Notes under the pieces: generated by a model
Database searches by the model: none
Seen by the model: the letters and a program-made list of their open reading frames with translations, nothing else
Told to the model about the DNA's origin: nothing
Shown: positions 1 to 64,000 of the stretch, piece after piece
How positions within the stretch are numbered: the first letter of the stretch is position 1
Layout of the letters: every line of letters begins with the position of its first letter
Origin: Novosphingobium sp.
Lineage (GTDB): Bacteria > Pseudomonadota > Alphaproteobacteria > Sphingomonadales > Sphingomonadaceae
DNA length: 64,000 nucleotides
Direction: 5' to 3'
Assembly (NCBI GenBank): GCA_031428115.1
Contig: JANPOS010000070.1
Coordinates: 97,418 to 161,417, forward strand
Program-made: the position numbers and the translations under genes

Positions 1-546
1 GGTGCGACGCTCGATGCCCATCGCCAGCGCGCCCATGATCGTCGCGCCGGAGCGGCTGATGCCGGGGATCATCGAGAGGCATTGCACGAGGCCCACCCCC
101 AGCGCCTGCCGCGCCGGCAGCTGCGCGACGCCGCTCTTGGGGCCGGGCTTGGCCACTTTCTCGATCGCGAGAATGGCAATGCCGCCCACCACCAGCGCCC
201 AGCCGACCACCATCGGGCTGCCGAGCATGATGTCGATATAGTCCTTCAGCGCGAGACCCAGCACGGCCGACGGCAGGAAGCCGAGCAGGATATTGCGCAC
301 GAAAGCCAGGCTCTGCGGGGCCAGCCGCAACAGCCCGGCGCCGACCGCCCAGAAGGTGCGCCAGTATTGCACCACCACCGCCAGGATCGCGCCCAGCTGG
401 ATAACGACGTTGAACACTTTCCACTGATCGGCATCATAGCCGAAAATCTCGGCGGCGAGGATCAGGTGGCCGGTGGAGGAGACCGGAATGAATTCGGTCA
501 GCCCCTCGACAATGCCGAGCAAGATGGCGGTAAGCGTCAGGTCCAT
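1..546 (-). CDS. uppP: undecaprenyl-diphosphate phosphatase (UppP/BacA), 3' end cut by window edge
   Basis: My own minus-strand translation from the ATG at 546 gives MDLTLTAILLGIVEGLTEFIPVSSTGHLILAAEIFGY...SMIPGISRSGATIMGALAMGIERR. EGLTEFxPVSSTGH and PGxSRSG are the BacA/UppP signature motifs. It is absent from the ORF track because it runs off position 1. Confidence 0.9.
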   Translation of the reverse strand, partial: MDLTLTAILLGIVEGLTEFIPVSSTGHLILAAEIFGYDADQWKVFNVVIQLGAILAVVVQYWRTFWAVGAGLLRLAPQSLAFVRNILLGFLPSAVLGLALKDYIDIMLGSPMVVGWALVVGGIAILAIEKVAKPGPKSGVAQLPARQALGVGLVQCLSMIPGISRSGATIMGALAMGIERRT

Positions 547-596
547 GGGCGGGATTAGTCGAAGTGCTGACTGCTCAAGTCAAGGCCAACGGCAAG

Positions 597-656
597 CCCC
601 TCCCCAGTGGGGAGGGGAGTCAAGTAAGGGGGCGCGCTCCCCGCCGGGGAGGGGGG
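597..656. repeat. two adjacent G/C hairpins sharing a CTCCCC-N3-GGGGAGGGG motif, between the M13 peptidase stop and the uppP start
   Basis: CCCCTCCCC (597-605), AGT loop, GGGGAGGGG (609-617) form a perfect 9-bp stem. CTCCCC (637-642), GCC loop, GGGGAG (646-651) form a second stem. Neither has a T tract, so terminator function is only possible. Confidence 0.45.
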
Positions 657-664
657 AATTGACT

Positions 665-2779
665 TCACCAGATGCGCACCCGCTGTTCGGGCGGCAGATA
701 GAGCTTGTCGCCCGGCTTCACATCGAAGGCTTTATACCACGCGTCGAAATTGCGCACGACGCCGTTGACCCGGTATTTCTCCAGCGAATGCGGGCCGGTC
801 ACTAACCGCTGACGCAGACTGGCCTCGCGCGATTTAGCGCGCCAGAGCTGGGCATAGGACAGGAAAAAGCGCTGCTCGCCGGTAAAGCCGCCCAGCACCG
901 GCGCGCGCTTGCCGCGCAGTGACATCTGATAGGCCCGCAACGCCATAGATAGCCCGCCGATGTCACCGATGTTCTCGCCGAGCGTCAGCTTGCCGTTGAG
1001 GCAGGTCTTGCCTTCATCGAAGGGGCAGAAGGCAGAATACTGCTCGACCAGTTTGGCGGTGAGCACTTCGAAAGCGGCGCGGTCCTGAGGCTTCCACCAG
1101 TCGCGCAGATTGCCAGCGCCGTCCACCTTGGAGCCTTGATCGTCGAAGCCGTGACCAAGTTCATGGCCGATCACGGCTCCGATCGCGCCATAATTTACCG
1201 CAGGATCGGCCGATGGATTGAACATCGGCGGTTGCAGGAAGGCGGCGGGAAAAACGATCTCGTTGTAGGGTGGGAAGTAATAGGCGTTGACCGTCTGCGG
1301 CAGCATGAACCACTCGCCGCGATCGACCGGCTTGCCGATCCGCGCGAGCTGGAAGTCGGTTCCCCAGCGGATCGCCTCGATGCCATTCGCCAGCGGGTCG
1401 CTGGGCGAAATGGCGAGGCCTGCATAACGCTTGAAGCGCATCGGTGCGCCGATCTTGGTGGTGAAAGCGGCGAGCTTGGCTTGCGCTTCAAGGCGCGTTT
1501 CCAGGCCCATCCATGGCAACTCCGCCAGATTGGCCGCCATCGCGCCGCGCAGGTTGCCCACCAGTTGCTGCATCGCGCGGCGATTGGCCGCCGGGAAATA
1601 GCGCCTGGCATAGATCTGGCCCAGCAGTTCGCCGATCTGGTTCTGGACCGCGCTGATCCCGCGCTTCCAGCGCGGTCGCTGCTGCAGCTGGCCGCTCAGC
1701 ACAGTGCCATAAAACGCGAAGTTGGCGGCATCGATATCCTGCGGCAGGACCGGGGCATTGTCGCTGAGGAAGCGCGTCGTCATCCAGGCCTGCCAATCGG
1801 CAAGCGGGGCGTCCTCGATCAGCTTCGCGGCAGCGGGCAGCCCGCCCGAGATCTTTTCCGCCTGTGCGGGCGTGAGTCCGGCGGCGGCGAGCTTCTCGCT
1901 GCTTGGCGGCAGATGGGGCACGATCACCGCTGCGGCGGCGCCAGCTCCAAGCTTTTCGAGCAAGGCACGCGCAGTGGCCCCCGAGGGCAGCTGGCCCAAC
2001 TCGTCCAGTGTCAGCTTGTTATAGGTCAGGTCGCGGTTGCGGCTGAGCGTGCGGTCCCATCTGGCGCGGGCAAGCCGGGTTTCGAGCGCCAGAACGCTGG
2101 CGGCTCCGGCGCGCGGATCGGCGTGGCCGGCCTTGCCGAGCAGGAAGATCAGCAGATCAGTATATTTCGCCCGGATGCCGAGATTGCGCGGGTTGTCGAC
2201 CAGATAGTAATCGCGGTCGGGCAGGCCGAGGCCGCCTTGCGCATAATAGACTGCATAGCGCCCGCTGTCTTTCGCATCGGCGCTGACCCCGATTTCAAGC
2301 GGTGTGGGCATCCCCGGCGCGGCAAACAGCGCCAGCAGGTCGTCGCGGCTGCGCACTGCGGCGATCCGGTCGAGCCAGGGCTTTGCTGCGGCCATTCCGC
2401 GCGCATCAATCTCGGCCTGGTCCATGAAAGCCCCATAAAGCGCGGCGATCCGCGCCTCGGGCGATCCGGCGGGCCATTTGCGCTGCGGCAGGCTTTCCAG
2501 GATCGCACGCAGCCGCATTTCGGAAAGGTCGGTCAGGTCCGAGGCATGGCTGATCTGCGACTTGTCGTCGGGCAATTGGGCCGAGTCTTGCCACCCGCCA
2601 TTGACGTAGCGATCGAAATCGTCGCCGGGCCGGGTGGCAGCATCGATATGTTGTGTCTGGACGCCAAAACTGCCCCAGTCATTGTTGGCCGGAGCGGTCG
2701 TGGTCTGGGCCTGGGCAGCGGCGGCGCTCAGCGCGAGCAGCGCCGACGCGGCGAAGAGCCGGAAAGTGAAATTTGGCAT
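665..2779 (-). CDS. M13 family zinc metallopeptidase (PepO / endothelin-converting-enzyme-like), secreted
   Basis: It has the HELGHGFDD zincin motif and ENIGDIGG (ExxxD third-ligand region). I moved the start to the ATG at 2779, preceded by AGGAAG, which gives the signal peptide MPNFTFRLFAASALLALSAAAAQA. Confidence 0.9.
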   Translation of the reverse strand: MPNFTFRLFAASALLALSAAAAQAQTTTAPANNDWGSFGVQTQHIDAATRPGDDFDRYVNGGWQDSAQLPDDKSQISHASDLTDLSEMRLRAILESLPQRKWPAGSPEARIAALYGAFMDQAEIDARGMAAAKPWLDRIAAVRSRDDLLALFAAPGMPTPLEIGVSADAKDSGRYAVYYAQGGLGLPDRDYYLVDNPRNLGIRAKYTDLLIFLLGKAGHADPRAGAASVLALETRLARARWDRTLSRNRDLTYNKLTLDELGQLPSGATARALLEKLGAGAAAAVIVPHLPPSSEKLAAAGLTPAQAEKISGGLPAAAKLIEDAPLADWQAWMTTRFLSDNAPVLPQDIDAANFAFYGTVLSGQLQQRPRWKRGISAVQNQIGELLGQIYARRYFPAANRRAMQQLVGNLRGAMAANLAELPWMGLETRLEAQAKLAAFTTKIGAPMRFKRYAGLAISPSDPLANGIEAIRWGTDFQLARIGKPVDRGEWFMLPQTVNAYYFPPYNEIVFPAAFLQPPMFNPSADPAVNYGAIGAVIGHELGHGFDDQGSKVDGAGNLRDWWKPQDRAAFEVLTAKLVEQYSAFCPFDEGKTCLNGKLTLGENIGDIGGLSMALRAYQMSLRGKRAPVLGGFTGEQRFFLSYAQLWRAKSREASLRQRLVTGPHSLEKYRVNGVVRNFDAWYKAFDVKPGDKLYLPPEQRVRIW

Positions 2780-2864
2780 TTGTGCTTCCTGTATGGCGAG
2801 GCCCGCCTCGCAAGGCGGCACCCATGATGCCCCGGCTTAAGTGCCACCGGACCGTCTGGGAAGG

Positions 2865-4700
2865 CTATTCAGCGGACTGCAACGGCCGTTCGTCGAATTG
2901 CAGTGCCGCCAGCCGCGCATAGAGTCCGCCAGCGCGGCTGAGCGCCTCGTGCGTGCCTTCCTCGACGATGCGGCCCTTGTCGAGCACGATGAGCCGGTCG
3001 GCCGCGCGCACGGTGGCGAGGCGGTGGGCAATCACCAGCGTGGTGCGGCTGGCCATCAGCCGGTCGAGCGCATCCTGCACCAGTCGTTCGCTCTCGGCAT
3101 CAAGTGCGCTGGTCGCCTCGTCGAGCAGCAGGATCGGTGCGTCACGCAGCAGCGCGCGCGCAATCGCGACGCGCTGGCGCTGCCCGCCCGAAAGCCGCGC
3201 GCCGTCCTCGCCGAGGAACGTATCGAGCCCTTGCGGCAGTTCGCGCAGGAAGCTTTCGGCATTGGCGGCGCGTGCCGCCGCCCAGATCGCCTCATCGTCC
3301 GCCTCCCAGTTGCCATAGCGCAGGTTATCGCGCGCATCGGCGGCGAACAGCACGCCGTCCTGCGGCACCAGCGCGAAGCGGCGGCGGATGTCGGCGGGAT
3401 CGGCGGCAGTCAGCGGCACCCCGTCGAGCTTGATCGTGCCGGCCTGCGGATCATAGAACCGCTCGGCGAGCTGGAACAGGGTCGATTTGCCCGCGCCCGA
3501 AGGCCCGACGATGGCGACAGTTTCGCCGGGCTCGATCGCCAGCGAAAAGTCGGCGAGCGCCGCCACTTCGGGCCGCGAGGGATAGCGGAAGGTGACCCGC
3601 TCGAAGGTCAGCTGGCCGCGCCCGGGATGGGGCAGCGCGATCGGCCGCGCGGGCGGGGCGATGGCGGGCTTTTCGTTGAGCAGCTCATTGAGCCGGCTGG
3701 CGGCGCCCGCAGCGCGCACCAGATCGCCATAGACTTCGGTCAGCGAGCCGAATGCGCCCGCGACCAGCCCGCCGGTCAGCACGAATGCGGCAATCGTGCC
3801 GCCGCTGATCGTGCCGCGCCCAACCGCCAGCGCGCCTTCGCGCATCAGGATCGTCAGCGAGCCAAAGATCAGCAGCATGACCACCGCAGTCATGGCGGCG
3901 CGGATGGTGATCCGCCGTTTGGCCGTGGCGAAGCTGCGCTCGACCGCTGCTGAAAAGCGCGCAGCCTCGCGGCTCTCCTGGTTGAACGCCTGGACGATCT
4001 TCACCGCGCCCAGCACTTCGGCAACCAGCGCACCAATATCGGCCACCCGGTCCTGGCTGAAGCGCGAGACATTGCGCAAGCGCCGGCTGAACCAGACGAT
4101 CGGGCCGATCACCACGGGGATGGCAATCACCAGCCCGAGCGTCAGCTTGGGAGCGAGGGCAAACAGGAAACCGATCCCGCCCACCGCCATGATCGCGTTG
4201 CGCAGCGCGACCGAAACCGTGGTGCCGACCACCTGTTCGATCAGCGCGGTGTCGGCGGTCATCCGGCTGGAGATTTCCTTGGGGCTGTTCTCCTCGAAAA
4301 AGCCCGGCGCAAGCCGCAGGAGATTGGCCTGCACGGCCAGGCGGATGTCGGCGACCACGCGCTCGCCGAGCCACGATACCGTATAGAAACGCACTGCCGT
4401 TCCCGCCGCCAGCACCGCGACGATGCCCAGCAGGATCAGGAACCACTGCTCAATCGTTGCCGGATCGCTGCCGCGCGCAAAGCCCTTGTCGATGATCTGG
4501 CTGAAGCCCCAGGGTATGCCGAGTGTCGCCATTGCGGTGATCGCCAGCGCGGCGAGCGCGGTGGCCATGCGGCCCGGATAGGCAAGCGCTGCCGCCCAGA
4601 TCATGCGCAAGGGGCCAAGGCTGCGGGCCGGCCTGGATTCAACAGCCGACTGGGCGTCGGCGTCGGGAGAGGGGGTTTCGCGAACCGTTTCGGCGTCCAT
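2865..4700 (-). CDS. ABC transporter, fused permease/ATPase (MsbA/MdlB-like exporter)
   Basis: The N-terminal half has about six predicted TM helices. The C-terminal half has Walker A GPSGAGKST, the signature LSGGQRQR and Walker B ILLLDEATSALD. Confidence 0.9.
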   Translation of the reverse strand: MDAETVRETPSPDADAQSAVESRPARSLGPLRMIWAAALAYPGRMATALAALAITAMATLGIPWGFSQIIDKGFARGSDPATIEQWFLILLGIVAVLAAGTAVRFYTVSWLGERVVADIRLAVQANLLRLAPGFFEENSPKEISSRMTADTALIEQVVGTTVSVALRNAIMAVGGIGFLFALAPKLTLGLVIAIPVVIGPIVWFSRRLRNVSRFSQDRVADIGALVAEVLGAVKIVQAFNQESREAARFSAAVERSFATAKRRITIRAAMTAVVMLLIFGSLTILMREGALAVGRGTISGGTIAAFVLTGGLVAGAFGSLTEVYGDLVRAAGAASRLNELLNEKPAIAPPARPIALPHPGRGQLTFERVTFRYPSRPEVAALADFSLAIEPGETVAIVGPSGAGKSTLFQLAERFYDPQAGTIKLDGVPLTAADPADIRRRFALVPQDGVLFAADARDNLRYGNWEADDEAIWAAARAANAESFLRELPQGLDTFLGEDGARLSGGQRQRVAIARALLRDAPILLLDEATSALDAESERLVQDALDRLMASRTTLVIAHRLATVRAADRLIVLDKGRIVEEGTHEALSRAGGLYARLAALQFDERPLQSAE

Positions 4701-4859
4701 TGCGCGCCTCTAGCCCAGCCGCGGCAGCATGGCAAAGCCGCACTGCACAAGCTTGGTTAACGTCTTGGCGGAAGCGCCGGATAGCTCGGCGTATCTCTGA
4801 TTCAGGGCAATTCGCCGCAAATCGGCCCCTGAAATTGGCAAGTGCGCGCCGCCGGGCCT

Positions 4860-5588
4860 ATGTTGCTCATTGTGAATCGAAGAGTGAATCGACGCGACCT
4901 TCTCAGGCAAGGTCTGACTGCGGGAGCGATTCTTGCGTTGCCTGGTCGTGCGCTGGCGCAAGCTGCCGCCGATCCCTTGATGTCGGAATTCGACCGCGCC
5001 TTTGCCGGAACCGCGCAGACCCCGGCACCGGCGGCCCTGGTCGAAGCGGCGCCGCCCGTGCCGGTCTACGATCCCGCCTATAATCGCCGCCTTGTCGAAA
5101 TCGCCCGCCGCGAGCTTGGCCGCGCCGGCGCGAAAGTGTGGCGCAGCGATATTGTCGGCATTGCCGATTTCGCCCGGTCATCCTCGCTCCCCCGGTTCCA
5201 TTTCGTCAACCTGGAAAGCGGACTGATCCGCTCGTTCCTCGTCGCCCACGGGCGCGGCTCCGATCCGCAGCACGATGGCTGGCTCAAGTCGTTTTCGAAC
5301 ACGCCGGGTTCTGAAGCGACCTCGCGCGGGGCCTATCTCACGTGCGAGTGGTACAAGGGCAAATACGGCACCTCGATCCGCCTCGAAGGCATGGACGGCG
5401 ACAACTATAACGCGCTCAACCGCGCAATCGTCATGCACCCGGCTCGCTATGTCGATCCGGGCATGGCCGCGCACTGGGGCAAGATCGGTCGCAGCGAGGG
5501 CTGCTTTGCAATGTCGCAGGGCGATTTCAACGAAGCGCTGTGGCACCTTTCGGGCGGGCGGCTGCTTTATGCGGACCGGATAGTTTAG
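4860..5588 (+). CDS. L,D-transpeptidase catalytic-domain family protein (YkuD_2 type), Tat-exported
   Basis: It has a twin-arginine signal (NRRVNRRDLLRQGLTAGAILALPGRALA) and a C-terminal GRSEGCFAM catalytic Cys context. The ORF opens at the GTG at 4842; I prefer the ATG at 4860. Confidence 0.75.
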   Translation: MLLIVNRRVNRRDLLRQGLTAGAILALPGRALAQAAADPLMSEFDRAFAGTAQTPAPAALVEAAPPVPVYDPAYNRRLVEIARRELGRAGAKVWRSDIVGIADFARSSSLPRFHFVNLESGLIRSFLVAHGRGSDPQHDGWLKSFSNTPGSEATSRGAYLTCEWYKGKYGTSIRLEGMDGDNYNALNRAIVMHPARYVDPGMAAHWGKIGRSEGCFAMSQGDFNEALWHLSGGRLLYADRIV

Positions 5589-5649
5589 GCCCGGACGGTT
5601 CAAGGGCCAAACGCAGCTTGCTTTTTGCGTGCCCCCGATGCCAGGAGGC

Positions 5650-6012
5650 ATGATGCAGCCACACACCCGCGCGATGATCGCCGCAGCCGCCTATGCCTTT
5701 ACCTCCGGCCAGAAGGTTGCGGGCATCCATGACCATGCTTCAGGCCGCGACCTGCCGATCGCGGCGGAGGCACGCGGCGGACAATTACAGGGCTATGACG
5801 GCGACCGCGGCACGCAATTCGGCGGCGCGCTGCCCGAGCTGTTCGATGCCGGTGAGCAGGCCTACGTCAGCCTCGAGATCAATGGCAGCGAAGCCTCGGG
5901 CTATGATCGCAGATCATCCAATGCCTACACCGCGCAAGTGAGCGCGGGGCGCGTGCGACTCTATGACTACGGCCCGGGCGCCTGGTTCACTTTCGACATC
6001 CAGGTCGCCTAG
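5650..6012 (+). CDS. hypothetical protein
   Basis: The ORF is intergenic and non-overlapping, with AGGAGG at 5643-5648 just before the ATG ATG at 5650/5653. I recognise no domain. Confidence 0.5.
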   Translation: MMQPHTRAMIAAAAYAFTSGQKVAGIHDHASGRDLPIAAEARGGQLQGYDGDRGTQFGGALPELFDAGEQAYVSLEINGSEASGYDRRSSNAYTAQVSAGRVRLYDYGPGAWFTFDIQVA

Positions 6013-6044
6013 AGCCTCGTTAGCCGGCAGTGCCGCAGTAGCCC

Positions 6045-6590
6045 CTATTTCGCCAGAGCCTTGTCGATTGCCTTCAGCAGCGCGGGATCGCTGGGCTCGG
6101 TGCCCGGCGCGAAGCGCGCGGCGACCTGGCCATCCTTGCCGATGAGAAATTTCTCGAAGTTCCACAGCACTTCAGGATCCTCGGTCGGGGTCATGCCATA
6201 GCCCTTGAGCCGCTCGCGGAATTCGTCCGCCGGGCCTTCCTTTTCGGGCATGGCGGAAGTCAGCGCGGCATAGAGTGGCTGCTTGCCCGCACCGGTCACG
6301 TCTGCCTTGGCGAACAGCGGAAAGGTCACGCCGTAGTTGACCTTGCAGAACTCGGTGATTTCCGCGTGCGTGCCCGGCTCCTGCGCGCCAAAATCATTGG
6401 CCGGGAAGCCCAGCACTTCGAGCCCTGCGGCTTTCTTCTCCTGATAGAGCTTCTCCAGCCCCTCGTATTGGGGGGTCAGCCCGCATTTGGAGGCGACATT
6501 GACCACCAGCAGCACTTTGCCCTGGTGGTTGGCGAGGCTGTCGCCCGCGCCGTCGATGCGGGTCAGCGGAATTGCGGTAAGGTCGGTCAT
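6045..6590 (-). CDS. glutathione peroxidase
   Basis: Motifs VVNVASKCGLTPQY, GFPANDFGAQEPG and WNFEKFLIGKDG match the glutathione peroxidase family. I moved the start to the ATG at 6590, preceded by GGGAGA. Confidence 0.9.
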   Translation of the reverse strand: MTDLTAIPLTRIDGAGDSLANHQGKVLLVVNVASKCGLTPQYEGLEKLYQEKKAAGLEVLGFPANDFGAQEPGTHAEITEFCKVNYGVTFPLFAKADVTGAGKQPLYAALTSAMPEKEGPADEFRERLKGYGMTPTEDPEVLWNFEKFLIGKDGQVAARFAPGTEPSDPALLKAIDKALAK

Positions 6591-6734
6591 GCTATTCTCC
6601 CGTTGGCTGGAATCTTGCCGCGACTGGCCGGTGCTTGAGTCGCCTGACGGCAATTGTGAAGCAGCCCAGCGCTAAGGGCAAGCGGCGCAGTTTGCAGTTG
6701 ACCGCAAGGGCTGACTGATTGAACAGGCCCGGCC

Positions 6735-7619
6735 ATGGATACAACTGCATCAGGGGAGCATGCCTTGCACGCCAATGTCCACATCCTGACACTGGCCTGC
6801 GCGGACCAGCCGGGGCTCGTCGCAGCGGTTGCGCGGCTGCTCGCTGATCACGGCGGCAACATCATCGATTCCGAACAGTTCGGCGACGATGAAGCGCAGC
6901 GCTTCTTCATGCGGGTGGTGTTCAGCCTGCCCGGCGATGCCGAAGCCTTGCGGGCCGCCTTTGCCGCCTATGCCGCAACCAAAGGCATGGATTGGGCAAT
7001 CCGCCCGGCCGATGCGCGCCGCAAGGTGCTGCTGATGGTCTCAAAATTCGACCATTGCCTGGGCGACCTGCTCTATCGCCACCGCATCGGCGAGCTGGCG
7101 ATGGATGTGGTCGGCATCGTCTGCAACCATCCGCGCGCATCACTGACGGTCTCGATGTTCGATGACATTCCCTTCCACCACCTGCCGGTCACCCCTGAAA
7201 CCAAGCCGGCACAAGAGGCGCAGATCAAGGCACTGGTCGAGCAGACCGGCGCCGAGCTGGTGGTGCTGGCGCGCTATATGCAGGTGCTTTCGGACGACAT
7301 GGCCCGGTTCCTCTCGGGGCGCTGCATCAACATTCACCACAGCTTCCTGCCGGGCTTCAAGGGCGCCAAGCCCTATCACCAGGCGCACGCGCGCGGGGTC
7401 AAGATGATCGGCGCAACCGCGCATTATGTGACTGCCGATCTCGATGAAGGGCCGATCATCCATCAGGACGTTGAGGCGATCAGCCATGCTGACAGCCCGG
7501 AAGAACTGGTCCGCAAGGGCCGCGATATCGAGCGGCGGGTGCTCGCCCAGGCGGTGCGCTGGCACTTGCAGGACCGGGTTTTCCTGAATGGCAACAAGAC
7601 GGTCGTGTTCAGGAACTGA
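6735..7619 (+). CDS. purU: formyltetrahydrofolate deformylase
   Basis: It has an N-terminal ACT-like domain and a formyltransferase core ([37 protein letters not shown]). Confidence 0.92.
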
Positions 7620-7699
7620 TCGGCGCAAATCCGTTGACTCGGCCGGCAACGCGGCGTTGAATATGCCCAGGCTTCACACGAAAGCCCGGGAGACGAGCA

Positions 7700-9007
7700 A
7701 TGGCAACCGACGCAAAGAGCAACTCGCTCGACAACATCTCACTCGACCGGGCACGCGAGGACGACGCAAAGTTCTATTGGCTGGCCGATGGCTATGCGCC
7801 GGGCGGCTTCGTCAAGGAAATCGACCACGCAAGCCACATTCAGGGCACCCACGCCCTGTTCAACGGCATCAAGATCGTCGACTGCGACACCCATTTCACC
7901 GAACCGCCGGACCTGTTCAAGAACGTGCCGGCAAAGTTCAGGGACCGCGCCCCGCGAGTCGTTCGCGTCGACGGGCTCGACCGCTGGATGATCGGCGACA
8001 AGGATTTCGGCTCGCTGGGCGGCAATGTCATCTCGAAAGACCGCAACAAGCTGCTGGGGCGCCTCTCACACCGCACTTACGACGAGATCCATCCCGGCTC
8101 CTACATGGTGAAGCCGAGGCTTGAGGAAATGGACGCGATGGGCGTCTGGGCGCAGATCTGCTTCCAGAACGGCGGGCTGACGCAAGCCGGATCGCTGCTG
8201 GGCCTCGGCGATGTCGAGCTGGCGCTCTATGTCATGCAGCGTTTCAACGATGCCTGCGCCGAAAGGCTGGAGGAGTCCGGGGGCCGTATCAACTGCATGG
8301 CCACCCTGCCCTATTGGGACAGCGCGCTGATGCTCGCCGAGGCGAAGCGCGTGCTCGACATGGGCGTGAAGGGCTTCGTCCTGCCCGACCGGCCCGAGCG
8401 ACTGGTCGCGGGCTACCTTGGCGAGGATCACAAGGTCAATCCGTTCTGGGAGCCGTTGTTCGATCTGTGCAATGCGACCGGAACCCCGATCAACTTCCAC
8501 ATCAATTCCTCGCTCGATGCGGGCTCGGCGATCTGGGACAATGTCGCTTTCAGCCAGCGGCTGCCGATCAATGCGATGATCCACACCATGGGCACCAGCG
8601 CGACCATGGCCAATTTCATGGTCTCAGGCATTCTCGACAAGTATGAGGACCTCAAGATCGGGCTGATCGAAAGCGGCATCGGCTGGGTGCCTTTCGTGCT
8701 CGAAATGCTCGAGCACCAGTGCGACGAGTTTCGCACGGTCGAGACCATGGGTCTCGGCAAACGGCCGAAGGAGTACTTTGCCAAGAACTTCTGGGTCTCG
8801 TTCTGGTTCGAAACCTTCGCGCCGCAGCACATGCTCGAGGAGATCGGCATCGACCGCGTATTGTTCGAAACCGACTTCCCGCACCCGACTTCGCTTTATC
8901 CCGGCGTACAGGAAAAGCTGGTCGAGCAATTGGGCGGCTATGATTACGAAACCCGCAAGCGCATTCTCGAGCGCAACGCGGCGGAACTGTTCAACCTCGA
9001 TTTCTGA
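7700..9007 (+). CDS. amidohydrolase family protein (amidohydrolase_2 / ACMSD-LigW-like)
   Basis: It has an IVDCDTHFTEP metal-binding start and a C-terminal VLFETDFPHP motif, both typical of the amidohydrolase_2 decarboxylase/hydratase family. Confidence 0.8.
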   Translation: MATDAKSNSLDNISLDRAREDDAKFYWLADGYAPGGFVKEIDHASHIQGTHALFNGIKIVDCDTHFTEPPDLFKNVPAKFRDRAPRVVRVDGLDRWMIGDKDFGSLGGNVISKDRNKLLGRLSHRTYDEIHPGSYMVKPRLEEMDAMGVWAQICFQNGGLTQAGSLLGLGDVELALYVMQRFNDACAERLEESGGRINCMATLPYWDSALMLAEAKRVLDMGVKGFVLPDRPERLVAGYLGEDHKVNPFWEPLFDLCNATGTPINFHINSSLDAGSAIWDNVAFSQRLPINAMIHTMGTSATMANFMVSGILDKYEDLKIGLIESGIGWVPFVLEMLEHQCDEFRTVETMGLGKRPKEYFAKNFWVSFWFETFAPQHMLEEIGIDRVLFETDFPHPTSLYPGVQEKLVEQLGGYDYETRKRILERNAAELFNLDF

Positions 9008-9017
9008 GCGGGCTGGA

Positions 9018-9075
9018 CTAGGGTGCTGACTGTGATTGCATCAAAGTCAGCACCCTAGATTGTTGTTTTGTCTTG
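9018..9075 (+). terminator. rho-independent terminator after the 7700-9007 gene
   Basis: CTAGGGTGCTGACT (9018-9031) and AGTCAGCACCCTAG (9045-9058) form a perfect 14-bp stem with a 13-nt loop, followed by ATTGTTGTTTTGTCTTGATTT. Confidence 0.8.
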
Positions 9076-9175
9076 ATTTCCGAGTCGCCAGATGATTCCA
9101 TCTGGCTCGAAATCACTCTAGCCGGATGACCGGGGACACGGTAAGCTGGGTCTCCGTTCTTCTGGAGCCATTGCC

Positions 9176-9655
9176 ATGCCCACCGCGCTGATCGTCAACG
9201 GCAAGGCCGTCGCCCTTGAGGCCGAGCCCGACACGCCCTTGCTCTGGGCGCTGCGCGAGGAGCTGGGACTGACCGGCACGAAGTTCGGCTGCGGAATTGC
9301 GGCTTGCGGGGCCTGTTCAGTCCATGTCGATGGCCAGATCACCCGCTCCTGCTCGATTGCGCTTGGCGATGCGGCGGGCAAATCGGTCACGACGATCGAG
9401 GGGCTGAAAGCTGCCGATGGCACGCTCCACGCCGTCCAGCAGGCCTGGATCGCAGCCCAGGTGCCGCAGTGCGGCTATTGCCAGTCCGGCCAGATCATGG
9501 CGGCGGTGGCGCTGATCCGCGAGACCGGGCGGCCGAGCGCGAGCCAGGTCGACGCAGCAATGACCAACTTGTGCCGCTGCGGCACCTATCCGCGAATCCG
9601 CGAGGCAATTCTGGCTGCAACCGGCCAAGCCGCCGCGAAAGCGGGAGAAGCCTGA
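9176..9655 (+). CDS. (2Fe-2S)-binding small subunit of an IorAB/aldehyde-oxidoreductase-type molybdoenzyme
   Basis: It has the two cluster motifs [11 protein letters not shown] and CGYCQSG...CRCGTY. Its stop overlaps the next start (TGATG). Confidence 0.9.
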
Positions 9656-11823
9656 TGGGGTTCAAACGCAGGGCCTTCCTGATCGGCGGGGCGGCGATTG
9701 TCGGCGGCGGCATTTTCGCGCTGCAATACGGCGACTATGCGATGCGCCGCGATGCCGCCGCGCTGAGCCGGCGCGGCAATGCCGGCAGCTTCGGCGCCTG
9801 GCTGCATATCGGCGAGGATGACAGGGTTACCCTGCTCACGCCGCATATCGACATGGGCACCGGCACTCCCACGGCGCTCGCGCAGATGGCGGCGGAAGAA
9901 CTGGACGCCGACTGGGCGAAGATGGCAGTCGAAGCCGCCCCGGCCGAAAGTGCGTTCGGCAATGCCTGGCTGGCAAAGGGCTTCATTTCAGATGTTGCCA
10001 ACGATTCGGCGCTGGTCCGCTCGCTGCCCGCCTCGGTCTGGTCGCTGCTTGCGCGCAGTGTGGTGAACCAGATCACCGGGGGTTCCTCGGCGCTGCGCTT
10101 CACCGGGCAGCGCGGTATTCGCGTGCTGGCGGCGGCTACGCGTCTGGCGCTGATCGAGGAAGCGGCGGCGCGCCTCAATGTTCCCGCCAGCGAACTGACC
10201 ACCAAGGCGGGCCTCGTCAGCCACGCAGGTTCAAACCGCGCGCTGCGCTATGGCGAACTGGCGAAGGCGGCGGCGGAGCGCACGCTGTCCGCAGAGCCCA
10301 AGCTGAAGGCGGCCAAGGACTTCGCGCTGATCGGCACTTCGCCGGCCCGCTTCGATGTGCCGGGCAAAGTCGATGGCACTGCGCAATTCGGCATAGACTT
10401 TGTCCTGCCGGGAATGCGGGTGGCGACCGTGATGGCCGCGCCGGTTCGCGGCGGCAAGCTGGTGAAAGTCGATGCCGCGCCAGCCATGGCGATCAAGGGT
10501 GTCGAAAAGGTGGTGCAGCTTGAGGATGCCGTGGCAGTCATCGCCAGCGGCTACTGGTCTGCGCTGAAGGGCCTGCGCGCGCTTGACCCGCAGTTTTCGG
10601 ACGATGGCCATGGCGCGGTGGCAACGGCGGCGATGTTTGCCGAGCAGGAGCGGCTCTGTACCGAGGAACTGAAGGACTTCGCGCCGCCCGCCGGCAGCAG
10701 ACTGGTCGAAGCGGCCTACCGCGCGCCGTACCTGCACCACGCGATGATGGAGCCATTCGCGCTGACCGCGCATTACAAGGACGGCAAGCTCGATCTGTGG
10801 GGCGGCTTGCAGGACCCGCTGGGCAGCAAGCACGAGGCAGTCAAGCTCTCGGGGCTGGGTGACGACGCGGTGGCTTTCCATCCGATGCTGCTGGGCGGCG
10901 GGTTTGGCCGCAAACTGCCGGGACAGATCGAGATCATCGGCCAGGCGGTGAAACTGGCGATGGATTCCCCTCACCCGGTCAAGGTGATCTGGCCGCGCGA
11001 GGAAGAGGTCCGCCAAGGCACCTATCGCCCGCAAAGCGCCGTGCGCTTCAAATGCGCACTCGGAGCCGATGGCAAGATCGCGGCCTGGCGCAGTGCCTTT
11101 TCGCAAACCAAGGGCTTCGAGGCCGGAGCGCCGCTGCTCTATGATCTGCCGGAAGCCGAGAACACCCACGCCGAGCACAAAGCCCATGTGATCATCGGCT
11201 CATGGCGCTCGGTCGAAGCCTCGCAGCATGGCTTTTTCAACGAATGCATGATCGACGAACTGGCCCAGGCCGCCGGCGCGGACCCGATCGCCTTCCGCAA
11301 GGCCCATCTGGCGAAGAATTCGCGCGCGCATGCCGTGCTCGATGCGGTGGCCAGGGCATCGGGCTGGGGCGCGCCGCTGCCGGAGGGCACCGGGCGCGGG
11401 GTCGCGGTGGTCGAAAGCTTCGGCACGGTCTGCGCGCAGGTTGTCCAGGTGAGCCTGCGCGAGGATGGCTATCCCCGCGTCGAGAAAGTCTGGGCGGCGG
11501 TCGATTGCGGGCAAGTGGTCAATCCGCGAGGTGCCGAGGCGCAAGTCATGGGCGGCATCGTCATGGGGCTTTCGGCGGCGATCCATGAGGAGATCACCAT
11601 CGACAAAGGCGCCGTGGTGCAATCGAGCTTCAATGACTATCCACTGCTGACGCTGGCCGAGACACCGCAAATCGCGGTCGAATTCGTCGCCAGCACTGCG
11701 CCGATGGGTGGGCTCGGCGAGCCGGGCTTGCCCCCCGCCGCGCCGGCGCTGGCCAATGCCTTGTTCGCCGCCACGGCCAGGCGTGTACGCACCTTGCCGA
11801 TCCGGGCGCAGGCCGGGGCCTGA
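9655..11823 (+). CDS. molybdopterin-binding large subunit (isoquinoline 1-oxidoreductase beta / xanthine dehydrogenase family), Tat signal
   Basis: The in-frame ATG at 9655 gives [23 protein letters not shown] (twin-arginine signal). It is about 720 aa with the XDH-family C-terminus MGGLGEPGLPPAAPALANA. Confidence 0.88.
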   Translation: MGFKRRAFLIGGAAIVGGGIFALQYGDYAMRRDAAALSRRGNAGSFGAWLHIGEDDRVTLLTPHIDMGTGTPTALAQMAAEELDADWAKMAVEAAPAESAFGNAWLAKGFISDVANDSALVRSLPASVWSLLARSVVNQITGGSSALRFTGQRGIRVLAAATRLALIEEAAARLNVPASELTTKAGLVSHAGSNRALRYGELAKAAAERTLSAEPKLKAAKDFALIGTSPARFDVPGKVDGTAQFGIDFVLPGMRVATVMAAPVRGGKLVKVDAAPAMAIKGVEKVVQLEDAVAVIASGYWSALKGLRALDPQFSDDGHGAVATAAMFAEQERLCTEELKDFAPPAGSRLVEAAYRAPYLHHAMMEPFALTAHYKDGKLDLWGGLQDPLGSKHEAVKLSGLGDDAVAFHPMLLGGGFGRKLPGQIEIIGQAVKLAMDSPHPVKVIWPREEEVRQGTYRPQSAVRFKCALGADGKIAAWRSAFSQTKGFEAGAPLLYDLPEAENTHAEHKAHVIIGSWRSVEASQHGFFNECMIDELAQAAGADPIAFRKAHLAKNSRAHAVLDAVARASGWGAPLPEGTGRGVAVVESFGTVCAQVVQVSLREDGYPRVEKVWAAVDCGQVVNPRGAEAQVMGGIVMGLSAAIHEEITIDKGAVVQSSFNDYPLLTLAETPQIAVEFVASTAPMGGLGEPGLPPAAPALANALFAATARRVRTLPIRAQAGA

Positions 11824-11825
11824 CG

Positions 11826-12092
11826 ATGGCACGGAGCAAACAGGTTGCCGCAGCAGCGGACCGCGCGATCCGCCTCGAGGCCGAGCTGGAGGCATCGAGC
11901 GATGCAGCAATTGAGGGTAATGCGCTGGAACGCGCCCGGGCCATCCTCCACGAATGGGTTGACAGCGTCACTGGGGTCGTCGCCACCCCCGGCGTCAGCC
12001 GGGTGCTGCTGATCCATGAGGGCGGCGGCGAATCGCGGATTTCCTCGCCCAGCCTGCCAATCCGGCTCGCCCCGCCGGTGCGCTGGGATTGA
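11826..12092 (+). CDS. hypothetical small protein, possibly coupled to the molybdoenzyme genes
   Basis: The ATG lies 2 nt after the iorB-like stop. The composition is not Arg/Pro-skewed, unlike the antisense ORFs here. I recognise no domain. Confidence 0.35.
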   Translation: MARSKQVAAAADRAIRLEAELEASSDAAIEGNALERARAILHEWVDSVTGVVATPGVSRVLLIHEGGGESRISSPSLPIRLAPPVRWD

Positions 12093-12160
12093 CCTAGTGT
12101 TCAGCAGGCCTAGGGTGATTCATCGCTCCGCGCAGACGGAGACCAAACCGGAGACGTGAC

Positions 12161-13345
12161 ATGGCCGAAGCCGATTTTGACGTAAACCGCGCCTTCGAGG
12201 CGGAACCCCGCGTTGCCGACTATGTCGTCGATGCTGACGTTCACGTCACCCCGCCGCCGACCTTCTGGGCGGAATATCTCTCGCCGCAATTCCGCGAGCT
12301 CGCACCCAAAGTGGAGAGCGAAGATGACGCGGACTATATCGTCTTCGAAGGCAGCCGCCGCGCGGTCAACCTGATGCAGAGCCAGGCCGGGCGCACTTTC
12401 GACAAATACAAGAATTCGGGCAAACTTTCCGACATGCGCAGCGGCGGCTGGATGGTCGGCGCGCGGCTCGACGACATGGACCGCGACGGCATCGACAAAG
12501 CCGTGTGCTTCGGCGGCGGACCGCTGGGATCGGGCAATCTCGAACTCTATCTCGACAGCTTCGAGGCCTTCAACCGCTGGCAGTCCGATTTCTGCGCCGA
12601 TTCCAATGGCCGGATGTATGCCTGCGCCTACCTCACCACGATCGATGTCGATCTCACGGTCAAAGGCATGCGCTCAGCCAAAGCCCGCGGCGATGTCGCG
12701 GTGAACCTGCCCGCCTTTCCGCAATCGGCCAGCCAGTTTACCAAGGAAGGCGCGGTGTGGCAGGCGATGACCGGCGATGCGAACGGCCCTCGCCAGTATC
12801 GCGACCCGGAATTCGACGCAATCTGGGCGGCGGCGGTCGAGCTGGATATTGCCATCACCTTCCACCTCGGCGCGCGCACCAGCCGCTTCAAGGACAAGAC
12901 CAATTTCCTGCCCGACATTCCGATGGGCAAGACCGCGATGCTCGAGCCGGTCAACATCATGCTCTATTCGGGCGTGTTTGACCGCTTCCCGGGCCTGCGC
13001 CTCGGCCTCATCGAAAGCGGCGTGGGCTGGATCCCGTGGGCCTGCGAATACATGGACCGCACCTGGGAAATGCAGCGCCACTGGACCGAATGCGCGATTT
13101 TGAACCCGCCCAGCTTCTATTTCGACCAGAACGTCTATGCCTCGTTCATCAGCGATCCGGTGGGCGTCGAACTGCGCCACAAGCCGGGCGCCAAGAACAT
13201 CATGTGGTCTTCGGACTACCCCCATTCGGAAACCACGTTCCCGCATTCGCACAAAGTGATCGCCCAGAATTTCAAGGGCGTTCCCGATGCCGAGCGCGAC
13301 TGGATCATCGCGGGCTGCGCGGAGGAGTTTTTCGGTCTGGCTTAA
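12161..13345 (+). CDS. amidohydrolase family protein (amidohydrolase_2), paralogous in type to 7700-9007
   Basis: It has VVDADVHVTPP at the N-terminus and IMWSSDYPHSE near the C-terminus. Confidence 0.8.
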   Translation: MAEADFDVNRAFEAEPRVADYVVDADVHVTPPPTFWAEYLSPQFRELAPKVESEDDADYIVFEGSRRAVNLMQSQAGRTFDKYKNSGKLSDMRSGGWMVGARLDDMDRDGIDKAVCFGGGPLGSGNLELYLDSFEAFNRWQSDFCADSNGRMYACAYLTTIDVDLTVKGMRSAKARGDVAVNLPAFPQSASQFTKEGAVWQAMTGDANGPRQYRDPEFDAIWAAAVELDIAITFHLGARTSRFKDKTNFLPDIPMGKTAMLEPVNIMLYSGVFDRFPGLRLGLIESGVGWIPWACEYMDRTWEMQRHWTECAILNPPSFYFDQNVYASFISDPVGVELRHKPGAKNIMWSSDYPHSETTFPHSHKVIAQNFKGVPDAERDWIIAGCAEEFFGLA

Positions 13346-14700
13346 GCAGCGCCCAGCCAGCGCGCAGCCGCTGGCAGGCGGGGCAGCAGCAGCCGATCGA
13401 ACAGCCAGAGCACGGCAAGCGAAAGCGCGAACAACGGCAGCAGCACTGCAAGGAGCGCGCCGGCGACGAGCAGCGAGCGCGGCTTCGGCAAGTTCGCAGG
13501 CAGCGGCGGGGCGCCAAGCATGTCGGCAGGCTTGCGCCTGCGCCACATGATGAAACCACTGACCGTGATCGTCACCAGCATCAGCGCGGTGAGCAGGCCG
13601 ACCAGCTGGTTTACCCAGCCGAAAAGCTGCCCTTCGTGCCAGGCGACGCCATAGCCGACCGCCCGGTCGATCACATGTTTGTCGGCAAAGCCATCACGCG
13701 AGACTTCGCGGCCCGTTGTGGCATCGTAGAGAATGGTTACGCGCAACGGGCGGTTCTGCGCGTCGGATTTGATCGCCCAATGCGGGCTGGCCTTGCCGCC
13801 CTCTCCTCCCATCGCCGCCTTCGCGCCCGGCGGAACGATCAGGACGGGGAAGGCCAGCTGCTCGGCCGCAGCGCGCTGGACCATCGCGTCGAGCATGGGC
13901 GGCGATGCGCCGTGCGCGTGGCTTTGCGCTGCGCCCCGGGTGATGGCGGCGTGATCGTGCCCGGTATGCAGGTCGCTGCCACCCGGCGCTTTTCCGCCAA
14001 TCGTCCAGTCCTGCGCGCCTTTCACCAAGCCCATTTCGGCGCGCGCGGCCTTGAAGGCAGCGCCCCAGACATCGGCCCACGGCAGCCCGGTCAACAACAG
14101 TATCAGCGCAAGGCCGGATACCCAGAAACCGGTCACTGCGTGCAAATCGCGCCAGAAATGTCGCTTGCCGCTGCGCAGGCGAGGCCAGACCACTCCGGCA
14201 AGCCCGCCAGTTCGCGGCCACCACAGGCAGAGCCCGGTCACGATCATGACGATAGCCCAGCTTGCCGCCAGTTCGACCAGCCAGGAGCCGCGCTGGCCCA
14301 GCAGCAATTGTCCGTGAATTCGCCGGACAAATTCAATGATCCGCGAATCGGGATCAAAGCTGCCCAGGACCGCGCCTTGCGGTGCCACGAAGACATCGCG
14401 CATCGTGCCATCGGCAAGGGCGAGATGCAGCATCGGTGCATCGCCGGCGGTTTCGGGCATCCGGTAACTCGCCAGCCGCGCTCCGGGGAACTGCGCCAGC
14501 CCGGCGGCAAGTTGCGCGCTGGGACTGACCGCGCCCGCGATTGCCAGGCCCTGAAACGACCGTTCTTCCCAGCGTTCAATCTGCGGTTTGAACAGATAGG
14601 CTGCTCCCGTCAGCGCCAGCAAGGTTACCACCGGCAGCACCAGCAGGCCGGCATAGAAATGCCAGCGCCAGATCGTCTGATAGAGTGTGGTCTTGTCCAT
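13342..14700 (-). CDS. PepSY-associated TM helix protein (PiuB-like iron-regulated membrane protein)
   Basis: The N-terminus LYQTIWRWHFYAGLLVLPV, the repeated TM segments and HxxxGxW-type motifs (HAVTGFWVSG, WHEGQLFGW) are typical of this family. It lies 2 nt downstream of the TonB receptor. Confidence 0.85.
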   Translation of the reverse strand: MDKTTLYQTIWRWHFYAGLLVLPVVTLLALTGAAYLFKPQIERWEERSFQGLAIAGAVSPSAQLAAGLAQFPGARLASYRMPETAGDAPMLHLALADGTMRDVFVAPQGAVLGSFDPDSRIIEFVRRIHGQLLLGQRGSWLVELAASWAIVMIVTGLCLWWPRTGGLAGVVWPRLRSGKRHFWRDLHAVTGFWVSGLALILLLTGLPWADVWGAAFKAARAEMGLVKGAQDWTIGGKAPGGSDLHTGHDHAAITRGAAQSHAHGASPPMLDAMVQRAAAEQLAFPVLIVPPGAKAAMGGEGGKASPHWAIKSDAQNRPLRVTILYDATTGREVSRDGFADKHVIDRAVGYGVAWHEGQLFGWVNQLVGLLTALMLVTITVSGFIMWRRRKPADMLGAPPLPANLPKPRSLLVAGALLAVLLPLFALSLAVLWLFDRLLLPRLPAAARWLGAA

Positions 14701-14702
14701 GA

Positions 14703-17021
14703 TCAGAGCTTCCAGCCGAGTTCGAGGAGGAAGGTTCGCTGCGGAAAAGGATGAAACACCCAGGCCTTGTTGCCCGTGATGTTGTCAACGCCCGCCGAAG
14801 CCCGGATGTTTTCAGTCACATCCAAGTTCACTCGCGCATCGAGCGCGAAGAGTTCGGAGGTGAAGCCGAATGTATCGCCGCGCTGCAGGCCGAACAGGTC
14901 GGTATTGGGCCGCGTCGCAAAGCGCATACCGAGCGAGGCCTGCGCCACATCTGAAATGTCATAGCGCACATTGCCGCCCAGCCGCCATTTGGGAATACGC
15001 GGAAACTGCACCCCCTCGGCCGCGGTATTGGCCGGATTGCGCAAGGTCTTGCTGTCGATATAGGCGGCGTTCGCCTCGATCGTCATGCCTGCCACCGGCC
15101 AGTTCCTGGTTTCCGCGATCAGCTCAAGGCCGAACTGGCGGGTCAGGTCGATGTTCTTGTAGGACGAGGTCGCGACGCTGTTCTGGTTGAAGCCGATGAA
15201 CTGGAACAGTGTGTTGCGCACCCGCTGATAGAAGGCGGAACCAGTCAACTTGATGCTGCCGAAGTCGTGCCTGACCAGCAGGTTCGCATCAAGGCTCCGC
15301 TCCGGCTTGAGGCCGGGATCGAAGCTGTTGATGTTGAATGTCCCGTCGCCGTCGAGGCTGCCCTGGAACAGTTCGCCGGCCGTGGGAAAGCGGGTCGCCG
15401 TGGCAAGGCTCACTTGCGCCAATGTGCCGCCGGGGAGCTCGAATTGCGCCGACAGCGACGGATTGACCGCCGTCTCCTGGCGCGCGGCATAGCCATTGAA
15501 GATCTGCCGGCCAGCCAGAACCCCGGTGCCCAGCCGGCCCAGTCCGCCAGCATAGGCCCGCCAGTCATCAAAGCGCAGGCCAAACGCGAGACTTGCCGTG
15601 TCCGACAAATGAAAAACGTCCTCCGCCCAGGCCGACAGGATGCGGGTCTTGCCGTAAGTCTCGGTGGCAAAGGCCTTGCCAGCTTTGCTCTGCCAGGCCG
15701 CCAGGGACGTGCGCAGCGTAGCGGTCTGGTAGAGACTGGCGGAGAGGCCGAAGGCAAAGTCGTTGCGGCCGGTCTTGTGCTCGATGATCAGATCGCCGGT
15801 GTACCAGCCGGTCGGTCCGGCCTCGCTCAGCGTGCCAGCGCCATTGCTGCGTCCCGCGACATACCCGTTCGAGGCAAACCCGTCTGACCTGGCAACCTGA
15901 TATGTCGAAAGTGCTGCCCGCGCCTTCCAGTTCCCGCCGAGCGGTGCGGCAAGTTTGATTCCGGCAAGGTATTCGTTGCGGACCGTGCGCGAGAAATTGG
16001 CCCCCGCCGCAGTATAGGTCTGCGCGCCGATCGTCACCCGGCCCTCGCACACCACCTTGCCCGCGCCGTCGCGCAGATAGCAGTCCGGGGCGGTCTGGCT
16101 GTCCTGGTTGTGCCAGAATGCGAACAGGAACTGGCCGGTGACGTTGCCGTCGTCATAGCCAAGCTTGAGCTTGGCCTGCGCTTGCGTGATCGCGGCTGGC
16201 GATTGCGCGGCAAAATAGGGGTTGCTCGCCGTGCCCGAAGCACCCGGAATGCCGGTGCCCGCTGCGGCTGCGCGCAGATGTTCAGGATCGACAATCGCGC
16301 CGGTCACGGTGGTGCCGGCCGCCCCGGTCACCGGGCTGAGGCCAAGAAAGGTCATCGGCTGGCCGTCATTGCGGAAATAGCGCCCGGTGAGGCGCACCGA
16401 GAAAGGCCCATCCTGCTGTTTCAGGCCGAATCCGGCTTCGGCGCTGCCGCCCCAGTAGTCGGCGTTCGTGCCAAAATCGCGGTAGGGCTGGGCCATGCCC
16501 TGAAGCTTGACGAAGGCTTCGGTTTCCTGGGGATCGCGCGTGGTGATATTGATGATGCCGCCCATCGAATTGCCGACATAGCGCGGTGAATAGGGGCCAT
16601 AGACGATGTCGAACTGCTTGACCTCGCCCGGCCCGACGACGCCCCATTTGGGCGAGAAACTGAACGAATTACCGAGGAAGTTGGAGACGACGAAACCGTC
16701 CACCATCACCAGCGTGCGCGCGCTTTGCGTGGAATGGGTGCCGCGAAAGCCCGGCACGCCGTTGCTGTCGCCCGAATAGCGTTTGCGCACGAAGAAGTTG
16801 GGCGCATATTTCATCAGGTCTTCGGTGTTGAAGGCATTGATCGCACTGAATTGTTCGTCGCCAAGGCTGACGGCGAGCCCGCGCGGCTCGATTTCGATTG
16901 GCGCATCGCGCTGGCCGACAACGAGAATCGGCGCGCCCGGGGCTGCACCGGCTGCCTCATCGGCAACTGCCGGTGTGTTCACGGCAAGCGAAGCCGAAAG
17001 CGCGGCAAGGGAAATTTTCAT
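14703..17021 (-). CDS. TonB-dependent receptor
   Basis: It has a signal peptide (MKISLAALSASLAVNTPAVA), a plug region (VMVDGFVVSN, GGIINITTR) and the C-terminal beta-barrel ending LLELGWKL. The start could instead be 17042. Confidence 0.9.
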   Translation of the reverse strand: MKISLAALSASLAVNTPAVADEAAGAAPGAPILVVGQRDAPIEIEPRGLAVSLGDEQFSAINAFNTEDLMKYAPNFFVRKRYSGDSNGVPGFRGTHSTQSARTLVMVDGFVVSNFLGNSFSFSPKWGVVGPGEVKQFDIVYGPYSPRYVGNSMGGIINITTRDPQETEAFVKLQGMAQPYRDFGTNADYWGGSAEAGFGLKQQDGPFSVRLTGRYFRNDGQPMTFLGLSPVTGAAGTTVTGAIVDPEHLRAAAAGTGIPGASGTASNPYFAAQSPAAITQAQAKLKLGYDDGNVTGQFLFAFWHNQDSQTAPDCYLRDGAGKVVCEGRVTIGAQTYTAAGANFSRTVRNEYLAGIKLAAPLGGNWKARAALSTYQVARSDGFASNGYVAGRSNGAGTLSEAGPTGWYTGDLIIEHKTGRNDFAFGLSASLYQTATLRTSLAAWQSKAGKAFATETYGKTRILSAWAEDVFHLSDTASLAFGLRFDDWRAYAGGLGRLGTGVLAGRQIFNGYAARQETAVNPSLSAQFELPGGTLAQVSLATATRFPTAGELFQGSLDGDGTFNINSFDPGLKPERSLDANLLVRHDFGSIKLTGSAFYQRVRNTLFQFIGFNQNSVATSSYKNIDLTRQFGLELIAETRNWPVAGMTIEANAAYIDSKTLRNPANTAAEGVQFPRIPKWRLGGNVRYDISDVAQASLGMRFATRPNTDLFGLQRGDTFGFTSELFALDARVNLDVTENIRASAGVDNITGNKAWVFHPFPQRTFLLELGWKL

Positions 17022-17105
17022 AGGAAACGAGCACCTGTGCATGGGGTCTGCGGACTCGCCGGGGCGGTCGCTGAGTGTTCCCGCCGGGGCGGGAGGTTCA
17101 CATGT

Positions 17106-17537
17106 TCAGACGGTGCAAGGTGGTCCGCGCAGCGGTGGTCGCAAGTGGGCCTGCGCGGATGCCGGGGGCGGCGTCGCAGCAATCACCACGGCGACAAGCA
17201 GGAAGGCAAGCGCCAGCGCGAGCAGAGGCGCATCGGCCCCGCCAAGCGATGCCATCGCCAGCGCGGAGAATGCGCATGGGCCCGCTGACTTGCCGTGTTC
17301 GCCGCCAGCCGGGGCAGGTTCGCCCTGCATTGGAATGGCGATCTGGCGAAGCTCAGCGCCGTCCGAGGCATCGGCGCAGATCGAAACGCTGAGCAGCTGC
17401 GCGCCCGGCAGTGCCATGTAACCTGCCGGGACCACCGCCTTCATCGCCAGCGCGCAGACCAGCAGCAGCGAGGCCAGAGCGCGATTACGGTAAAGCAAGG
17501 TGCGAAGCAGCTGCATCGCCGGCGCGACTAACTGCAT
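17106..17537 (-). CDS. DUF2946-like small membrane/periplasmic protein
   Basis: It is about 140 aa with a hydrophobic N-terminus and an internal Cys/His/Met-containing segment. Its position directly upstream of a TonB receptor plus PepSY gene is the usual DUF2946 context. An alternative ATG lies at 17516. Confidence 0.6.
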   Translation of the reverse strand: MQLVAPAMQLLRTLLYRNRALASLLLVCALAMKAVVPAGYMALPGAQLLSVSICADASDGAELRQIAIPMQGEPAPAGGEHGKSAGPCAFSALAMASLGGADAPLLALALAFLLVAVVIAATPPPASAQAHLRPPLRGPPCTV

Positions 17538-17559
17538 CGGCGCGGCTTGTCATGTAATT

Positions 17560-17644
17560 TGGTGCGGACGGCGGGACTTGAACCCGCACGAGCAAAGCTC
17601 AGGGGATTTTAAGTCCCCGGCGTCTACCATTCCGCCACGTCCGC
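17560..17644 (-). tRNA. tRNA-Leu (anticodon TAA)
   Basis: The minus-strand read is GCGGACGTGGCGGAATGGTAGACGC...GGGGACTTAAAATCCCC...GGGTTCAAGTCCCGCCGTCCGCACCA. It has a 7-bp acceptor stem, a long variable arm, anticodon loop CTTAAAA and an encoded CCA. Confidence 0.93.
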
Positions 17645-17673
17645 AAGCTGATGACAAGGCCTGGCACAAAGTC

Positions 17674-17747
17674 TGGAGCGGGTAAGGGGAATCGAACCCC
17701 TCTAGCTAGCTTGGAAGGCTAGTGCATTACCACTATGCTATACCCGC
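17674..17747 (-). tRNA. tRNA-Gly (anticodon TCC)
   Basis: The minus-strand read is GCGGGTATAGCATAGTGGTAATGCACTAGCCTTCCAAGCTAGCTAGAGGGGTTCGATTCCCCTTACCCGCTCCA. It folds as a cloverleaf with anticodon loop CTTCCAA. Confidence 0.93.
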
Positions 17748-17912
17748 CCGTCCGGCCTTGCAGCTGCGCACCTATGCGTCAGAGCGCGATGCTGGTCAAT
17801 CGTCCCGGAACGGCGCGGTTTGTGATCCTGCGGCCGTCGGGCTTTACTTGGCCCTTTGCTTGAGACACCTTCCGCCCGCGCCATCGTGTCTGGCGGAAAA
17901 CAGGAGGGGTCG

Positions 17913-18617
17913 ATGCGCAATACAAATTCCTTGCTAGCCGAGGCTTTCGGCACATTCTGGCTGGTTTTCGGTGGCTGCGGCAGCGCGGTGCTGTCAGCGG
18001 CGTTTCCCGAGGTGGGCATCGGCCTGCTCGGCGTCAGCTTCGCTTTCGGGCTTGCGGTGCTGACCATGGCTTACGCGGTCGGGCATGTTTCGGGCGGCCA
18101 TTTCAATCCGGCGGTGACTGTCGGGCTGTGGGCCGGCGGCCGGTTTCCCGCGCGCGACATCGCGCCCTATATCCTCGCGCAAGTCGTCGGCGGGATCCTG
18201 GCGGCCTTTGCGCTCTATGCCATCGCCAGTGGCAAGCCAGGCTGGGATCTGGCCGCCAGCGGCCTCGCCAGCAATGGCCATGGCGCGCATTCGCCAGGCG
18301 GCTTCAGCCTTGGCGCTGCGCTGCTCGCCGAAGTCCTGCTGACGGGCTTCTTCCTGTTCATCATCATGGGCTCGACCCACGGCAGGGCGGCAGCGGCCTT
18401 TGCCCCGATCGCCATCGGCCTGGCCTTGACGCTGATCCACCTGATCTCGATTCCCGTGACCAACACCTCGGTCAATCCCGCGCGCAGCACGGGTCCGGCG
18501 CTGGTCGAAGGCGGGATCGCGCTCCAGCAACTGTGGCTGTTCTGGGTGGCGCCCCTGATCGGCGGGGTGCTTGGCGGCTGGCTGTATCGCCGCCTGATTG
18601 CCCCGAACGACGATTGA
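17913..18617 (+). CDS. aqpZ: aquaporin Z
   Basis: It has two NPA boxes ([18 protein letters not shown]). The ATG at 17913 is preceded by AGGAGGGG. Confidence 0.93.
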
Positions 18618-18718
18618 TCGCACCGCGCCCTTGCGGGTCATCCCGCAGGGGCCGTGTAATACAATCGTCAGGTCCTGCATGATATAGGCCAATTTGCCAT
18701 GACTGGCGGAGGTCTATC

Positions 18719-20080
18719 ATGCTATGGAATCGCGACATGGATATGCCTCGCCAACGCCCGGTCATCTCCCGTGGGAACGGGGCCGCAAATTCGGCGCGCT
18801 GGCGCGGTGCGCTCGATCTCGTCATAGGTTCGCGCCTGGGCAAGCTGCTCGGCCGCGTCGGGGTTTCCCCGCGCCTGGCCGGCAGCGATGGCCTGCTCGA
18901 TCTTGCCGGAGCCTTGCTTTCACTGCGCGGCCGCGCCTCCGGCCCGGCGCTCGCCTCGGCGTTTTTCGATCTCTATGAGGCCTGCGACCTGGCCGAGCGC
19001 CTTCGCTTCCTCGGGCGGCTTCACGCGCTTTATCCGCGCGATGCGAGCGCAATCGACGCGGCAATCGCGCGCTGGCAGGAAAACCGCGACGAGGCTTCGG
19101 CACAGGCGCTCAATGATGCCAGCGAATCGCCCTGCCACAGGCTGATAACCATGCTCAACCTCGCGCCGGAAGGCACCCGTCGCCTGCTCGCGATGCGCAC
19201 CGACTTGCTGCGCGCGCCCGCTGGCGACAAGGGCCTCAGAGCACTGGATGCCGAATTCGAGGACGCGTTCGAGGCCTGGTTCAACGCCGGCTTCCTCGAG
19301 ATGCGCGCCATCGGCTGGGATACGCCGGCGGCTGTGCTGGAAAAGATCATCCAGTACGAAGCCGTCCATTCGATTTCCGGTTGGGATGATCTGCGCCGGC
19401 GCACCGAGCCGGCCGACCGTCGTTGTTATGGCTTCTTTCACCCACAGATGCCCGATGAGCCGCTGATTTTTGTCGAAGTCGCGCTGACCAGCGGGTTGCC
19501 GAGCGCAATCGGCCAGATCCTCTCGGAAAAGCGCCACGTGGTCGATCCGCGGCTGGCGAGTTCGGCGATTTTCTATTCGATCTCGAACTGCCAGGATGGC
19601 CTGCGCGGCATTCCCTTCGGCAATTTTCTGATCAAGCGCGTCGTTGGCCTGCTCAAGGACGAGCTGCCCCAGCTCAAGACCTTCGCCACGCTCTCGCCGC
19701 TGCCGGGTTTTGCCGCCTGGCTGACAGGCGAACTGGGTGAGAAGGCAAAGCTGCCGGGTGCCGGGCAGCTGCGCGCGCTGGCGGCGAAGTATCTGGTGGT
19801 GGCGCGCTCGGCCAAGGGCAAAGTGATCGATTCGGTGGCGCGCTTCCACCTTGGCAATGGCGCGCGGCTGGAGGCGATCCACGCCGGGGCCGATCCTTCG
19901 CCCAATGGCCTGCGCCAGAGCCAAGGGGTGATGGTCAACTATGTCTACGACCTGGACGAGATCGAGGCGAATCACTTCCAGCTTGCCGAATTGGGCATCG
20001 TGCCCGCCTCCAGGGCGGTTCAGTCGCTGGCTGGGGTCGATCCGGTCAAGGAAGCCAAGCCGGGCAAGCGCGCGGCCTAG
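18719..20080 (+). CDS. malonyl-CoA decarboxylase family protein
   Basis: The length and conserved C-terminal region (FATLSPLPGF...VARFHLGNGARLEAIH...SQGVMVNYVY) match the MCD family. GGAGG lies 6 nt before the ATG. Confidence 0.8.
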   Translation: MLWNRDMDMPRQRPVISRGNGAANSARWRGALDLVIGSRLGKLLGRVGVSPRLAGSDGLLDLAGALLSLRGRASGPALASAFFDLYEACDLAERLRFLGRLHALYPRDASAIDAAIARWQENRDEASAQALNDASESPCHRLITMLNLAPEGTRRLLAMRTDLLRAPAGDKGLRALDAEFEDAFEAWFNAGFLEMRAIGWDTPAAVLEKIIQYEAVHSISGWDDLRRRTEPADRRCYGFFHPQMPDEPLIFVEVALTSGLPSAIGQILSEKRHVVDPRLASSAIFYSISNCQDGLRGIPFGNFLIKRVVGLLKDELPQLKTFATLSPLPGFAAWLTGELGEKAKLPGAGQLRALAAKYLVVARSAKGKVIDSVARFHLGNGARLEAIHAGADPSPNGLRQSQGVMVNYVYDLDEIEANHFQLAELGIVPASRAVQSLAGVDPVKEAKPGKRAA

Positions 20081-20090
20081 TTCCTGCGGC

Positions 20091-20660
20091 TCAGTGCCCC
20101 GGAAATTCCATCAGTGAGTGCACGGCGATCCCAGCCCCGCGCAACCTGTCCGCACCGCCGAGGTCAATCAGGTCAATCGCAAACAGCGCGGTATCAACCA
20201 CTGCGCCGGCCTGGCGCAGCAGCTGCGCGGCGGCGAGCGCGGTGCCGCCGGTGGCGATCAGGTCGTCGATCAGCACGACGCGTTGTCCTGCCTGCACCGC
20301 GCCGGGATCCAGTTCGAGCGTGCCGGTGCCATATTCGAGCGCATAGTCGAGCGCGAGCACCGGCACCGGCAGCTTGCCGGGCTTGCGCACCGGCACGAAG
20401 CCCAGCTCCAGCGCCACTGCGACCGCCGCACCAAACACAAAGCCGCGCGCCTCGATCCCGGAAATCGCCTCGGCACCCGCTGCGCGGGCAGCTTCGGCGA
20501 GGAGCGCCACTGACGCGGCAAGCCCCGGGCCGTCGCCGATCAGCGTGGTGATGTCGCGGAACAGGATGCCGGCTTGCGGAAAGTCCGGCACAGTCCGGAC
20601 CAGGTTTTTCAGATCATCAGCGGTCACGAATGGTTCCCCGAAAACAAACGCCCCTCGCAT
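20091..20660 (-). CDS. apt: adenine phosphoribosyltransferase
   Basis: It has VPDFPQAGILFRDITTL and the PRPP motif VVLIDDLIATGGTA. The true start may be the internal GTG near 20627. Confidence 0.9.
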   Translation of the reverse strand: MRGAFVFGEPFVTADDLKNLVRTVPDFPQAGILFRDITTLIGDGPGLAASVALLAEAARAAGAEAISGIEARGFVFGAAVAVALELGFVPVRKPGKLPVPVLALDYALEYGTGTLELDPGAVQAGQRVVLIDDLIATGGTALAAAQLLRQAGAVVDTALFAIDLIDLGGADRLRGAGIAVHSLMEFPGH

Positions 20661-20701
20661 CCGGGGATGGAGGGGCGCTGGTTAGCCAAATTCTGCGCAG
20701 A

Positions 20702-21538
20702 TCAATGTTTCTCGTCGGCCCAGACGTTGCGATAGGCCATGAACGAGAGGATCGTGGCGAACAGCAGGAATCCGAGCACCGGCCAGCCGGTCTGCTTGCG
20801 CTTGGCCAGCTTGGGCTCGGCGGTCCACACGAGGAAGGCCGAGACATCCTTGGACATCTGGTCAACCGTCGCCTTGGTGCCGTCCGAATAGGTCACCTGC
20901 CCTTCGCCGGTCAGCGGCGGGGCCATGGCGATGTTGAGATTTGCGAAATAGGGGTTGAAGTGCAGCCCTTCGCCGGTCTTGGCATCGGGATACAGCTTGA
21001 GAAGCTCTTCACCCTGCTCATTCTTGTAACCCGCCTGGTCCTTGTAACCGGTCAGCAGCGAATAGACATAAGCACCGCCGCCGTGACGTGCCTTCGTCAT
21101 CAGCGAGAGATCAGGCGGAACGCCGAGCGCGGCATAGGGCACCGGCGGGAACTTGTCGGAGACGAGGCCCGGTTTGGTCGTCACTTCGCCGGTCTTGGGG
21201 TCATAGTGCGGGACTTGCGCCTTGGCGGCGATCGCCTTCACTTCGTCCTCGTTATAGCCCAGCGCGGCAAGATCGCCGTAAGCGACCTGGCTCAGTGAAT
21301 GGCAGGCGGCGCAGACTTCCTGATAGACCTGGAAACCGCGCTGCAGCTGCTGGTTGTCGAAATGGCCGAAAGCCCCGTCGCTGGCGAGATGCAGGTTCTT
21401 GGGGTGCGTGATGTGAAACCCGCGCTCGACCGACTTGGGCAAGCCTTCCGAGGCGAACTGGATCCCGCCCAAGAGCAGCGACCAGGCGAGCGCGGCCACG
21501 AAGAACAGACCGGCGAGGAGGGAGAGGATACGGATCAT
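20702..21538 (-). CDS. petC: cytochrome c1 (bc1 complex)
   Basis: It has the CAACHS heme c motif and a C-terminal TM anchor. It lies downstream of cytochrome b. Confidence 0.92.
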   Translation of the reverse strand: MIRILSLLAGLFFVAALAWSLLLGGIQFASEGLPKSVERGFHITHPKNLHLASDGAFGHFDNQQLQRGFQVYQEVCAACHSLSQVAYGDLAALGYNEDEVKAIAAKAQVPHYDPKTGEVTTKPGLVSDKFPPVPYAALGVPPDLSLMTKARHGGGAYVYSLLTGYKDQAGYKNEQGEELLKLYPDAKTGEGLHFNPYFANLNIAMAPPLTGEGQVTYSDGTKATVDQMSKDVSAFLVWTAEPKLAKRKQTGWPVLGFLLFATILSFMAYRNVWADEKH

Positions 21539-21565
21539 GGGATGGTCTTTCCGTCTCGCTGAGGT

Positions 21566-22849
21566 TCAGGCCGACTTGCCGAGGGCAGCGCCCTCATCCT
21601 TGCCGAGCACGCTTTCGGTGATCGAGAAAGGCAGCGGCTCCGGGCGTTCGATCGACGAGACGAGCGGCAAGATGATGAGGAAGTGGGCGAAATAATACAG
21701 CGAGGCCAGCTGGCTGAGCATGACATAGGGCTCTTCAGCCGGAGCGCCGCCGCAATAGAACAACACTGCCATCGACGGGATCAGGCCGAAGAAGAAGAAC
21801 TTCTTGAACATCGGGCGATAGAAACCCGAACGCACCGGCGACTTGTCGAGCCAGGGCAGCAGGAACCAGATCAGGATCGAGCCGAACATCGCCAGCACGC
21901 CGAGCAGCTTGGCCGGGATGAACAGGAAGTCGAACGTGAAGGCGCGCAAAATCGCGTAGAATGGCCAGAAATACCATTCGGGCACGATATGCGCCGGGGT
22001 GCTCATCGGGTTGGCCGGGATGTAGTTGTCCGGGTGGCCAAGCATGTTGGGCGCAAAGAACACCACGGCGCAGTAGATGAACAGGAAAGCGAGCGCCGCC
22101 CAGCCATCCTTGGCGATGAAATAGGGGAAGAAGGGAATCGTGTCGCTCTCGCTCTTCACTTCGACGCCGGTCGGGTTCGAGGAGCCCGGAATATGCAGCG
22201 CCCAGATATGCAGCACGACCACGCCAACGATGACGAACGGCAGCAGATAATGCAGCGAGAAGAAGCGGTTGAGCGCGGCGTTATCCGGCGCAAAGCCGCC
22301 CAGCAGCCAGGTCTGGATCGGCTCGCCGACCAGCGGGATTGCGCCGAACAGGCCGGTGATGACCTTGGCGCCCCAGAAGCTCATCTGGCCCCACGGCAGC
22401 ACATAGCCCATGAAGGCGGTTGCCATCATCAGCAGGAAGATAACCACGCCAAGCAGCCAGATCATCTCGCGCGGGGCCTTGTAGGAGCCGAAGAAGAAGC
22501 CGCGGAAAATGTGGATGTAGATCACCACAAAGAAGGCCGAGGCGCCGTTGGCGTGGGCATAGCGCATCAGCCAGCCCCAGTTGACGTTGCGCATGATGTG
22601 CTCGGTCGAATCGAAGGCAACCGCCGCATTGGCGGCATAATGCATCGCCAGGACAATCCCGGTGACGATCTGGATGCCGAGGCAGATCAGCGCCAGGAAG
22701 CCGAAGTTCCACCAGTAATTGATGTTGCGCGGCACCGGATAGCCCGCGCCGATCGCGTTATAGACGAAGCGCGGCAGCGGCAGCCGGTCATCCATCCACT
22801 GCATGAACGGGTGGCTGGGGGTATATTCCTTGGCCCAGGGAAAGCTCAT
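21566..22849 (-). CDS. petB: cytochrome b (bc1 complex)
   Basis: It is a 427-aa polytopic protein with [24 protein letters not shown] and [13 protein letters not shown] motifs. Confidence 0.95.
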
Positions 22850-22860
22850 GTTGGGTTACC

Positions 22861-23454
22861 TCAGCCGATCTTGACGACAGTGTCGGATGTGAAAGCGTAT
22901 TCGGGAACCAGCAGGTTCGTCGGAGCCGGGCCTTTGCGGATGCGCGCGGCGGTATCGTAGTGCGAGCCGTGGCAAGGGCAGAAATAGCCGCCAAACTCGC
23001 CCTTGACTTCGCCATCGGCCGCGCCCTGCGGCACACAGCCCAGATGGGTGCACACGCCCATGGTGATCAGCCAGTTTTCGTGGCCTTCCTTGGTCCGCTC
23101 GGCCAGCGTCTGCGGATCGCGCAGGCTGGAGATATCAACCTTGTTGGCCGCTGCAATCTCTGCTGCGGTCAGGTTGCGGAGGAACACCGGCTGCTTGCGG
23201 AACACGCCCTTGATCGCCTGCCCCGGCTTGATCGCGGAGATATCGATCTCGGTGGAGCTTGCGGCCAGCACGTCCGCCGATGGTGCCATCTGGCTGATCA
23301 GCGGCACCAGTGTGGCCAGAGCGCCGACGCCCGCTGCGGAAACCGCCGCGATATTGATGAAATCGCGCCGCCGCACGCCTGCTCCGGCGCCTTCCCCGGC
23401 AACCTGCTCTGGAGTGGCCCCATTCTGAACGACGGCGCCCGCATCTTGTGCCAT
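22861..23454 (-). CDS. petA: ubiquinol-cytochrome c reductase Rieske iron-sulfur subunit
   Basis: It has the Rieske motifs CTHLGC and CPCHGS and a Tat-like RRRDFI. I moved the start to the ATG at 23454; the 57-codon upstream extension is Arg-rich and unlikely to be translated. Confidence 0.9.
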   Translation of the reverse strand: MAQDAGAVVQNGATPEQVAGEGAGAGVRRRDFINIAAVSAAGVGALATLVPLISQMAPSADVLAASSTEIDISAIKPGQAIKGVFRKQPVFLRNLTAAEIAAANKVDISSLRDPQTLAERTKEGHENWLITMGVCTHLGCVPQGAADGEVKGEFGGYFCPCHGSHYDTAARIRKGPAPTNLLVPEYAFTSDTVVKIG

Positions 23455-23666
23455 GATCGACCTTGCCCTGCTCTGCTTGGCCCGCGCCGGAATGGTGGCG
23501 AAGTCCGAAATACCGAAGGTTCTGCGCCAGAGGAACCCCCCTGCTCGCCTGACCTGCGACGACAGCCTAGGCTGCCATCGGAACCGGTTTGGCGCGCTGA
23601 TAGACGCGAAAATTCCGCCTGCCAACCTGCTTTTTAGCCTTTTTCAACGATGATCGCCGGGCGGGC

Positions 23667-24434
23667 TCAGGCAAGCCCGATCAACGAAATCTGGCGGCCA
23701 TAGGCAGGTTCGCCAGCCAGGCTGGCGCGGCGATAGGAATAGAAGCAATCCGGCGCGGTGAGTGTGTCCCGGCCCAGCCGCTCGACCTGGCCGATCCCGG
23801 CCGATTCGAGGCGGCTGGCAACATAGCCTTCGAGGTCGAACTGCCAGTGACCGGGCCGCCCGGCGGCAAAAAACCGCGCATTGCCTGGAGCCGCATCGGC
23901 AAAGCGCGCACGGAAGCCGTCGTCAACCTCGTAGCTCGCCTGGGCGATGCATGGTCCGATCGCGGCGGCAATCCGTGCGCGGCTCGCGCCCAGTGCTTCC
24001 ATCGCGGCAATCGCCGCATCGGTCACGCCGCCCAGCGCACCCTTCCAGCCTGCATGTACCGCGCCGATTACGCCCGCTGCCTGGTCGGCCAGAAGCACCG
24101 GGGCACAATCGGCGGTCAGGATACCGAGCAACAGCCCGGGCCGGTCGGTCACCATGGCGTCGGCCTCGGGCCGGTCGGCGTCGTCCCATGGTTCGCTCAC
24201 GGTGACGCAGAGCGGTGAATGGATCTGGTAGAGCCCCACCAGCCGCGCAGCCGGCAGCACCGCATTGGCAGCGCGCGCCCGGTTCTCGGCGATGGCTGCA
24301 GGATCGTCGTCCGAGCCGAGTCCCGTATTGAGCCCGGCCACCAGCCCCCCCGAAACCCCGCCGCGCCGGCCGAGGAAACCATGCGGCACGCCCTCCAGCG
24401 CCGAGGCGCGGATCACGTCTGGCGTGTCAGCCAA
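23667..24434 (-). CDS. pgeF: peptidoglycan editing factor PgeF / YfiH laccase-domain protein
   Basis: It has the DUF152-family motifs GFLGRRGGVS, QIHS, TADCAPVL and HAGWKG. It overlaps the pepN stop by 8 nt. Confidence 0.85.
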   Translation of the reverse strand: MADTPDVIRASALEGVPHGFLGRRGGVSGGLVAGLNTGLGSDDDPAAIAENRARAANAVLPAARLVGLYQIHSPLCVTVSEPWDDADRPEADAMVTDRPGLLLGILTADCAPVLLADQAAGVIGAVHAGWKGALGGVTDAAIAAMEALGASRARIAAAIGPCIAQASYEVDDGFRARFADAAPGNARFFAAGRPGHWQFDLEGYVASRLESAGIGQVERLGRDTLTAPDCFYSYRRASLAGEPAYGRQISLIGLA

Positions 24435-27039
24435 GGCTCTTGCTCACTTGCTCGCGGGTATCGCGCGACAAGTTCGCGCTGGCGGCAATCCGCTCAAGCT
24501 CCGCGCGCATCATGCCTGAACGCTGCGGCTCGATTCGCCGCCAGCGCCCCAGCGGGGGCACAAACCGGGCTGCTGTCTGCGCGTTGACCGGATCGAGCGC
24601 GAGGATCAGATCGGCGATGAGCCGGTAGCCCTCGCCGCCCGGGTCATGGAACGCCTTGGAGTTGACCGCCATCGCCATCCACAGCGCGCGCACCCGGTTA
24701 GGGTTGGCCATGGTGAAATCGGGATGGCTGGCCAGCGTCTTCACGTGATCCAGCACATCAGAATGGAGCGAGCCCGCCTGCAATGAGAACCACTTGTCGA
24801 TGACCAGCGCATTGTCCCGATGGCGATCATGGAAGTCAGCCAGCGCGGCCTTGCGTTCAGGGCTGTCGAGCCCGCACAGCACCATCAGCGCGCCCTGCCG
24901 GTCGGTCATGTTGTCGGCACGGTCATATTGCTGTGCAGCGCGGCGGGCGGCCTCTTTCGGCGATCCGGCAGCGAGATAGACCAGCGCCTGGGTCTTGAGC
25001 TTGCGCGCGCCCCGCGCATCGGCGTCGCGCGAATACGGCACGGCGCTGGCCCGGTCGTGCAGCCCAGCGAGCCGGTCGGCGAGGCTCTGGCCCAGCCAGG
25101 CCTTGAGCGCCTCGCGCTGCGCGTGGATCGTGCCGGGATCGGCGACTGCCAGCTGCTCGGCAAGATAGGCCTCGGCGGGCAGGATCATCAGCTCGCCGCG
25201 CATCAGGTCGTCAAGGCCTGCATCATCGATCACTGCGGCCAATGCCTCGCCAATGGCTTCGCGGCCTGCCGTATCGCCGGTTTCCACTGCCGCGATCAGA
25301 TGTTGCACGACCAGGCTCTGCATCGCCTCATAGCGGGCGAAGGGATCATCGTCCTTGGCGGCGAGGAACACCAGATCGGCAGCTGTCAGCCCGGCATCGA
25401 CTGCCACCGGCGCGGAAAAGCCGCGATTGATCGAGAGCACCGGGGCTGCGGCAAACCCGGGAAACCGCAGCGTGTCTTCGGCTTTGTCCAGCACCACCAG
25501 CTGCTCGCCGAAATGCTTGCCGCTTGCCGGATCAAACAGCGCGAGGCGCAGCGGGATCGGCACGGGGAGCTTGTCCGGCTGCCCGGGCGTGGGCGGCACA
25601 CTTTGCTTGAGGTGCAGCGTTGCAGTGTCGCCTTCATGGCTCAACCGCGCGGAGACATGCGGAGTTCCGGCCTGCGAATACCAGCGGCGGAACTGCGTCA
25701 GGTCCAGCCCGGCGCCGTCTTCGATGGCCTTCACAAAGTCTTCGCAAGTCGCCGCCTCGCCGTCGTGGCGCGCGAAATAGAGGTCGGTGCCCGCGCGGAA
25801 ACGCTCCGGCCCGGCGCCAAAATTCGCAAGCGTGCGCATCATGCGGATGACCTCGGCGCCTTTGTTATACACCGTGGCGGTGTAGAAGTTGGAGATTTCC
25901 TGAAAGGCATCGGGCCGGATCGGATGGGCGAGCGGGCCTGAATCCTCGGGAAACTGCGCCGAGCGCAGCACGCGCACATCCTCGATCCGCTTGACCGCCT
26001 CGCTGCCCATGTCGGCGCTGAACAGCTGGTCGCGCAGCACGGTGAAGCCTTCCTTCAGTGAGAGCTGGAACCAGTCGCGGCAAGTCACGCGGTTGCCTGA
26101 CCAGTTGTGGAAATACTCATGGCCGATCACCGCTTCGATGCCATCATAATCGGCGTCGGTCGCGGTTTCGGGGTCGGCAAGGACATAGCGCGTGTTGAAC
26201 ACGTTGAGGCTCTTGTTTTCCATTGCCCCCATGTTGAAATCGGAGACGGCGACGATGTTGAATAGCTCAAGGTCGTATTCGCGGCCGAAGGCTTCTTCGT
26301 CCCATTTCATCGAGGCGATCAGCGAGGCCATGGCGTGGCTGGTGCGGTCCTCGTCGCCGGCACGCACCCAGATGGCGAGATCGACCTTGCAGCCGCTCAT
26401 CGTCGTGAACTCGGCGGTGTTGGCCACGAGTTGCCCGGCGACCAGCGCGAACAGGTATGCCGGCTTGGGCCAGGGATCGTGCCATTCGGCCCAGTGCGCG
26501 CCATTTTCACCGTCGCCGCGCGCGGTGCAGTTGCCATTGGACAGCAGCACCGGGAACTCCGCCTTGTCGCCGCTCATCCGCACCCGGTAGATCGACAGGA
26601 CATCGGGCCGGTCGGGGAAAAAGGTGATCCGGCGGAAGCCCTCCGCCTCGCACTGGGTGCACAGCATCCCGCCCGAGGCATAGAGCCCCATCAGCTGTGA
26701 ATTTGCCGCCGGGTTGATTGCGGTCTCAACGTTGATTTCATGCGCATCGCCGTCCAGATCAATCAGCAGGTCGGAGCCATCCATCCGCCATGCGTTCGAT
26801 TCGCGTCCGTCGACCATGACCAGCCGCGCAGCGATGCCGTCGCCATTGAGGCGGATCGTCGTCTCGGCAGCAGCATCGGGATTGCGCCGCACCGACAGGC
26901 GCGCAGAAACCGTGGTCGCATCGAGCCCGAGCGCGAAATCGAGAGATACCTCGGGCACCAGCCAGGCGGGCGGGCGGTAGTCCTCGCGGCGGATGGTGAC
27001 GGGCGGGGCGGGGGCTTCGAGCGAGTTGGCGATATCCAT
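24427..27039 (-). CDS. pepN: aminopeptidase N
   Basis: It has the GAMEN exopeptidase motif and HEYFHNW...E zinc motif, and is 870 aa long. Confidence 0.95.
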   Translation of the reverse strand: MDIANSLEAPAPPVTIRREDYRPPAWLVPEVSLDFALGLDATTVSARLSVRRNPDAAAETTIRLNGDGIAARLVMVDGRESNAWRMDGSDLLIDLDGDAHEINVETAINPAANSQLMGLYASGGMLCTQCEAEGFRRITFFPDRPDVLSIYRVRMSGDKAEFPVLLSNGNCTARGDGENGAHWAEWHDPWPKPAYLFALVAGQLVANTAEFTTMSGCKVDLAIWVRAGDEDRTSHAMASLIASMKWDEEAFGREYDLELFNIVAVSDFNMGAMENKSLNVFNTRYVLADPETATDADYDGIEAVIGHEYFHNWSGNRVTCRDWFQLSLKEGFTVLRDQLFSADMGSEAVKRIEDVRVLRSAQFPEDSGPLAHPIRPDAFQEISNFYTATVYNKGAEVIRMMRTLANFGAGPERFRAGTDLYFARHDGEAATCEDFVKAIEDGAGLDLTQFRRWYSQAGTPHVSARLSHEGDTATLHLKQSVPPTPGQPDKLPVPIPLRLALFDPASGKHFGEQLVVLDKAEDTLRFPGFAAAPVLSINRGFSAPVAVDAGLTAADLVFLAAKDDDPFARYEAMQSLVVQHLIAAVETGDTAGREAIGEALAAVIDDAGLDDLMRGELMILPAEAYLAEQLAVADPGTIHAQREALKAWLGQSLADRLAGLHDRASAVPYSRDADARGARKLKTQALVYLAAGSPKEAARRAAQQYDRADNMTDRQGALMVLCGLDSPERKAALADFHDRHRDNALVIDKWFSLQAGSLHSDVLDHVKTLASHPDFTMANPNRVRALWMAMAVNSKAFHDPGGEGYRLIADLILALDPVNAQTAARFVPPLGRWRRIEPQRSGMMRAELERIAASANLSRDTREQVSKSLG

Positions 27040-27083
27040 GGCTGCTATCTAGACCAAGCCGGAACGATTGCTAGGGTCCGCCA

Positions 27084-27920
27084 ATGCCCCGCATGTTCAT
27101 CTTCGGCCTCGGCTACACTTCCTTGCGCATTGCCCGCCTGCTGGAAGCACGCGGCTGGGAAGTGGTCTCGACCGGGCGCGAGGGCACGCTGTCGTTCGAT
27201 GACGCAGGCTCGGTGCGGCTGGCGCTGGCGGATAGCAGCCACGTGCTCTCCTCGGTCCCGCCGGGCGGGGAGGGGCTCGATCCGGTGCTGGATGCCTATG
27301 GCGATTCGCTCGGCGGCAAATGGCTGGGCTATCTCTCCTCGACCGGGGTCTATGGTGACACCGGCGGCGCGTGGGTCGATGAAAGCGCGCCCACCGGCAC
27401 CGGTCGCCGCACGGCGCGCGCTGACTGCGATGGCGAGTGGCTGGCGCTGGGCGCAAGAACCTTTCGCTTGCCGGGGATCTATGGACCCCGCCGCAGCGCA
27501 CTGGACCGGGTGCGCGAGGGAAAGGCCCACCGGATTGCCATTCCCGGTCAGGTGTTCAGCCGCATCCACGTCGATGACATCGCCTCAGGCGTGCTCGCCG
27601 CGCTCCAAGCGCCGCCGGGTGCCTACAATCTCGCCGACGATCTGCCGTGCAGCCAGAACGCGGTGATCGAGGAAGCCTGCCGCTTGGCTGGACTACCCGC
27701 GCCGCCGCTCCAGTCGCTGGACGAAGCCGGCCTTTCCCCCATGGCGCGTGCTTTCTATGCCGAAAACCGCCGCGTGGCCTCCGGCAAGGCCAAGCGCGTG
27801 CTCGGCTGGTGCCCGCTTTATCCGACTTACCGCGAGGGACTGCGCGCGCTGGTCAACGCGGTCACCAGCCCGGCCAGCGCCAGCAGCGATCCGGCAATCG
27901 CCAGCGGCGTCCAGCGATAG
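27084..27920 (+). CDS. NAD(P)-binding epimerase/SDR-like protein
   Basis: It has an N-terminal Rossmann beginning MFIFGLGYTS, a GVYGD segment and a RIHVDDIA motif typical of the atypical-SDR / NAD-dependent epimerase fold. Its 3' end overlaps the convergent EamA gene by 94 nt. Confidence 0.7.
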   Translation: MPRMFIFGLGYTSLRIARLLEARGWEVVSTGREGTLSFDDAGSVRLALADSSHVLSSVPPGGEGLDPVLDAYGDSLGGKWLGYLSSTGVYGDTGGAWVDESAPTGTGRRTARADCDGEWLALGARTFRLPGIYGPRRSALDRVREGKAHRIAIPGQVFSRIHVDDIASGVLAALQAPPGAYNLADDLPCSQNAVIEEACRLAGLPAPPLQSLDEAGLSPMARAFYAENRRVASGKAKRVLGWCPLYPTYREGLRALVNAVTSPASASSDPAIASGVQR

Positions 27921-28735
27921 CCTTCCAGCAGGGTCGAAAGCCCCATGGCCAAAACCACCACGACAATCGAATTGTAGGCCGCCCGCCCCGCGCCGATATC
28001 GCGCACCAGCTTGAAATAGAGCGGGAAAGTGACCACCGATCCGGCCAGCGCCAGATAGGTCGCGCCCGCCCAATAGACCGGATCGCGCGGCAGCACCGGC
28101 GGTCCGTGCAGAGCCCAGGCCATGCTGGCGTCGATAGCCACGCCATAGGCCATCGACCATGCCAGCAGGCTCGCCATCGGCACCGAGCGGCCGGTCTCGT
28201 TCGCCTGGACGACATTGGCCACCGCCGCCGCAAGCAGACCGCCGGTCGCCAGCGCCACTCCCAGCCAGACATTGCCGTCCACCGGGGCCGCGCGCGCTTC
28301 GTTGACCAGCAGCAGCGCCATGCCGGCGATGGCGAGCAGGCTGCCGAGGGCAAACCGCGCGGAGATCCGCTGGCCCAGCAGCAGCCAGCCGAGCGCCGCA
28401 TTGGGCACCAGCAACAGCCCGAGCAGCAGCGCGACAATCCCCGAAGTCAGATGCCGTTCGGCCTCATAGACGAACATGTAGTTGCCGCAGAACTGGGTCA
28501 GCCCGATCAGCATGGCGAGCCGGTGGGCTTTCGCCCCCATGGCCAGCCGATTGCCCATCAACAGGGCTACCAGCGCCATCGCCGGGGTGGCGATCACGAA
28601 GCGATAGGTGACCGACCAGGCCGCCGGCACATCACCGATCTGGGTGGTAATCGTCCACCAGGTCGAGCCCCAGATCAGCGCGGTCAGCGCAAACGGCACC
28701 ACGATTGCGGGGCGCAGCAGCGAGGGCGGGTTCAC
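27827..28735 (-). CDS. DMT (EamA) family transporter
   Basis: It has about ten TM helices in two EamA repeats. I moved the start to the GTG at 28735, which forms a GTGA overlap with the upstream stop. Confidence 0.8.
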   Translation of the reverse strand: MNPPSLLRPAIVVPFALTALIWGSTWWTITTQIGDVPAAWSVTYRFVIATPAMALVALLMGNRLAMGAKAHRLAMLIGLTQFCGNYMFVYEAERHLTSGIVALLLGLLLVPNAALGWLLLGQRISARFALGSLLAIAGMALLLVNEARAAPVDGNVWLGVALATGGLLAAAVANVVQANETGRSVPMASLLAWSMAYGVAIDASMAWALHGPPVLPRDPVYWAGATYLALAGSVVTFPLYFKLVRDIGAGRAAYNSIVVVVLAMGLSTLLEGYRWTPLAIAGSLLALAGLVTALTSARSPSR

Positions 28736-29739
28736 AGCCCGGCAATCGCGCGGGCTAGCGCGGCAACATGCGCGGGTTCGCTGTTCCACGAGGCAACGAA
28801 GCGCGCGGCGCTGTCCCCCCAGTCATAAAAGTCGAAGTCCTGCGCGCGCAGCGCGGCGCGTTCGGCGAGGCTGGCGGTAACAAACAGCTGGTTGGCCTCG
28901 ACCGGATGCAGCAGGCGGTCTTGCGCAGAGTTGGCAATCTCCTGCGCGGCGGCGTTGGCGGCCCGCGCATTGGCCAGCCACAGGTCGTCTTCGAGCAGCG
29001 CCAGCAGTTGCGCCGCCATGAAGCGGCCCTTCGATTGCAGGTGCCCGGCGCGTTTGCGGCGCAGGCTAACGAGCACCGCCAGTTCGGGATCGAACAGGAC
29101 CAGCGCCTCGGCCCCCATGCCGCCGTTCTTGACCATGCCGAAAGCGAGCGTATCGACTCCCGCCGCACAGCTCATCGCCGCAGGCGCGCAGCCCCGGAAA
29201 GCGACAGCATTGGCAAAGCGCGCGCCGTCCATGTGCAGCTTCAGACCGCGCGACTGCGCCAGCGCGCCAATCGCCGCAACTTCGTCCGGCGTATAGGACA
29301 GGCCATCTTCGCTCGCCTGCGTTATCGAGATGGCTTGCGGCTGGACATAGTGGACGCCCTGATCGAGCCCATCGAGCAGTGCGGCAATGCCCCCGGGTGT
29401 CAGCTTCGCGCCCTCGCCATCGGCCAGCAGCAGTTTGGCCCCGTGCGTATAAAAGGCCGGTGCGCCGCCTTCGCTGGTCTCGATATGCGCCTCGCGGTGG
29501 CAGATCACGGCTCCGTGCGGCGGCACCAGCGCGGCAAGTGCAAGGCCATTCGCCGCCGTGCCACTCGACACCCACAGCGCGGCGCAGGGCTGGCCGAACA
29601 GCGCGGAGAAGGCCTCGTCCAGCCGGGCGCTCAGCGCGTCGCCATCATAGGGCGAATCGGCTGCGTCCGCAGCTTGCATCGCTGCCCAGACCCGGGGGTG
29701 CACAGCGGCGGCATTGTCGGAAAGGAATTGCATCGCCAT
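28732..29739 (-). CDS. ltaE: low-specificity L-threonine aldolase / beta-eliminating lyase family (PLP)
   Basis: The length and motifs (SGTAANGLALAAL, HMDGARFANA, SFGMVKNGG with the PLP lysine context) match this family. Confidence 0.8.
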   Translation of the reverse strand: MAMQFLSDNAAAVHPRVWAAMQAADAADSPYDGDALSARLDEAFSALFGQPCAALWVSSGTAANGLALAALVPPHGAVICHREAHIETSEGGAPAFYTHGAKLLLADGEGAKLTPGGIAALLDGLDQGVHYVQPQAISITQASEDGLSYTPDEVAAIGALAQSRGLKLHMDGARFANAVAFRGCAPAAMSCAAGVDTLAFGMVKNGGMGAEALVLFDPELAVLVSLRRKRAGHLQSKGRFMAAQLLALLEDDLWLANARAANAAAQEIANSAQDRLLHPVEANQLFVTASLAERAALRAQDFDFYDWGDSAARFVASWNSEPAHVAALARAIAGL

Positions 29740-29762
29740 ATCCTTGGCAAAGGAGTGACATT

Positions 29763-30053
29763 ATGGAAAGCGTTACGATAACCCGTCACGACAAAGGCGA
29801 GGCCGGCGAATATCACGCCCACGTGGAGGGCAGCCCGGTCATTGGCCGGCTGACCTGGATCACCCGCGATGGCGCGCGGGTCGCCGAACACACGCTGGTT
29901 CCGCCCGAGATCGGCGGTCGCGGAGTGGCCGGGAAGCTGGTCGAGGCCTTGATCGCCGACGCCCGCGACCAGCACTTTCGCGTCGTGCCGGAATGTTCCT
30001 ATGTCGCCGCAGCTTTCGACAAGCATCCGGAATGGGCTGAACTGCGGAGGTAG
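29763..30053 (+). CDS. small GNAT-like N-acetyltransferase (YjdJ / Acetyltransf_CG type)
   Basis: It is 96 aa (EIGGRGVAGKLVEALIADARDQHFRVVPECSYV), matching the single-domain GNAT family. It is an internal ATG of the longer track ORF 29379-30053. Confidence 0.75.
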   Translation: MESVTITRHDKGEAGEYHAHVEGSPVIGRLTWITRDGARVAEHTLVPPEIGGRGVAGKLVEALIADARDQHFRVVPECSYVAAAFDKHPEWAELRR

Positions 30054-30209
30054 CGCTCCTACTGCAAATCTCGACCATCCTTCGTCATTGCGAGTGTTTC
30101 TGGCTGCCCGCAACTTGTTCGAAGCCCCGCGCTGGCTTTGTCGGGCTGGACTTGGTTCGGTTTTTTAACTACCGCGCGCAGCACTCGCTGCCGATGAAGA
30201 GCCCTGCCC

Positions 30210-30995
30210 ATGTTCGACACACTCCTGACCCGCTTTGACCCGCTTGAGCTATGGCTTGGGGCCTTCCTGATAACCGGGCTGATCGCCGGGATTACCTCGG
30301 GCTGGTTCAAGGCGCGCAAGATCCAGCCCAAGGGCTTCAGGCTGAAGCAGTTCGGCTTCGAGGCGATGATCGCAGTGGTCAGCGTCGGCATTTCCGGGGT
30401 GCTTATCGGCGGCGCACAGACCTGGCTCAAGGCCAACGGCTATATCGCCTTCCAGCAAGGCCCGGCCGCCTGGTATGTCGTGCTGTTCGAATATGCGCTC
30501 TATTTCATCACGTTCGATACCTGGTTCTACTGGCTGCACCGCTGGATGCATAACGAGCCCTATTACAAGTGGATCCACAAGCTCCACCACCGCTCGACCT
30601 CGCCCAACCTGCTGACGACGCTGTCGGTCCATCCTTTCGAATCGTTCATCAACGGCGGCTGGATGGTGATCTTCATCACGCTGTATGACGTGCACACCAG
30701 CTCGATGGTCTACATCGGCGCAACCAACATCATCATGGGGCTCTATGTCCATTCGGGCTATGAGTTCTTCCCGCGCTGGTGGAACAAGTCGTGGGCGACC
30801 AAGTGGTTCATCACCGCCACCTTCCACGATCAGCACCACAAGTATTTCACTGCCAATTTCGGCGGCTACACCACGGTGTGGGACCGGATCTGCGGAACGA
30901 TGCGCCCCAAGTTCGAGAGCGATTTCGTCAAGATCAAGGACCGCGCGCGCGATTGGCGCGACTCCCCGGCCGACGCCCTAGCCGCCGAATCCTGA
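30210..30995 (+). CDS. fatty acid hydroxylase / sterol desaturase superfamily membrane protein
   Basis: It has the His boxes HRWMH, HKLHH and HDQHH plus N-terminal TM helices. Confidence 0.85.
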   Translation: MFDTLLTRFDPLELWLGAFLITGLIAGITSGWFKARKIQPKGFRLKQFGFEAMIAVVSVGISGVLIGGAQTWLKANGYIAFQQGPAAWYVVLFEYALYFITFDTWFYWLHRWMHNEPYYKWIHKLHHRSTSPNLLTTLSVHPFESFINGGWMVIFITLYDVHTSSMVYIGATNIIMGLYVHSGYEFFPRWWNKSWATKWFITATFHDQHHKYFTANFGGYTTVWDRICGTMRPKFESDFVKIKDRARDWRDSPADALAAES

Positions 30996-32192
30996 GCTCA
31001 GGAACCGCTCGGCGAGACCAGCCATATAGGCCGCTCCGCGCGGCAGCACGGCCTCGTCGAGCATCATTCGCGTCGAATGGATGCCGCAGCAGCTCGCCCA
31101 GTTATCGCCTTCGGGCGCCATGCCGATGAAGAACATCGCGCCGGGCACCTTTTCCAGCACATAAGAGAAATCCTCCGCGCCCATGATCGGATCGCGCAAG
31201 TGATGGAATGCGCCCTCGCCGAACATGGCCAAGGCGGTCGCCGCGCCGAAATCAACCGCCCGGGCATCGCAGATGGTCACCGGGAAGCCCTCCTCGATGG
31301 TCACTTGCGCGGTGAGCCCGTGCGCCCCGGCAATGCCCGCCGCCAGCAGGCGAATGCTATCCGCCAACCGCGTGCGGTGTTCGGCAGAGAGGCTGCGCAT
31401 CGTGCCGCGCAGCACCGCGCGGTCGGCAATCACATTGTGTGTGCTGCCCGCCTGGATCGAGGCGACGGTGACCACCACTGGATCGTGGGCATTGAACTGG
31501 CGCGTCACCACCGTCTGGAGCCCCATGACAATCTCGGCGGCAACCGGCACCGGATCGTGCGTCTGATGCGGCAGCGAGGCATGGCCGCCCATGCCTTCGA
31601 CGACGATCTCGATCATGTCGGCAGCCGCCAGCAGCGCCCCCGCGCGCCCGGCAATCAGGCCGTGGCGGGCATTGGGCATGACGTGGAGGGCGAAAGCGGC
31701 ATCGGGCAGCGGATCGATCAGGCCGTCGCCGAGCATGAAGCGCGCACCGTGATGGCCTTCCTCGCCCGGCTGGAACATGAACAGCACTTCGCCCTTGAGC
31801 GATCCTGCCCGTGTGCAAAGCAGCTCTGCCGCGCCCGCCAGCATCGCGGTGTGCGCGTCATGCCCGCAAGCATGCATCGCGCCGGGAATTGTCGAAGCAA
31901 AATCGAGGCCGGTCTCTTCGGGCATCGGCAGCGCGTCCATATCGCCGCGCAACAGCACGCGCTTGCCTGCTCCGGCCCCGCCCTTCAGCACCGCGACCAT
32001 GCCGGTGGTCGATGGCCCCTCGCGCCATTCGAGCGGCAAATGGGCAAGCGCGGCGCGCACCTTGGCGCTGGTTTTCGGTGTCATCAGCCCCAGTTCGGGC
32101 TCGGCATGGATCGCCCGGCGCAGCGCGACGATGCTCCCGGCTCTGGTTTGGGCTTCTTCGATCAGCGACAGGTTTGGCATGGCGGGCCACAT
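30978..32192 (-). CDS. M20D family amidohydrolase (hippurate hydrolase / N-acyl-amino-acid amidohydrolase-like)
   Basis: Motifs LRGDMDALP, MHACGHDAHTAML and FQPGEEG match this family. An alternative ATG lies at 32180. Confidence 0.88.
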   Translation of the reverse strand: MWPAMPNLSLIEEAQTRAGSIVALRRAIHAEPELGLMTPKTSAKVRAALAHLPLEWREGPSTTGMVAVLKGGAGAGKRVLLRGDMDALPMPEETGLDFASTIPGAMHACGHDAHTAMLAGAAELLCTRAGSLKGEVLFMFQPGEEGHHGARFMLGDGLIDPLPDAAFALHVMPNARHGLIAGRAGALLAAADMIEIVVEGMGGHASLPHQTHDPVPVAAEIVMGLQTVVTRQFNAHDPVVVTVASIQAGSTHNVIADRAVLRGTMRSLSAEHRTRLADSIRLLAAGIAGAHGLTAQVTIEEGFPVTICDARAVDFGAATALAMFGEGAFHHLRDPIMGAEDFSYVLEKVPGAMFFIGMAPEGDNWASCCGIHSTRMMLDEAVLPRGAAYMAGLAERFLSSGFGG

Positions 32193-32223
32193 GATAGCGG
32201 CCCCGCCGGGGCTGTCGAGCGCC

Positions 32224-33153
32224 TTACGCAGCGATTTCGGCAGCTAGCCGCCGCGCGGCCGCGTTGTGTTTGCGCACCGATAAGACCAACAGCGCGTTGA
32301 GCACCACGGTCTGGTAGATCATGTACCACAGCGGCGATCCGGCGAGCATCGAGACGCCCAGCACGATCGCGCGCGGATTTGGACCGAGGACTTTCAGCCG
32401 GCGCAGCAGCGGCGGGGCTTCGCCGCGCACCAGGCGGGCAATGCGCTCCAGCCTTGCCGGATCGGCCCTGGCTGCCTCGACCGCGGCGTCGACTTTCAGG
32501 GCATCCGGGGTCATGCCGCTGGCGAGCTCGAGATAGCCGGTGACGATCTGGGCAAAGCCAAACCCGCCGGTTTTTGTCTCGCCCTTGTGGGTATTGCGCA
32601 GCCAGGGCGTGGCATAGACCCACCACTGGTATTGCCGCCGCTGCACCTCGACATGGTTGGCCTGGACAATATGGCTGACCCCGGCCGCCACCACGAGCGG
32701 CCAGGCCCACGCGGCTCCGATCTGGAGCGAGAGCAGCCAGCCGAGGATCAGATAGACCACGATGTGGCTGGTGTAGTCGCACACCCCGTCGATCAGTTCG
32801 CCCAGCGGGCTGCTGCGCCCGGTGATTCGCGCAAGATCGCCGTCGGCGCCGTCGACGACGTGCCAGGTCATGTGGAGAGCCATGCCGAGCAGCGCGCCCG
32901 GCCAGCCCCAGCCATGAATGTAGCTCTGGGCATAGACGATACCCGCCGCGACCACGAAGCAGCCGCCGATCACCGAGACCACATTCGGCGTTATCGGGGT
33001 TTTCGCCAGCAACCGGGCCAGTTGCCAGGCGAGCGGATGGTAGAGATGGAAATTGAGCGCATCCTGCAATTCACGCGGGCGAACAGGCCGCTTCAGACCG
33101 GCGGGCACTTTTGGCTGGTCGCTGCCCGCTTCGCCTGCGCCGTGCTCGCCCAT
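32224..33153 (-). CDS. CDP-alcohol phosphotransferase family protein
   Basis: It has the complete family motif DG(x2)AR(x8)G(x3)D(x3)D as DGDLARITGRSSPLGELIDGVCD and is polytopic. The ORF opens at 33243; I prefer the ATG at 33153, but the start is uncertain. Confidence 0.8.
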   Translation of the reverse strand: MGEHGAGEAGSDQPKVPAGLKRPVRPRELQDALNFHLYHPLAWQLARLLAKTPITPNVVSVIGGCFVVAAGIVYAQSYIHGWGWPGALLGMALHMTWHVVDGADGDLARITGRSSPLGELIDGVCDYTSHIVVYLILGWLLSLQIGAAWAWPLVVAAGVSHIVQANHVEVQRRQYQWWVYATPWLRNTHKGETKTGGFGFAQIVTGYLELASGMTPDALKVDAAVEAARADPARLERIARLVRGEAPPLLRRLKVLGPNPRAIVLGVSMLAGSPLWYMIYQTVVLNALLVLSVRKHNAAARRLAAEIAA

Positions 33154-33440
33154 CGTTGATTGCCCCACTGCCTTAGACCTTGCGCCCGGGTAATTCGTCC
33201 ATGCCTGCCGGGCGTGGCGAATCATCTCGGCTCTCTGTGGCACACGGATCGATGCGGTCCCAGAGCGCTGATTGCGTTTGGCAATTCAGCGAGGTTGGCC
33301 TCTCGGATGCCTTGGGATCGGTGATTTTGCCCAGTTCAGCTGCATCGGACTTGCGCAAAGCACTTGCTTTTGCCGCGCGTTTTCACAATGGAGTGGCGCT
33401 CCACCGGACGATTTGCGTCTGTCGGAAGGGATTTTAATTG

Positions 33441-34541
33441 ATGAAGCCTATAAAGGTCGCCGTGATCGGCGTGGGTAACTGCGCCTCGTCGCTGGTGCAG
33501 GGCGTCGCCTACTATCGGTCGAACAATTCTTCGCAGGGCCTGATCCACGACCGCATCGGCGGCTATGGCGCCGGCGATGTTGAATTCGTGATGGGTGTCG
33601 ATGTCGATGCACGCAAGGTCGGCATGGATATTTCCGAAGCCATTTTCTCTGCGCCCAATTGCACCACCGTGTTCCACGAAAATGTCCCCGCCTCCGGCGT
33701 GAAAGTGATCATGGGCAAAGTGCTCGATGGCGTCGCCGAACACATGACCGGCATGGGCGAGCGCGGCTTCATCCTGTCCGACGCGACCGAAGCGACGCAT
33801 GAATCGATCGTCGCCGGTCTCAAAGAGAGTGGCGCCGAAGTGCTGCTCAACTTCCTGCCGGTCGGCTCGGAAGAGGCCACTGAATTCTATATGGAATGTG
33901 CGCTTGAGGCGGGCGTTGCGGTGGTTAACTGCATGCCGGTGTTCATCGCCAGCCGCCCGCATTGGGAAAAGCGCTTTGCCGAAAAGCGCATCCCCATCGT
34001 CGGCGACGATATCAAGGCGCAGATTGGTGCGACGATCGTCCACCGCGTGCTGTCCAGCCTGTTCGGCGCGCGCGGCGTCGATGTCGGCCGGACCTATCAG
34101 CTCAACACCGGCGGCAACACCGATTTCATGAACATGCTCGACCGCCAGCGGCTGGGCAGCAAGAAGGAATCGAAGACCGAAGCCGTCCAGGCGATGCTGG
34201 CACAGCGGCTGGCAGATGAAAACATCCATGTCGGCCCGTCGGACTATGTGCCGTGGCAGAAGGACAACAAGCTCTGCTTCCTGCGCCTTGAAGGCAACCA
34301 GTGGGGCAATGTGCCAATGAACCTGGAGCTGCGGCTCTCTGTGGAAGACAGCCCCAATTCCGCAGCCTGCGTGATGGATGCGATTCGCTGCTGCAAGGTC
34401 GCGCTTGAGCGCGGCGAGGGCGGCGCGCTGATTGGTCCTTCCGCCTATTACTGCAAGCATCCACCGCAGCAGTTCAACGATGATACCGCCGGCCAGATGG
34501 TCGAGGAGTATATCGCCGATGCCGCGCTGGCCGCTGAGTAA
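33441..34541 (+). CDS. ino1: inositol-3-phosphate synthase (myo-inositol-1-phosphate synthase)
   Basis: The N-terminus MKPIKVAVIGVGNCASSLVQGV and the about 365 aa length are typical of the bacterial/archaeal short MIPS. The internal KAQIGATIVHR and LGSKKESKTE regions are also consistent. Confidence 0.88.
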   Translation: MKPIKVAVIGVGNCASSLVQGVAYYRSNNSSQGLIHDRIGGYGAGDVEFVMGVDVDARKVGMDISEAIFSAPNCTTVFHENVPASGVKVIMGKVLDGVAEHMTGMGERGFILSDATEATHESIVAGLKESGAEVLLNFLPVGSEEATEFYMECALEAGVAVVNCMPVFIASRPHWEKRFAEKRIPIVGDDIKAQIGATIVHRVLSSLFGARGVDVGRTYQLNTGGNTDFMNMLDRQRLGSKKESKTEAVQAMLAQRLADENIHVGPSDYVPWQKDNKLCFLRLEGNQWGNVPMNLELRLSVEDSPNSAACVMDAIRCCKVALERGEGGALIGPSAYYCKHPPQQFNDDTAGQMVEEYIADAALAAE

Positions 34542-34610
34542 GCGCCAACCGGCAGTGACACGAAGCGGCGCCGGACCTGTTCCGGCGCCGTTTTCATTTG
34601 GAGAGCACAC

Positions 34611-35351
34611 ATGGACGCACTGATCATTGCCGCCGGATATGGCAGCCGGCTGCGGGAGATTTCCGATGCCAAGCCGCTGACCCCGGTTGCCGGAGTGCCG
34701 CTGCTCGAACTGGGCGTACGCCAGGCAGTTGCCGCGGGAATCAGCCGGGTTGTCGTCGTCACCGGGCACCAGGCTATCGAGATCGAGAAGTTCCTGCCCA
34801 GCCTGTCAGCGCGGGTCGGCATTCCGGTGGTTTCGGAGCGGGTGCTCCACTGGTCAACGCCCAACGGCCATTCGGTGATTGCCGGCGCGGCGAAGATTTC
34901 AGGCGATTACCTGCTGATGATGGCCGATCACATTTTCGAGGGCTCAATCCTGACGCAGCTGGTCCGCGAAGGCACCAAGAGCCGCGGTGTGACGCTGGCC
35001 ATCGACCGGCGGACTGACAGCGCGCTGATCGATCCCGCAGATGCAACCTGGGTCAGAACCGACCGCGACGGCAGGATCGATGCGATCGGCAAGAGCATCG
35101 CCGACTATGACGCCGTCGATTGCGGCGCATTCCTCGCCACGCCGGAACTCGCAAGCGCCATTCATGCCGCGATCGCCGAGGGCAAGGCCGGTAGCCTCTC
35201 CGAAGGCATGCAACGCCTCGCCGATGCGGGCCGCGCCGCGACTATGGATATAGGCAATGCCTGGTGGCTCGATGTCGACGATCCGCGCGCCCATGCGCTG
35301 GCCGAGGCCGAAGCGCCGAAATACCTGCCAGAGATTTTCGCCCCAGCCTGA
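34611..35351 (+). CDS. NTP-transferase (nucleotidyltransferase) domain protein, candidate inositol-phosphate cytidylyltransferase
   Basis: The N-terminal MDALIIAAGYGSRL is the GxGxR nucleotidyltransferase signature. The protein is 246 aa, with GGAGAG 5 nt before the ATG. It lies 70 nt after the MIPS gene. Confidence 0.8.
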   Translation: MDALIIAAGYGSRLREISDAKPLTPVAGVPLLELGVRQAVAAGISRVVVVTGHQAIEIEKFLPSLSARVGIPVVSERVLHWSTPNGHSVIAGAAKISGDYLLMMADHIFEGSILTQLVREGTKSRGVTLAIDRRTDSALIDPADATWVRTDRDGRIDAIGKSIADYDAVDCGAFLATPELASAIHAAIAEGKAGSLSEGMQRLADAGRAATMDIGNAWWLDVDDPRAHALAEAEAPKYLPEIFAPA

Positions 35352-35371
35352 AGCGCCCGAAGACCGTCTGC

Positions 35372-36616
35372 TCAGTCCCAGCGGATCGGCAGCGAATCCA
35401 TGGCGATGATGTTGCCCGCATGGTAGGTCGCATGTTTGTCCGGATCGAGCCGGAACTCCGGCAAGCGTTTCAATATCTGCTGATACAGCACCTGCAATTC
35501 GACCCGCGCCAGATGCGCGCCGAGGCAGCGGTGGACGCCCGCGCCGAACGCCAGGTGGACCTTGTTCTCGCGCTCCAGGTCGAAATTCTCAGGGCTCGCA
35601 AATTCGCGCGGATCGAGATTGGCACCGGGGTAATAGAGGATAAGCCACTCGTTCTCCTTCATGCTCCAGCCGCCAAAGTCGCAATCCTTGTTGATGCGGC
35701 GCTGCGGCACCGCGAAGCTGTAGCGGCGCAGCATTTCCTCTGCCGCCTCGGTGATGAGCTCGGGATTGACGCGCAGCTTCGCCTGCAGATCGGGATGCAT
35801 CGCCAGATGGCGAACGGCAAAGCCCATGCCGTTGATCACGGTGTCGAGCCCAGCGATGAACAGCAGGACGCAATAATCTTCCATCAGTTCGACCGACATG
35901 GTCTCGCCCTCGATCTCGGTCTGCCACAGCAGGCTGATGATATCGTCCTTGGGATCGTCCTTGCGCGCCAGGATAACGGGCAGCATGGCATCGGCCACCT
36001 TGCGGAACAGCGTGCCTGAAGCCATCGGATCGGCGCCGGTATTGGCGAGAAATTCCTGCACCAGCACGCGGAATTCCGGCAACCGGTCAACCGGCAGTCC
36101 CATCAGGCCCAGGAAGATCGTCACAGGCAGCGGCACGGCAATATCGGGGATGAAATCGCAGTGGCCCTTGTCGATCACCGCATCGATCAGCTTGTCGGTC
36201 AGCGCGCGGATATCATCAATCTGCTGCATCGCGGCGCGCGGGCTGAAGGTCTTCTGCAGGGGGCCGCGAAATCTTGGATGGTCGGGCGGGTCCATCGAAA
36301 TCGGCGTCGCCTGCGGAATGCGCGGCATGCCCGGCGGCATCATCGCCATCATCGCCTTCATCTTTTCGGGCGGCATGAATGTGCTGGTGAAGCGCTCGGG
36401 ATCGCGCGCGGCTTCGTAGATTTCGGAATAGCCCATGCAGATCCAGCGTCCGCCATTGCGCGGCGTCCAGAACACCGGTGGCGCATCGCGCAGGATCTCG
36501 CGCAGCCGCTCATGCGGATCGGCGAGCAGGCCAGGGTCGGAGCGAAAATCGAAGTCGTAGACTGCCTCAGGCGGGATATGCGCAGGAATGGGGCTGGCTT
36601 CACTTAGGGCGTTCAC
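35372..36616 (-). CDS. cytochrome P450
   Basis: It has the heme-ligand motif FGAGVHRCLGAHLA, an ExxR motif (EMLR) and an I-helix AGLDTV. I moved the start to the GTG at 36616, preceded by GAGAGGAA, which gives about 415 aa. Confidence 0.88.
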   Translation of the reverse strand: MNALSEASPIPAHIPPEAVYDFDFRSDPGLLADPHERLREILRDAPPVFWTPRNGGRWICMGYSEIYEAARDPERFTSTFMPPEKMKAMMAMMPPGMPRIPQATPISMDPPDHPRFRGPLQKTFSPRAAMQQIDDIRALTDKLIDAVIDKGHCDFIPDIAVPLPVTIFLGLMGLPVDRLPEFRVLVQEFLANTGADPMASGTLFRKVADAMLPVILARKDDPKDDIISLLWQTEIEGETMSVELMEDYCVLLFIAGLDTVINGMGFAVRHLAMHPDLQAKLRVNPELITEAAEEMLRRYSFAVPQRRINKDCDFGGWSMKENEWLILYYPGANLDPREFASPENFDLERENKVHLAFGAGVHRCLGAHLARVELQVLYQQILKRLPEFRLDPDKHATYHAGNIIAMDSLPIRWD

Positions 36617-36701
36617 GAATGCGGTTCCTCTCTGGCTGGTCAGCGCGGTTTCTGGCGCATCGTCAAGTCTACAGCAGAGGCGACATGTGATCCACACTAA
36701 A

Positions 36702-38312
36702 TCATGGTCGTCGCCAAAGGAATTCCTTGCGGCGGTCGGCCAGGATCGCGCGCGCGGCATTGTGCCCTGGCGCGCCAGTCACGCCGCCGCCAGGATGGGT
36801 GCCCGCGCCGCACATATATAGTCCCTTGATCGGCGCGCGGTAGTCGCCATGGCCCAGCACGGGCCGCGCGCCCCACAGCTGATCGAGGCTCATTCGGCCA
36901 TGAAAGATGTCGCCATCAACCAGGGCGAACTTGGCCTCGAGATCGCGCGGCGAATGAATCTGGCGGGCGATGATGCTGCTGCGGAAATTGGCAGCATGGG
37001 CGGTGACGGTGTCGATGATGCAATCGGCCGCCGCCTCGCGTTCGGCGTCCCATGTGCGGCCATCTGGCAGTGTGGGCGCGAAATGCTGGCAGAACAGGCT
37101 CGCGACATGGCTGCCCGGCGGCGCGAGTGTGGGATCGACTGTCGAGGGAATGGTCAGCTCGACTATCGGCGCGCGCGACCAGCCGTGGCTGCGGGCCTCA
37201 TCGAAGGCGCGGTCCATATAATCCAGACCCGGAGCAATGATGATCCCCGCGCCGTGATGCTCGGCTTGGCGCTTGCCGGGCAGCACGGCGAAATCGGGCA
37301 ATTCCGACAGCGCGACATTCATCCGGAAGCTCGCCGAGCCGGTCTTGAATTGCGCCATCCGGTGGCGAAACTGCGGGGTAAGATCGCCGGCATCGACCAT
37401 TTTGCGATAGAGCAGCGCGGGGCCGACATTGGCAGCGACGATGGGCGCCGTCAGTTCCTCGCCGCTCTCCAGGACCACGCCGACGGCTTTGCCGCCATCC
37501 ACCAGCACCCGGGCCACCGGGGCCTCGAGACTGATTTCCACGCCGTGATCGCGGCAGGCCGCAGCCATCGCCTCGCTGATCGCCCCCATGCCGCCGATGG
37601 CATGGCCCCAGGCACCCTTCTGGCCGTTTACCTCGCCGAACACGTGATGGAGCAGCACATAGGCCGAGCCGGGGGTGGAAATCCCGGCGAAATTGCCGAC
37701 CACCGCATCGAAGGCAAAGGCCGATTTGATCGCGTCATGCTCGAACCAGCTATCGAGGAATTCGCGCGCGGAAAGGGTGAAAATGGCGAGCAATTCCTGC
37801 TGCGTGGCCAGATCGAGCTGCGCGATCGGCCAGCCTTGCCGAACCAGTCTTGCCAATGCGCGCAAGCCGCCACGGGGTTGCGGCGGTTCCGCCAGAGCAA
37901 GATTGCGCAGCAACTGCGCGATCCGCTCCAGCGCCTCAAGATAAGCGGGATAGGCCGCCGCATCCTTGGACGAAAAGCGCGCAAATTCAACCTGGGTGCG
38001 CGCAATGCCGCCACCGACCTTCAGATAGCCATTTGCGAATGGCAGGAAATTGGCGAGTGGCCGCTCGGCGACAACTAGTCCGCGTTCATGCAGCGCCATG
38101 TCGGCGATTACTTTGGGGCGGAGCAGGCTGACCGTGTAGCTGGCAGTCGAGTTGCGGAAGCCGGGATGGAACTCCTCGGTGACTGCCGCCCCGCCGACGA
38201 CATGCCGCCGCTCGAGCACGCGCACCTTCAGGCCGGCGCGCGCGAGATAGAAAGCGCAGACCAGCCCATTGTGCCCGCCGCCCACGATCAGTGCGTCGTA
38301 CCTGCCTGTCAC
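36702..38312 (-). CDS. FAD-dependent oxidoreductase, phytoene desaturase (CrtI-like) family
   Basis: YDALIVGGGHNGLVCAFYLARAG is a dinucleotide-binding motif. The length and C-terminal GLYMCGAGTHPGGGV match the CrtI family. I moved the start to the GTG at 38312. Confidence 0.82.
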   Translation of the reverse strand: MTGRYDALIVGGGHNGLVCAFYLARAGLKVRVLERRHVVGGAAVTEEFHPGFRNSTASYTVSLLRPKVIADMALHERGLVVAERPLANFLPFANGYLKVGGGIARTQVEFARFSSKDAAAYPAYLEALERIAQLLRNLALAEPPQPRGGLRALARLVRQGWPIAQLDLATQQELLAIFTLSAREFLDSWFEHDAIKSAFAFDAVVGNFAGISTPGSAYVLLHHVFGEVNGQKGAWGHAIGGMGAISEAMAAACRDHGVEISLEAPVARVLVDGGKAVGVVLESGEELTAPIVAANVGPALLYRKMVDAGDLTPQFRHRMAQFKTGSASFRMNVALSELPDFAVLPGKRQAEHHGAGIIIAPGLDYMDRAFDEARSHGWSRAPIVELTIPSTVDPTLAPPGSHVASLFCQHFAPTLPDGRTWDAEREAAADCIIDTVTAHAANFRSSIIARQIHSPRDLEAKFALVDGDIFHGRMSLDQLWGARPVLGHGDYRAPIKGLYMCGAGTHPGGGVTGAPGHNAARAILADRRKEFLWRRP

Positions 38313-38424
38313 TCTGCACTGCCCTTCGCACTGGCGCGGCCCGCGCCCCGCTGCTAACGGATTGGGCCATGCACGATCACTCCGGCAAGCAGAATCTGGC
38401 CCTGAAGCACAAGGTAGGGCAGCC

Positions 38425-39366
38425 TTGCGCATAGCCGTCGCCGACATCGGCGGCACCAATGCCCGCTTCGCCCTCGCCGAAGTGGCAGGCGGCACAGTGC
38501 GCGCGCTGGGTGAGCCGGTGGTGCTCAGCGCGAAAGACCATGCGGGGCTGGCTCAGGCATGGCAGGCGTTCGGGGCGATGCTGGCAGAGCCCTTGCCCCG
38601 CCATGCTGTTTTCGGGCTTGCCGGCCCAGTCACCGGTGGGCCGGTGCGCTTTGTCAATTCACACTGGGTGGTTGATCCGGCCAGCCTGCAAGGCGCGCTC
38701 GGGCTGGATCGCGCGCTGTTGCTCAACGATTTCGGCGCGATGGCACATGCGGCCCATGCGCTGCCGCCGGGCGATCTGGCGCATGTGCTGGGGCCCGACC
38801 TGCCGCTTCCAGCCCGGGGCGCGATCTCGGTGATTGGTCCAGGAACTGGCCTCGGCGTCGCCGTGCTCCAGCGGCGCGACGAAGGGCCGGTCGTGTTGGA
38901 AACTGAGGGCTCGCACATCCATTTCGCACCGCTGGACGGGGACGAAGCGCGGGTTTGCGCAGCCATCGCAGCGGCGCATGGCCGGGCCTCGGTGGAGCGG
39001 GTCGTCTCCGGGCCCGGGCTCGGCGAAGTTGTGCGCGCTTTCGATCCTGGCGACAGGCGAAGCGATGCCGACCTGTGGGCAGCGGCCATCGCCGGCGAAA
39101 TACCGCGCGCGCTGGACCTGTTCCTGGCGAGCTACGGGGCGGCGGTGGGCGATCTTTCGCTGGCGCACGGCGCGATGGGCGTGGTGCTGACCGGTGGGCT
39201 GACTGCCCGGCTGCGGGCGCTGCTTCCCACCAGCCGTTTTCACGCGCGCTTTTGCGACAAGGGGCGCTACCGTGCGCGAATGGAAGCCATGCCGATCAAA
39301 TTGATAACCCATCCGCAGCCTGGCCTGTTTGGTGCCGGCGCGGCCTTTGCGAGGGAATTGCCATGA
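38425..39366 (+). CDS. glk: glucokinase
   Basis: It has [15 protein letters not shown] (ATP-binding) and LNDFGA. The track ORF starts at 38269 inside the divergent gene; I prefer the TTG at 38425 after AAGGTAGGG. The start is uncertain. Confidence 0.85.
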
Positions 39367-39977
39367 GCCGGATCGATGCCCTGATGCGCCTGGCACCGGT
39401 AATCCCCGTGCTGGTGATCGAGGATGCAGCCCATGCCGAGCCGATTGCCCGGGCACTGGTTGCCGGCGGCCTGCCGGTGCTCGAAGTGACGCTGCGCACG
39501 CCGGTCGCGCTCGATGTCATCCGCGCGATGAGCCAGGTGCCCGGCGCGGTCGTCGGCGCGGGCACCGTGCTCAGCCCCGCCGATCTCGATGCGGCGCTGG
39601 AGGCGGGCGCGCAGTTCATCGTCTCGCCCGGCTTGACCCCGGCGCTGGGCACGGCGGCAGTGGCCTCTGGCGTGCCATTCCTGCCCGGCACGGCCAATGC
39701 CGCCGATATCATGCTCGGGCTCGATCTTGGCCTCACCCGCTTCAAGTTCTTTCCCGCCGAGGCATCGGGCGGGATTGCCGCCTTGAAAGCCATCTCCGCG
39801 CCTTTTGGCATGGCCCGCTTCTGCCCGACCGGGGGCATAACCCAGGCGAGCGCGGCGCAGTGGCTGGCGCTGGACGCGGTGCTGTGCGTTGGCGGCAGCT
39901 GGCTGGTGGGCAAGGGCGCGCCCGATCCGGCGGCAATCGAGGCAGCAGCGCGCGCGGCGGCGGCGCTCGCGAATTAA
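39363..39977 (+). CDS. eda: KHG/KDPG aldolase
   Basis: It has [24 protein letters not shown] and FKFFPAE (Schiff-base lysine context). It has an ATGA overlap with glk. Confidence 0.9.
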
Positions 39978-40096
39978 TCTATCGCCGGCCAGAAGCCCCG
40001 CTGCGACACAGCGCCGCCCGCACCGTGCTGGCAGGCTTGGGATCGCAAGCCTTTGCGGTTATGCTTATCGTCACCAATTGGCGTTAACGGGACCGC

Positions 40097-40738
40097 ATGA
40101 TGAAGCACCTCAAAGGAGCAGTGGCGCTCGGCCTGGCCGCTGTGGCAGCGATCGGTGTGGGCGCGGCGCTGGTGATGAGCGATCCGCCGCAGCGCCCGGC
40201 GAGTGCCCGCCAGGTCGTTGCCGCCGCGCGCGATACTGCCGCGCCGGCCGCTTCGCCAAGCCCTGCCCCGGTGGACGAGCGTTTTATCATCAAACGCATC
40301 CTGCCGATTTCCGGCCCGATCAAATATGGCGAATGGCACTGGGACGAGGCCAATGTCCCCGCTGGGCCGATTGTCATCACCGTCGATCTTGATGCCCGGG
40401 TAATCTCGATTTTCCGCGGCGGCCATGAGATCGGCGCGTCAGCGGTGCTGCTCGGCACCCAGGAAAAGCCGACCCCCACCGGCATCTTCCCGATCACCCA
40501 GAAGCGCCGCCACCACGTCTCGAACCTCTATGATGCACCGATGCCCTACATGCAGCGACTGACCGATGACGGCATCTCGCTGCACGCGACCAAGGTCGAG
40601 TGGGGCTATGCCAGCCACGGCTGCATCGGCATGCCCGAGGAGTTCGCCAAGAAGGTGTTCGCGACCACGCAAGTCGGCGACCGCGTCATCATCACCCGCG
40701 GCAAGCAGGTCGGCATCGGGGATTCGCTGATTTCGTGA
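40097..40738 (+). CDS. L,D-transpeptidase (YkuD domain) protein
   Basis: It has a signal peptide and the catalytic motif HATKVEWGYASHGCIGM. Confidence 0.85.
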   Translation: MMKHLKGAVALGLAAVAAIGVGAALVMSDPPQRPASARQVVAAARDTAAPAASPSPAPVDERFIIKRILPISGPIKYGEWHWDEANVPAGPIVITVDLDARVISIFRGGHEIGASAVLLGTQEKPTPTGIFPITQKRRHHVSNLYDAPMPYMQRLTDDGISLHATKVEWGYASHGCIGMPEEFAKKVFATTQVGDRVIITRGKQVGIGDSLIS

Positions 40739-40757
40739 GCCCGGGCCTGCCGGGCGA

Positions 40758-42080
40758 TCAGACTTTGCCGGCAGCCCCGATCATTTCCTCAACCCGCACG
40801 AATTTCTCGCGCGGCGCGCCCTCGCGGGCGCGGGCATTTTCCGCCTCTTCGATCTTCTTCCAGTCGCGGAAAGTCACGACCTTGAGACCGCGCGCCTCGG
40901 CCAGCGCATCGAAGCCCGCACGGCCATTCCTGCTTCCGCCCGGAAGCGAGCCGGCAGCGATATCTTCGGCAATGCGCTCGACAATCGCGAAGCCGTCGGG
41001 CTTGTTGGTGCCGATCGTGCCCGATGGCCCGCGCCGGGCCCAGCCGACGCAGTAGAGCCCGGGCAGGATGCGCCCTTCGTCGTTGGCGAAACGGCCGGCG
41101 TTTTCCTCGAAGGGCACGCCATCGATGGGCGAAGTCTGGTAGCCGATGCAGATCACCACGAGGTCGGCCGGCACCACATAAATTTCTCCGGTGCCGACCG
41201 CACGGCCAGCTTCCAGCCGGGTGCGCTCGACTTCGACCCCGGTTACCTTGTCGTCCCCCAGAATCGCCCTTGGCGCTGCGAAGAAATCAAAAGCAATATC
41301 AATTGCTTTATCCTCGCGGTGGGCCTCCGGGATCGCGGCGAAGCTGCGCAGGTGGGTAACCGACTTGCGCTGGCCGGGTTCGAGCAAGGCATCTTCGCCC
41401 TGGTCAGGCAAATCGGCAGCATCGACGCGCGGGCAGGCGCGGGTCAGGTGGCCGAGCTCGCCCAGTTCCTTCGGCGTCATGGCGATCTGGTGGGGCCCGC
41501 GCCGGCCGAGGATGACGATCTGCTCGGTCTTCGCCACTTCCAGCGCATCGAGCGCGTGGTTGACGATGTCACTGCCGCCAAATTCGCTGCGGGTCTTGGC
41601 CAGGATCCGCGCCACATCCAGCGCGACGTTGCCATTGCCGATCACCACGGCGTTGCGGCCGGTGAAATCAGGGTCATGCGTGGCGAATTCGGGATGCCCG
41701 TTATACCAGCCGACGAATGCGGCACTGCCGAAGACATTCGCCAGATCCTCGCCTGGCATCCCCGCTTTCTTGTCGTGCGGCGCGCCGGTGGCCAGCACCA
41801 CGGCATCATAGAGTTCATGCAGTTCGGCAATGGCCACATCGCGGCCCACCATGACATTGCCGACGAAGCGCACATTGTCGGACAGATTGGTCGCTTCGTA
41901 GCGCCGGGAAACCGCCTTGATCGATTGGTGATCCGGCGCAACGCCGCTGCGGATAAGCCCGTAAGGCACAGGAAGCATGTCGAAAATGTCGACCCGCACT
42001 TCCTCGCCCCACTGCTTCAGCGCGGCTTCGGCAGTGTAATAGCCCGCAGGTCCGGATCCAATGATAGCTACGTGCCGCAC
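40758..42080 (-). CDS. FAD-dependent NADPH:ferredoxin reductase (FprA / adrenodoxin-reductase-like)
   Basis: It has VAIIGSGPAGYYTAEA and a second Rossmann motif VVIGNGNVALDVARIL. The 440 aa length matches the FprA type. Confidence 0.8.
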   Translation of the reverse strand: MRHVAIIGSGPAGYYTAEAALKQWGEEVRVDIFDMLPVPYGLIRSGVAPDHQSIKAVSRRYEATNLSDNVRFVGNVMVGRDVAIAELHELYDAVVLATGAPHDKKAGMPGEDLANVFGSAAFVGWYNGHPEFATHDPDFTGRNAVVIGNGNVALDVARILAKTRSEFGGSDIVNHALDALEVAKTEQIVILGRRGPHQIAMTPKELGELGHLTRACPRVDAADLPDQGEDALLEPGQRKSVTHLRSFAAIPEAHREDKAIDIAFDFFAAPRAILGDDKVTGVEVERTRLEAGRAVGTGEIYVVPADLVVICIGYQTSPIDGVPFEENAGRFANDEGRILPGLYCVGWARRGPSGTIGTNKPDGFAIVERIAEDIAAGSLPGGSRNGRAGFDALAEARGLKVVTFRDWKKIEEAENARAREGAPREKFVRVEEMIGAAGKV

Positions 42081-42238
42081 AAACAGCCCCTCCCGTCAGG
42101 CCAATTATCGTCTTGCCGATTTCATCGACCAAAATCCGCTGGTGCGAAAGCGAAAAATGCACCGCCGGGCAGCCGCGATTTTCACCACCGAATCAGTCAT
42201 GCTTAACGCTTTTTCAAGCGCATCTGGTCCATGGACCA

Positions 42239-44980
42239 ATGATGACTGCCGCAAGGGACAATCAGATCGGGCTCGCCCCGCCAGGCGCGCCGCCCAATGT
42301 GCCGGCAAGTGCGCCGGAAACTGCGCCGCTCCCGCGGCGCGAACCGGAAGGCGCCCCAGCCGCAGGCAGGCTGCGCGGTGGCGCGGGGCGCGGCCAGGCA
42401 GGAAGTGCTTCGGTCACCCCGATTGGCCGGCACTCTGCCCATTTCCTGGTCGCCGGGGAATGGGCGTTCATGGCACCGGTGATGGCGCTGAGCCTGCTGA
42501 TTGCCAGCCTGCTCCAGCTGGCTTTCCCGCCGATCGTGGTGATCGGGCTGACTATCACGGCGATTGCCCTGGCCGGCGCCACCAAGATCTTCATCAATTT
42601 CGAGCGCACGCCCGGTCGCAGCACATCCATGCGCTATCTTGCCGCGATCATCGCCATTGCCCTGCCGATGCAACTGTTCGGCTTCGGCATGGCGCTCTGG
42701 GCCGGCCAGGGCGGTCTCGATTGGCCGATCGTGATCGCCGTCATCGCGATCAACGGCGCGGTAGTCTCGATCTCGCTGACCAGCCGCCTGCCGGCCATGG
42801 TGGCCGGACAGATCGCGCTGTGGACCGGCCTGTGCCTGGTATCGCCGTCGCTGAGCACGGTGCTGGGTCTATTGACGGGCTGCGGGCTCGGCGTGCTTGC
42901 AGCCTTGCTGCAAGGCCACCGCGACCGCGCGATTGATGCCCAGCAGCGCGAGCTTGAGCGCGTGCAGGTCCGCGCCGAACGCCTGCTCGCCGAATACGAA
43001 CAGACCGGGCTCGGCTGGTTCTGGGAAACCGACCGGCGCGGTACGATTTCCTATCTATCCTCGCCGATCTGCCGCCTGCTGGGCCGCAAGGCAGACGAAC
43101 TGATCGGCAAGCCGTTTACCGATCTCTTCATCCTTGACGAGAGCAACCGCGAGGGCGAGCGGACGCTGAACTTCCACCTTTCCGCACGTTCATCGTTCCA
43201 CGAGCTTGCCGTAAGAGCCGCGACGCCGGACGAGGAGGAGCGCTGGTGGTCGGTTTCGGGCCGGCCGATGCACGACAGCTTCAACAATTTCGTCGGATTT
43301 CGCGGCTCGGGCACCGATCTTACCGAAAAGCGCCGCAGCCAGGAGGACGCCTCGCGCCTGGCGCACTTTGATTCGCTGACCAGCCTGGCCAACCGCTTCC
43401 AGATGTCGCAGACGCTGGAGAAGCTCCTCAATGCCCAGCGCATCGACCAGCGGGACTGCGCGGTATTCCTGCTCGATCTCGACCGCTTCAAGCAGATCAA
43501 CGATACCATGGGCCATCCTGCCGGCGACGCGCTGCTCACCCAGGTCGCCCAACGGCTCGAGCGCACGGTTGACAGCGCGGGCCGCGTCGGCCGGCTGGGC
43601 GGTGACGAATTCCAGGTCATCATCCCCGGCGCGCTGCGCCGCGAAGACCTCGCCCAACTGGCGCAGCGCATCATCGAGAACCTATCGCATCCCTATTCGA
43701 TTGAAGGGCATAGCGCGGTCATCGGCGTTTCGATCGGCATTGCTATCTCGCCCGATGACGGGGTGACCAGCGAGGCGCTGATCCGCAATGCCGATCTTGC
43801 GCTCTATGCGGCCAAAGACGGCGGGCGCGGCCGCCATCACTTCTATGCCTCCGACCTGCACAGCGACGCCGAAGCGCGCCGCCAGCTCGAACACGACCTG
43901 CGCGACGCGCTCGCCAGCGGCGGGCTGGAGCTGCACTATCAGCCGGTCGTGCAGACCACGACCGAGAAGATTACCGGCTTCGAGGCCCTGCTGCGCTGGA
44001 ACCACCCACGGCTTGGCGCGCTTTCGCCGACAAAATTCATCCCGCTCGCCGAAGAAACCGGGCTGATCGCCCAGATTGGCGAATGGGCACTGCGCACCGC
44101 CTGCCAGGATCTGGCGCGCTGGCCCGAAACGGTGCGCGTGGCGGTGAACGTCTCGCCGCTGCAATTCGCCAATCCTGCGCTGCCCGCGATCGTCACCAGC
44201 GCACTTGCGGCTGCCCAGATCAACCCCGAGCGGCTTGAGCTGGAGATCACCGAAAGCGTGTTCCTGAACGACGATGCGGGCACTGACGCGATGTTCGCCG
44301 CGCTTAAACGCATCGGCGTGCGGCTTTCGCTTGATGACTTCGGCACCGGCTATTCCTCGCTCGGCTATCTCAAGAAGGCACCTTTCGACAAGATCAAGAT
44401 TGACCAGAGCTTTGTCCGCGGCGCCACGATGCCGGGCAGCCGCAACGGCGCGATCATCGCCGCGATTGTCAGTCTTGCCGAAGCACTGGGCATGGAAACC
44501 ACGGCCGAAGGCGTTGAAACACTCGACGAACTCGATCTGGTCCGCATGTTGGGGTGCAGCCACATCCAGGGCTTCATCTATGACCGGCCGCTCACCGCAG
44601 AATCCGCTTCAAAGAGGCTGGAAACCGGGTTGATCGCCATCGCCAAGGGCCCGCGTGCGGCGCGATCACGCCGCCACACCATGCTGCGCAAGGTGGTGCT
44701 CGATCATCAGGGCGAGCGTTATCAGGGTACGATCCGCAACATCTCGTCCAGCGGCGCGATGATTGAGGGGCTGTGGAATGTGCCACCCGGCACCCACTTC
44801 GAGCTTCAAGTGTCCGAAAGCCGCACGATCGGCGCGCTGGTCCGTTGGGCGCAGCAGGATCGTATCGGAGTGCAGTTCGCCGAAGCGCTCGATCTCGATG
44901 AAGCGGGCCGCTTCCTGCCCGCCCCTCTGCGGCCGTTGCGCAAGCCCGGCGAAGGCGTGCTGCTGCGCAAGGCGGGATGA
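42239..44980 (+). CDS. membrane-anchored PAS-GGDEF-EAL-PilZ c-di-GMP protein
   Basis: It has N-terminal TM helices and a PAS-like segment (GLGWFWETDRRGTISYLS). The GGDEF (RLGGDEFQV) and EAL (FEALLRW, ELEITE, DDFGTGYSSL, KIDQSF, EGVE) motifs are intact. A C-terminal PilZ domain follows (RRHTMLRK...RNISSSGAMIEG). The start is uncertain; the track ORF opens at 42113. Confidence 0.85.
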   Translation: MMTAARDNQIGLAPPGAPPNVPASAPETAPLPRREPEGAPAAGRLRGGAGRGQAGSASVTPIGRHSAHFLVAGEWAFMAPVMALSLLIASLLQLAFPPIVVIGLTITAIALAGATKIFINFERTPGRSTSMRYLAAIIAIALPMQLFGFGMALWAGQGGLDWPIVIAVIAINGAVVSISLTSRLPAMVAGQIALWTGLCLVSPSLSTVLGLLTGCGLGVLAALLQGHRDRAIDAQQRELERVQVRAERLLAEYEQTGLGWFWETDRRGTISYLSSPICRLLGRKADELIGKPFTDLFILDESNREGERTLNFHLSARSSFHELAVRAATPDEEERWWSVSGRPMHDSFNNFVGFRGSGTDLTEKRRSQEDASRLAHFDSLTSLANRFQMSQTLEKLLNAQRIDQRDCAVFLLDLDRFKQINDTMGHPAGDALLTQVAQRLERTVDSAGRVGRLGGDEFQVIIPGALRREDLAQLAQRIIENLSHPYSIEGHSAVIGVSIGIAISPDDGVTSEALIRNADLALYAAKDGGRGRHHFYASDLHSDAEARRQLEHDLRDALASGGLELHYQPVVQTTTEKITGFEALLRWNHPRLGALSPTKFIPLAEETGLIAQIGEWALRTACQDLARWPETVRVAVNVSPLQFANPALPAIVTSALAAAQINPERLELEITESVFLNDDAGTDAMFAALKRIGVRLSLDDFGTGYSSLGYLKKAPFDKIKIDQSFVRGATMPGSRNGAIIAAIVSLAEALGMETTAEGVETLDELDLVRMLGCSHIQGFIYDRPLTAESASKRLETGLIAIAKGPRAARSRRHTMLRKVVLDHQGERYQGTIRNISSSGAMIEGLWNVPPGTHFELQVSESRTIGALVRWAQQDRIGVQFAEALDLDEAGRFLPAPLRPLRKPGEGVLLRKAG

Positions 44981-45077
44981 CCACGCGCAGGTGCGCCTGG
45001 CGGAATTAGCCATTTCTAAACCACGAAGTTCTACACTGCGGTTCGTCAACTTGTTGGCAATTTATCGGAGTGGTTTC

Positions 45078-47312
45078 TTGGCCGGACAGGGCGCAAACGG
45101 TGTAGGCAGGCTGCGCAGCCTGCTGGGAGGTCGGCCCTCGGGCGCGCCCCGGCCGGCGCCGCTGCTCGCCAGCAAGGACGAGTTGCAGCAGGCGCGCATG
45201 CTGCTTCACGATTACGAATGTTCGGGGCAGGGCTGGTTCTGGTCAAGCGATGCCCAGGGCCAGATTGCCTATCTTTCGCCAGGCGTTGCCCAGCAACTTG
45301 GCCTTGAGGCAAGCGAACTGCAGGGCCGCCCCTTCCATTCGCTGTTCATCCTCGAACGCGACGAGGACGACAGTGTCGAGCGGACGCTGCCGTTGATCTT
45401 CAGCGCCAGCAAGACCTTTTCCGGCCTCACTATCCGCGCCGCCAGGGAAGATCGCGAGATCTGGTGGTCGATTTCCGGTCGGCCCCAGTTCAGCCCGGCA
45501 GGCGACTTTTGCGGCTATCTCGGCAATGGCGTGGACATCACCGCGAGCCGCCAGCTGCAAAAGGACGCCTCGCGCCTCGCGCTGTTCGATTCGCTCACCG
45601 GGCTGTCAAACCGCCATGCAATGGACAAGCGCCTGGCTTCGGTGCTGTCTGCCTATCGCGCCGCCAAGCGCAGCTGTGCGCTGTTCATGCTCGATCTCGA
45701 CCGGTTCAAGGCAGTAAACGACACACTGGGCCATCCAGCGGGCGATGCTCTGCTCAAGCAGGTCGCCGAGCGGCTGCGGCAGGTGGTCGACAAGAGCGGC
45801 GAGATCGGCCGGCTGGGCGGCGACGAATTCCAGATTCTGCTGCCCGACATCGACGATCGCGGCCGCCTGGGCGAGTTGAGCAGCAAGATCATCGATATGC
45901 TCTCGCAGCCCTATTCACTGGGGGAAAACCGCTGCGTGATCGGCGCATCAGTCGGCATCGCCATCGCACCCTATGACGGGGTCGAGCCGGGCGAGCTGGT
46001 CCGCAATGCCGACCTTGCGCTCTATGCCGCCAAGGATGGCGGTCGCGGCCAGTTCCGCTTCTATTCCAGTGACCTGCAGATCGAGGCGGCGCGCAATCGG
46101 CAGATCGCGGCCGACCTTCGCGAGGCGCTGGTGCGCGATGAAATAAGCCTCGAATACCAGCCGCTGGTCGAGGCGGCATCGAACAAGGTTGTTGCGCTCA
46201 AGGCCTTCCTGCGCTGGGACCATCCCGACCTTGGCGAAGTAGCGCCCGCGGTTTTCCTGCCGATCGCCGAAGAAACCAAGATGATCGGTCCGCTGGGCGA
46301 CTGGGCGATCAGGCAGGCCTGCGACGATGCAGTGCAGTTGCCGGGGAACATCAAGGTCGCCGTCAGCGTTTCGGCGGCACAGCTTGCCACGGGCGAGCTG
46401 CCGGTGGTGGTGACCCAGGCCTTGGCCAATTCGGAACTGGCGTCTGATCGGCTGGAACTCGAATTTGCCGAATCCATTCTCGCCAGCGAGGCCCAGCTGG
46501 CTGACGCCATGTTCGATTCGCTCAAGATCCTTGGCGTGCGGCTGGTGCTCGACCGCTTCGGCACCGGCTTTTCCTCGCTCGCCAATCTGCGCACCGGGCC
46601 ATTCGACAAGCTCAAGTTCGGCGCCGCCTTCATTCGCGGCGCGACCGAACCCGGCAGCCGCAACGGCGCGATAATCAAGGCCATCGTTGAGCTGGCGCAA
46701 TCGCTGGGGCTCGATGTGGCAGCTGACGGCATCGAGGCGAGCGATGAACTGGCGCTGATGCGCAAGCTGAAAGTGGGCCAGATTCAGGGTGACATCTTTG
46801 CCGCCGCGGTCAGCTATGCCGAAGTCGTCGAAGCGCTTGCCAGCGGCGAATGGGTGATCGAACCCGATGGCCCAAGCCGCTATCGCTATGAGCGCAGGAC
46901 CGTCTACCGCAAGGTCGGGGTGATCCATGAGGACTACCGTTACGAGGTGACGATGCGCAACCTCTCGCGCACCGGCTGCCTGGTCGATGGCCTCGTCGAT
47001 GTCCCGCTGGACACTCCCTTTGTCGTCGATTTCGGCGCTGGACAGCTTGCCGTGGCCAAAGTCAAACGCTCGGCAGGCTCAATGCAGGGGCTCGAGTTCG
47101 AGCTGCCAATGGTCGATGACGGGGCTGGCGGCCTGGTGACGCGGAACCGCATCTCGCCCTATGCGCTCGCGGCGGCCGGGATGCCGCTCGGCGCATTGCC
47201 CCCGGGCAGCTATCCGCTGGACCTGGCAACCAGCGGCGGCGCGGCCAAGCTGGGCACACCCAAATTTGCCGAAGCGCATGACGGGGCGAAAAAAGCGATG
47301 CGGCTGGGTTGA
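45078..47312 (+). CDS. cytoplasmic PAS-GGDEF-(degenerate EAL)-PilZ protein, paralog of the preceding gene
   Basis: It has a PAS-like segment (GQGWFWSSDAQGQIAYLS) and an intact GGDEF (RLGGDEFQI). EAL positions are substituted (KAF for EAL, LDRFGTG for DDFGTG, KFG for KID). A PilZ domain follows (RRTVYRK...RNLSRTGCLVDG). I propose the TTG at 45078, 7 nt after GGAG. The first ATG is at 45198, inside a helix that aligns to the paralog. Confidence 0.8.
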   Translation: MAGQGANGVGRLRSLLGGRPSGAPRPAPLLASKDELQQARMLLHDYECSGQGWFWSSDAQGQIAYLSPGVAQQLGLEASELQGRPFHSLFILERDEDDSVERTLPLIFSASKTFSGLTIRAAREDREIWWSISGRPQFSPAGDFCGYLGNGVDITASRQLQKDASRLALFDSLTGLSNRHAMDKRLASVLSAYRAAKRSCALFMLDLDRFKAVNDTLGHPAGDALLKQVAERLRQVVDKSGEIGRLGGDEFQILLPDIDDRGRLGELSSKIIDMLSQPYSLGENRCVIGASVGIAIAPYDGVEPGELVRNADLALYAAKDGGRGQFRFYSSDLQIEAARNRQIAADLREALVRDEISLEYQPLVEAASNKVVALKAFLRWDHPDLGEVAPAVFLPIAEETKMIGPLGDWAIRQACDDAVQLPGNIKVAVSVSAAQLATGELPVVVTQALANSELASDRLELEFAESILASEAQLADAMFDSLKILGVRLVLDRFGTGFSSLANLRTGPFDKLKFGAAFIRGATEPGSRNGAIIKAIVELAQSLGLDVAADGIEASDELALMRKLKVGQIQGDIFAAAVSYAEVVEALASGEWVIEPDGPSRYRYERRTVYRKVGVIHEDYRYEVTMRNLSRTGCLVDGLVDVPLDTPFVVDFGAGQLAVAKVKRSAGSMQGLEFELPMVDDGAGGLVTRNRISPYALAAAGMPLGALPPGSYPLDLATSGGAAKLGTPKFAEAHDGAKKAMRLG

Positions 47313-47355
47313 ACGCGCTGCTGACAGCGGGGCCACGCCCTGCTAACGGCGCGCG

Positions 47356-49173
47356 ATGACTGAACTCGCGCAAATCCGTAATTTTTCCATCATCGCTCAC
47401 ATCGACCACGGCAAGTCGACGCTCGCTGACCGGCTGATTCAGCACACCGGCGGGCTCACCGAGCGCGAGATGTCCGCGCAAGTGCTTGATAACATGGACA
47501 TCGAGAAAGAGCGCGGGATCACCATCAAGGCGCAGACCGTCCGCCTGCGCTACACCGCGAACGACGGAATCGAATACGAGCTCAACCTGATGGACACGCC
47601 GGGCCACGTCGATTTCGCCTACGAGGTCAGCCGCAGCCTCGCGGCTTGCGAAGGCGCGCTCTTGGTCGTCGATGCCGCGCAAGGCGTCGAGGCGCAGACG
47701 CTGGCGAACGTTTACCAGTCGATCGAACACGACCACGAGATCGTGCCGGTGATCAACAAGATCGACCTGCCCGCCGCCGAACCCGAAAAAGTCCGCGCCG
47801 AAATCGAGGAAGTCATCGGCCTCGACGCCAGCCAGGCGGTGCTCACCAGCGCCAAGTCCGGCATCGGCATCGCCGAAGTGCTCGAAGCCATCGTCACGCG
47901 CATCCCGCCCCCCAAGGGCGACCGCAATGCCCCGCTGAAAGCCATGCTGGTCGACTCATGGTACGACCCCTACCTCGGCGTCGTCATCCTCGTCCGCGTC
48001 ATCGACGGGGTGATCAAGAAGGGCCTGCGCGTCAAATTCATGGCCGGCGGCACCGAGCACCTGATCGACCGCACCGGCTGCATGCGCCCCAAGATCGAAC
48101 AGCTCGAGGAACTCGGCCCCGGCGAGATCGGCTTCATCACCGCGCAGATCAAGGAAGTGGCCCAGGCGCGCGTCGGCGACACCATAACCACGGTGCAGAA
48201 CGGTGCCACCAAGGCGCTGGCGGGCTTCAAGCAAGTCCAGCCGGTGGTGTTCTGCGGCCTGTTCCCGGTCGACGCGGCGGACTTCGAGAAGCTGCGCGAG
48301 TCCATCGCCCGCCTGCGCCTCAACGATGCCAGCTTCAGCTTCGAAATGGAATCAAGCGCCGCATTGGGCTTCGGCTTCCGCTGCGGTTTCCTCGGCCTGC
48401 TGCATCTGGAAATCATCCAGGAGCGCCTGACCCGCGAATACGACCTCGACCTGATCACCACCGCGCCCTCCGTCGTCTATCGCATCCAGCTGCGCAAAAG
48501 CAAAACCGACGACGCCCGCGAAATCTACCTCCACAACCCGTCGGACTACCCCGACCCCAGCCGCATCGAACAGATCGACGAGCCGTGGATCAAGGCGACG
48601 ATCTACACGCCCGACGAATACCTCGGCTCGATCCTCAAGCTCTGCCAGGATCGCCGCGGGGTGCAGACCGGGCTGACTTACGTCGGCGGCCGCGCCCAGG
48701 TCAGCTACGAGCTGCCGCTCAACGAAGTCGTGTTCGATTTCTACGACCGGCTCAAAAGCATCAGCCGCGGCTATGCCTCCTTCGATTACGAACAGATCGG
48801 CCTGCGCGAAGGCGACCTCGTCAAGATGTCGATCCTGGTCAACGCCGAACCGGTCGACGCGCTCTCGATGATCGTCCACCGCGGCGTCGCCGAAGATCGC
48901 GGCCGCCACATGTGCGAACGCCTCAAAGACCTGATCCCGCGCCACTTGTTCAAGATCCCGGTGCAGGCCGCGATCGGCGGCAAAGTCATCGCGCGGGAAA
49001 CCATCGCCGCGATGCGCAAGGACGTGACGGCCAAATGCTATGGCGGCGACATCAGCCGCAAGAAGAAGCTGCTCGACAAGCAGAAGAAGGGCAAGGCAAG
49101 GATGCGGGAGTATGGGAATGTCTCGATCCCCCAGGAAGCCTTCATTGCCGCGCTGCGCATGGGCGAGGAATAG
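47356..49173 (+). CDS. lepA: elongation factor 4
   Basis: It has [28 protein letters not shown] and NKIDL GTPase motifs and the LepA C-terminal domain. Confidence 0.97.
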
Positions 49174-49298
49174 ATCGGGGGAGGGGGGCCAGCGAAGGTG
49201 GTGGAGGGGCACCCGCGCCCAATCCCAACCTTGCTTCAAGCCGCCACCCCAGCGAAAATTTATTTCGCGCAAAGCCGCAAAGAGCGCAAAGAAGCCCC

Positions 49299-49829
49299 AT
49301 GCAGGATGCCGCGCCCAAAAAGATTATCATCGTTGCCGGACCCAATGGCGCGGGCAAGACAACCTTTGCCCGCTCGTTCCTCCCGATGGAAGCAGGTGTG
49401 CCCCGCTTCATAAACGCCGATGCCATTGCCGCAGGCCTTGCCGCGTTCGCCCCCGAAACCGCCGCGATCCGCGCCGGACGGCTGATGCTGGAGGAGATCC
49501 ACCTGTGCGTCCGGCGTGGGGATAGCTTCGCTTTTGAAACCACCCTGTCCGGTCTGACCTACTTGCGCCACATCGCCGCATGGCGCGCGCTGGGTTACCG
49601 GGTCAGCCTGATCTTCCTGAGCTTGCCAACCGCCGAGACGGCTATCGAGCGAGTCGGCTCGCGGGTGCGGCAAGGCGGACACCATGTTCCTGAGTCGGTA
49701 ATCCGCCGCCGCTTTGACGCCGGTCTCAAAAACTTCCGGCAGCATTACATAGGTGCTGTGGACGACTGGATCCTGTATGATAACTCCGCAGGGGAACCTG
49801 TAGCGCTCGAATGGGGAGAAACGCCATGA
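49299..49829 (+). CDS. zeta-toxin-like P-loop kinase (COG4185-type AAA/zeta family)
   Basis: It has Walker A IIVAGPNGAGKTT near the N-terminus and is about 176 aa with FETTLSG and a GGHHVPE region typical of zeta/PezT-like kinases. It is the in-frame tail of the spurious 727-aa track ORF 47646-49829. Confidence 0.75.
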   Translation: MQDAAPKKIIIVAGPNGAGKTTFARSFLPMEAGVPRFINADAIAAGLAAFAPETAAIRAGRLMLEEIHLCVRRGDSFAFETTLSGLTYLRHIAAWRALGYRVSLIFLSLPTAETAIERVGSRVRQGGHHVPESVIRRRFDAGLKNFRQHYIGAVDDWILYDNSAGEPVALEWGETP

Positions 49830-50008
49830 GCCAAACCGACCTGTCGCTTGCGAAAAACCCGGATTTGCGTGCCTCGCTCGCCGGCATGCGCCGCGCCGCA
49901 GCGCTCGCCCGCCAGACTGCAATCCAAACCGATACAGAGATCGTCATGGTGCGGGGCGGCAAACCGGTGCGGATTTCGGCAGCGGAATTGCGCGCAAGCA
50001 AGGATTGA
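49826..50008 (+). CDS. 60-aa protein translationally coupled to the zeta-like gene (possible cognate partner)
   Basis: It has an ATGA overlap with the zeta-like stop, native GC-rich codon usage and no recognised domain. Confidence 0.5.
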   Translation: MSQTDLSLAKNPDLRASLAGMRRAAALARQTAIQTDTEIVMVRGGKPVRISAAELRASKD

Positions 50009-50062
50009 TCTGAATGTGATCTTCCTTGCTTTTGCGTGACACAAATGGGGGCTATTGCACCT

Positions 50063-50129
50063 GTCACCGTAACCGGTAACTACCGGAATTCCTCTGTACT
50101 GGGAATTCCCCCGGTATCACCGTAAATTC
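50063..50129. repeat. left composite inverted-repeat end of the three-gene cassette
   Basis: It contains GTCACCGTAA (50063-50072), CCGGAATTCC (50083-50092), GGAATTCCCCC (50102-50112) and TCACCGTAA (50117-50125). The same motif set occurs in inverted orientation at 51966-52020. Confidence 0.7.
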
Positions 50130-50575
50130 AAATCCATAACCGCAACATGCTCCGTAAATACTTCCAGAGTAAGCGCATCAAGCAGCGCGCGGTCTTCATC
50201 AGTGAAGCGTCGAAGTTCGACATGGCCTGTGTTTGGACCTTCGGGCGTATGAACCAAGCGCACCTGCTTGCCATAGTTTACCGATATTTCGCGACTTTTT
50301 CCTGCATTACCAATGGCGAAATAGGCTTTCGCTCCTAGTTTTTTCGACTGTCGGGTATCTCGAAATTTTGAAGCGGCGATAGAATAAGTCGCCAATTCTT
50401 TCGCCCCGTAATGTTCGACCCAAGTCAGTGAGAGCCCCCCTTTGTCGCTGGGACGCAACGTAAATGCAGCGCCCGTGATGCCTTTGAAGCGGCCATCATC
50501 AGGATCGCGCACCTGTTGGCCATACGGAACGAAGCGCATCAAATGGTCGGAATCGGGAATCCGATCCTTAGCCAT
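50117..50575 (-). CDS. hypothetical protein (third gene of cassette)
   Basis: The ATG at 50575 overlaps the upstream stop as ATGGCTAA. The 152-aa protein starts MAKDRIPDSDHLMRFVPYGQQV. I recognise no family. The track ORF opens at 50608. Confidence 0.65.
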   Translation of the reverse strand: MAKDRIPDSDHLMRFVPYGQQVRDPDDGRFKGITGAAFTLRPSDKGGLSLTWVEHYGAKELATYSIAASKFRDTRQSKKLGAKAYFAIGNAGKSREISVNYGKQVRLVHTPEGPNTGHVELRRFTDEDRALLDALTLEVFTEHVAVMDLNLR

Positions 50576-51158
50576 TGCCGAACCAAGCGTCGGGTTGATA
50601 AGGAGCAAGGCGGGGCATAATCAATTCGAGCGTTGCCATCCCAGCAGTCGGGTATCCATCTGCGCAACTGACAACCCATTGGAGTCGGTCGTTCGCTTTG
50701 AACTCAATCGTCAGGCGGCTGCCATTGGCCTCCCATACGGCCAGAAGATGCCCGTCCGGGTTCAGCGCTAGCGACGGTTTTGAATGGCGACCTTCGGCGA
50801 TCATGAACCGTATGAAGCTCTTGTATGATTCCAATAGGACCGGTCGATCATCGCCGAACCATTCATCGCAATCATGCAAGAGGTCAAGCTGTCGGAAATA
50901 GCGGTTGCGCGCCGCCAAATCGAGCCGCATCGCCACCTTGGAAGTCCAGATCTTCGCATCGGCCAGCGCAACAAAAACCCGCTCAGCAAGCGATGCTGGT
51001 GCCATTGTTTCGCTGACAGGAGCAACTGCATGCGGCTCCACCAACCCATGCTTAATAATATCGGCCATCCCCAACCCCAACGCACTGGAGCTTGAAATTG
51101 ACGATTTCAATTGCCGCAAATTTACGTTGCTGGCGAGATAATTTCCCATTTCTGTCAT
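50568..51158 (-). CDS. hypothetical protein (second gene of cassette)
   Basis: It is 196 aa and has an ATGA overlap with the upstream stop. I recognise no family. Confidence 0.65.
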   Translation of the reverse strand: MTEMGNYLASNVNLRQLKSSISSSSALGLGMADIIKHGLVEPHAVAPVSETMAPASLAERVFVALADAKIWTSKVAMRLDLAARNRYFRQLDLLHDCDEWFGDDRPVLLESYKSFIRFMIAEGRHSKPSLALNPDGHLLAVWEANGSRLTIEFKANDRLQWVVSCADGYPTAGMATLELIMPRLAPYQPDAWFGNG

Positions 51159-51898
51159 CGTGAAAAACTGGCTCTCGCTTTGTCAGTGATAGATGTTTCA
51201 AAAATCTCATTTTTCAAGTTGCGCATCTTTTCTAGCACACCTTCAATTTCATCTACCTTAACCGGAAGATTGCGTTCCGCAATCACGTCTATGTCCAACA
51301 AAAATGCAGCGTGCTTAGGTATCACTGGCGCGGTCGTTGCAGATTGCACTATTGCCAGCAAACCCAGGTCAGCAAAATCCCGTTCAAATCTCCACCCATA
51401 GCTATTCACCGTATCGCACATTGGCGGCAGAGTAAGGTTGATCGTCAGGTAGTGCTCATACCACGTAACCTCCCCTTCATTTGCGGGAATGTCGATCCGG
51501 TTGATGTATCGAACACCAATTCGAGCCAATTTTCTGAATCCAGTCACCTCTTGCGCGATCCGCACATCCCGCATGCAGCGCTCAACAAAGGGTTGCCATC
51601 CGTCATATGGGGCAAGGTGGGACCAAGTTTGAAATGCATCTGCCACAATGAGAACATCTGTCTCGTCTGGCGAGGAAAGTCTTGCTTGGACCTCGGCCGT
51701 AAATGCGGCCTTCTCCTGTGCGAAATCGAGACTAGCGCCTTTGGTGATCTGGGGAAGCTCATTCGCATATTCGCGTTTCAGCCGTTTAAGCAGCTTTTTG
51801 TAGAGTGATTTGGGTAGAGGCTCTGCATATCGAAGCTGAATGACCGCTTCGATGATCGGTGGCGCATCGTATGGCGGTCCGAATGAGGTTTCAGTCAT
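51155..51898 (-). CDS. TIGR04255-like family protein (function unknown)
   Basis: PPIIEAVIQLRY near the N-terminus, ARIGVRYINRI mid-protein and the about 250 aa length match my recollection of TIGR04255. I prefer the ATG at 51898 over the GTG at 51916. Confidence 0.7.
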   Translation of the reverse strand: MTETSFGPPYDAPPIIEAVIQLRYAEPLPKSLYKKLLKRLKREYANELPQITKGASLDFAQEKAAFTAEVQARLSSPDETDVLIVADAFQTWSHLAPYDGWQPFVERCMRDVRIAQEVTGFRKLARIGVRYINRIDIPANEGEVTWYEHYLTINLTLPPMCDTVNSYGWRFERDFADLGLLAIVQSATTAPVIPKHAAFLLDIDVIAERNLPVKVDEIEGVLEKMRNLKNEIFETSITDKARASFSR

Positions 51899-51965
51899 GT
51901 CGTCGATCCTATCCACTGCTTTCCCGATCTTATCAACATAGCGTGTCCAATAATTCGCTGACTTC

Positions 51966-52020
51966 GAATTACGGGAAAAGGGGGAATTCCGGAGATTACT
52001 GTGACGAGATTACGGTGACG
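51966..52020. repeat. right composite inverted-repeat end of the cassette, includes a tandem 14-mer
   Basis: Read on the minus strand it contains GTCACCGTAA (52019-52010), GTCACAGTAA (52005-51996), CCGGAATTCCCCC (51992-51980) and CCCGTAA (51975-51969). On the plus strand, AGATTACTGTGACG is followed directly by AGATTACGGTGACG. Confidence 0.7.
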
Positions 52021-52192
52021 GCGCACTTGTTTTTCAACTCCCCCTAATCCGCCCCGCCTCCCGCTTGCCCTGATCAGCCGCGAACGCTGAATGACGCGGA
52101 AATCACTCGTCTGCACAAAAATTCCCCACTCCGGCAGCAATTCGTGCCATTAGGCCCCCAATCCACCCAACCAGACGAGAACGACACCAAAG

Positions 52193-52504
52193 ATGGCATC
52201 CTACAAAGACCCCAGTTTCCAGGAGCGCACAGCGCTCGCCAAGCAGGCCCGCGAAAAGGCGCTGGCGCTGCTCGCCACCAAGGCTGCGCCTGATGCCGAG
52301 CTGATGGCCCAGCGCAAGGCCGCCCGCGAAGCAAAGGAAGCCGCCGCGCGCGAGAAGAGCGCTGCGCGCAAGGCCGCGATTGCCGAAGCCAAGGCCGACA
52401 AGCTGGCCGCCAGCCAAGTGCCCGAAAAGCCCAAGCCGACTGAAGCCGAGCTCAAAGCCGCGCGCGATGCGCGCTATGCGGCGCGGAAGAAGAACAAGCG
52501 GTGA
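52193..52504 (+). CDS. Lys/Ala/Glu-rich small protein (resembles DUF6481 family)
   Basis: The 103-aa protein MASYKDPSFQERTALAKQAREKAL... is helical, charged and low-complexity, as in small conserved alphaproteobacterial proteins. G+C returns to the native level. Confidence 0.65.
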   Translation: MASYKDPSFQERTALAKQAREKALALLATKAAPDAELMAQRKAAREAKEAAAREKSAARKAAIAEAKADKLAASQVPEKPKPTEAELKAARDARYAARKKNKR

Positions 52505-52720
52505 TTTGAGGGGCTTTTTGCCTCGGCGCTAGGGCACAGGGAAGCTGGACCCCGGATCATCCTGAGCACGTCGAAGGGCCGGGGTGACGAAGGGGGGCGG
52601 AAGTGTGCCTGAGCGGCGGCGGTGTAGGAAAGGGTTATCCCGCCGTGCGCAAAGGTCCGGCCAGCGTAACAACAAATCAACCATTTCGGCGCACATCCGT
52701 GGCTACGCCAGGCCCGGGAA

Positions 52721-54127
52721 ATGCGTGTGTCCACAATCGTTATCGATGGATTGAACGAAGAAGACTTCCGTCGCTCGATCGAAAACCGGTTGCGCGAGGG
52801 GATGGCTATTGCCGCGATCGAGCGGCTGCGGCCGTTGCTTGCGCCCTATTGCGCGCCCTGCGGGATGCTGCCGGAGCGGTTCCTGACCGTGGGGCCGGGC
52901 GATCTGGTGCTGGGCGGCTGGGATGCGCTGGGCGATGCGGTGAAGCGGCGCGATCTGCCGGGGCGGCGGATTACCGCGTTTTCGGTCGCCTTTGCCTGGC
53001 CGGGTGATGATGCGCCCGCGCCCGATGAGCAGGGGCTGCTGCAACCGCACATCGAAGTCAGCTATTTCAGCGACAACGCCTATCCGTTCTCGCTGAGCAT
53101 GCGCGAGGACTTGCTTGAGGGCTATTCGTTCTATGGCTGCGCCTGGAGCGGCGACTGCGAGGCGAGCGACAATGCGCTGACGCTGAGCGGGATCGACGAC
53201 CTGCACGGCGCGCTGGCCATGCTCGAATCGCGGCTGCTGGAATGCGAGGAGCCCGACGAGGACGGTATCCGCGCCGGCTCGCTGGGGGCGTGCCTGCTCT
53301 CGGCGCTGCTGGTCCAGGCGGTGAACGAGCGGGTGGCCCGCGACGGCCTGCCGCGCTCGCTTTGCGTGATGGCGGGGAGCAACGGCGTCTATCCCTATTT
53401 CGACGCGCCGGTGGCAGGCATGCCTGAAGTCAGCCGCAAGGTGGCCGAAGCGCGCGAGGAGGTGATCGAGGCGAGCGTCGACCTGCCCGCGCCGCGCTAT
53501 AGCAGCCTGTTGATGACCGGAATCCCGCGCGCGAAAAAACGCGCGGTGCTGGTGCTCGACGAGAGCACGGATGAAATGGATGGCCGCATCGCGCGGCTGC
53601 GCGGTCTCAATCACCGGGGCGAGGAGCTGGACGACGCGGCGAGCGATGATGGCTTGGGCGAAGTGCCAAGCATTGACCGGCCCGCATCGGACGAAGGGGT
53701 GATCATTCCCGTGGCCGAAAGCCCGCTTCTCGCCAAGAAGCACGGCAAGCCCGCCTGGGACTTCCGCGACATGCTGGGGCCGGGCGGCGGCGAACCGCAT
53801 GTGGTGGAGGCTCGCCTGCCGCCGAGCGAACCACAGGAACCGGCGCAGGCGGAAACAGCGGAGCAGCACCCGGTTGGTCCCGGATTCCAGCTGCTGGAGC
53901 CCGACTTGCAGCAGCGGTTGCAGCAGTTGCTGGCGGGTCAGACACTGCCGGTGGCCGCAACCGTCTTGCCCGAAACACCGCCCGCCCAGACGGAAGCGAG
54001 CGCCGCCCCGGCACCGCGCACGCTCAGCCGCGCCGGGGTGATCATCACTGTAGCCCCGGCGAACGAGAGCCTTGCTGATCGCCTGCGCGGGCGGATCAGG
54101 GCATGGCTCGCCCGTTTGCGCAAATAG
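52721..54127 (+). CDS. hypothetical acidic protein, 468 aa
   Basis: It has balanced, Asp/Glu-rich composition, whereas the overlapping 550-aa antisense ORF is Arg/Ala-rich. I recognise no domain. The C-terminal third is Pro/Glu/Gln-rich. Confidence 0.65.
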   Translation: MRVSTIVIDGLNEEDFRRSIENRLREGMAIAAIERLRPLLAPYCAPCGMLPERFLTVGPGDLVLGGWDALGDAVKRRDLPGRRITAFSVAFAWPGDDAPAPDEQGLLQPHIEVSYFSDNAYPFSLSMREDLLEGYSFYGCAWSGDCEASDNALTLSGIDDLHGALAMLESRLLECEEPDEDGIRAGSLGACLLSALLVQAVNERVARDGLPRSLCVMAGSNGVYPYFDAPVAGMPEVSRKVAEAREEVIEASVDLPAPRYSSLLMTGIPRAKKRAVLVLDESTDEMDGRIARLRGLNHRGEELDDAASDDGLGEVPSIDRPASDEGVIIPVAESPLLAKKHGKPAWDFRDMLGPGGGEPHVVEARLPPSEPQEPAQAETAEQHPVGPGFQLLEPDLQQRLQQLLAGQTLPVAATVLPETPPAQTEASAAPAPRTLSRAGVIITVAPANESLADRLRGRIRAWLARLRK

Positions 54128-54128
54128 C

Positions 54129-55523
54129 TCAGACGAAGCCCAGGTTGGTTCCCAGCGTGCTGCCGGCGTAATTGTTGATATTGGGGAAGACCGTAGCGAG
54201 ATCGCCGGCCGGAACCCCGAACCAGCTGGCCAGCGTCGCGCCGTACTGATCAACCGACATCGTCGGCAGCAGGCGCCCCTGGCCGATGTCGTCGGCGCCA
54301 TTGACGGCCAGCGTGGGGTTGGTGCCATAGAACCGCCGCCCGTTGACCGCGCCACCCAGCGCGAAATGCATCGAGCCCCAGCCGTGGTCGGTGCCGTCGT
54401 TGTTGGCAGTCATCGCGCGGCCGAAGTCCGATCCGGTGAAGGTGGTGACTTTGTTCGCGATGCCGAGTTCGACCGTGGTGTCATAGAAAGCGCGCATCGC
54501 ATTGCCGACGTTCTGCATCAGCAAGGGATGCAGCGCGCCCAGCCCGTCATGCGTGTCGAAGCGACCGGTCGAAACGAAGAACACCTGGCGCTTGGCTCCG
54601 AGTTCCTGGCTGACCGAGATCAGCCTGGCGACCACCTGCAATTGCGCGCCGAGCGAGCTAGAGGGGTCGGCGGCGGCAGGGAACGGCGTGGTCGTGGCGG
54701 GAGCGGCAGCGAGTGAGGTCGAAACCAGATCATAGAGATTGAGCGCGCGGCGACCGATATCGCCCACGGCGGTCTGGAAATCGTGGGTGCCGCCCGGATT
54801 GGCGATCAACTGGCGCAGCATGGTCGATGCCGCCGCCGAGCCATTGAGCGTATTGCGGGCAGTGAGCGCGATCGGGCCAGCAGTGGACACCGAATACTGC
54901 ACCGCCGCGCGGCCGCTGAGGAACACGGCGTTGCCCGAGGGATTGATGCAGGTCAGCGCGGCATTGCCGTTGCCCGATTGCAGCAGATCGCCGATGCGCC
55001 CGCCCCAGCCGGTCGCCGCGCCTTCGGGCGAGCTGGCCTGCCAGTAGCTTTGCTGGTCGTTGTGGCTGAGCAGCTTTGGCGGCAGCTGCACGCTGCGCGC
55101 GGTATACTGCGCCTTGGTGGTCGGCTGAACGAGCGTTCCGACATTGAGCATGACCGCCATGCGGCCGGCGTTGAAAATCGGCAGCAGCGGTGCCAGGCCG
55201 GGCGCCAGCGCATATTGCGCGCCGCCTGCCAGCGCGGTGGTGGGCGCGAGCAGGGTCGGCGCGAGCGCCGCCTGGCTCAGCGCAAAACCGGAGCGTTGCG
55301 ACGTGTAGAAGGCATGGCGCGCGGCATCATAGGGCGGCAAGGTGTTGGCATAGTCGTTGCCGCCATAAAGGAAGACGCAGACCAGCGCCTTGTAATCAGT
55401 CGCCGTGGCGGCGGCAGCTTCGCCCATCGCGGCGAGGTTCATCACGAACGGCGTCGCCGAACCGGCGATGGAAAGCGCCGAGGCCCGCTTGATGAAGGCG
55501 CGGCGGGATTGGTCCATGGTCAT
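54129..55523 (-). CDS. DUF1501 domain protein (sulfatase/phosphatase-fold, Tat-exported)
   Basis: It has a Tat signal (MTMDQSRRAFIKRASALSIAGSATPF), a conserved GGNDYANT segment and a C-terminal DHGWGS. It is paired with a DUF1800 gene, as is usual. Confidence 0.85.
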   Translation of the reverse strand: MTMDQSRRAFIKRASALSIAGSATPFVMNLAAMGEAAAATATDYKALVCVFLYGGNDYANTLPPYDAARHAFYTSQRSGFALSQAALAPTLLAPTTALAGGAQYALAPGLAPLLPIFNAGRMAVMLNVGTLVQPTTKAQYTARSVQLPPKLLSHNDQQSYWQASSPEGAATGWGGRIGDLLQSGNGNAALTCINPSGNAVFLSGRAAVQYSVSTAGPIALTARNTLNGSAAASTMLRQLIANPGGTHDFQTAVGDIGRRALNLYDLVSTSLAAAPATTTPFPAAADPSSSLGAQLQVVARLISVSQELGAKRQVFFVSTGRFDTHDGLGALHPLLMQNVGNAMRAFYDTTVELGIANKVTTFTGSDFGRAMTANNDGTDHGWGSMHFALGGAVNGRRFYGTNPTLAVNGADDIGQGRLLPTMSVDQYGATLASWFGVPAGDLATVFPNINNYAGSTLGTNLGFV

Positions 55524-55539
55524 GTCCGTTGCCCCTTCT

Positions 55540-57294
55540 TCAACGCTGCACGAGATATTCGGGCGCGGCCATCACCAGCAGGATCGCCGCCTGGATGCGG
55601 TTCAAAATGCCGGCATTGGTCGCAACCGAAATGGTATCGAGCGCGGTCTTCATCTGACTGATCGTGGTCGCCCCGATCTGGTTTGCGGCGAGCACCACGT
55701 TGAGCTCGGCCAGCAAGGCCTGACTGTCGGTCGCCAGCGGGGTCAGCGCGTCATAATTGGGCCGCGCCTCGCCCGCGCCATTGGCGATCAGCGTTTGCAT
55801 ATAATTGACATAAGCGATCACCGAAGGCTCGTTGGCCATCTGGAATTCGGGGGCGACGAGGCCCTTGGTGGAGACAGTCGTGCCCGGCGGGGTATAGCCG
55901 GGGCGAAACCAGTTGAACACGCTCGGTGCGCGGCCCGGGCTCTGCGCGAGCCGGTTGGCAGAAGAGCCGGTGTTGCCGAAAGGCCAGGTGTTGGTCGGCG
56001 AGGTGACGCCAAAGGCCTTGGCCCATTGCACCAGGCGCACCACCGGCTCGCGCAATTTGCCGAACGTCGCACTGGAGATCTGGCTGTCGTCGCGCGCTTC
56101 GGCATCGGTCAGGATCGCGCGGATCACTGCTTTCATGTCGCCGCGCACGCCGCTGCCGTTGTTGGCGAACACATTCGCCACCCGGCTGACATAGGCCGGC
56201 GAGGGATTGCTTGTCACCATGTGCTGGATCAGCTGCTTCGAGACAAACGGCGGCAGGCTGCTGTTGTTGAACAGCCCATCGAGCGCCATGCGCCGCGCGG
56301 TCGCGCCGTCGTGGCCCGCCGGAATGGCAACGCCGAGGAAGTTGATCGCCCCGGTTTCGTGTTGTGCAGCATTGATCGTCAGCGGCAGGCGCATCCGCGC
56401 AGGCGTGGTGTTGTCGTTGTTGGCCAGCACATAGCCGGTCCAAACCCGGGCATGCTGCGCGACATCGTCCTGGGTATAGGTCGGCACCGGATTGCCGCCC
56501 GAAGTCACTGGCGTGCCGTCCATATTGAGCTGGTTGAGCCCGATGGTGAACAGCTGCATCAGCTCGCGGGCATAATTCTCGTCCGGGATCGCGCCGGTCG
56601 TCGCATTGGCCTTCTGATTGCCCAGGAAGGTCAGGAAATAGGACATCGCGGTGCTGGTCGAGACGCCTTCCATGATGTCGCGGTAATTGCCGAAGGCATT
56701 GTCCCACAGCACATCGAGGTATGCCGCCATGATGAACGGCTCCCACGGCGCGCCGAAGCCGTCGATCGAAGCCACCCACATATTGAGCAGCGACATGCCC
56801 ACACGCTGGCGCAGGATATCGCCCGAGGCGATCAACTGCGACCACATCATCGGGTCAAAGCCATTGTTGGTGTTCACATTGGCGGCAGCGTCATAGCCGC
56901 CGGCAATCAGGAAATCCCAGAATTTCTGCGGCCGCGCCAAGGCAAACTGACCGGTGACCCAGGTGTTGAAGTTCGATGCGGCAAGGCTGGTGACATCGGC
57001 CTTGGCATAGCCGATCGCGGCCTGGCTGAGGAAACGCGAGGCCTGGGCCTGGGTGAGCGCCACCGGGGTGGGCGTCGGGCTGGGCGTGGGCGAAGGGGTT
57101 GGCGCCCCGCCGCCGCCACTGTTGCCACCGCCCGAACCGCCATCGCCGCAAGCGGCCAGCGCCAGCGATCCGGCCGCAGCCAGGCTGGTCGCGAGCGCAT
57201 TGCCGGAAACGCCGCCGCGCTGATCGGCGGGCAACAGGCCCGGCAGTTCGGGTTCTGCCAGTGTCGCGACACCGGGCATTCTGGCTTCTGTCAT
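55540..57294 (-). CDS. DUF1800 domain protein, probable lipoprotein
   Basis: It has a lipobox-like LALAAC followed by a Gly/Ser/Pro/Thr linker. The length and the pairing with DUF1501 are typical. Confidence 0.8.
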   Translation of the reverse strand: MTEARMPGVATLAEPELPGLLPADQRGGVSGNALATSLAAAGSLALAACGDGGSGGGNSGGGGAPTPSPTPSPTPTPVALTQAQASRFLSQAAIGYAKADVTSLAASNFNTWVTGQFALARPQKFWDFLIAGGYDAAANVNTNNGFDPMMWSQLIASGDILRQRVGMSLLNMWVASIDGFGAPWEPFIMAAYLDVLWDNAFGNYRDIMEGVSTSTAMSYFLTFLGNQKANATTGAIPDENYARELMQLFTIGLNQLNMDGTPVTSGGNPVPTYTQDDVAQHARVWTGYVLANNDNTTPARMRLPLTINAAQHETGAINFLGVAIPAGHDGATARRMALDGLFNNSSLPPFVSKQLIQHMVTSNPSPAYVSRVANVFANNGSGVRGDMKAVIRAILTDAEARDDSQISSATFGKLREPVVRLVQWAKAFGVTSPTNTWPFGNTGSSANRLAQSPGRAPSVFNWFRPGYTPPGTTVSTKGLVAPEFQMANEPSVIAYVNYMQTLIANGAGEARPNYDALTPLATDSQALLAELNVVLAANQIGATTISQMKTALDTISVATNAGILNRIQAAILLVMAAPEYLVQR

Positions 57295-57443
57295 GGCTTA
57301 GCCACCTCCCAGCTTGACGACCAGTTGCGCTTCATCATCCACGCGAGCTGAACGTGGCCTTTCGTTTCGTGGTAACCGGGCGCGAAAGGCTGTTGCGGCG
57401 CAAGCTGTAACCGAGGCGGGCGGGCGGCGGAATGCGTGGACAT
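57291..57443 (-). CDS. 50-aa ORF coupled to the DUF1800 gene
   Basis: GGAGGA lies 7 nt before the ATG at 57443. Its stop overlaps the DUF1800 ATG as ATGA. I know of no homology. Confidence 0.4.
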   Translation of the reverse strand: MSTHSAARPPRLQLAPQQPFAPGYHETKGHVQLAWMMKRNWSSSWEVAKP

Positions 57444-57481
57444 GACTTTTTCCTCCGTTGCGTTTCTGAAGCGCACTTGCG

Positions 57482-58474
57482 TCAGGCGCGCGTCAGCATG
57501 ATTCGTGAAATCTGGCGGCGTCCGTCGCGCCGCTCCAGCTGGACAATCGCGTCAATCGTGGTGGTGGCATAGTGGATGATATCCTCGCGGCTGAGCCGCG
57601 TGCCGGCTTGCAGCACGATCAGCGCCAATTGCTCGAGCGCGCCATCAGGGCTGTCGGCATGGATCGTGGTCATCGAGCCGGGATGGCCGGTGTTGATCGC
57701 GCGCAGGAAGGTATAAGCCTCATTGCCGCGCAATTCGCCCAGGATAATCCGGTCTGGCCGCATCCGCAGCGCCGCCTGCAGCAGGTCGTCGGCGTTGACC
57801 TGCGCCTCGCCCAGCGCGCCCTTGATCGCCAGCAGCGCCACGGAATTGGCATGAGGCAGCTTCACTTCGGCGGTATCCTCGATCAGCACCAGCCGTTCTT
57901 CGGCAGGGATTTCCTTGATCAGCGCGTTGAGAAACGTGGTCTTGCCGGTCGAGGTGCCGCCCGAAATCAGGATGTTGCGCCGTGCCTTGACCAGCATGGC
58001 CATGAAAGCAGCGAGCGCGGCGGGATCGTTGCTGGCGGGCGCGTCGACCGCACGCAGCGCGCTTGCCCCGCGCGAGAACCGGGTCGGGGCGAACGCGCCC
58101 TCGGCGAGGTAATCACTGAGGGTCAGGTCAGGCACGACATGCTTGCGGATCGCCATTGCCAGGCTCCCGCGGGTGGCCGGCGGGGCGACGATCTGCACCC
58201 GCGCGCCATCGGGCAGGGTGGCGGCGAGCAGCGGGTATTCGCGGCTGATGCCCTGATGGCTGAGGCTGGCGATCTGGCGGGCGAGCTGCCACAGCCGCGC
58301 TTCGTCAAGCTCGGGCATGGCGTGGCGCTCGATGCCCCCCGTCAGGGTCTCGATCCACACCTCACCCGGCCGGTTGATGAAGACATCAGTGACTTCGGCG
58401 CGCGCGAGCACCGGGAGCAGCGGCGCGAGATAGGCGTCGAGGAAACGCAGCGGGGCGTTTGCGGTCATGGTCAT
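57482..58474 (-). CDS. virB11: type IV secretion ATPase VirB11
   Basis: It has Walker A GGTSTGKTT, LVLIEDTAE and a His box TGHPGSMTTIHA. Confidence 0.92.
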   Translation of the reverse strand: MTMTANAPLRFLDAYLAPLLPVLARAEVTDVFINRPGEVWIETLTGGIERHAMPELDEARLWQLARQIASLSHQGISREYPLLAATLPDGARVQIVAPPATRGSLAMAIRKHVVPDLTLSDYLAEGAFAPTRFSRGASALRAVDAPASNDPAALAAFMAMLVKARRNILISGGTSTGKTTFLNALIKEIPAEERLVLIEDTAEVKLPHANSVALLAIKGALGEAQVNADDLLQAALRMRPDRIILGELRGNEAYTFLRAINTGHPGSMTTIHADSPDGALEQLALIVLQAGTRLSREDIIHYATTTIDAIVQLERRDGRRQISRIMLTRA

Positions 58475-59514
58475 CTGACCGCCGGGGTGCCGCCGAAATC
58501 GAGATCGCGCGCGACCAGCACGGCGATTTGCGCGCCTTCGCGAACCTTGACCGTCGGCGGGCGCTGGGTGGCCGGAACCAGGCTCTGGCCGACTTGCGCG
58601 GCGGCCGCCGGCAGCCCGACATAGACCGCGCCGCTGTCGCGCGGCACCGAAGCAAGATTAACCCCGATGGTCAGCGCCGATTGCAGCACCGCGCTGGAAA
58701 ACCGCTCCCAGAAATGGGTGTTGACCCGGCCGGGCACGCCCGCCCCGCCCATTGCATCGGTCACCGGCGAGCCGATGCGGATCGCCACTCCATCTGGCCG
58801 GATCAGCCGGTTCCAGGTCACCAGCACGCGGCGCAGCCCGGCGCTGGTATCGGCCTTGAATTCGCCGATCAGCCGGCTGCCGCGCGGGATCAGCACGCGG
58901 GTGCCATCGAAGCTGCGCACGTCCTGCGAGGTGATTGCGCGGGCAAGGCCGGGGCGGTCGGAATCGAGCGGGGTTTCGAGCACGGCAGCGATGATCGCGC
59001 CTTGCGGGATGATCGAGCCGCGGTTGCGGATGATCGTCGCGCGCACGGCATCATCGCCGGCATCGGCTAGCCCGGGGGGGGCGGCGCCGTTTATCTGCGC
59101 GCCGTTCCCGGCGGTGAGATCGACCACCAGCGAAGGTTCGTTGCCGCGCTGGCGCATCGGCGGCCCGGCAGCGGCAGTGGCATTCGGCATCGGCGCAGGC
59201 GCGCGCTGCATGGTGATCGGCTGCGGCACTGGCCGGGGTGCGGGCCGCGCGGGGCCGGGATCGACCACCACCACCGGCGCGGGCGGCGGCGGGGCGGGCG
59301 GGATCAGCAGATCGGGCGGCGGCGCGGGCAGGCGGCTGGCCGATGCGCTGGCGCCCCCACCCTCAATGTCGCCGATCATCGCGCGCCGGTTGGCATCGAG
59401 ATAGAGGAACAGGCCAAGCGCGCACAGCAGCACGATGCCGATCAGCAAGGGCAGCGGCGCGCCTTCGCGCGGCAGTTCGATCTGTGGTTGCAGCTCGCGC
59501 GTTTCATCGCTCAT
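58471..59514 (-). CDS. virB10: type IV secretion protein VirB10 (TrbI family)
   Basis: It has an N-terminal TM helix, a Pro-rich linker (PPAPPPPAPVVVVDPGPARPAP) and a conserved C-terminal barrel region (GTRVLIPRGSRLIGEF...DAMGGAGVPGRVNTHF). Confidence 0.9.
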   Translation of the reverse strand: MSDETRELQPQIELPREGAPLPLLIGIVLLCALGLFLYLDANRRAMIGDIEGGGASASASRLPAPPPDLLIPPAPPPPAPVVVVDPGPARPAPRPVPQPITMQRAPAPMPNATAAAGPPMRQRGNEPSLVVDLTAGNGAQINGAAPPGLADAGDDAVRATIIRNRGSIIPQGAIIAAVLETPLDSDRPGLARAITSQDVRSFDGTRVLIPRGSRLIGEFKADTSAGLRRVLVTWNRLIRPDGVAIRIGSPVTDAMGGAGVPGRVNTHFWERFSSAVLQSALTIGVNLASVPRDSGAVYVGLPAAAAQVGQSLVPATQRPPTVKVREGAQIAVLVARDLDFGGTPAVR

Positions 59515-60203
59515 GGCACGCTCCCTTCGATCCGCGCCGCGCTGGCGCGCGACTTGCCGTGGATGAACACCAGCCGTTCGGGCACGCCTTCGAGCACAAA
59601 GACGCCCTCGCGCATCAAGCCGTTGACCAAAGCCAGCTGGCCCTTGGCGTCCGCACGGTAGACCGCCGGCAGGGTCACATCTTCCGCCCAGCGGAGCGAG
59701 GTGAACTGGCCGTCTTCGGAAATGCTTTCAGGCCACAGGGCGCGGTCGCCCTTCAGCTCATAGCGCGCCGAAGGTTCGGCTGCGGCCTGCTCGGCGCCTT
59801 GCGGGATCGCCGGATAGACGAAGTTGAGCACATAGGGCTGATAGCGCCGCGCCATGCCTTCCTCGCTGAGCGAGAAGGTGTAGCTGCGCTGATCGGTGAT
59901 GACGGTCAGGTTGGTCGGCAGCGCGCCTGGGGCGGGCTTGACCACCAGCGCGTCGGCGCGGCGATTGGCCTGCGCCTGCCACGAGCCGGGATCGCCCAGC
60001 GTCACCGTCTCGATGCGCTCGTCGGGCGAGAAGCGGATGGTCACCGCATAGCCCGCCGCCAGCCGCAGCGCGACGACTTCATCGGGATCATAGGCCACCG
60101 ACTGGATGCGCGGATCGGCCATGCCGGGGGTGGGCACGACTTCGGCGGCAAGTGGTGCCGCGAACAGGGCCAGGGAGGCCATGAGGAGAAGCGCGCGGCT
60201 CAA
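59511..60203 (-). CDS. virB9: type IV secretion protein VirB9 (TrbG/CagX family)
   Basis: It has a signal peptide and the YDPDEVV, NLTVITDQRSYTF and LVFIHG regions typical of VirB9. Confidence 0.88.
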   Translation of the reverse strand: MSRALLLMASLALFAAPLAAEVVPTPGMADPRIQSVAYDPDEVVALRLAAGYAVTIRFSPDERIETVTLGDPGSWQAQANRRADALVVKPAPGALPTNLTVITDQRSYTFSLSEEGMARRYQPYVLNFVYPAIPQGAEQAAAEPSARYELKGDRALWPESISEDGQFTSLRWAEDVTLPAVYRADAKGQLALVNGLMREGVFVLEGVPERLVFIHGKSRASAARIEGSVP

Positions 60204-60994
60204 TTCGCGCCTGCCGGGCGGGGGGCGACGGCGGTCTGTGCAGCGGGTGCCGGGGCGGGTGCTGGCGCCAGTGCGCTGGTCTGCTGCGGCGCTGCTTCCT
60301 GGTCGCGGCGGTATTCGATCACCTGAAAGCCCAGCGGATTTGACAGGCGGTCCTCGAGGCTGAGCGGCTCGCCGGTGAAGCGGAAGCGCAGCTGCGCGAC
60401 ATACCAGCCCTTGGTCACTGCGCCCTGGCCCTGATCGCGCCGCTCGGTGGAGAAGCGCACTTGCACCGTATCGGCCCCGCTGGGGGTGACGCTTTCAACC
60501 GTCGCGGTGACCTGCGCCGAGCGCGGATAGGCGTTGAGCGGGCTCATCGGGTTCGACATCGGCATCAAGGCCAGATAGTCGCGGCGCGCGCCCTCGCCCG
60601 ACCACAGCGCGACTTTCTTGTATTGCTGGGCGAGCCCGTTGATCTCGAAGCCCTCACGCGCGATGACATATTGCGCGAGCATCGAATGGGTCAGCGCGGT
60701 GTTGGGCTTGATCGTTTCGGGATGCTTGCCCTCGAGCACCTGGACATAGCCGGTCGTGCGGTCGACCATCACGGTATAGGGCACGACGGTCTTGATCGGT
60801 GCGAGCGCGATCAGCGCCAGCGCCTCGAGCGCGGCGATGCCGGTGGCGATCGAGGCCACGATCCAGGCAGTGCGGCGCGATTTGCGCGCGTCGACATCGC
60901 GGTCGATCCCCCAGCTGCGTGCCTCGGCGTAGTAGGACTCGCGCCCAGCAGCATTGGCTTCTGCGGGATCGATCGGGGGTGCTGCTTTGCTCAT
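60200..60994 (-). CDS. virB8: type IV secretion protein VirB8
   Basis: It has a single N-terminal TM helix, then VPYTVMVDRTTGYVQVL and an NTF2-like periplasmic domain. The C-terminal tail is Ala/Pro-rich. Confidence 0.88.
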   Translation of the reverse strand: MSKAAPPIDPAEANAAGRESYYAEARSWGIDRDVDARKSRRTAWIVASIATGIAALEALALIALAPIKTVVPYTVMVDRTTGYVQVLEGKHPETIKPNTALTHSMLAQYVIAREGFEINGLAQQYKKVALWSGEGARRDYLALMPMSNPMSPLNAYPRSAQVTATVESVTPSGADTVQVRFSTERRDQGQGAVTKGWYVAQLRFRFTGEPLSLEDRLSNPLGFQVIEYRRDQEAAPQQTSALAPAPAPAPAAQTAVAPRPAGAN

Positions 60995-62241
60995 GTCAGT
61001 TCATCCCGGAGCCGGGCCCCGGCGGACTGGCGTTGCAAGGTTCGCCGGCCTGATTGGCCAAGCGGTATGGGTGCGAGCACGCTGGACCCGCCGCCGTCAT
61101 TCGCGCCGCTTGCCGGATGCGGCAGGGCAAGCCGCTGCGGCGCACCGGCAGTCACCAGCGCGCGTTCCTCGCGCCAGCCCTGCGCCGTGGCCGCATCAGC
61201 GACCCGCTGGGCGCGGCTGCGTTCCTCGCCGCCTGCCCTCGCCCAGTCCGGCGCGGGCAGCGCCAGGGGGCGTTCGGGCAAGGCGAAGCGGCCGAGATCG
61301 AGCACGCGGTTTTTCGGCCAGACGAAACCCAGCCCGACCCGCGCCATCGCCACCAGCACCGCGAGCACGATCAGCGCGAAGACCGCCGCCGTGGCGAAAA
61401 TCTGCTGCGGCAAGGCAGCCACCGGGCGGCTGGCATCGAGCAGGTCGCGAAGGGCCAGCACTTGCGGCTCGACGATTGCCATTTGCAGGGCCAGCACCGC
61501 CGGCACCGCGATCGCCCCCAGCATCGCCCCGCCCAGCACGCGCAGCCAGCCGACGAACAACCCGCGCGTGCCCTCAAACAGCAGGCAGGCGATGAACACC
61601 GGACCGAGCGCGAGCAGAATTCCCATCACCACCCGCACGGCCAGCAGCCCGGCCAGCGCCGAGGCGACCATTGCGCCTACTGCCGAAGTGACACTGCCGC
61701 TCGCCGTCTCCGAAAGCACGGCCTTGGCCGGACGCGCCGGCTGGGCAGGTGGCGGCGCGGCGCCCGGCTGGGCATTGGCGGCCACCGGCGGCGTCGCGGC
61801 GCGCGCGGTGGCGGCATCTTCGACCAGCTGCGCCAGCGCCCCGTTCACCCCATCAAGCCGGGCAGCGAGCATTCCCGAGCCGCCGCTGTTCAATCCGGCG
61901 GAATTCAGGAAACCCGATGCCGCCGCTTCCGGCGTCTTGGTTGCGACATCGTAAACCAGCACCCGCCAGGCCGGCCACTGCGTCGCAAGCGCCAGCACGA
62001 AGCCAATCTTGAGCGCGGTGGTCAACCCCTCGCGCACGGTGACATCGCCGCCCATCAGCAGCCGGTAGCCGATCAGCGCGACGTATATCGTCAGCAGCCC
62101 GGTGAGCGCCATGCCGAAAGCCGAGCCCGGCCCCAGCGCCCGGTAGCCCTCCTCGCCCAGCCCCAGCGCCTGGCAATCCACCCAGGCAAGCACATTGCCC
62201 ACGTAAGGCCCGAGCGGCTCGAAGGGCGCACAGACCGCCAT
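60991..62241 (-). CDS. virB6: type IV secretion protein VirB6 (TrbL/VirB6 family)
   Basis: It is a polytopic membrane protein placed between virB4 and virB8. I moved the start to the ATG at 62241, which overlaps the virB4 stop as TGATG. Confidence 0.8.
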   Translation of the reverse strand: MAVCAPFEPLGPYVGNVLAWVDCQALGLGEEGYRALGPGSAFGMALTGLLTIYVALIGYRLLMGGDVTVREGLTTALKIGFVLALATQWPAWRVLVYDVATKTPEAAASGFLNSAGLNSGGSGMLAARLDGVNGALAQLVEDAATARAATPPVAANAQPGAAPPPAQPARPAKAVLSETASGSVTSAVGAMVASALAGLLAVRVVMGILLALGPVFIACLLFEGTRGLFVGWLRVLGGAMLGAIAVPAVLALQMAIVEPQVLALRDLLDASRPVAALPQQIFATAAVFALIVLAVLVAMARVGLGFVWPKNRVLDLGRFALPERPLALPAPDWARAGGEERSRAQRVADAATAQGWREERALVTAGAPQRLALPHPASGANDGGGSSVLAPIPLGQSGRRTLQRQSAGARLRDELT

Positions 62242-64000
62242 CAGGCGACTTTCACCAGTTCGGGAATCCACATGGCGGGATCATCGCCGGTGCGGCTGCG
62301 GATCTCGTCGAACAGCCGCACCGTGCGCTCGCGGCCCGAGAGGATGGTGAGCAGATCGTCCGCGCCCGCCAGATTGAGCCGCACGACAACGCTTTCCGCG
62401 CCATGCTTGACGAGGAAACAGCGCGAGGTGTCGGGCAGACTGCGCACCAGCTGGTATTCATGGTCTGTGAGGCCGAAGCCGGTGACATAGTCTTCGCGCG
62501 CCGCTTTGGGATTGGCGGTGAAGATCTGCGTTGCGGCCTGCTCGACGATGGCGGAGGAAATCTTGCTGGCGAGCGCGTCCTCGGCATTTTGCGTCACGAA
62601 ACCGACAATGCCGTTGCGTTTGCGGATGGTCTTTTCCCAGTCGCGGATGCGCGCGACAAACACGTCGTCATCCAGCGCCTTCCAGCCTTCATCGACCACG
62701 ATGATCGCCGGGCTGCCGTCGAGCCGTTCGTCGACCCGGTGGAACATGTACATCATCGCCGGGGTGCGCAGCACCGGGTCATCGAGCAGCCGGGTCATGT
62801 CGAAGCCGATGGCATCGTGGCTGAGGTCAATCTCGTCGGCCTTGTTGTCGAACAGCCAGGCGTGTTCGCCCTTGCCCCACCACGGGCGCATCCGGGCGTG
62901 CAGATCCTTGGCGTGCGGACGGTGGCCGCCGCGCAGCAGCTCGACGAAACTGCTCAGCCGCCGGTAGACTTGCGGCGCGGCCATGCTGGCATCAACCGCT
63001 TCCTTGATCTGCGCGGTCTCGTCCGGGCTGACCGGCTCGCCGTCGCTGCCCGCCAGCCGCGCGACCCATTCCATCAGGAAGCGGCGGTTTTCGGCGCTAT
63101 CCGCCAGCAGCAGCGGGTTCATCCGGCTAGGCACGCCAGGGCGCAGCACGTCATAGACCCCGCCGATGGCGCGGATGAACAGTTCGGCGCCGCGATCCTT
63201 GTCGAAGAAGATGATGCGCGGGGCAAACCGCCGCGCCTGCGCCAGCAGGAAATTGACGATGACGGTCTTGCCCGAGCCCGAGGGGCCGATGACGGTGAAA
63301 TTGCCCAGGTCACCATGATGGAAATTGAAATGGTAAGGCCCGGCGGCGGTGGTCTCGAAGGTCGCCACCGCCGGTCCCCAGTGGTTACCCGTCGCCTTGC
63401 CCAGCGGAAAATTGTGCCCGCTGGCGAGGCTGGCGAAATTGGCCGAGCCGATCAGCGCGCGGCGCGCGATATAGCCGAAATTGCCGGGGAACTGCGCCCA
63501 GAACGCCGCCTCCAGCCCCAGATCCTCGCGGACGGTGATCATGCCGAGATCGGTCAGCGCCGCTTGCACTTCGGCGACCCCGGCATCGACTGCCTGCTGG
63601 CCTTCCCCTCGCACCATCACCGTCAGATGATGCTCGCCAAACGCCGCACGGCCCGCCGCGACTTCATCTTTGGCTTGCGCCAGCTCGCCGCGCAGGCTCA
63701 GCGCCTCGTCGTCCGACGCCTTCATTCGCCGCAGCGCGAGGTTCATTCGGCCAAGGCTCGCCTGCCGGTCGACGAAAGCGAAGCTCTGCGTCACCACCAT
63801 TTCGGCGGGAATCCGCAGCAGCTCGTCGAGCATCCCCGGCGCGGTCTGCCCTGGATAGTCCTTCGCCGAGATGACGGCGGCCAGGCCGCGCGGCAATTCC
63901 GCCGTTGGCCCCAGCTCAAGCGTGTCCGCCCCGAAGCTCACCCGGCGATAGGGCAGCACCTCGCCGGCATCGCCATAAGGCATTCGCACCGGCGTGAGCT
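62241..64000 (-). CDS. virB4: type IV secretion ATPase VirB4, 5' end outside window
   Basis: It has Walker A GPSGSGKTV and Walker B region IIVVDEGW. The reading frame stays open to position 64000 (no stop upstream of the GTG at 63989), and VirB4 proteins are about 800 aa. Confidence 0.92.
   Translation of the reverse strand, partial: LTPVRMPYGDAGEVLPYRRVSFGADTLELGPTAELPRGLAAVISAKDYPGQTAPGMLDELLRIPAEMVVTQSFAFVDRQASLGRMNLALRRMKASDDEALSLRGELAQAKDEVAAGRAAFGEHHLTVMVRGEGQQAVDAGVAEVQAALTDLGMITVREDLGLEAAFWAQFPGNFGYIARRALIGSANFASLASGHNFPLGKATGNHWGPAVATFETTAAGPYHFNFHHGDLGNFTVIGPSGSGKTVIVNFLLAQARRFAPRIIFFDKDRGAELFIRAIGGVYDVLRPGVPSRMNPLLLADSAENRRFLMEWVARLAGSDGEPVSPDETAQIKEAVDASMAAPQVYRRLSSFVELLRGGHRPHAKDLHARMRPWWGKGEHAWLFDNKADEIDLSHDAIGFDMTRLLDDPVLRTPAMMYMFHRVDERLDGSPAIIVVDEGWKALDDDVFVARIRDWEKTIRKRNGIVGFVTQNAEDALASKISSAIVEQAATQIFTANPKAAREDYVTGFGLTDHEYQLVRSLPDTSRCFLVKHGAESVVVRLNLAGADDLLTILSGRERTVRLFDEIRSRTGDDPAMWIPELVKVA

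Follow-up and report, generated by a model that had tools for sequence, protein, structure and literature searches.

The window, a 64,000-nucleotide stretch of a Novosphingobium sp. contig, carries the following genes and intergenic region at positions 32,224 to 35,351:

32224-33153, minus strand: CDP-alcohol phosphotransferase P0001, which defines the P0001-type transferases (PF01066 at 38.4 bits, AlphaFold model, VIA Z to AF2299)
33154-33440, no strand: divergent intergenic region of 287 bp, with the transferase gene on one side and the MIPS-cytidylyltransferase pair on the other (read from the sequence)
33441-34541, plus strand: MIPS, myo-inositol-3-phosphate (L-myo-inositol-1-phosphate) synthase (PF01658, TIGR03450, 1GR0)
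34611-35351, plus strand: P0003, stand-alone nucleotidyltransferase, proposed CTP:inositol-1-phosphate cytidylyltransferase (IPCT) (IPCT half of NF041135, 2XME, 4MND, 4JD0)

The three-gene cluster of the original prediction, namely MIPS, a stand-alone NTP-transferase, and a divergent CDP-alcohol phosphotransferase, is thus present in full. The MIPS gene begins with an ATG that has GGAAGGG just upstream, and P0003 (246 aa; N-terminus MDALIIAAGYGSRL) starts 69 nt downstream of the MIPS stop and faces a P450 gene in convergent orientation. The longest ORF of the transferase spans 32224-33243 and has a GTG start. Because homologues align only from about residue 35-50 of this frame, and because family members have a short leader of about 20 residues ahead of the conserved RPxE(L/I)E motif, translation probably begins with the ATG at 33153 (309 aa), the ATG at 33225 being a possible alternative. 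The intergenic region presumably carries the promoters of both transcription directions; a consensus scan of 33154-33440 found no sigma-70-like site.

MIPS falls among the myo-inositol-3-phosphate synthases, with an Inos-1-P_synth domain (PF01658, 117.6 bits, cut-off 27) and full-length similarity to characterised MIPS. Its best solved relative was M. tuberculosis Ino1 (1GR0; E 8.8e-114, residues 5-359). The alignment to TIGR03450 was also full length, and its 410.6 bits lie below a cut-off of 638 that is tuned to mycothiol producers.

The closest relatives of P0003 are IPCTs, whose fold and motifs it shares. Its best NCBIfam match was the IPCT half of NF041135 (IPCT/DIPPS) at 94.4 bits (E 7.5e-27), with the next family at 59.4 bits, and its best solved structures were IPCTs (2XME, 4MND, and 4JD0). 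P0003 aligned over its full length to 2XME and 4MND, its GYGSRL, KPL, and MADH standing opposite GLGTRL, KPL, and MGDH, so that the motifs GxG(S/T)RL, KPL, and (M/G)DH are kept in the alignment to the A. fulgidus IPCT. The Arg, Lys, and Asp that correspond to these motifs have been named as critical active-site residues (PMC12275187). The 94.4 bits fall short of the NF041135 cut-off of 580, which was made for the fused protein, and the result therefore excludes equivalog status but not a similar mechanism. A grouping with sugar-1-phosphate or MurNAc enzymes, named in the original prediction as a finding that would speak against it, was not observed, since the IPCT profile and IPCT structures scored best.

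Caulobacter CpgD is structurally nearest to the T. maritima IPCT but produces CDP-glycerate (PMC12275187); by this analogy, IPCT similarity is by itself non-specific for an inositol phosphate substrate. P0003 is, however, coupled to MIPS through adjacency, co-occurrence, and shared frames. Homologues of P0003 at E<=1e-28 were present in 13 of 300 sampled alphaproteobacteria, all 13 of them MIPS-positive, against a MIPS background of 31/300. MIPS and the cytidylyltransferase occupy one open frame in genomes G238 and G283 (616 and 655 aa), and 62 of 80 Novosphingobium loci have them side by side, the remainder being rearranged or cut by contig ends; they adjoin in distant families too. Among about 30 genomes that are positive for serine palmitoyltransferase (SPT) and MIPS-negative, no strong P0003 homologue was found, and at E<=1e-12 such genomes yielded none except two weak partial matches. 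This distribution indicates that P0003 is not an orthologue of CpgD.

P0001 is a member of PF01066 (38.4 bits, cut-off 22). The superfamily signature D(x)2DG(x)2AR(x)7-8G(x)3D(x)3D in TM2-TM3 is matched by DGADGDLARITGRSSPLGELIDGVCD, which is intact on the minus strand, as had been claimed, and D131, D134, G135, A138, R139, G148, D152, and D156 are invariant in 65 family members. The AlphaFold (AF2) model (pLDDT 94.9) displays the six-helix TM fold with an N-terminal interfacial helix. P0001 belongs to a distinct family of proteins of about 300 residues, and what was first described as a C-terminal extension of about 130 aa is an integral part of it: about 290 residues are conserved family-wide, and in the AlphaFold model the last helices align with TM5-6 of AF2299. 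The extra part is a polar, helical stretch of about 88 residues (approximately 199-286) inserted between TM4 and TM5, likewise found throughout the family, after which come the final membrane helices. The whole P0001 fold is shared by an ESM Atlas cluster that occurs most often in Bacteroidota (TM 0.75 over 272 residues).

In the VIA structure comparison, which places all characterised subfamilies above unrelated chains, the solved structure closest to the P0001 model was the DIPPS-type AF2299 (Z 18.7, rmsd 3.0 over 199 residues), followed by IPCT-DIPPS (16.6), PIPS (~14), CHPT1/CEPT1 (~11), and PGS/PSS (~9). Judged from this model, P0001 is structurally nearest to CDP-inositol-using enzymes. 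A placement with the PGP or PS synthases, which the original prediction had likewise listed against itself, does not agree with a Z of ~9 versus 18.7 for AF2299, and pgsA and pssA are present elsewhere in the genome. These two and the P0001 gene are its only PF01066 members, which means that it lacks a PIP synthase. P0001 itself was rejected as a PIPS: the models NF045883 and NF052561 gave 35.9 bits (cut-off 170) and 28.5 bits (cut-off 350), and Z was lower for PIPS than for DIPPS-type enzymes. All curated equivalog models scored far below their cut-offs. With 20.5 bits on NF041135 (cut-off 580), P0001 is not placed within DIPPS; nor do P0001 and P0003, separate genes on opposite strands, form an IPCT/DIPPS fusion. 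In the transferase tree, the deep branches of which are weakly supported (63/72), the P0001 group was separate from fused DIPPS-like proteins. Further out in the transferase family, members occur as fusions with IspD-type cytidylyltransferases or PfkB kinases, so that donor specificity is not uniform across it.

Orthologues of P0001 were identified in 19 of 24 same-genus genomes, and the five genomes without one were all without MIPS. Of 80 Novosphingobium loci, 71 showed linkage of a P0001-type gene with both MIPS and the cytidylyltransferase, the other nine being cut by contig ends. In this genome, as in most Novosphingobium, no other transferase is linked to MIPS and IPCT. The three-gene linkage persists at 27-40% identity in other families, with gene orders shuffled, and was also observed on metagenomic contigs. 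A second CDP-alcohol transferase lies beside MIPS in 23 of the 80 Novosphingobium loci and in most distant loci, and in some Novosphingobium relatives a HAD gene is found together with a second transferase and NTP-transferase. Distant loci additionally include GT4 glycosyltransferases, Wzx-like flippases, and MMPL or LptFG exporters.

The genome also encodes SPT (806.6 bits, cut-off 670). Outside Sphingomonadales, we identified five full-length members of the P0001 family, all in genomes with MIPS and SPT, against an SPT background of about 39 in 300 sampled alphaproteobacteria; because all Sphingomonadales have SPT, evidence for the association comes from four independent families that lie outside this order. 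In three unrelated families (genomes G109, G229, and G238), the P0001-type and SPT genes are 3-5 kb apart, in a neighbourhood with a fatty acyl-AMP ligase (FAAL) and LptF/LptG paralogues. Alphaproteobacteria that are SPT-negative and MIPS-positive have, instead, IPCT-DIPPS-like fusion proteins in which the AF2299-like motif DGCDGEIARLK is found.

These results suggest, on balance, that the trio constitutes a self-contained head-group pathway in which CDP-inositol would be made and then moved onto ceramide, giving inositol phosphoceramide (IPC, that is, PI-DHC). MIPS would convert glucose-6-phosphate to L-myo-inositol-1-phosphate, P0003 would form CDP-inositol from this product and CTP, and P0001 would use CDP-inositol to place phospho-inositol on the primary hydroxyl of (dihydro)ceramide, releasing CMP. 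We consider CDP-inositol the likely donor; as acceptor, ceramide is somewhat favoured over diacylglycerol. Formation of CDP-inositol followed by transfer to a lipid or soluble acceptor, as originally predicted, is supported by the IPCT matches, the AF2299 Z score, and the gene linkage, and comparative genomics favours ceramide. The reported lack of a phosphatase gene in the cluster fits this acceptor as well, since transfer to ceramide would leave no phosphorylated intermediate and no phosphatase would be required. From the chemistry, the phosphodiester would be on the L-1 (D-3) position of inositol; eukaryotic IPC is made from D-1-linked phosphatidylinositol.

Rather unlikely, in our view, is a glycerolipid acceptor (diacylglycerol or ether-linked glycerol), from which the CDP-inositol donor would give phosphatidylinositol or an analogue, much as with BEPIS of Rhodothermus or in the opening step of the route that Heaver et al. 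put forward for Bacteroides vulgatus; an inositol sphingolipid would then need an additional PI:ceramide transferase. BEPIS, in the account given in PMC4587543 the only biochemically shown CDP-inositol:lipid transferase, takes dialkylether glycerol, and the primary hydroxyls of ceramide and diacylglycerol are similar. CEPT1 and CHPT1 were the second-best sequence matches of P0001 among solved structures, and the likeness of its SSPLGELxDxxCD stretch to these diacylglycerol-using enzymes leaves room for a glycerolipid acceptor. However, outside the order the P0001 family was found in SPT-positive genomes only (5/5) and lies near SPT, FAAL, and LptFG in three families, the transferase of SPT-negative, MIPS-positive alphaproteobacteria is a different, fused one, and the cluster in the window holds no HAD or PAP2-type second enzyme.

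Phospho-inositol might also be added to a ready-made envelope lipid, either the sugar of a glycosphingolipid or a phosphosphingolipid, as a second-step decoration, which we regard as improbable. The precedent is CpgA, a PF01066 protein that acts on CPG rather than on ceramide, adding a second phosphoglycerate (PMC12275187, PMC11324152), and the glycosyltransferases, flippases, and exporters of distant loci and the frequent pairs of transferases in relatives would agree with such a role. Set against this are the single MIPS/IPCT-linked transferase here and in most Novosphingobium and the N. acidiphilum lipid, which fits simple PI-DHC 35:0 and 36:0 (PMC9246714).

Still less probable is that the trio yields a soluble inositol phosphodiester (di-myo-inositol phosphate, DIP, or glycerophosphoinositol), with CDP-inositol reacting with inositol-1-phosphate and an unlinked phosphatase acting last. 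P0001 has only 20.5 bits on the IPCT/DIPPS model, groups apart from the fused DIPPS-like proteins, and tracks SPT in its distribution, although the gene logic equals MIPS/IPCT/DIPPS and DIPPS-type enzymes of A. fulgidus are the closest solved structures. A phosphatase outside the cluster would match the thermophiles, in which DIP clusters are not known to encode it either; on the other hand, DIP is not known outside thermophiles. Very improbable is a pathway in which P0003 activates another substrate (phosphoglycerate, glycerol phosphate, or phosphocholine), or P0001 uses CDP-diacylglycerol and inositol phosphate like a PIP synthase with no CDP-inositol intermediate: the IPCT-like fold of CpgD accepts another phospho-alcohol, and the IspD-type and PfkB fusions of distant family members point the same way, but the MIPS-IPCT fusions, the strict occurrence of P0003-type genes with MIPS, and their pattern in SPT-positive, MIPS-negative genomes argue against a different substrate, and the sub-cut-off PIPS score and greater structural distance of PIP synthases argue against a PIP-synthase-type donor.

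Transfer of phospho-inositol from CDP-inositol to ceramide, the reading that we favour, has counterparts in several systems. Rhodothermus marinus has a MIPS-IPCT-BEPIS operon, in which BEPIS puts phospho-inositol from CDP-inositol on dialkylether glycerol (PMC4587543 on Jorge et al. 2015). Going by that description, both systems combine MIPS and an unfused IPCT with a CDP-alcohol phosphotransferase of the membrane, and involve neither a PIP intermediate nor a phosphatase, and the operon-like association of these genes is found at our locus as well; they differ in the acceptor, which genomic context here suggests to be ceramide. The abstract of the 2015 article by Jorge, Borges and Santos (Environ Microbiol 17:2492, doi 10.1111/1462-2920.12734) is said to give homologues in Alphaproteobacteria. 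The thermophile DIP pathway shares the donor chemistry, and its A. fulgidus 2XME (IPCT), 4MND (IPCT-DIPPS), and 4O6M (AF2299) and T. maritima 4JD0 (IPCT) were the best matches to P0003 and P0001. In contrast, the genes described here are stand-alone, P0001 has the polar insertion and a far sub-cut-off score, and in this mesophilic sphingolipid producer the product is probably a lipid rather than a compatible solute.

In Caulobacter crescentus, CpgD (CC_1152/CCNA_01210) and CpgA (CC_1159/CCNA_01217) act in the ceramide diphosphoglycerate pathway (PMC12275187, PMC11324152). This, too, is an alphaproteobacterial sphingolipid head-group module with an IPCT-like cytidylyltransferase and a PF01066 transferase, and it provides a precedent for CDP-alcohol chemistry on sphingolipids; unlike the trio, it makes CDP-glycerate through CpgD, and MIPS is not part of it. 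SPT-linked CpgA-like PF01066 proteins (MIPS-negative genome G076) have 372-431 aa and a degenerate nucleotidyltransferase-like N-terminal domain of about 170 aa that is lacking in P0001. This difference and the distribution of P0003 homologues set the trio apart from a CpgD/CpgA-type module, as compared through SPT-linked relatives and published descriptions.

For Bacteroides vulgatus, Heaver et al. 2022 proposed a CDP-inositol route near MIPS that proceeds via PI-DAG and a HAD hydrolase to PI-DHC (PMC9246714). Both routes are proposals, and their gene content is alike in placing CDP-inositol near MIPS in sphingolipid producers; they differ in the PI-DAG intermediate and HAD hydrolase. The B. 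vulgatus-type cluster has an NTP transferase, a PF01066 transferase, and a HAD hydrolase beside MIPS; no HAD gene is present in the cluster described here or elsewhere in the window, and tblastn with the HAD protein of relatives found no homologue in this genome. A PF01066 enzyme with a ceramide acceptor is generally known from Drosophila, where CPES, a CDP-alcohol phosphotransferase, uses CDP-ethanolamine and ceramide; this precedent is eukaryotic and involves a different CDP-alcohol.

Sphingomonads have outer-membrane sphingolipids in place of lipopolysaccharide, and bacterial inositol sphingolipids are also of interest because related lipids of Bacteroides influence host interaction. In Novosphingobium acidiphilum, a PI-DHC-like (inositol phosphoceramide-like) sphingolipid was detected with its genes unassigned, and homologues of either known inositol-lipid cluster were reported absent (PMC9246714). 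The three-gene module is a concrete candidate for this missing inositol sphingolipid pathway. Tentatively, and with somewhat less confidence than in the pathway itself, we propose the P0001-type transferase as the first bacterial IPC synthase of the CDP-alcohol type, which would act in one step without phosphatidylinositol, would create an L-1 (D-3) linkage and hence a stereoisomer of the eukaryotic and Bacteroides thetaiotaomicron-type IPC, and would belong to a family that marks inositol sphingolipids across Alphaproteobacteria and some other phyla. If true, this would be a third route to inositol sphingolipids, beside the PI-dependent AUR1 and BT_1522 types, with an unusual head-group stereochemistry predicted, and CDP-inositol chemistry would no longer be confined to ether lipids and the solutes of thermophiles but would take in sphingolipids of mesophiles. 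The combination of a P0001-type transferase, MIPS, and SPT would then be a genomic marker of inositol sphingolipid producers.

The three genes are located between 32.2 and 35.4 kb of the window, which has a G+C content of ~65%, with the following arrangement and flanks.

30210-30995, plus strand: fatty acid hydroxylase family gene (flank)
30978-32192: M20 amidohydrolase (flank)
32224-33243 (longest ORF), minus strand: P0001, polytopic CDP-alcohol phosphotransferase
33441-34541, plus strand, divergent from P0001: P0002, inositol-3-phosphate synthase (MIPS), ATG preceded by GGAAGGG
34611-35351, plus strand: P0003, nucleotidyltransferase of 246 aa, 69 nt beyond P0002
35372-36760, minus strand: cytochrome P450 (flank)
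36702-38495, minus strand: flavin amine oxidase (flank)

The transferase motif and the nucleotidyltransferase N-terminal sequence quoted in the original prediction were both found in the window. P0001 likely starts at the ATG at 33153, giving 309 aa, because homologs align only from about residue 35-50 and because ~20 residues precede the conserved RPxE(L/I)E in family members. P0001 is followed by the M20 amidohydrolase, and P0003 and the P450 gene are convergent. Consensus scans, which say little for a high-GC alphaproteobacterium, returned neither a promoter between the divergent genes nor a terminator downstream of 35351.

P0002 is assigned as a standard bacterial MIPS on its matches to PF01658 (117.6 bits) and to Mycobacterium tuberculosis Ino1 (1GR0; E 8.8e-114). 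For P0003, profile searches bore out the suspected kinship with inositol-1-phosphate cytidylyltransferase (IPCT): in NCBIfam it matched the bifunctional IPCT/DIPPS model best, over the IPCT half (94.4 bits, E 7.5e-27), and the second-ranked family scored 59.4 bits. The nearest solved structures were the IPCTs of Archaeoglobus fulgidus (2XME, 4MND) and Thermotoga maritima (4JD0), to which P0003 aligned over its full length with the GxGxRL, KPL and xDH motifs retained. This similarity is not decisive alone, because 4JD0 is also the nearest structure to Caulobacter CpgD, a ceramide diphosphoglycerate enzyme, yet the CpgD product is CDP-glycerate (PMC12275187). Distribution was more informative. 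Of 300 alphaproteobacterial genomes drawn evenly, 31 were MIPS-positive, and P0003 homologs (E<=1e-28) occurred in 13, all of them MIPS-positive and usually with the homolog adjoining MIPS. In two genomes, G238 and G283, one open frame (616 and 655 aa; L108:16460-18001 and G283:C198:37862-39121) encoded both MIPS and an IPCT-like cytidylyltransferase, an arrangement recognizable as a Rosetta-stone fusion. Among the ~30 genomes positive for serine palmitoyltransferase (SPT) and negative for MIPS, where a CpgD ortholog would be expected, only two weak partial matches to P0003 were seen. We therefore rejected a CpgD-type CDP-glycerate function on the distribution across MIPS- and SPT-positive genomes of the class sample; given the co-occurrence with MIPS, the fusions and this near-absence, P0003 is quite probably an inositol-1-phosphate cytidylyltransferase.

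An exhaustive search for the P0001 family yielded 86 representatives at E<=1e-30, of ~290-310 aa and aligning end to end. The eight PF01066 signature residues were invariant, with further conserved positions at R55, E58, N64, H69, Q194, E199, R202, Y205 and N289. The AlphaFold model of P0001 (pLDDT 94.9, pTM 0.90) was closest in VIA-align to the A. fulgidus DIPPS-type structure AF2299 (Z 18.7, rmsd 3.0 over 199 residues), then to A. fulgidus IPCT-DIPPS (Z 16.6), PIP synthases (Z ~14), CHPT1/CEPT1 (Z ~11) and PGP and PS synthases (Z ~9), and Foldseek ranked the solved structures in the same order. About 200 of 290 residues aligned to solved structures, in a range that reached the C-terminus. 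The ~130-aa C-terminal extension originally proposed arose because the Pfam domain spans only residues 85-193; the extra part is instead a polar, helical segment of mean hydropathy -0.34 that is inserted at ~residues 199-286, after TM4 and ahead of the last two helices, throughout the family. Profile scores and structure comparison led us to reject P0001 as a PIP synthase. Its own genome (GCA_031428115.1) had just two further PF01066 genes, pgsA and pssA, with psd downstream of pssA, and no PIP synthase. In a tree of transferase domains from the P0001-type, fused DIPPS-like and CpgA-like groups, the P0001-type sequences stayed together, with long-branch warnings and a base support of 63/72 that sets no sister order. 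Among the names returned by sequence searches from the family, only alphaproteobacterial and Bacteriovorax ones appeared, with no link to Bacteroidota or to BEPIS, the CDP-inositol:lipid transferase of Rhodothermus marinus; an Atlas fold match alone pointed to Bacteroidota. Two distant metagenomic members of the family (~33% identity) carried additional domains, namely an IspD-type cytidylyltransferase at the C-terminus (P0209, 541 aa) and a PfkB-type kinase at the N-terminus (P0191, 619 aa), fusions that make other CDP-alcohol donors likely within the wider family.

P0001 orthologs were present in 19 of 24 same-genus genomes (56-79% identity), and the five without one (97-100% completeness) all lacked MIPS. 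In the best 80 related loci from a 19-sequence alignment, all Novosphingobium, 71 had MIPS next to the transferase and 62 had the cytidylyltransferase too, the remaining loci ending at contig edges. This linkage within Novosphingobium reflects shared ancestry. The wider distribution, taken from searches of genomes and not from those 80 loci, was more telling than conservation inside one genus: in other families, both within the order and more widely in the class, homologs sharing 27-40% identity again lay beside MIPS and the cytidylyltransferase, in differing gene orders and orientations that included operonic MIPS-NTP-transferase pairs, and metagenomic members at ~31% identity showed the same adjacency. 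Genomes without an adjacent MIPS encoded it elsewhere. The flanking genes (M20 amidohydrolase, fatty acid hydroxylase, P450) were rejected as parts of the module; synteny of the M20 amidohydrolase was genus-limited and missing from all distant loci, and the fatty acid hydroxylase was adjacent in only 4 of the 80 related loci.

In its logic the trio matches both the thermophile DIP pathway and the MIPS-IPCT-BEPIS operon of R. marinus, with parallels in the CpgD/CpgA module of Caulobacter and in an unconfirmed alternative cluster of Bacteroides vulgatus. Unlike IPCT/DIPPS it has no fusion, unlike the Bacteroides cluster it has no HAD gene, and CpgA-like enzymes have an N-terminal domain that P0001 lacks; a curated-family profile search found the trio to be the equivalog of none. 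We know of no demonstrated CDP-inositol:ceramide transferase. The SPT-linked transferases of MIPS-negative genomes carried a degenerate, nucleotidyltransferase-like N-terminal domain, as did P0276, a 453-aa second transferase on a metagenomic contig (L116:5409-6770, minus strand), in which the GxGxRL loop is absent and the signature, DGVDGKLAR...GELEHILDKLVE, departs from the canonical motif at its last two Asp positions, which are not retained. The SPT-positive, MIPS-negative genome G076 held three PF01066 paralogs no more than 12 kb from its SPT gene (372-431 aa; L118:1696-2991, L119:1513-2631 and L119:6127-7338), each with a ~170-aa soluble N-terminal domain. The three paralogs are probably sphingolipid head-group enzymes of a CpgA-like kind, and the SPT-linked transferases seen in genomes without MIPS are probably CpgA-like as well.

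The SPT of the own genome is identified as bona fide (NF047603, 806.6 bits against a cut-off of 670, passed by ~39 of the 300 sampled genomes). All five out-of-order genomes with a full-length P0001-family member (G053, G109, G229, G236 and G238, from four families) were SPT-positive; since every Sphingomonadales genome has SPT, the association is drawn from these four independent families. In G109, G229 and G238 the transferase and SPT genes were 3-5 kb apart, and the intervening or flanking genes in G109 encoded a fatty acyl-AMP ligase, LptF/LptG paralogs and a GT4 glycosyltransferase. These LptG- and LptF-like permease genes (L109:9722-12222) separate the MIPS-IPCT-transferase operon from the SPT gene, a position that fits the dedicated sphingolipid exporters recently proposed. 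A recent preprint links LptFG paralogs to the export of sphingolipids in Caulobacter (bioRxiv 10.64898/2026.04.12.717747). MIPS-positive, SPT-negative alphaproteobacteria had a different partner adjoining MIPS, a 450-476-aa fusion of IPCT and transferase domains (L120:1025-2380, L121:2554-3942, L122:1181-2566 and L123:3147-4559 in G204, G340, G046 and G057), whose motif DGCDGEIARLK is close to the AF2299 sequence DGCDGEIARLKFMESKYGAWLDGVLD; these bacteria may make either a DIP-like solute or an inositol glycerolipid. A single genus held both states, G229 with SPT and the P0001-type, and G044 without SPT and with other transferase types.

A diacylglycerol or ether lipid acceptor is possible. 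The P0001 signature resembles that of CEPT1/CHPT1, and BEPIS, the only demonstrated CDP-inositol:lipid transferase, takes dialkylether glycerol by the account in PMC4587543; the BEPIS precedent was checked through that paper and PMC10191378. A second PF01066 gene lay beside MIPS in 23 of the best 80 Novosphingobium loci and in most distant loci, and some of these loci also encoded a HAD phosphatase and an additional nucleotidyltransferase. Some Novosphingobium carried such an expanded cluster, adding a second CDP-alcohol transferase, which is DIPPS-like, together with those two genes, between the P0001-type gene and MIPS (L014:6844-9428 in G017; also L023, L029, L031, L047, L063, L092 and L098); its gene content suggests that a second phospho-alcohol may be added to the head group. 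In the window the P0001-type must suffice, because it is the sole transferase type present. A Wzx-like (Polysacc_synt) flippase gene often adjoined the P0001-type gene in relatives (L014:4349-5809; L016, L017, L021), and the own-genome homolog had only 28% identity and lay on a different contig (C103:5748-6899).

A ceramide acceptor for P0001 agrees with the record of an N. acidiphilum lipid with PI-DHC retention and fragmentation, to which Heaver et al. assigned no genes (PMC9246714). With ceramide as acceptor, CMP would be released and inositol phosphoceramide formed directly, which would account for the missing phosphatase in the cluster.

Follow-up and report, generated by a model that had tools for sequence, protein, structure and literature searches.

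In the window (the whole 64-kb stretch of DNA that was analysed), three genes, referred to here as g1, g2 and g3, form one translationally coupled operon, which is inserted beside a zeta-toxin-like gene pair right after lepA; in close relatives this site is empty or otherwise filled. As a unit of ~1.9 kb, and with its gene order kept, the trio moves between chromosomal sites that are unrelated to one another, the edges of prophages and patches rich in mobile elements, in bacteria of several classes, and it is very probably an accessory mobile conflict module. The fuller reading, in which three proteins acquired by horizontal transfer make up a self-contained module with a probable role in conflict and with abortive-infection or toxin-type anti-phage defence as the likeliest function, is one that we hold with about even confidence, while a function in anti-phage defence specifically has, in our judgement, slightly less than an even chance of being correct. 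One large clade of the TIGR04255 family is now tied to a strictly ordered, translationally coupled three-gene cassette, so that what was an anonymous annotation is now a defined system of 1.9 kb that can be cloned and for which candidate catalytic residues are named.

The operon and its insertion after lepA

The three minus-strand ORFs and both of their overlaps were recovered as described in an earlier note on this DNA (Table 1). The g1/g2 junction reads cacgATGAcag, with the g2 start placed over the g1 stop (ATGA, a 4-nt overlap), and the g2/g3 junction reads ggcaATGGCTAAgg, with the g3 start over the g2 stop (ATGGCTAA, an 8-nt overlap). An alternative GTG start of g1 at 51916 would extend its product by 6 aa. 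Comparison of g1, g2 and g3 with one another revealed no homology among them. The neighbours named in the same note, i.e. lepA, the zeta-toxin-like pair and a small Lys/Ala-rich gene, are all present, and the last of these is a member of DUF6481.

Table 1. Features of the lepA-DUF6481 region (positions in the window).
Feature	Position	Strand	Description
lepA	47356-49173		
Whole insertion	49174-52118		relative to the empty lepA-DUF6481 site; holds the zeta-toxin-like gene, the 65-aa ORF and the trio
Zeta_toxin/AAA_33-like gene	49299-49829	+	Pfam, 37 bits (cut-off 22.3)
65-aa ORF	49811-50008	+	overlaps the zeta-toxin-like gene
Structured 3' region after g3	49985-50116	-	three hairpins; inverted repeat I10
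g3	50117-50575	-	152 aa from ATG; ORF list
g2	50568-51158	-	196 aa; ORF list
g1, first gene of the operon	51155-51898	-	247 aa from ATG at 51898; ORF list
Operon 5' non-coding region	51899-52118	-	about 220 nt
DUF6481 (Lys/Ala-rich gene)	52193-52504		Pfam

The insertion was mapped by tblastn over loci L115-L128 and with the intergenic sequences of L115 and L118 against the window. In the latter two loci (lepA 94% identical) the spacing between lepA and DUF6481 is 92 and 66 bp, respectively, and because the gap in these close relatives is so short, we conclude that ~2.95 kb including the trio were inserted here; the match to the empty site picks up again at about position 52118. The corresponding gap measures ~300 bp in L119, L121 and L122, and in L117 the same spot is filled by different cargo. 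The block is thus absent from this locus in the related genomes, and its composition is foreign: the trio has 51.3% GC vs 64.7% in the whole window, which is the lowest value of all 1.8-kb segments in the 64 kb (5th percentile 60.6%), and the GC3 of its genes is 0.49-0.59 vs 0.79-0.87 for lepA, DUF6481 and the next gene. Four GC counts made by hand in the earlier note (45, 62, 35 and 52%) were reproduced on recomputation (45.0, 61.7, 35.0 and 51.7%). Its proposal that the block was horizontally acquired is borne out by the windowed GC and GC3 values, as well as by the other loci, 80 of 83 of which carry a trio that is AT-richer than its flanks (median difference in GC -0.10).

The promoter scan of the operon 5' region revealed no sigma-70 consensus promoter. 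TRF identified in this region a 14-nt tandem repeat, GAGATTACGGTGAC (2.1 copies, 51992-52020), a possible operator or border motif; Rfam and tandem-repeat searches for an RNA component yielded nothing besides this repeat. On the other side of the trio, the RNA fold of positions 49985-50125, which include the g3 stop codon, has an energy of -55.3 kcal/mol (z = -6.2; none of the 200 shuffles is as stable), and this hairpin region is probably a terminator cluster between the convergent g3 and 65-aa ORF.

The inverted repeats that were reported to bracket the block are upheld only in part. The 10-mer TTACGGTGAC is enriched (5 matches vs 0.84 expected; none of 100 shuffles reaches 5), and four of the five copies are found at the ends of the trio, with those at one end inverted relative to those at the other; a copy of the TTACGGTGAC core occupies 50063-50072 in the 3' region of g3. 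However, the best flank-to-flank inverted pair around the trio has a z-score of only 2.3 vs shuffles, and the block contains neither a transposase nor an integrase, which distinguishes it from a transposon or a MITE-like element. The enriched border 10-mer is specific to this lineage. Terminal inverted repeats were rejected as a general signature of mobility: a z-score above 4 was reached in just 3 of 102 loci, strong flanking repeats being found in L047 (z = 91) and L033 (z = 20), and inspection by eye of L001, L002 and L005 revealed no conserved cassette borders.

Distribution and genomic neighborhood

The trio co-occurs well outside the close relatives of the window. In 93 non-redundant loci, selected for matches to all three profiles, g1, g2 and g3 are encoded colinearly on a single strand, with g2 after g1 in 93 of 93; 55 loci share the 4-nt overlap of g1 and g2, and the majority of the g2/g3 junctions overlap too. 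The hosts comprise Alpha-, Beta-, Gamma- and Zetaproteobacteria, Acidithiobacillus, Bdellovibrionales and two CPR bins, to which 14-15 viral contigs are added. Among the 114 loci with a g1 match, g2 was found in 104 and g3 in 102, and where g2 or g3 is lacking, the locus is mostly on a truncated contig or is one of the more distant TIGR04255 loci, L110-L114. The partner genes from Sinorhizobium are homologous to those of the window (33% and 29% identity, E-values 5e-29 and 1e-20). When a collection of 185,579 species genomes was scanned in a pattern-limited way, ~200 candidate stretches were obtained that tblastn confirmed. This synteny, together with the empty or otherwise filled site in relatives and the foreign composition, supports the earlier view of the block as a self-contained accessory module.

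Analysis of the genomic neighborhood revealed that the trio is mostly found alone among unrelated housekeeping genes, and now and then at a prophage edge or next to toxin-antitoxin (TA) or restriction-modification (RM) genes. It adjoins prophage tail and lysis genes in L001, primase and P22-like genes in L009-11, and Amidase_2 and a group II intron RT in L012-14, while a resolvase and IS66 are located nearby in L143. TA-type neighbours include Gp49/HTH_37 pairs, Xre_MbcA_ParS_C, NTP_transf_8 and VapBC. The 150 nearest neighbours, counted without a background set, include matches to type I and type III RM systems, MADS and PD-T4-6; since most of the immediate neighbours are ordinary housekeeping genes, the enrichment of defence islands is modest. 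It is these prophage-edge and TA/RM neighbours, together with a weak but specific link to the defence candidate PDC-M32 (see below), that suggest a function in defence, TA or another kind of conflict.

The prevalence of metabolic and housekeeping neighbours would agree with a function outside of conflict, e.g. that of a small stress-response or nucleotide/cofactor-modifying enzyme set prone to horizontal transfer, and so would the enzyme-like conservation of g1 and g3 and the absence of any known defence domain from the trio in the PADLOC scan. We nonetheless regard such a function as very unlikely, for no conserved metabolic neighbour was found among the neighbours surveyed, the distribution is sporadic (the ~200 stretches mentioned above and 476 clusters of g3), the trio is persistently more AT-rich than its host, sister genomes lack the trio at the same locus, and the trio is associated with TA genes, prophages and IS elements.

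Another explanation is that the trio is a "moron" of prophages or other mobile elements that serves the element itself, for instance by excluding superinfection in some other way, by acting against defence systems or by controlling the lysis-lysogeny decision; the copies in chromosomes would then be what is left of prophage ends. The adjacency to tail and lysis or primase and P22-like genes points in this direction, as do the IMG/VR contigs, 14-15 of 18 of which carry the trio (mostly less than 6 kb from the contig end), and a P2-like Ralstonia phage record that has a distant version of the trio at its end. However, many copies, including those in the window, L002, L005, L141 and L142, are cleanly inserted as 1.9 kb between housekeeping genes, and no phage gene lies within 6 kb of them; among 50,697 records of GenBank phages a g1 relative was found in only one, which runs into host T6SS/PAAR genes. 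The copies near the ends of IMG/VR contigs and in the "UNVERIFIED_ORG" Ralstonia record may be host DNA beside a prophage and not phage cargo. We consider the moron explanation quite unlikely. The PLSDB plasmids contain two distant TIGR04255 genes only, and a literature search for "3HP"/P2 hotspots found nothing.

The three protein families

g1 is a member of NCBIfam TIGR04255, as correctly proposed in the earlier note: the match is full-length and well above the cut-off (131.3 bits, cut-off 30; E-value 5.2e-38; residues 10-245 aligned to positions 2-251 of the 252-position model). NCBIfam describes TIGR04255 as a "sporadically distributed" subfamily model, and the distribution of g1 is sporadic too. 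The annotation is silent on partners, whereas the clade of g1 (identity of at least 29%) is firmly tied to two particular genes downstream; more distant TIGR04255 genes have other partners, namely an AAA ATPase together with a 122-aa protein, or else a protein of 175 aa or of 147 aa. Conserved polar residues of g1 comprise E17, R130, N133, R134, D136, D202, D204, K229, N230 and E234 (numbered from the ATG). We found no match of g1 in Pfam, PADLOC or among PDB sequences and no internal duplication, and the literature search on TIGR04255 retrieved no paper from the searchable corpus.

g2 represents an unnamed family with 58 clusters of homologues. The AF2 model (pLDDT 67 overall, about 90 in the C-terminal domain) predicts a disordered, Ser-rich N-terminus (residues 1-51), followed by helices (57-121) and by a five-strand β-meander with a helix (129-193). 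Foldseek comparison of the model with the PDB reported nothing at E-value ≤0.001. For neither g2 nor g3 was any match found in Pfam, NCBIfam, PHROGs, the PADLOC models or PDB sequences; the scans reported neither a housekeeping nor a curated family for these two proteins, which the earlier note had not recognized either. The scans of the three proteins of the window (Pfam, NCBIfam, PADLOC, PHROGs) yielded TIGR04255 for g1 plus a weak match to phrog_5464, a family of unknown function, and no Pfam family recurs in 150 diverse trio members. Matches to eL13 and SUMO that appeared in searches of PDB sequences with all three families (single sequences, narrow and broad profiles) were rejected as spurious.

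g3 represents an unnamed family of free-standing ~150-aa proteins (77 clusters), for which the exhaustive g3 search yielded 476 representatives at 50% identity (E-value ≤1e-3). An apparent fusion, P0275 (1954 aa, 26 matched stretches), turned out to be a repetitive surface protein, i.e. a false positive. In an alignment of 146 sequences the near-universal residues are R14, A37-F38, R41, E/D44, S49, W52, E54, R106, P111, N115 and H118; R14 (141/146) lies within the predicted strand 11-16 and S49 (146/146) within strand 48-52. The conservation of Arg14, Ser49 and His118, together with Arg41, Glu54 and Arg106, suggests that the substrate may be a nucleotide, NAD or a nucleic acid. The AF2 model is of the α/β type (pLDDT 88, pTM 0.83); Foldseek identified no match at E-value ≤0.001 in the PDB, and the best match among viral structures (BFVD) has an E-value of only 0.08.

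The predicted fold of g3 only faintly resembles that of ADP-ribosyltransferases (ARTs). The 50 best Foldseek matches in the PDB include the ART-fold entries Tpt1/KptA (E-value 0.15, rank 4), NarE (E-value 0.16, TMq 0.37) and three structures of DarT (E-value 0.46-0.78), and the positions of the Arg (first strand) and of the Ser (a later strand, with a helix after it) are compatible with the R-S-E clade, but this likeness is non-specific. Conservation in g3 does not extend to the catalytic [Q/E]-x-E motif (position 120 is Glu in 30/146 and Ala in 50/146 sequences); a conserved N115-x-x-H118 is present instead, and no Pfam ART or RES match was found. We have therefore rejected the assignment of g3 to the ARTs, for which the fold matches are non-significant (E-value 0.15-0.8, TM 0.27-0.37, rmsd 9-11 Å) and the catalytic motif is missing.

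Proposed mechanism and relation to known systems

From the architecture of the operon we tentatively assign to g1 the role of input, to g2 that of adaptor and to g3 that of effector. In such a mechanism g1, with its dense conserved site of Arg, Asn, Asp, Lys and Glu, would be the constant input or enzymatic core, which in distant relatives is paired with other downstream genes, e.g. that of an AAA ATPase; the C-terminal domain of g2 and g3 would form an output pair, in which g3 may be a small enzyme-like effector that g2 holds or regulates until g1 senses a trigger. We also speculate, no more firmly, that the trio is an uncatalogued, widespread anti-phage system, that TIGR04255 is a general sensor or signal-making core with interchangeable outputs (g2 and g3 here, the AAA ATPase or small proteins elsewhere), and that the fold of the g3 effector and its Arg/Ser/His active site are absent from solved structures. 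If the anti-phage reading is true, it would provide the first role for the "function unknown" TIGR04255 family, and g3 would be a new effector family, possibly with a new fold.

The trio resembles type II and tripartite TA systems (epsilon/zeta, HigBA-SecB TAC) in its compact overlapping operon, in its mobile, sporadic distribution and in its TA neighbours. It could accordingly be a selfish addiction cassette, one product of which is toxic and neutralised by the others, and which persists and spreads since its loss is costly, with no dedicated role against phages. In favour of this are the small size and tight overlap of the genes, the lack of an integrase, the scattered single-copy insertions amid housekeeping genes, the TA neighbours (zeta-like in the window; Gp49/HTH_37, a ParS-type antitoxin and VapBC elsewhere) and the disordered N-terminal region of g2, a feature shared with many labile antitoxins. 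Nonetheless, no toxin, antitoxin or chaperone family is recognizable in the trio, no DNA-binding domain of the HTH, RHH or AbrB type was seen in any component, the pI values of the products do not exhibit a clear split into an acidic antitoxin and a basic toxin, and the first and best-conserved gene encodes a 247-aa protein of enzyme-like character, unusual for a TA system. We regard the addiction cassette as rather unlikely, but it overlaps with the explanation by abortive-infection or toxin-type defence, because the boundary between TA and abortive infection is blurred.

As regards catalogued defence systems, none of the 5027 models of PADLOC-DB v2.0.0 matched g1, g2 or g3 of the window even at E-value ≤1, and the only models touched by relatives of the trio are PDC-M32A and PDC-M32B. 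At E-value ≤0.01, two of 150 type 1 proteins match M32A and one matches M32B. The g2 counterparts of two distant loci match PDC-M32A with E-values of 1e-4 and 1e-3, and an adjacent g3 counterpart matches PDC-M32B with an E-value of 6e-4. The similarity is marginal (E-value 1e-4 to 7e-3) and confined to diverged relatives, and both the link between types 1 and 2 and that to PDC-M32, as judged from sequence comparison, should be regarded as marginal. The architectures differ as well: PDC-M32 is a two-gene defence candidate (models of 375 positions for M32A and 123 for M32B), whereas the trio has three genes; the g2 family (196 aa in the window) covers, via its diverged copies, no more than the last ~90 positions of M32A, in its C-terminal part, and the first ~258 positions of M32A are not detectably TIGR04255-like, as none of 55 g1 sequences (from the window, four distant loci and 50 diverse ones) matches them. 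The presence of PDC-M32 on a Sinorhizobium prophage has been mentioned descriptively (PMC12429752). Nonetheless, the diverged g2 and the adjacent diverged g3 align, with matching gene order, to M32A (positions 259-346) and M32B (positions 71-119), and PDC-M32 seems to join a similar output pair to a different N-terminal part. This defence candidate is the only catalogued relative of the trio, albeit a weakly similar one, and if the role in defence is true, the constant TIGR04255 core with its variable outputs would follow a modular logic like that of CBASS or retrons.

A translationally coupled operon of foreign composition

The genes g1, g2 and g3 constitute one translationally coupled operon, foreign in composition. 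The three minus-strand overlapping ORFs described in the earlier note were found at its positions, with a 4-nt overlap at the g1/g2 junction (...cacgATGAcag...) and an 8-nt overlap at the g2/g3 junction (...ggcaATGGCTAAgg...), both read from the sequence. Its GC counts for four 60-nt lines were recomputed as 45.0, 61.7, 35.0 and 51.7%, and its claim of low GC content is borne out by the trio as a whole (51.3% vs 64.7% for the window), which is the lowest in GC among all 1.8-kb windows across the 64 kb. The GC3 of the trio genes is 0.49-0.59, whereas it reaches 0.87 in lepA, 0.79 in the DUF6481 gene and 0.81 in the next gene.

Coordinates of the features discussed, in the window and in the loci compared
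Sequence	Feature	Coordinates	Strand	Description
Window	signalling protein pair	42113-47312
Window	lepA	47356-49173		upstream of zeta-like gene
Window	Zeta_toxin/AAA_33-like gene	49299-49829	opposite to trio	176 aa; Pfam Zeta_toxin 37 bits, cut-off 22.3
Window	65-aa ORF	49811-50008		overlaps 3' part of zeta-like gene
Window	g3	50117-50575	minus	ORF, 152 aa
Window	g2	50568-51158	minus	ORF, 196 aa
Window	g1	51155-51898	minus	247 aa from ATG; alternative GTG start 18 nt upstream possible
Window	DUF6481 gene	52193-52504		beyond trio
Window	TTACGGTGAC copies around trio	50063-50072, 50116-50125, 51996-52005, 52010-52019
L121	22-nt tandem version of TTACGGTGAC	11677-11720
L047	trio	425-2284
L047	inverted repeats	74-342, 2402-2669
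YO139_2 (L113)	diverged trio, record end	34585-36262
L110	distant TIGR04255 gene and partners	7989-10723		classical AAA ATPase and 122-aa protein follow
L112	distant TIGR04255 gene and partner	6535-8571		175-aa protein follows; phage HNH and terminase genes adjoin
L114 (Thermus plasmid pTB1)	distant TIGR04255 gene and partner	5010-6312		147-aa protein follows; VapBC, methylase and cas6 adjoin

The gene order is lepA, the zeta-like gene, the 65-aa ORF (no family match), the trio on the other strand and the DUF6481 gene. The GC3 of the zeta-like gene (0.70) lies between that of native genes and that of the trio, hence this gene may have arrived separately, and the zeta-like pair is probably a separate, older toxin-antitoxin-like accessory insertion at the same site. 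Directly upstream of lepA are two adjacent paralogous large signalling proteins, GGDEF-EAL-like by eye only, and three related contigs (L115, L121, L122) keep this pair as well.

Insertion site and border repeats

The accessory gap claimed after lepA was examined in related genomes, with metagenomic relatives of the flanking DUF6481 gene as the empty-site reference. In two contigs whose lepA is 94% identical to that of the window the site is empty, with 92 bp (L115) and 66 bp (L118) from the lepA stop to the DUF6481 start; in three others (L119, L121, L122) this gap is about 300 bp. In the window the insertion starts no more than about 15 nt from the lepA stop and empty-site homology returns at about 52118, so that ~2.95 kb (49174-52118), comprising the zeta-like pair and the trio, are extra. 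Another contig (L117) carries a different 3.9-kb cargo between lepA and DUF6481 (RadC-JAB, MarR-like, LuxR-type regulators), and in L123 and L125 the 3' fragments of lepA are duplicated. Given the empty sites, the alternative cargo and the duplications, the short stretch between lepA and DUF6481 is a hotspot for insertions in this Sphingomonad lineage. The duplicated lepA fragments are reminiscent of att-site duplication.

The inverted repeats reported to bracket the block stood in part: a generic flanking inverted-repeat test did not rise above chance level in the window (z = 2.3) or in 99 of 102 loci, but inverted copies of one 10-mer, TTACGGTGAC, occur at both ends. This 10-mer is the core of a 14-nt tandem repeat upstream of g1 and is over-represented in the window, where 5 matches were observed vs 0.84 expected; four of these copies are located at the two ends of the trio. 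Since it does not accompany other trios, and a low-GC Rhs/YD-toxin island in the related contig L121 has a 22-nt tandem version at its border, TTACGGTGAC seems specific to this lineage, as an element at the borders of accessory cassettes and not a component of the system; it may be an operator, a REP-like element or a site of recombination. Rfam yielded no match within the inserted block. The 141 nt after g3 have a predicted fold of -55.3 kcal/mol (z = -6.2) and look like a terminator cluster between convergent genes. One exception to the inverted-repeat result is the locus L047 (Thioalkalispiraceae MAG), in which inverted repeats of ~270 nt (84-92% complementary) enclose the trio; this arrangement could be a cassette that inverts or moves, or an artefact of assembly.

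Three-gene synteny across distant hosts

The g2 and g3 families initially comprised 58 and 77 clusters, apparently confined to Sphingomonads, owing to a word-index limit. With the g1 profile, a search through GTDB (one genome per species) yielded 80 loci, distributed over Alpha-, Beta-, Gamma- and Zetaproteobacteria, Acidithiobacillus, Bdellovibrionales and two CPR bins (short contigs, for which binning errors are possible), and IMG/VR contributed 18 further loci. HMMs built from g2 and g3 were used to search around g1, and among 114 loci with a g1 match they detected g2 in 104 and g3 in 102, the remainder being mostly truncated contigs or distant TIGR04255 loci. In essentially every qualifying locus (g1 about 29% identical or more to that of the window, enough sequence present) g2 and then g3 lie directly downstream of g1, on one strand and in constant order. 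Co-occurrence outside close relatives, which the earlier note had proposed to check, is thus evident from colinear trios in several proteobacterial classes; in Sinorhizobium the partners are 33% (g2, E 5e-29) and 29% (g3, E 1e-20) identical. Among 93 non-redundant trios the g1/g2 overlap is 4 nt in 55, and the majority of the others have a short overlap of a different length; at the g2/g3 junction overlaps of 1-26 nt prevail. In 80 of 83 loci GC content is lower in the trio than in its flanks (median -10 GC points, window -13.6). An exhaustive HMMER search with g3 collected 476 representatives at 50% identity, almost all free-standing and about 150 aa long; the sole long match, P0275, was rejected as a repetitive false positive. 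The synteny is strict across distant hosts and many insertion sites. Among the rival readings, a non-conflict enzyme set is the one that distribution and composition fit least well.

The trio itself encodes neither an integrase nor a transposase. Copies were found after prophage tail and lysis genes (L001), within a primase, AAA_25 and P22-like region (L009-11), next to genes for Amidase_2 and a group II intron RT (Sinorhizobium, L012-14), in a patch with a resolvase and IS66 (L143) and, in four loci (L002, L005, L141, L142), as a clean insertion between housekeeping genes. In IMG/VR contigs the trio is mostly within 6 kb of a contig end, so it could be prophage-edge cargo or adjacent host DNA. 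Among GenBank phages a g1 relative is present in a single record, Ralstonia phage YO139_2 (ON170239.1, flagged UNVERIFIED_ORG), where the diverged trio leads directly into a PAAR/T6SS region, the PAAR-motif gene (Pfam E 4e-20) coming after the trio; this record probably includes host DNA past the prophage border. One more ORF past the PAAR gene is DUF4123-like by eye only. A prophage accessory function is a possible rival reading. Some trios adjoin Gp49/HTH_37 toxin-antitoxin pairs, a ParS-type antitoxin or NTP_transf_8; when the nearest neighbours were scanned (150 ORFs, 33 diverse loci), most proved to belong to unrelated housekeeping families and a few matched type I and type III restriction-modification, MADS and PD-T4-6 models. 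A further possible rival reading is a pure addiction (toxin-antitoxin-like) cassette. We infer that the trio is a conflict module, most likely for phage defence of the abortive-infection or toxin type; the hedged reading of the earlier note (phage-defence, toxin-antitoxin-like or other) holds.

Protein families and relation to PDC-M32

The TIGR04255 assignment of g1 in the earlier note was confirmed by a full-length match (131 bits vs a cut-off of 30). Neither g2 nor g3 matched Pfam, NCBIfam, PADLOC or PHROGs, and searches of PDB sequences, even with broad profiles, gave no relative for any of the three. The proteins are mutually unrelated, with no homology found among them and no internal duplication in g1. 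The polar set E17, R130, N133, R134, D136, D202, D204, K229, N230 and E234 of g1 is kept in all types, and Y10, P14, Y98 and W101 are also conserved. The AlphaFold2 model of g2 is confident in part: a disordered, Ser-rich stretch of 51 residues at the N-terminus precedes helices, and a C-terminal β-meander plus helix has pLDDT around 90. Conservation in g2 is mainly at structural residues. The g3 model is confident (pLDDT 88, pTM 0.83). At E<=0.001 Foldseek identified no match for g2 in PDB and none for g3 in PDB or BFVD. The weak tail for g3 contains the ADP-ribosyltransferase-fold proteins KptA, NarE and DarT (E 0.15-0.8, TM 0.27-0.37), a likeness of the predicted model that is a lead only. 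Among 146 g3 sequences R14 is retained in 141, S49 in all 146 and H118 in 141, together with A37-F38, R41, E/D44, W52, E54, R106, P111 and N115; however, E120 is not conserved, hence the canonical [Q/E]-x-E motif of ADP-ribosyltransferases is missing. In the proposed scheme g1 would be the constant component, as input or enzymatic core; the C-domain of g2 would pair with g3 as the output, with g3 as the putative enzyme-like effector.

Distant TIGR04255 genes (23-31% identical to g1) exhibit two downstream patterns. In the Ralstonia record and L111 two overlapping genes again follow, the first (about 165 aa) with the WDGxGS...FEW motif of g2 and the second (about 146 aa) with R-x-V-P...AF...S...N-x-A-H as in g3; profile-profile scores between these diverged trios and those like the window's are marginal (E 6e-4 and 3e-3), but the motifs coincide in the alignments as expected. 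Other proteins follow in L110, L112 and the Thermus plasmid (table). This suggests a common TIGR04255 core whose partners can be exchanged.

The trio is missing from the curated defence catalogues examined, two of its three proteins being without a family or fold match, and we found no mention of TIGR04255 in the literature. Judged by sequence comparison, its only link to anything catalogued appears to be the PADLOC phage-defence candidate PDC-M32, which is listed, without more, on an S. meliloti prophage (PMC12429752); no other paper mentioning PDC-M32 was found. The diverged g2 copies align with C-terminal positions 259-346 of 375 of PDC-M32A (E 1e-4 and 1e-3), and a diverged g3 copy adjacent to a diverged g2 matches PDC-M32B (E 6e-4). 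When 150 proteins from trios like the window's were compared with all 5027 PADLOC models, again only PDC-M32A (2 members) and PDC-M32B (1 member) were matched. In PDC-M32 a pair resembling the g2 C-domain and g3 seems joined to a different N-terminal part. The trio, well delimited and a good candidate for experimental testing, is best described as a three-gene, TIGR04255-led relative in kind to PDC-M32-type small mobile candidate defence/toxin cassettes.

Follow-up and report, generated by a model that had tools for sequence, protein, structure and literature searches.

The operon and its flanking repeat blocks

The window analyzed here is a stretch of 64,000 nt from Novosphingobium sp. (GCA_031428115.1, contig JANPOS010000070.1, positions 97,418–161,417, forward strand). 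It contains a cassette of three genes, all on the minus strand, between two inverted repeat blocks. Gene 1 (51155..51898) encodes a 247-aa TIGR04255-family protein (NCBIfam TIGR04255, E = 5.6e-38). The AlphaFold model of this protein had a pLDDT of 92.9, and the best fold matches of the predicted model were TATA-box-binding-protein-like pseudo-dimers with a low TM-score. Gene 2 (50568..51158; 196 aa) overlaps genes 1 and 3; its 58 homologues were found on the same contigs as gene 1 homologues, and it had no family match. Gene 3 (50117..50575) encodes 152 aa as called, or 163 aa from an upstream TTG, and is strongly conserved among the relatives of the cassette (8 homologues, mean column identity 78%). 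No match to gene 3 was obtained in Pfam, PADLOC, or PHROG, and its structure model was unusable (pLDDT 35). PDB sequence searches gave no match for any of the three operon proteins, gene 2 included, and a literature search with TIGR04255 and the repeat core sequence returned nothing relevant. The operon leader and promoter region (51899..51958, minus strand) was delimited by upstream-region comparison and is common to the cassette relatives (TTGGACAC .. GTTGATAAGA .. AAAGCAGTGGATAGG); a scan of this region detected no consensus sigma-70 promoter. As stated in the preliminary description of this DNA, the cassette holds no recombinase gene.

The left repeat block (50045..50128, plus strand) was identified by its sequence, by motif statistics, and by a family-profile match (E = 0.016), and its head points into the cassette. 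It consists of a tail (ATGGGGGCTATTGCACC, 50045-50061), a core (TGTCACCGTAA, 50062-50072), two sub-repeats (CCGGAATTCC, 50083-50092; GGAATTCCCCC, 50102-50112), and an innermost copy (TCACCGTAA, 50117-50125) that extends over the stop of gene 3 and the two codons before it. On the transcribed strand, the two copies of GGAATTCC in this block could form an 8-bp hairpin just past the stop of gene 3, for which folding predicted −15.5 kcal/mol (z = −2.5). This hairpin has no T-tract, and scanning gave no terminator or promoter consensus there. According to the fold analysis, the core TGTCACCGTAA does not fold, and pairing is confined to the GGAATTCC sub-repeats with each other. As the core is not palindromic, it is not a textbook REP. 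The left block was unchanged in near-identical (97–100%) strain-level contigs from other samples. Farther out, a hairpin (inverted repeat I9, 49991..50036, plus strand) lies at the end of a pair formed by a zeta-toxin-like gene, which has a zeta-toxin Pfam match, and a 60-aa ORF; it lies beyond the element and marks the host flank on the left side.

The right repeat block (51965..52049, minus strand; repeat family D16; family-profile match E = 0.006) likewise has its head pointing into the cassette. Read from the inside, it comprises the innermost copy CCCGTAA (51969-51975), a sub-repeat (CCGGAATTCCCCC, 51980-51992), two abutting 14-mers of the form GTCAC[A/C]GTAATCTC (51992-52019), and a tail (GGCGCACTTG..CCCCCTAATC, 52020-52049). 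It was identical in contig L002, which represents a slightly divergent strain (97.4% identity overall).

Every motif reported in the preliminary description was found again at its place in the sequence. The consensus GTCACMGTAA had three matches in the window (50063-50072, plus strand; 51996-52005 and 52010-52019, minus strand), all of which are located at the cassette ends, whereas shuffled sequences gave a mean of 0.02 matches and none of 100 shuffles reached three. Three matches were also found for CCGGAATTCC against 0.25 expected, two of them at the cassette ends. The G + C content drops from about 0.65 (0.60–0.68) in the flanks to about 0.50 (0.44–0.56) between the repeats, and the drop coincides with the cassette ends. 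With three matches against 0.02 expected and ends that are GC boundaries, the inverted repeats bracketing the operon are real.

The similarity of the two ends reaches approximately 20–30 nt farther outward on both sides than first described, through ATGGGGGCTATTGCACC on the left and, on the minus strand, GATTAGGGGGAG..AAGTGCGCC on the right (52049-52020). The blocks are arranged head-to-head, and the operon (1.85 kb of coding DNA) fills the spacer between them. They are tight against the cassette (4 nt after the stop codon on the left and about 25 nt from the conserved leader on the right) and have private details in common, namely GGAATTCCCCC followed by CCGTAA(A)TTC. The immediate flanks, GCACC and GCGCA, form no target-site duplication. 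Ends of the Tn7/Mu/Tn402 type, with a 5′-TGT terminus and subterminal repeats, were considered in view of the termini (TGTCACC on the left, CGTCACC on the right) and were rejected: the similarity continues beyond TGT, there is no 5-bp duplication, and the transposases neighboring such repeats are of the Y1 type.

A dispersed repeat family in Alphaproteobacteria

When 185,579 genomes and JGI metagenomes were scanned for the pattern, approximately 20 independent blocks with the same layout as those of the window were recovered. Most of the named genomes were alphaproteobacterial, chiefly Sphingomonadales. Each block has a tail, TTAG/GGGG..GTGCAC(C), followed by the core TGTCACCGTAA(TT) and by a variable run of (C)CGGAATTCC or CCGTAATTCC sub-repeats, including runs of CCGGAATTCC, which forms the head. 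Over these approximately 20 loci from many genomes, the blocks occurred as singles, dimers, and clusters; the window has two copies. When a family profile made only from the blocks of other genomes was run on the window, its two best matches were the cassette ends (52006-52029, minus strand, E = 0.006; 50059-50074, plus strand, E = 0.016), and it detected no third credible block in the 64 kb.

Units of CTGTCCCC were present in five loci (L031, L039, L046, L055, and L083). Reading of the sequences showed that CTGTCCCC is the exact reverse complement of GGGGACAG, which corresponds to the published consensus GGGGWSAS, a motif common to many terminal inverted repeats (TIRs) of RAYT-like genes (PMC3733652; PMC6006769). 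The core CTGTCACC is one base off GGGGACAG, and the match of the window blocks to GGGG[AT][CG]A[CG] is partial (left, GGTGACAG, 7/8; right, GGTGACGG, 6/8). A phage origin was rejected after IMG/VR gave two chance matches, a plasmid origin after no match was obtained on plasmids, and membership in a known RNA family after Rfam gave a lone sub-threshold chance match.

Association with RAYT-like Y1 transposases

RAYT and TIRYT proteins are among the commonest "domesticated" transposases in bacteria. To our knowledge, the TIR-flanked class of these enzymes has no demonstrated function or mobility. RAYT-like genes with long flanking TIRs have been described; TIR copies are dispersed as single units, dimers, or clusters, and DNA becomes inserted between dimer partners (PMC3733652; PMC6006769).

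Among the loci retrieved by the DNA pattern alone, four independent cases (L063/L082, L051/L085, L069, and L074) proved by tblastn to have a RAYT-like gene next to the blocks. In other Alphaproteobacteria, the blocks flank a single Y1 (HUH) transposase gene in inverted orientation, an architecture already published as the TIRtron or TIRYT, a variant of the REP-RAYT system, and a TIR-flanked Y1 gene was found in three of these cases (L069, L063/L082, and L051/L085). In L069, an intact gene of 224 aa lies between 26-bp inverted repeats, TTACGGTGACAG[G/C]ATATCAATTGCAG, of which 25/26 positions match. The flanked proteins matched Pfam Y1_Tnp (E = 4e-9 and 9e-9) and the NCBIfam REP-associated tyrosine transposase model (REP_Tyr_transpos; E = 1e-20 and 7e-18), the latter with 65–74 bits, which is below the curated cut-off of 80. 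As read from their sequences, they have HVHL/HVHI and RYLAFNP/RYVSLNP motifs and are longer by about 85 residues at the C terminus; they thus show the HUH motif, the Y---NP signature, and the C-terminal extension that characterize class 2 Y1 proteins. No Pfam HTH domain was detected in the C-terminal extension, and tblastn found no matching Y1 transposase gene in the window.

These comparisons show that the repeats of the window are copies of a dispersed family, linked in other genomes to a RAYT-like Y1/HUH transposase, which would here be encoded elsewhere. Because the repeats directly flank the Y1 gene in other genomes, they are probably the cognate DNA of a transposase that acts in trans.

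Polarity of the blocks and their cargo

The blocks have a consistent polarity. Across the family, the tail side adjoins core genes or the transposase gene, and the head side adjoins foreign, low-GC DNA; in 22 of 29 blocks, the G + C content was lower on the head side, by 0.08 on average. The preliminary description held that its proposal would fall if the motif were a REP-type repeat with positions unrelated to the cassette boundaries. The family is indeed of the REP type, but the location and direction of its copies follow the borders of foreign DNA.

Head-to-head pairs around unrelated cargo were found in three other loci. In L055, the cargo is a gene of 456 aa with about 12 units upstream and two inverted units downstream; in L063, it is approximately 300 nt of AT-rich DNA; and in L086, it measures 1.9 kb. 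L041 has a spacer of 33 nt and the opposite polarity. Cargo is faced by the head side of the blocks and Y1 genes by the tail side, and as the polarity around cargo is opposite to that around the transposase gene, the ends of the cassette are not those of the transposase unit itself. An IS with ends matching those of the cassette, as the preliminary description envisaged, was not found in the same polarity; only Y1 genes bounded tail-inward were seen.

Relatives of the operon without repeats

Relatives of the operon with 60–70% identity were located in at least five other contexts that have no block repeats (84 kb of loci), and the block motif was absent from all 16 loci holding operon relatives. 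Conservation of the repeats around the operon was therefore rejected; a weak resemblance upstream in L005 and L010 (TCTCACCGAAA) was judged too short. Conversely, the motif adjoins unrelated genes and Y1 transposase genes. From these contexts, the operon family clearly spreads without the block repeats. The preliminary description had offered an alternative in which the motifs are operators for a single DNA-binding protein. Since the same motifs flank unrelated cargo and transposase genes and are missing at the 16 relative loci, this alternative is unlikely.

The site downstream of lepA

The exact LepA sequence had no match on record. Three LepA relatives (96% identical) were followed by unrelated DNA, so that the DNA after lepA is wholly different in close relatives, and in one close relative (L089) this DNA contains a block of the same family. 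Contigs with the exact DUF6481 gene or the exact 60-aa ORF all carried the cassette. No joint skipping the cassette was found in the contigs of eight metagenome runs or in contigs carrying the flanking genes, and neither a second copy of the cassette unit nor an empty site was recovered. In two wetland metagenomes, a variant gene 3 end (about 93% identical) is still joined to a variant left block, and the outer flank there had no match to the window at 80% identity or more.

These results bear on the earlier proposal of a mobile insertion cassette derived from an IS and mobilized in trans. A classical IS-derived cassette was rejected on the missing target duplication, second copy, and empty site, on the opposite repeat polarity, and on the operon relatives that have no repeats. 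With Y1-linked dispersed repeats and inverted pairs around other cargo, the repeats can fairly be called "non-autonomous and acted on in trans," but the cassette showed no sign of movement. The window cassette may still be moved in trans.

Origin of the arrangement

The best explanation, to which we assign a probability of roughly 0.55, is that a Y1-associated repeat dimer marks an insertion hot spot after lepA. The two ends are oppositely oriented copies of the dispersed family that form a head-to-head dimer and, on this reading, neither the ends of a DDE-type IS nor an operator specific to the operon. The hypervariable site downstream of lepA may first have held a repeat or a repeat dimer, and the operon would then have entered the space between the partners, by insertion or exchange, along a route independent of the repeats. 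The left block would now supply the stop codon of gene 3 and the hairpin just past it, and the right block would now lie about 60 nt upstream of the conserved leader. Since no empty site was recovered, we infer the insertion between pre-existing partners, as we do the order of events and any present Y1 activity in this genome.

A second, possible but distinctly less probable explanation is a cargo-carrying REPIN-like unit, in which block, operon, and block are excised together and re-inserted in trans by a Y1 enzyme as single-stranded DNA. REPINs, the inverted repeat doublets associated with Bertels and Rainey (2011), are reportedly regarded as the unit that moves in RAYT systems. The four independent block-cargo-block structures with different cargo are consistent with such a unit, as are the blocks placed exactly at the cassette limits and the GC boundary. 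The tight abutment and private likeness of both blocks would suit a unit that carries its ends along just as well. Since no target duplication arises in Y1 transposition, its absence is expected, and the ~93% identical variant keeps its block next to an unalignable outer flank. However, the eight metagenome runs contained no skipping read or contig, many blocks with head-side cargo have no partner within reach (e.g., L046, L039, and L077), and the operon family spreads without repeats. We also know of no RAYT or TIRYT that has been shown to move kilobase-sized cargo. No autonomous mobility of RAYT-like TIR-flanked genes is described in PMC3733652 or PMC6006769.

A broader conjecture, which we advance only tentatively and consider rather improbable, is that TIRYT-type Y1 enzymes and polar repeats make up a cassette docking or mobilization system in Alphaproteobacteria. 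The heads would capture accessory modules, for example defence-like genes, Rhs toxin tips together with immunity genes, or the TIGR04255 operon, and a head-to-head pair would make a module movable or exchangeable in trans. If this is true, the large RAYT subclass 2.1, whose function is unexplained, would have a part in the flux of accessory genes.

It is very unlikely that the blocks are protein-binding arrays with a host role, whether as operators, insulators, silencing nucleation sites, or a 3′ terminator. The right block does lie upstream of the only region able to hold a promoter and has abutting 14-mers typical of binding sites, the left-block hairpin directly follows a stop codon, and arrays of up to 12 units are found upstream of cargo genes in L055 and L046. 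However, the repeats flank Y1 transposase genes on both sides and adjoin unrelated cargo in either position, they are accompanied by no regulator gene, and the hairpin lacks the T-tract and consensus signals noted above. Least probable of all is a coincidence in which the operon came first and two separate repeat copies later entered both intergenic gaps: REP-type repeats do build up between genes, for the most part on the downstream side (PMC3733652), but the 64 kb contain no other block, and these two are inverted relative to each other, are separated by 1.9 kb, stand exactly at the GC boundaries, and have private features in common; the same geometry also recurs in three other loci.

Comparison with known systems

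The closest known system is the TIRtron/TIRYT (Di Nocera et al., 2013, PMC3733652; subclass 2.1 of Quentin et al., 2018, PMC6006769). Both have a Y1/HUH gene of about 225 aa with Y---NP and a C-terminal extension, flanked by 20–40-bp inverted repeats that are not hairpins, and in both the units hold GGGGACAG, that is, the published GGGGWSAS motif; scattered singles, dimers, and clusters are described for TIRtrons and were seen here over approximately 20 loci from many genomes. The window repeat differs in its variable array of GGAATTCC-type sub-repeats, in its consistent polarity toward low-GC foreign DNA, and in the enclosure of a 1.85-kb operon by two copies, none of which is described in PMC3733652 or PMC6006769. 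In this comparison, the Y1 gene is known from the loci of other genomes and not from the window.

The REPIN-RAYT system (Bertels and Rainey, 2011; E. coli TnpA-REP) is similar in that an inverted doublet of a short repeat is the unit, the single-copy domesticated Y1 gene is itself flanked by repeats, and no target duplication is made. REPs, however, are palindromic hairpins of 20–40 nt with a GTAG (or CGTC) tag, whereas the core is non-palindromic here; REPIN spacers measure tens of bases, in contrast to a three-gene operon of 1.85 kb; and REP copy numbers reach hundreds, compared to two copies in 64 kb.

That cognate repeats of fixed polarity border horizontally acquired genes, and sometimes bracket whole operons, calls for a mechanism. 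With one defined substrate, a 2-kb unit, the role of the TIR-flanked enzymes could become testable. If the repeats only mark a hot spot, they would be an ordinary though previously uncatalogued repeat family. To annotators, the blocks would also be a simple marker of where small accessory islets begin and end in sphingomonads.

Mobile insertion cassettes and MITEs of DDE-type IS elements also have terminal inverted repeats that bracket passenger genes with no transposase inside. The present cassette differs from them in that it has no target duplication and that neither further copies nor an IS with the same ends and polarity were found, and the enzyme linked to its repeat family is a Y1 HUH transposase. 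Elements of the IS200/IS605 family (e.g., IS608) use a transposase of this Y1 HUH superfamily and insert without target duplication. Unlike the window repeats, their ends are subterminal hairpins on one strand instead of inverted repeats, and their transposase is encoded inside the element.

Terminal Repeats and Gene Content of the Cassette

The preliminary description had proposed that inverted repeats bracket a three-gene operon in this stretch. All of the motifs attributed to the ends of this cassette (approximately 50045–52049) were recovered at their positions, but similarity between the ends extended approximately 20–30 nt farther outward than described. The only matches to GTCAC[C/A]GTAA in the 64-kb window lie at 50063, 51996, and 52010; shuffling gave a mean of 0.02 matches, and none of 100 shuffles contained three. 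Two of the three CCGGAATTCC matches in the window were also located at the cassette ends. The GC content dropped from 0.60–0.68 outside to 0.44–0.56 exactly between the repeats, and the innermost left copy overlapped the final codons of gene 3.

The three genes overlap one another on the minus strand. Gene 1 (51155–51898) encodes a 247-aa protein of the TIGR04255 family (E = 5.6e-38), and genes 2 (196 aa) and 3 (152 aa) were assigned to no family. As previously described, no recombinase is among them, and defence-system models gave no match to the three genes. The structure model of gene 1 was confident (pLDDT 92.9), and its best fold matches were TATA-box-binding proteins, whose saddle-like fold has two repeats (Foldseek probability, 1.0; TM-score, only ~0.3), a resemblance that may hint at nucleic-acid binding. 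The left neighbors of the cassette are lepA, a zeta-toxin-like ATPase gene, and a 60-aa ORF, and the right neighbor is a DUF6481 gene.

A Repeat Family Associated With Y1 Transposases

To find further copies, 185,579 species, each represented by one genome, were scanned for GTCACCGTAA followed by CCGGAATTCC after a gap of 3–25 nt. The 40 single matches were mostly chance occurrences in coding DNA, but eight shared a common block layout. Seven of these came from Alphaproteobacteria, comprising five Sphingomonadales, a member of the Kiloniellaceae, and an unclassified genome; the eighth belonged to a different lineage. A block consists of a tail, TTAG(G/T)G .. (A/T)GTGCAC or TAAAC, then one to five cores of TGTCACCGTAA(TT), and then a head of one to approximately 12 units of (GTCC)CCGGAATTCC. 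About a dozen further blocks came from a metagenome scan. A family profile built solely from foreign blocks, without the window's copies, found both cassette ends, in inverted orientation, as its two best matches in the window, and no other credible match in the 64 kb. Unlike classical REPs, the conserved core forms no hairpin, pairing being possible only among the GGAATTCC sub-repeats; the family is therefore of the TIR type.

In L063, L051/L085, and L069, an inverted block pair enclosed a gene with the typical features of REP-associated tyrosine transposases. The L069 gene, intact and coding for 224 aa, lies between 26-bp inverted repeats, TTACGGTGACAG[G/C]ATATCAATTGCAG, the right one overlapping its stop codon, and L074 carries a truncated copy. 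Such genes thus adjoined blocks in four independent loci of approximately 20, all retrieved by DNA pattern alone, which by a rough estimate is far beyond chance for a class of genes so rare within a genome. The proteins matched Pfam Y1_Tnp and, below the curated cut-off, the NCBIfam model for REP-associated tyrosine transposases (E = 1e-20 and 7e-18), and they carry Y---NP with an extension of ~85 residues.

RAYT-like genes flanked by long TIRs have been named TIRtrons and their enzymes TIRYT; their TIRs, many of which share GGGGWSAS, can form moderately abundant families of singles, dimers, and clusters, and DNA is occasionally found inserted between dimer partners (Di Nocera et al.; PMC3733652). 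Most TIRYTs fall in subclass 2.1, the second-largest Y1 subclass, in which the proteins carry a Y---NP motif and a C-terminal extension and nearby REP hairpins are lacking (Quentin et al.; PMC6006769). The transposase class of L063, L051/L085, and L069 is exactly as described in these studies, including the Y---NP motif and extension of subclass 2.1. Read as its reverse complement, the frequent unit CTGTCCCC becomes GGGGACAG, which fits the GGGGWSAS consensus exactly and from which the core CTGTCACC is one base off. The repeats are real and very probably belong to a RAYT/TIRYT-associated family, uncatalogued as far as literature searches show.

Several blocks showed further features. In L074 (1–420), the RAYT-like gene is broken off at approximately residue 113 and followed by an unrelated small ORF that runs up to an inverted block's head, so that here too foreign DNA adjoins a head. 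A 42-nt unit (TAATTGAATTAGTGCACTGTCACCGTAATTGACCGGAATTCC) occurs as a perfect tandem duplicate in L071 (30–130), which demonstrates that whole blocks, not sub-repeats alone, can amplify locally. A tail-to-tail core pair with a 33-nt spacer was found in L041 (6585–6667), a MAG labelled Candidatus Multivoradales, with the polarity seen around transposase genes yet without a gene; the family may thus reach beyond Alphaproteobacteria.

Head-to-Head Arrangement and Hypervariable Site

Blocks around transposase genes point their tails toward the gene and their heads outward, whereas those around the operon have their heads inward. The cassette is therefore not built on the ends of a transposase unit; it is a dimer whose heads face each other across a 1.85-kb spacer. 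Head-to-head pairs surround other cargo in three further loci: in L055, a protein of 456 aa that looks secreted (~12 units lie upstream of it and two inverted ones downstream); in L063, AT-rich DNA of ~300 nt; and in L086, a 1.9-kb stretch that contains an AraC/GyrI-like regulator. In L063, two blocks in inverted orientation with the AT-rich spacer between them are followed by the transposase gene and a third block, an order that fits the REPIN–RAYT picture of doublets flanking the gene.

The head-side 500 nt were lower in GC than the tail-side in 22 of 29 blocks with sequence on both sides (mean difference, 0.08; one-sided sign test, ~0.004, the blocks not all being independent). Many blocks had cargo at the head with the partner block not within reach. 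Judged by reading the sequences, head-side cargo in other loci included tips of Rhs toxins accompanied by small immunity-like ORFs (L031, L059, and L072), a nucleotidyltransferase with an exonuclease (L077), and a GHKL-type ATPase (L076).

LepA relatives at 96% identity have wholly different DNA downstream of lepA: one has a cupin gene there along with a transposase fragment, another has a convergent gene, and L089 has a vapBC-like pair and then a three-unit block of the repeat family. The site is thus hypervariable. The most likely reading, with a probability of roughly 55%, is that the operon fills the space between the facing heads of a repeat dimer, at a hot spot for insertions.

Two observations concern the same site. 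The zeta-toxin-like P-loop gene and its coupled 60-aa ORF, directly left of the element (49299–50008), are probably a further accessory module of the hot spot, because the pair is missing downstream of lepA in the relatives examined. IS110 relatives target REP-type repeats; the block head in L089 (9700–9925) adjoins a 40-aa fragment resembling the N terminus of an IS110-family transposase.

Mobility of the Cassette

A less likely rival reading is that the Y1 enzyme moves, or once moved, the entire unit in trans. Two wetland metagenomes contain a variant gene 3 end (~93% identical) with GGTTGTTGGACCTGTCACCATAACTACCGC, a variant of the left block, as its left flank, and the 116–146 nt beyond it did not align to the window's left flank even at 80%. 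This lead toward mobility is ambiguous: block and cassette could lie together in another context, or the variant could equally have merely a different neighbor within the hypervariable site. Against movement of this copy, the empty site sought after the preliminary description did not appear: no contig lacked the cassette among nine with the exact 60-aa ORF or five with the exact DUF6481 protein, and no joint skipping it occurred in contigs of eight metagenome runs. The blocks were identical among aligned cassette-bearing contigs, the cassette matched no plasmid, and the motif gave two chance matches only in viral contigs. No evidence was found that this copy is mobile.

The earlier proposal of an IS-derived mobile insertion cassette thus holds partly in spirit, as a transposase-linked, non-autonomous element, but not as to the kind of element: it is not derived from an IS, it lacks a target-site duplication, and its polarity is inverted; movement is unproven. 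A purely regulatory role, formerly suggested as operators, and two independent repeat insertions are both unlikely.

Relatives of the Operon

Homologues of genes 1 and 2 co-occur in many sphingomonad-like contigs, and the three-gene operon is present at 60–70% identity in other genomic contexts: flanked by DUF1465 and glnA (L005), by a glyoxalase gene and one for a VTT-domain protein (L008), or by a HAD hydrolase and sodC (L010); next to an Omp85 gene and an S24 peptidase (L006); and immediately 3′ of a small-terminase gene (PHROG terminase small subunit, E = 2.9e-9) in L014–L017. None of these loci had a recombinase adjoining the operon. The core motif was absent from all 16 loci of operon relatives (84 kb), as was a matching inverted repeat at both operon ends. 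The cargo is therefore mobile over evolutionary time, but not via the cassette-end repeats.

The closest relatives (70% identical) are in L014 (899–3300), L015 (456–3215), and L017 (146–2818), where the junctions with the phage/GTA-type small terminase are very tight and without repeats. The ORF 3′ of the operon in L014–L017 shows, by eye, a GRGFGKTR motif and looks like the start of a GTA-type large terminase. A second short tandem repeat, AAAGTC(T/A)CAC twice and then AAAACG, sits far upstream of cassette relatives in L005 (4400–4700) and L008 (4600–4660) and of the L055 block (6680–6720, minus strand). In L005, a TTTTAGGGACGG triplet lies right behind the DUF1465 stop codon.
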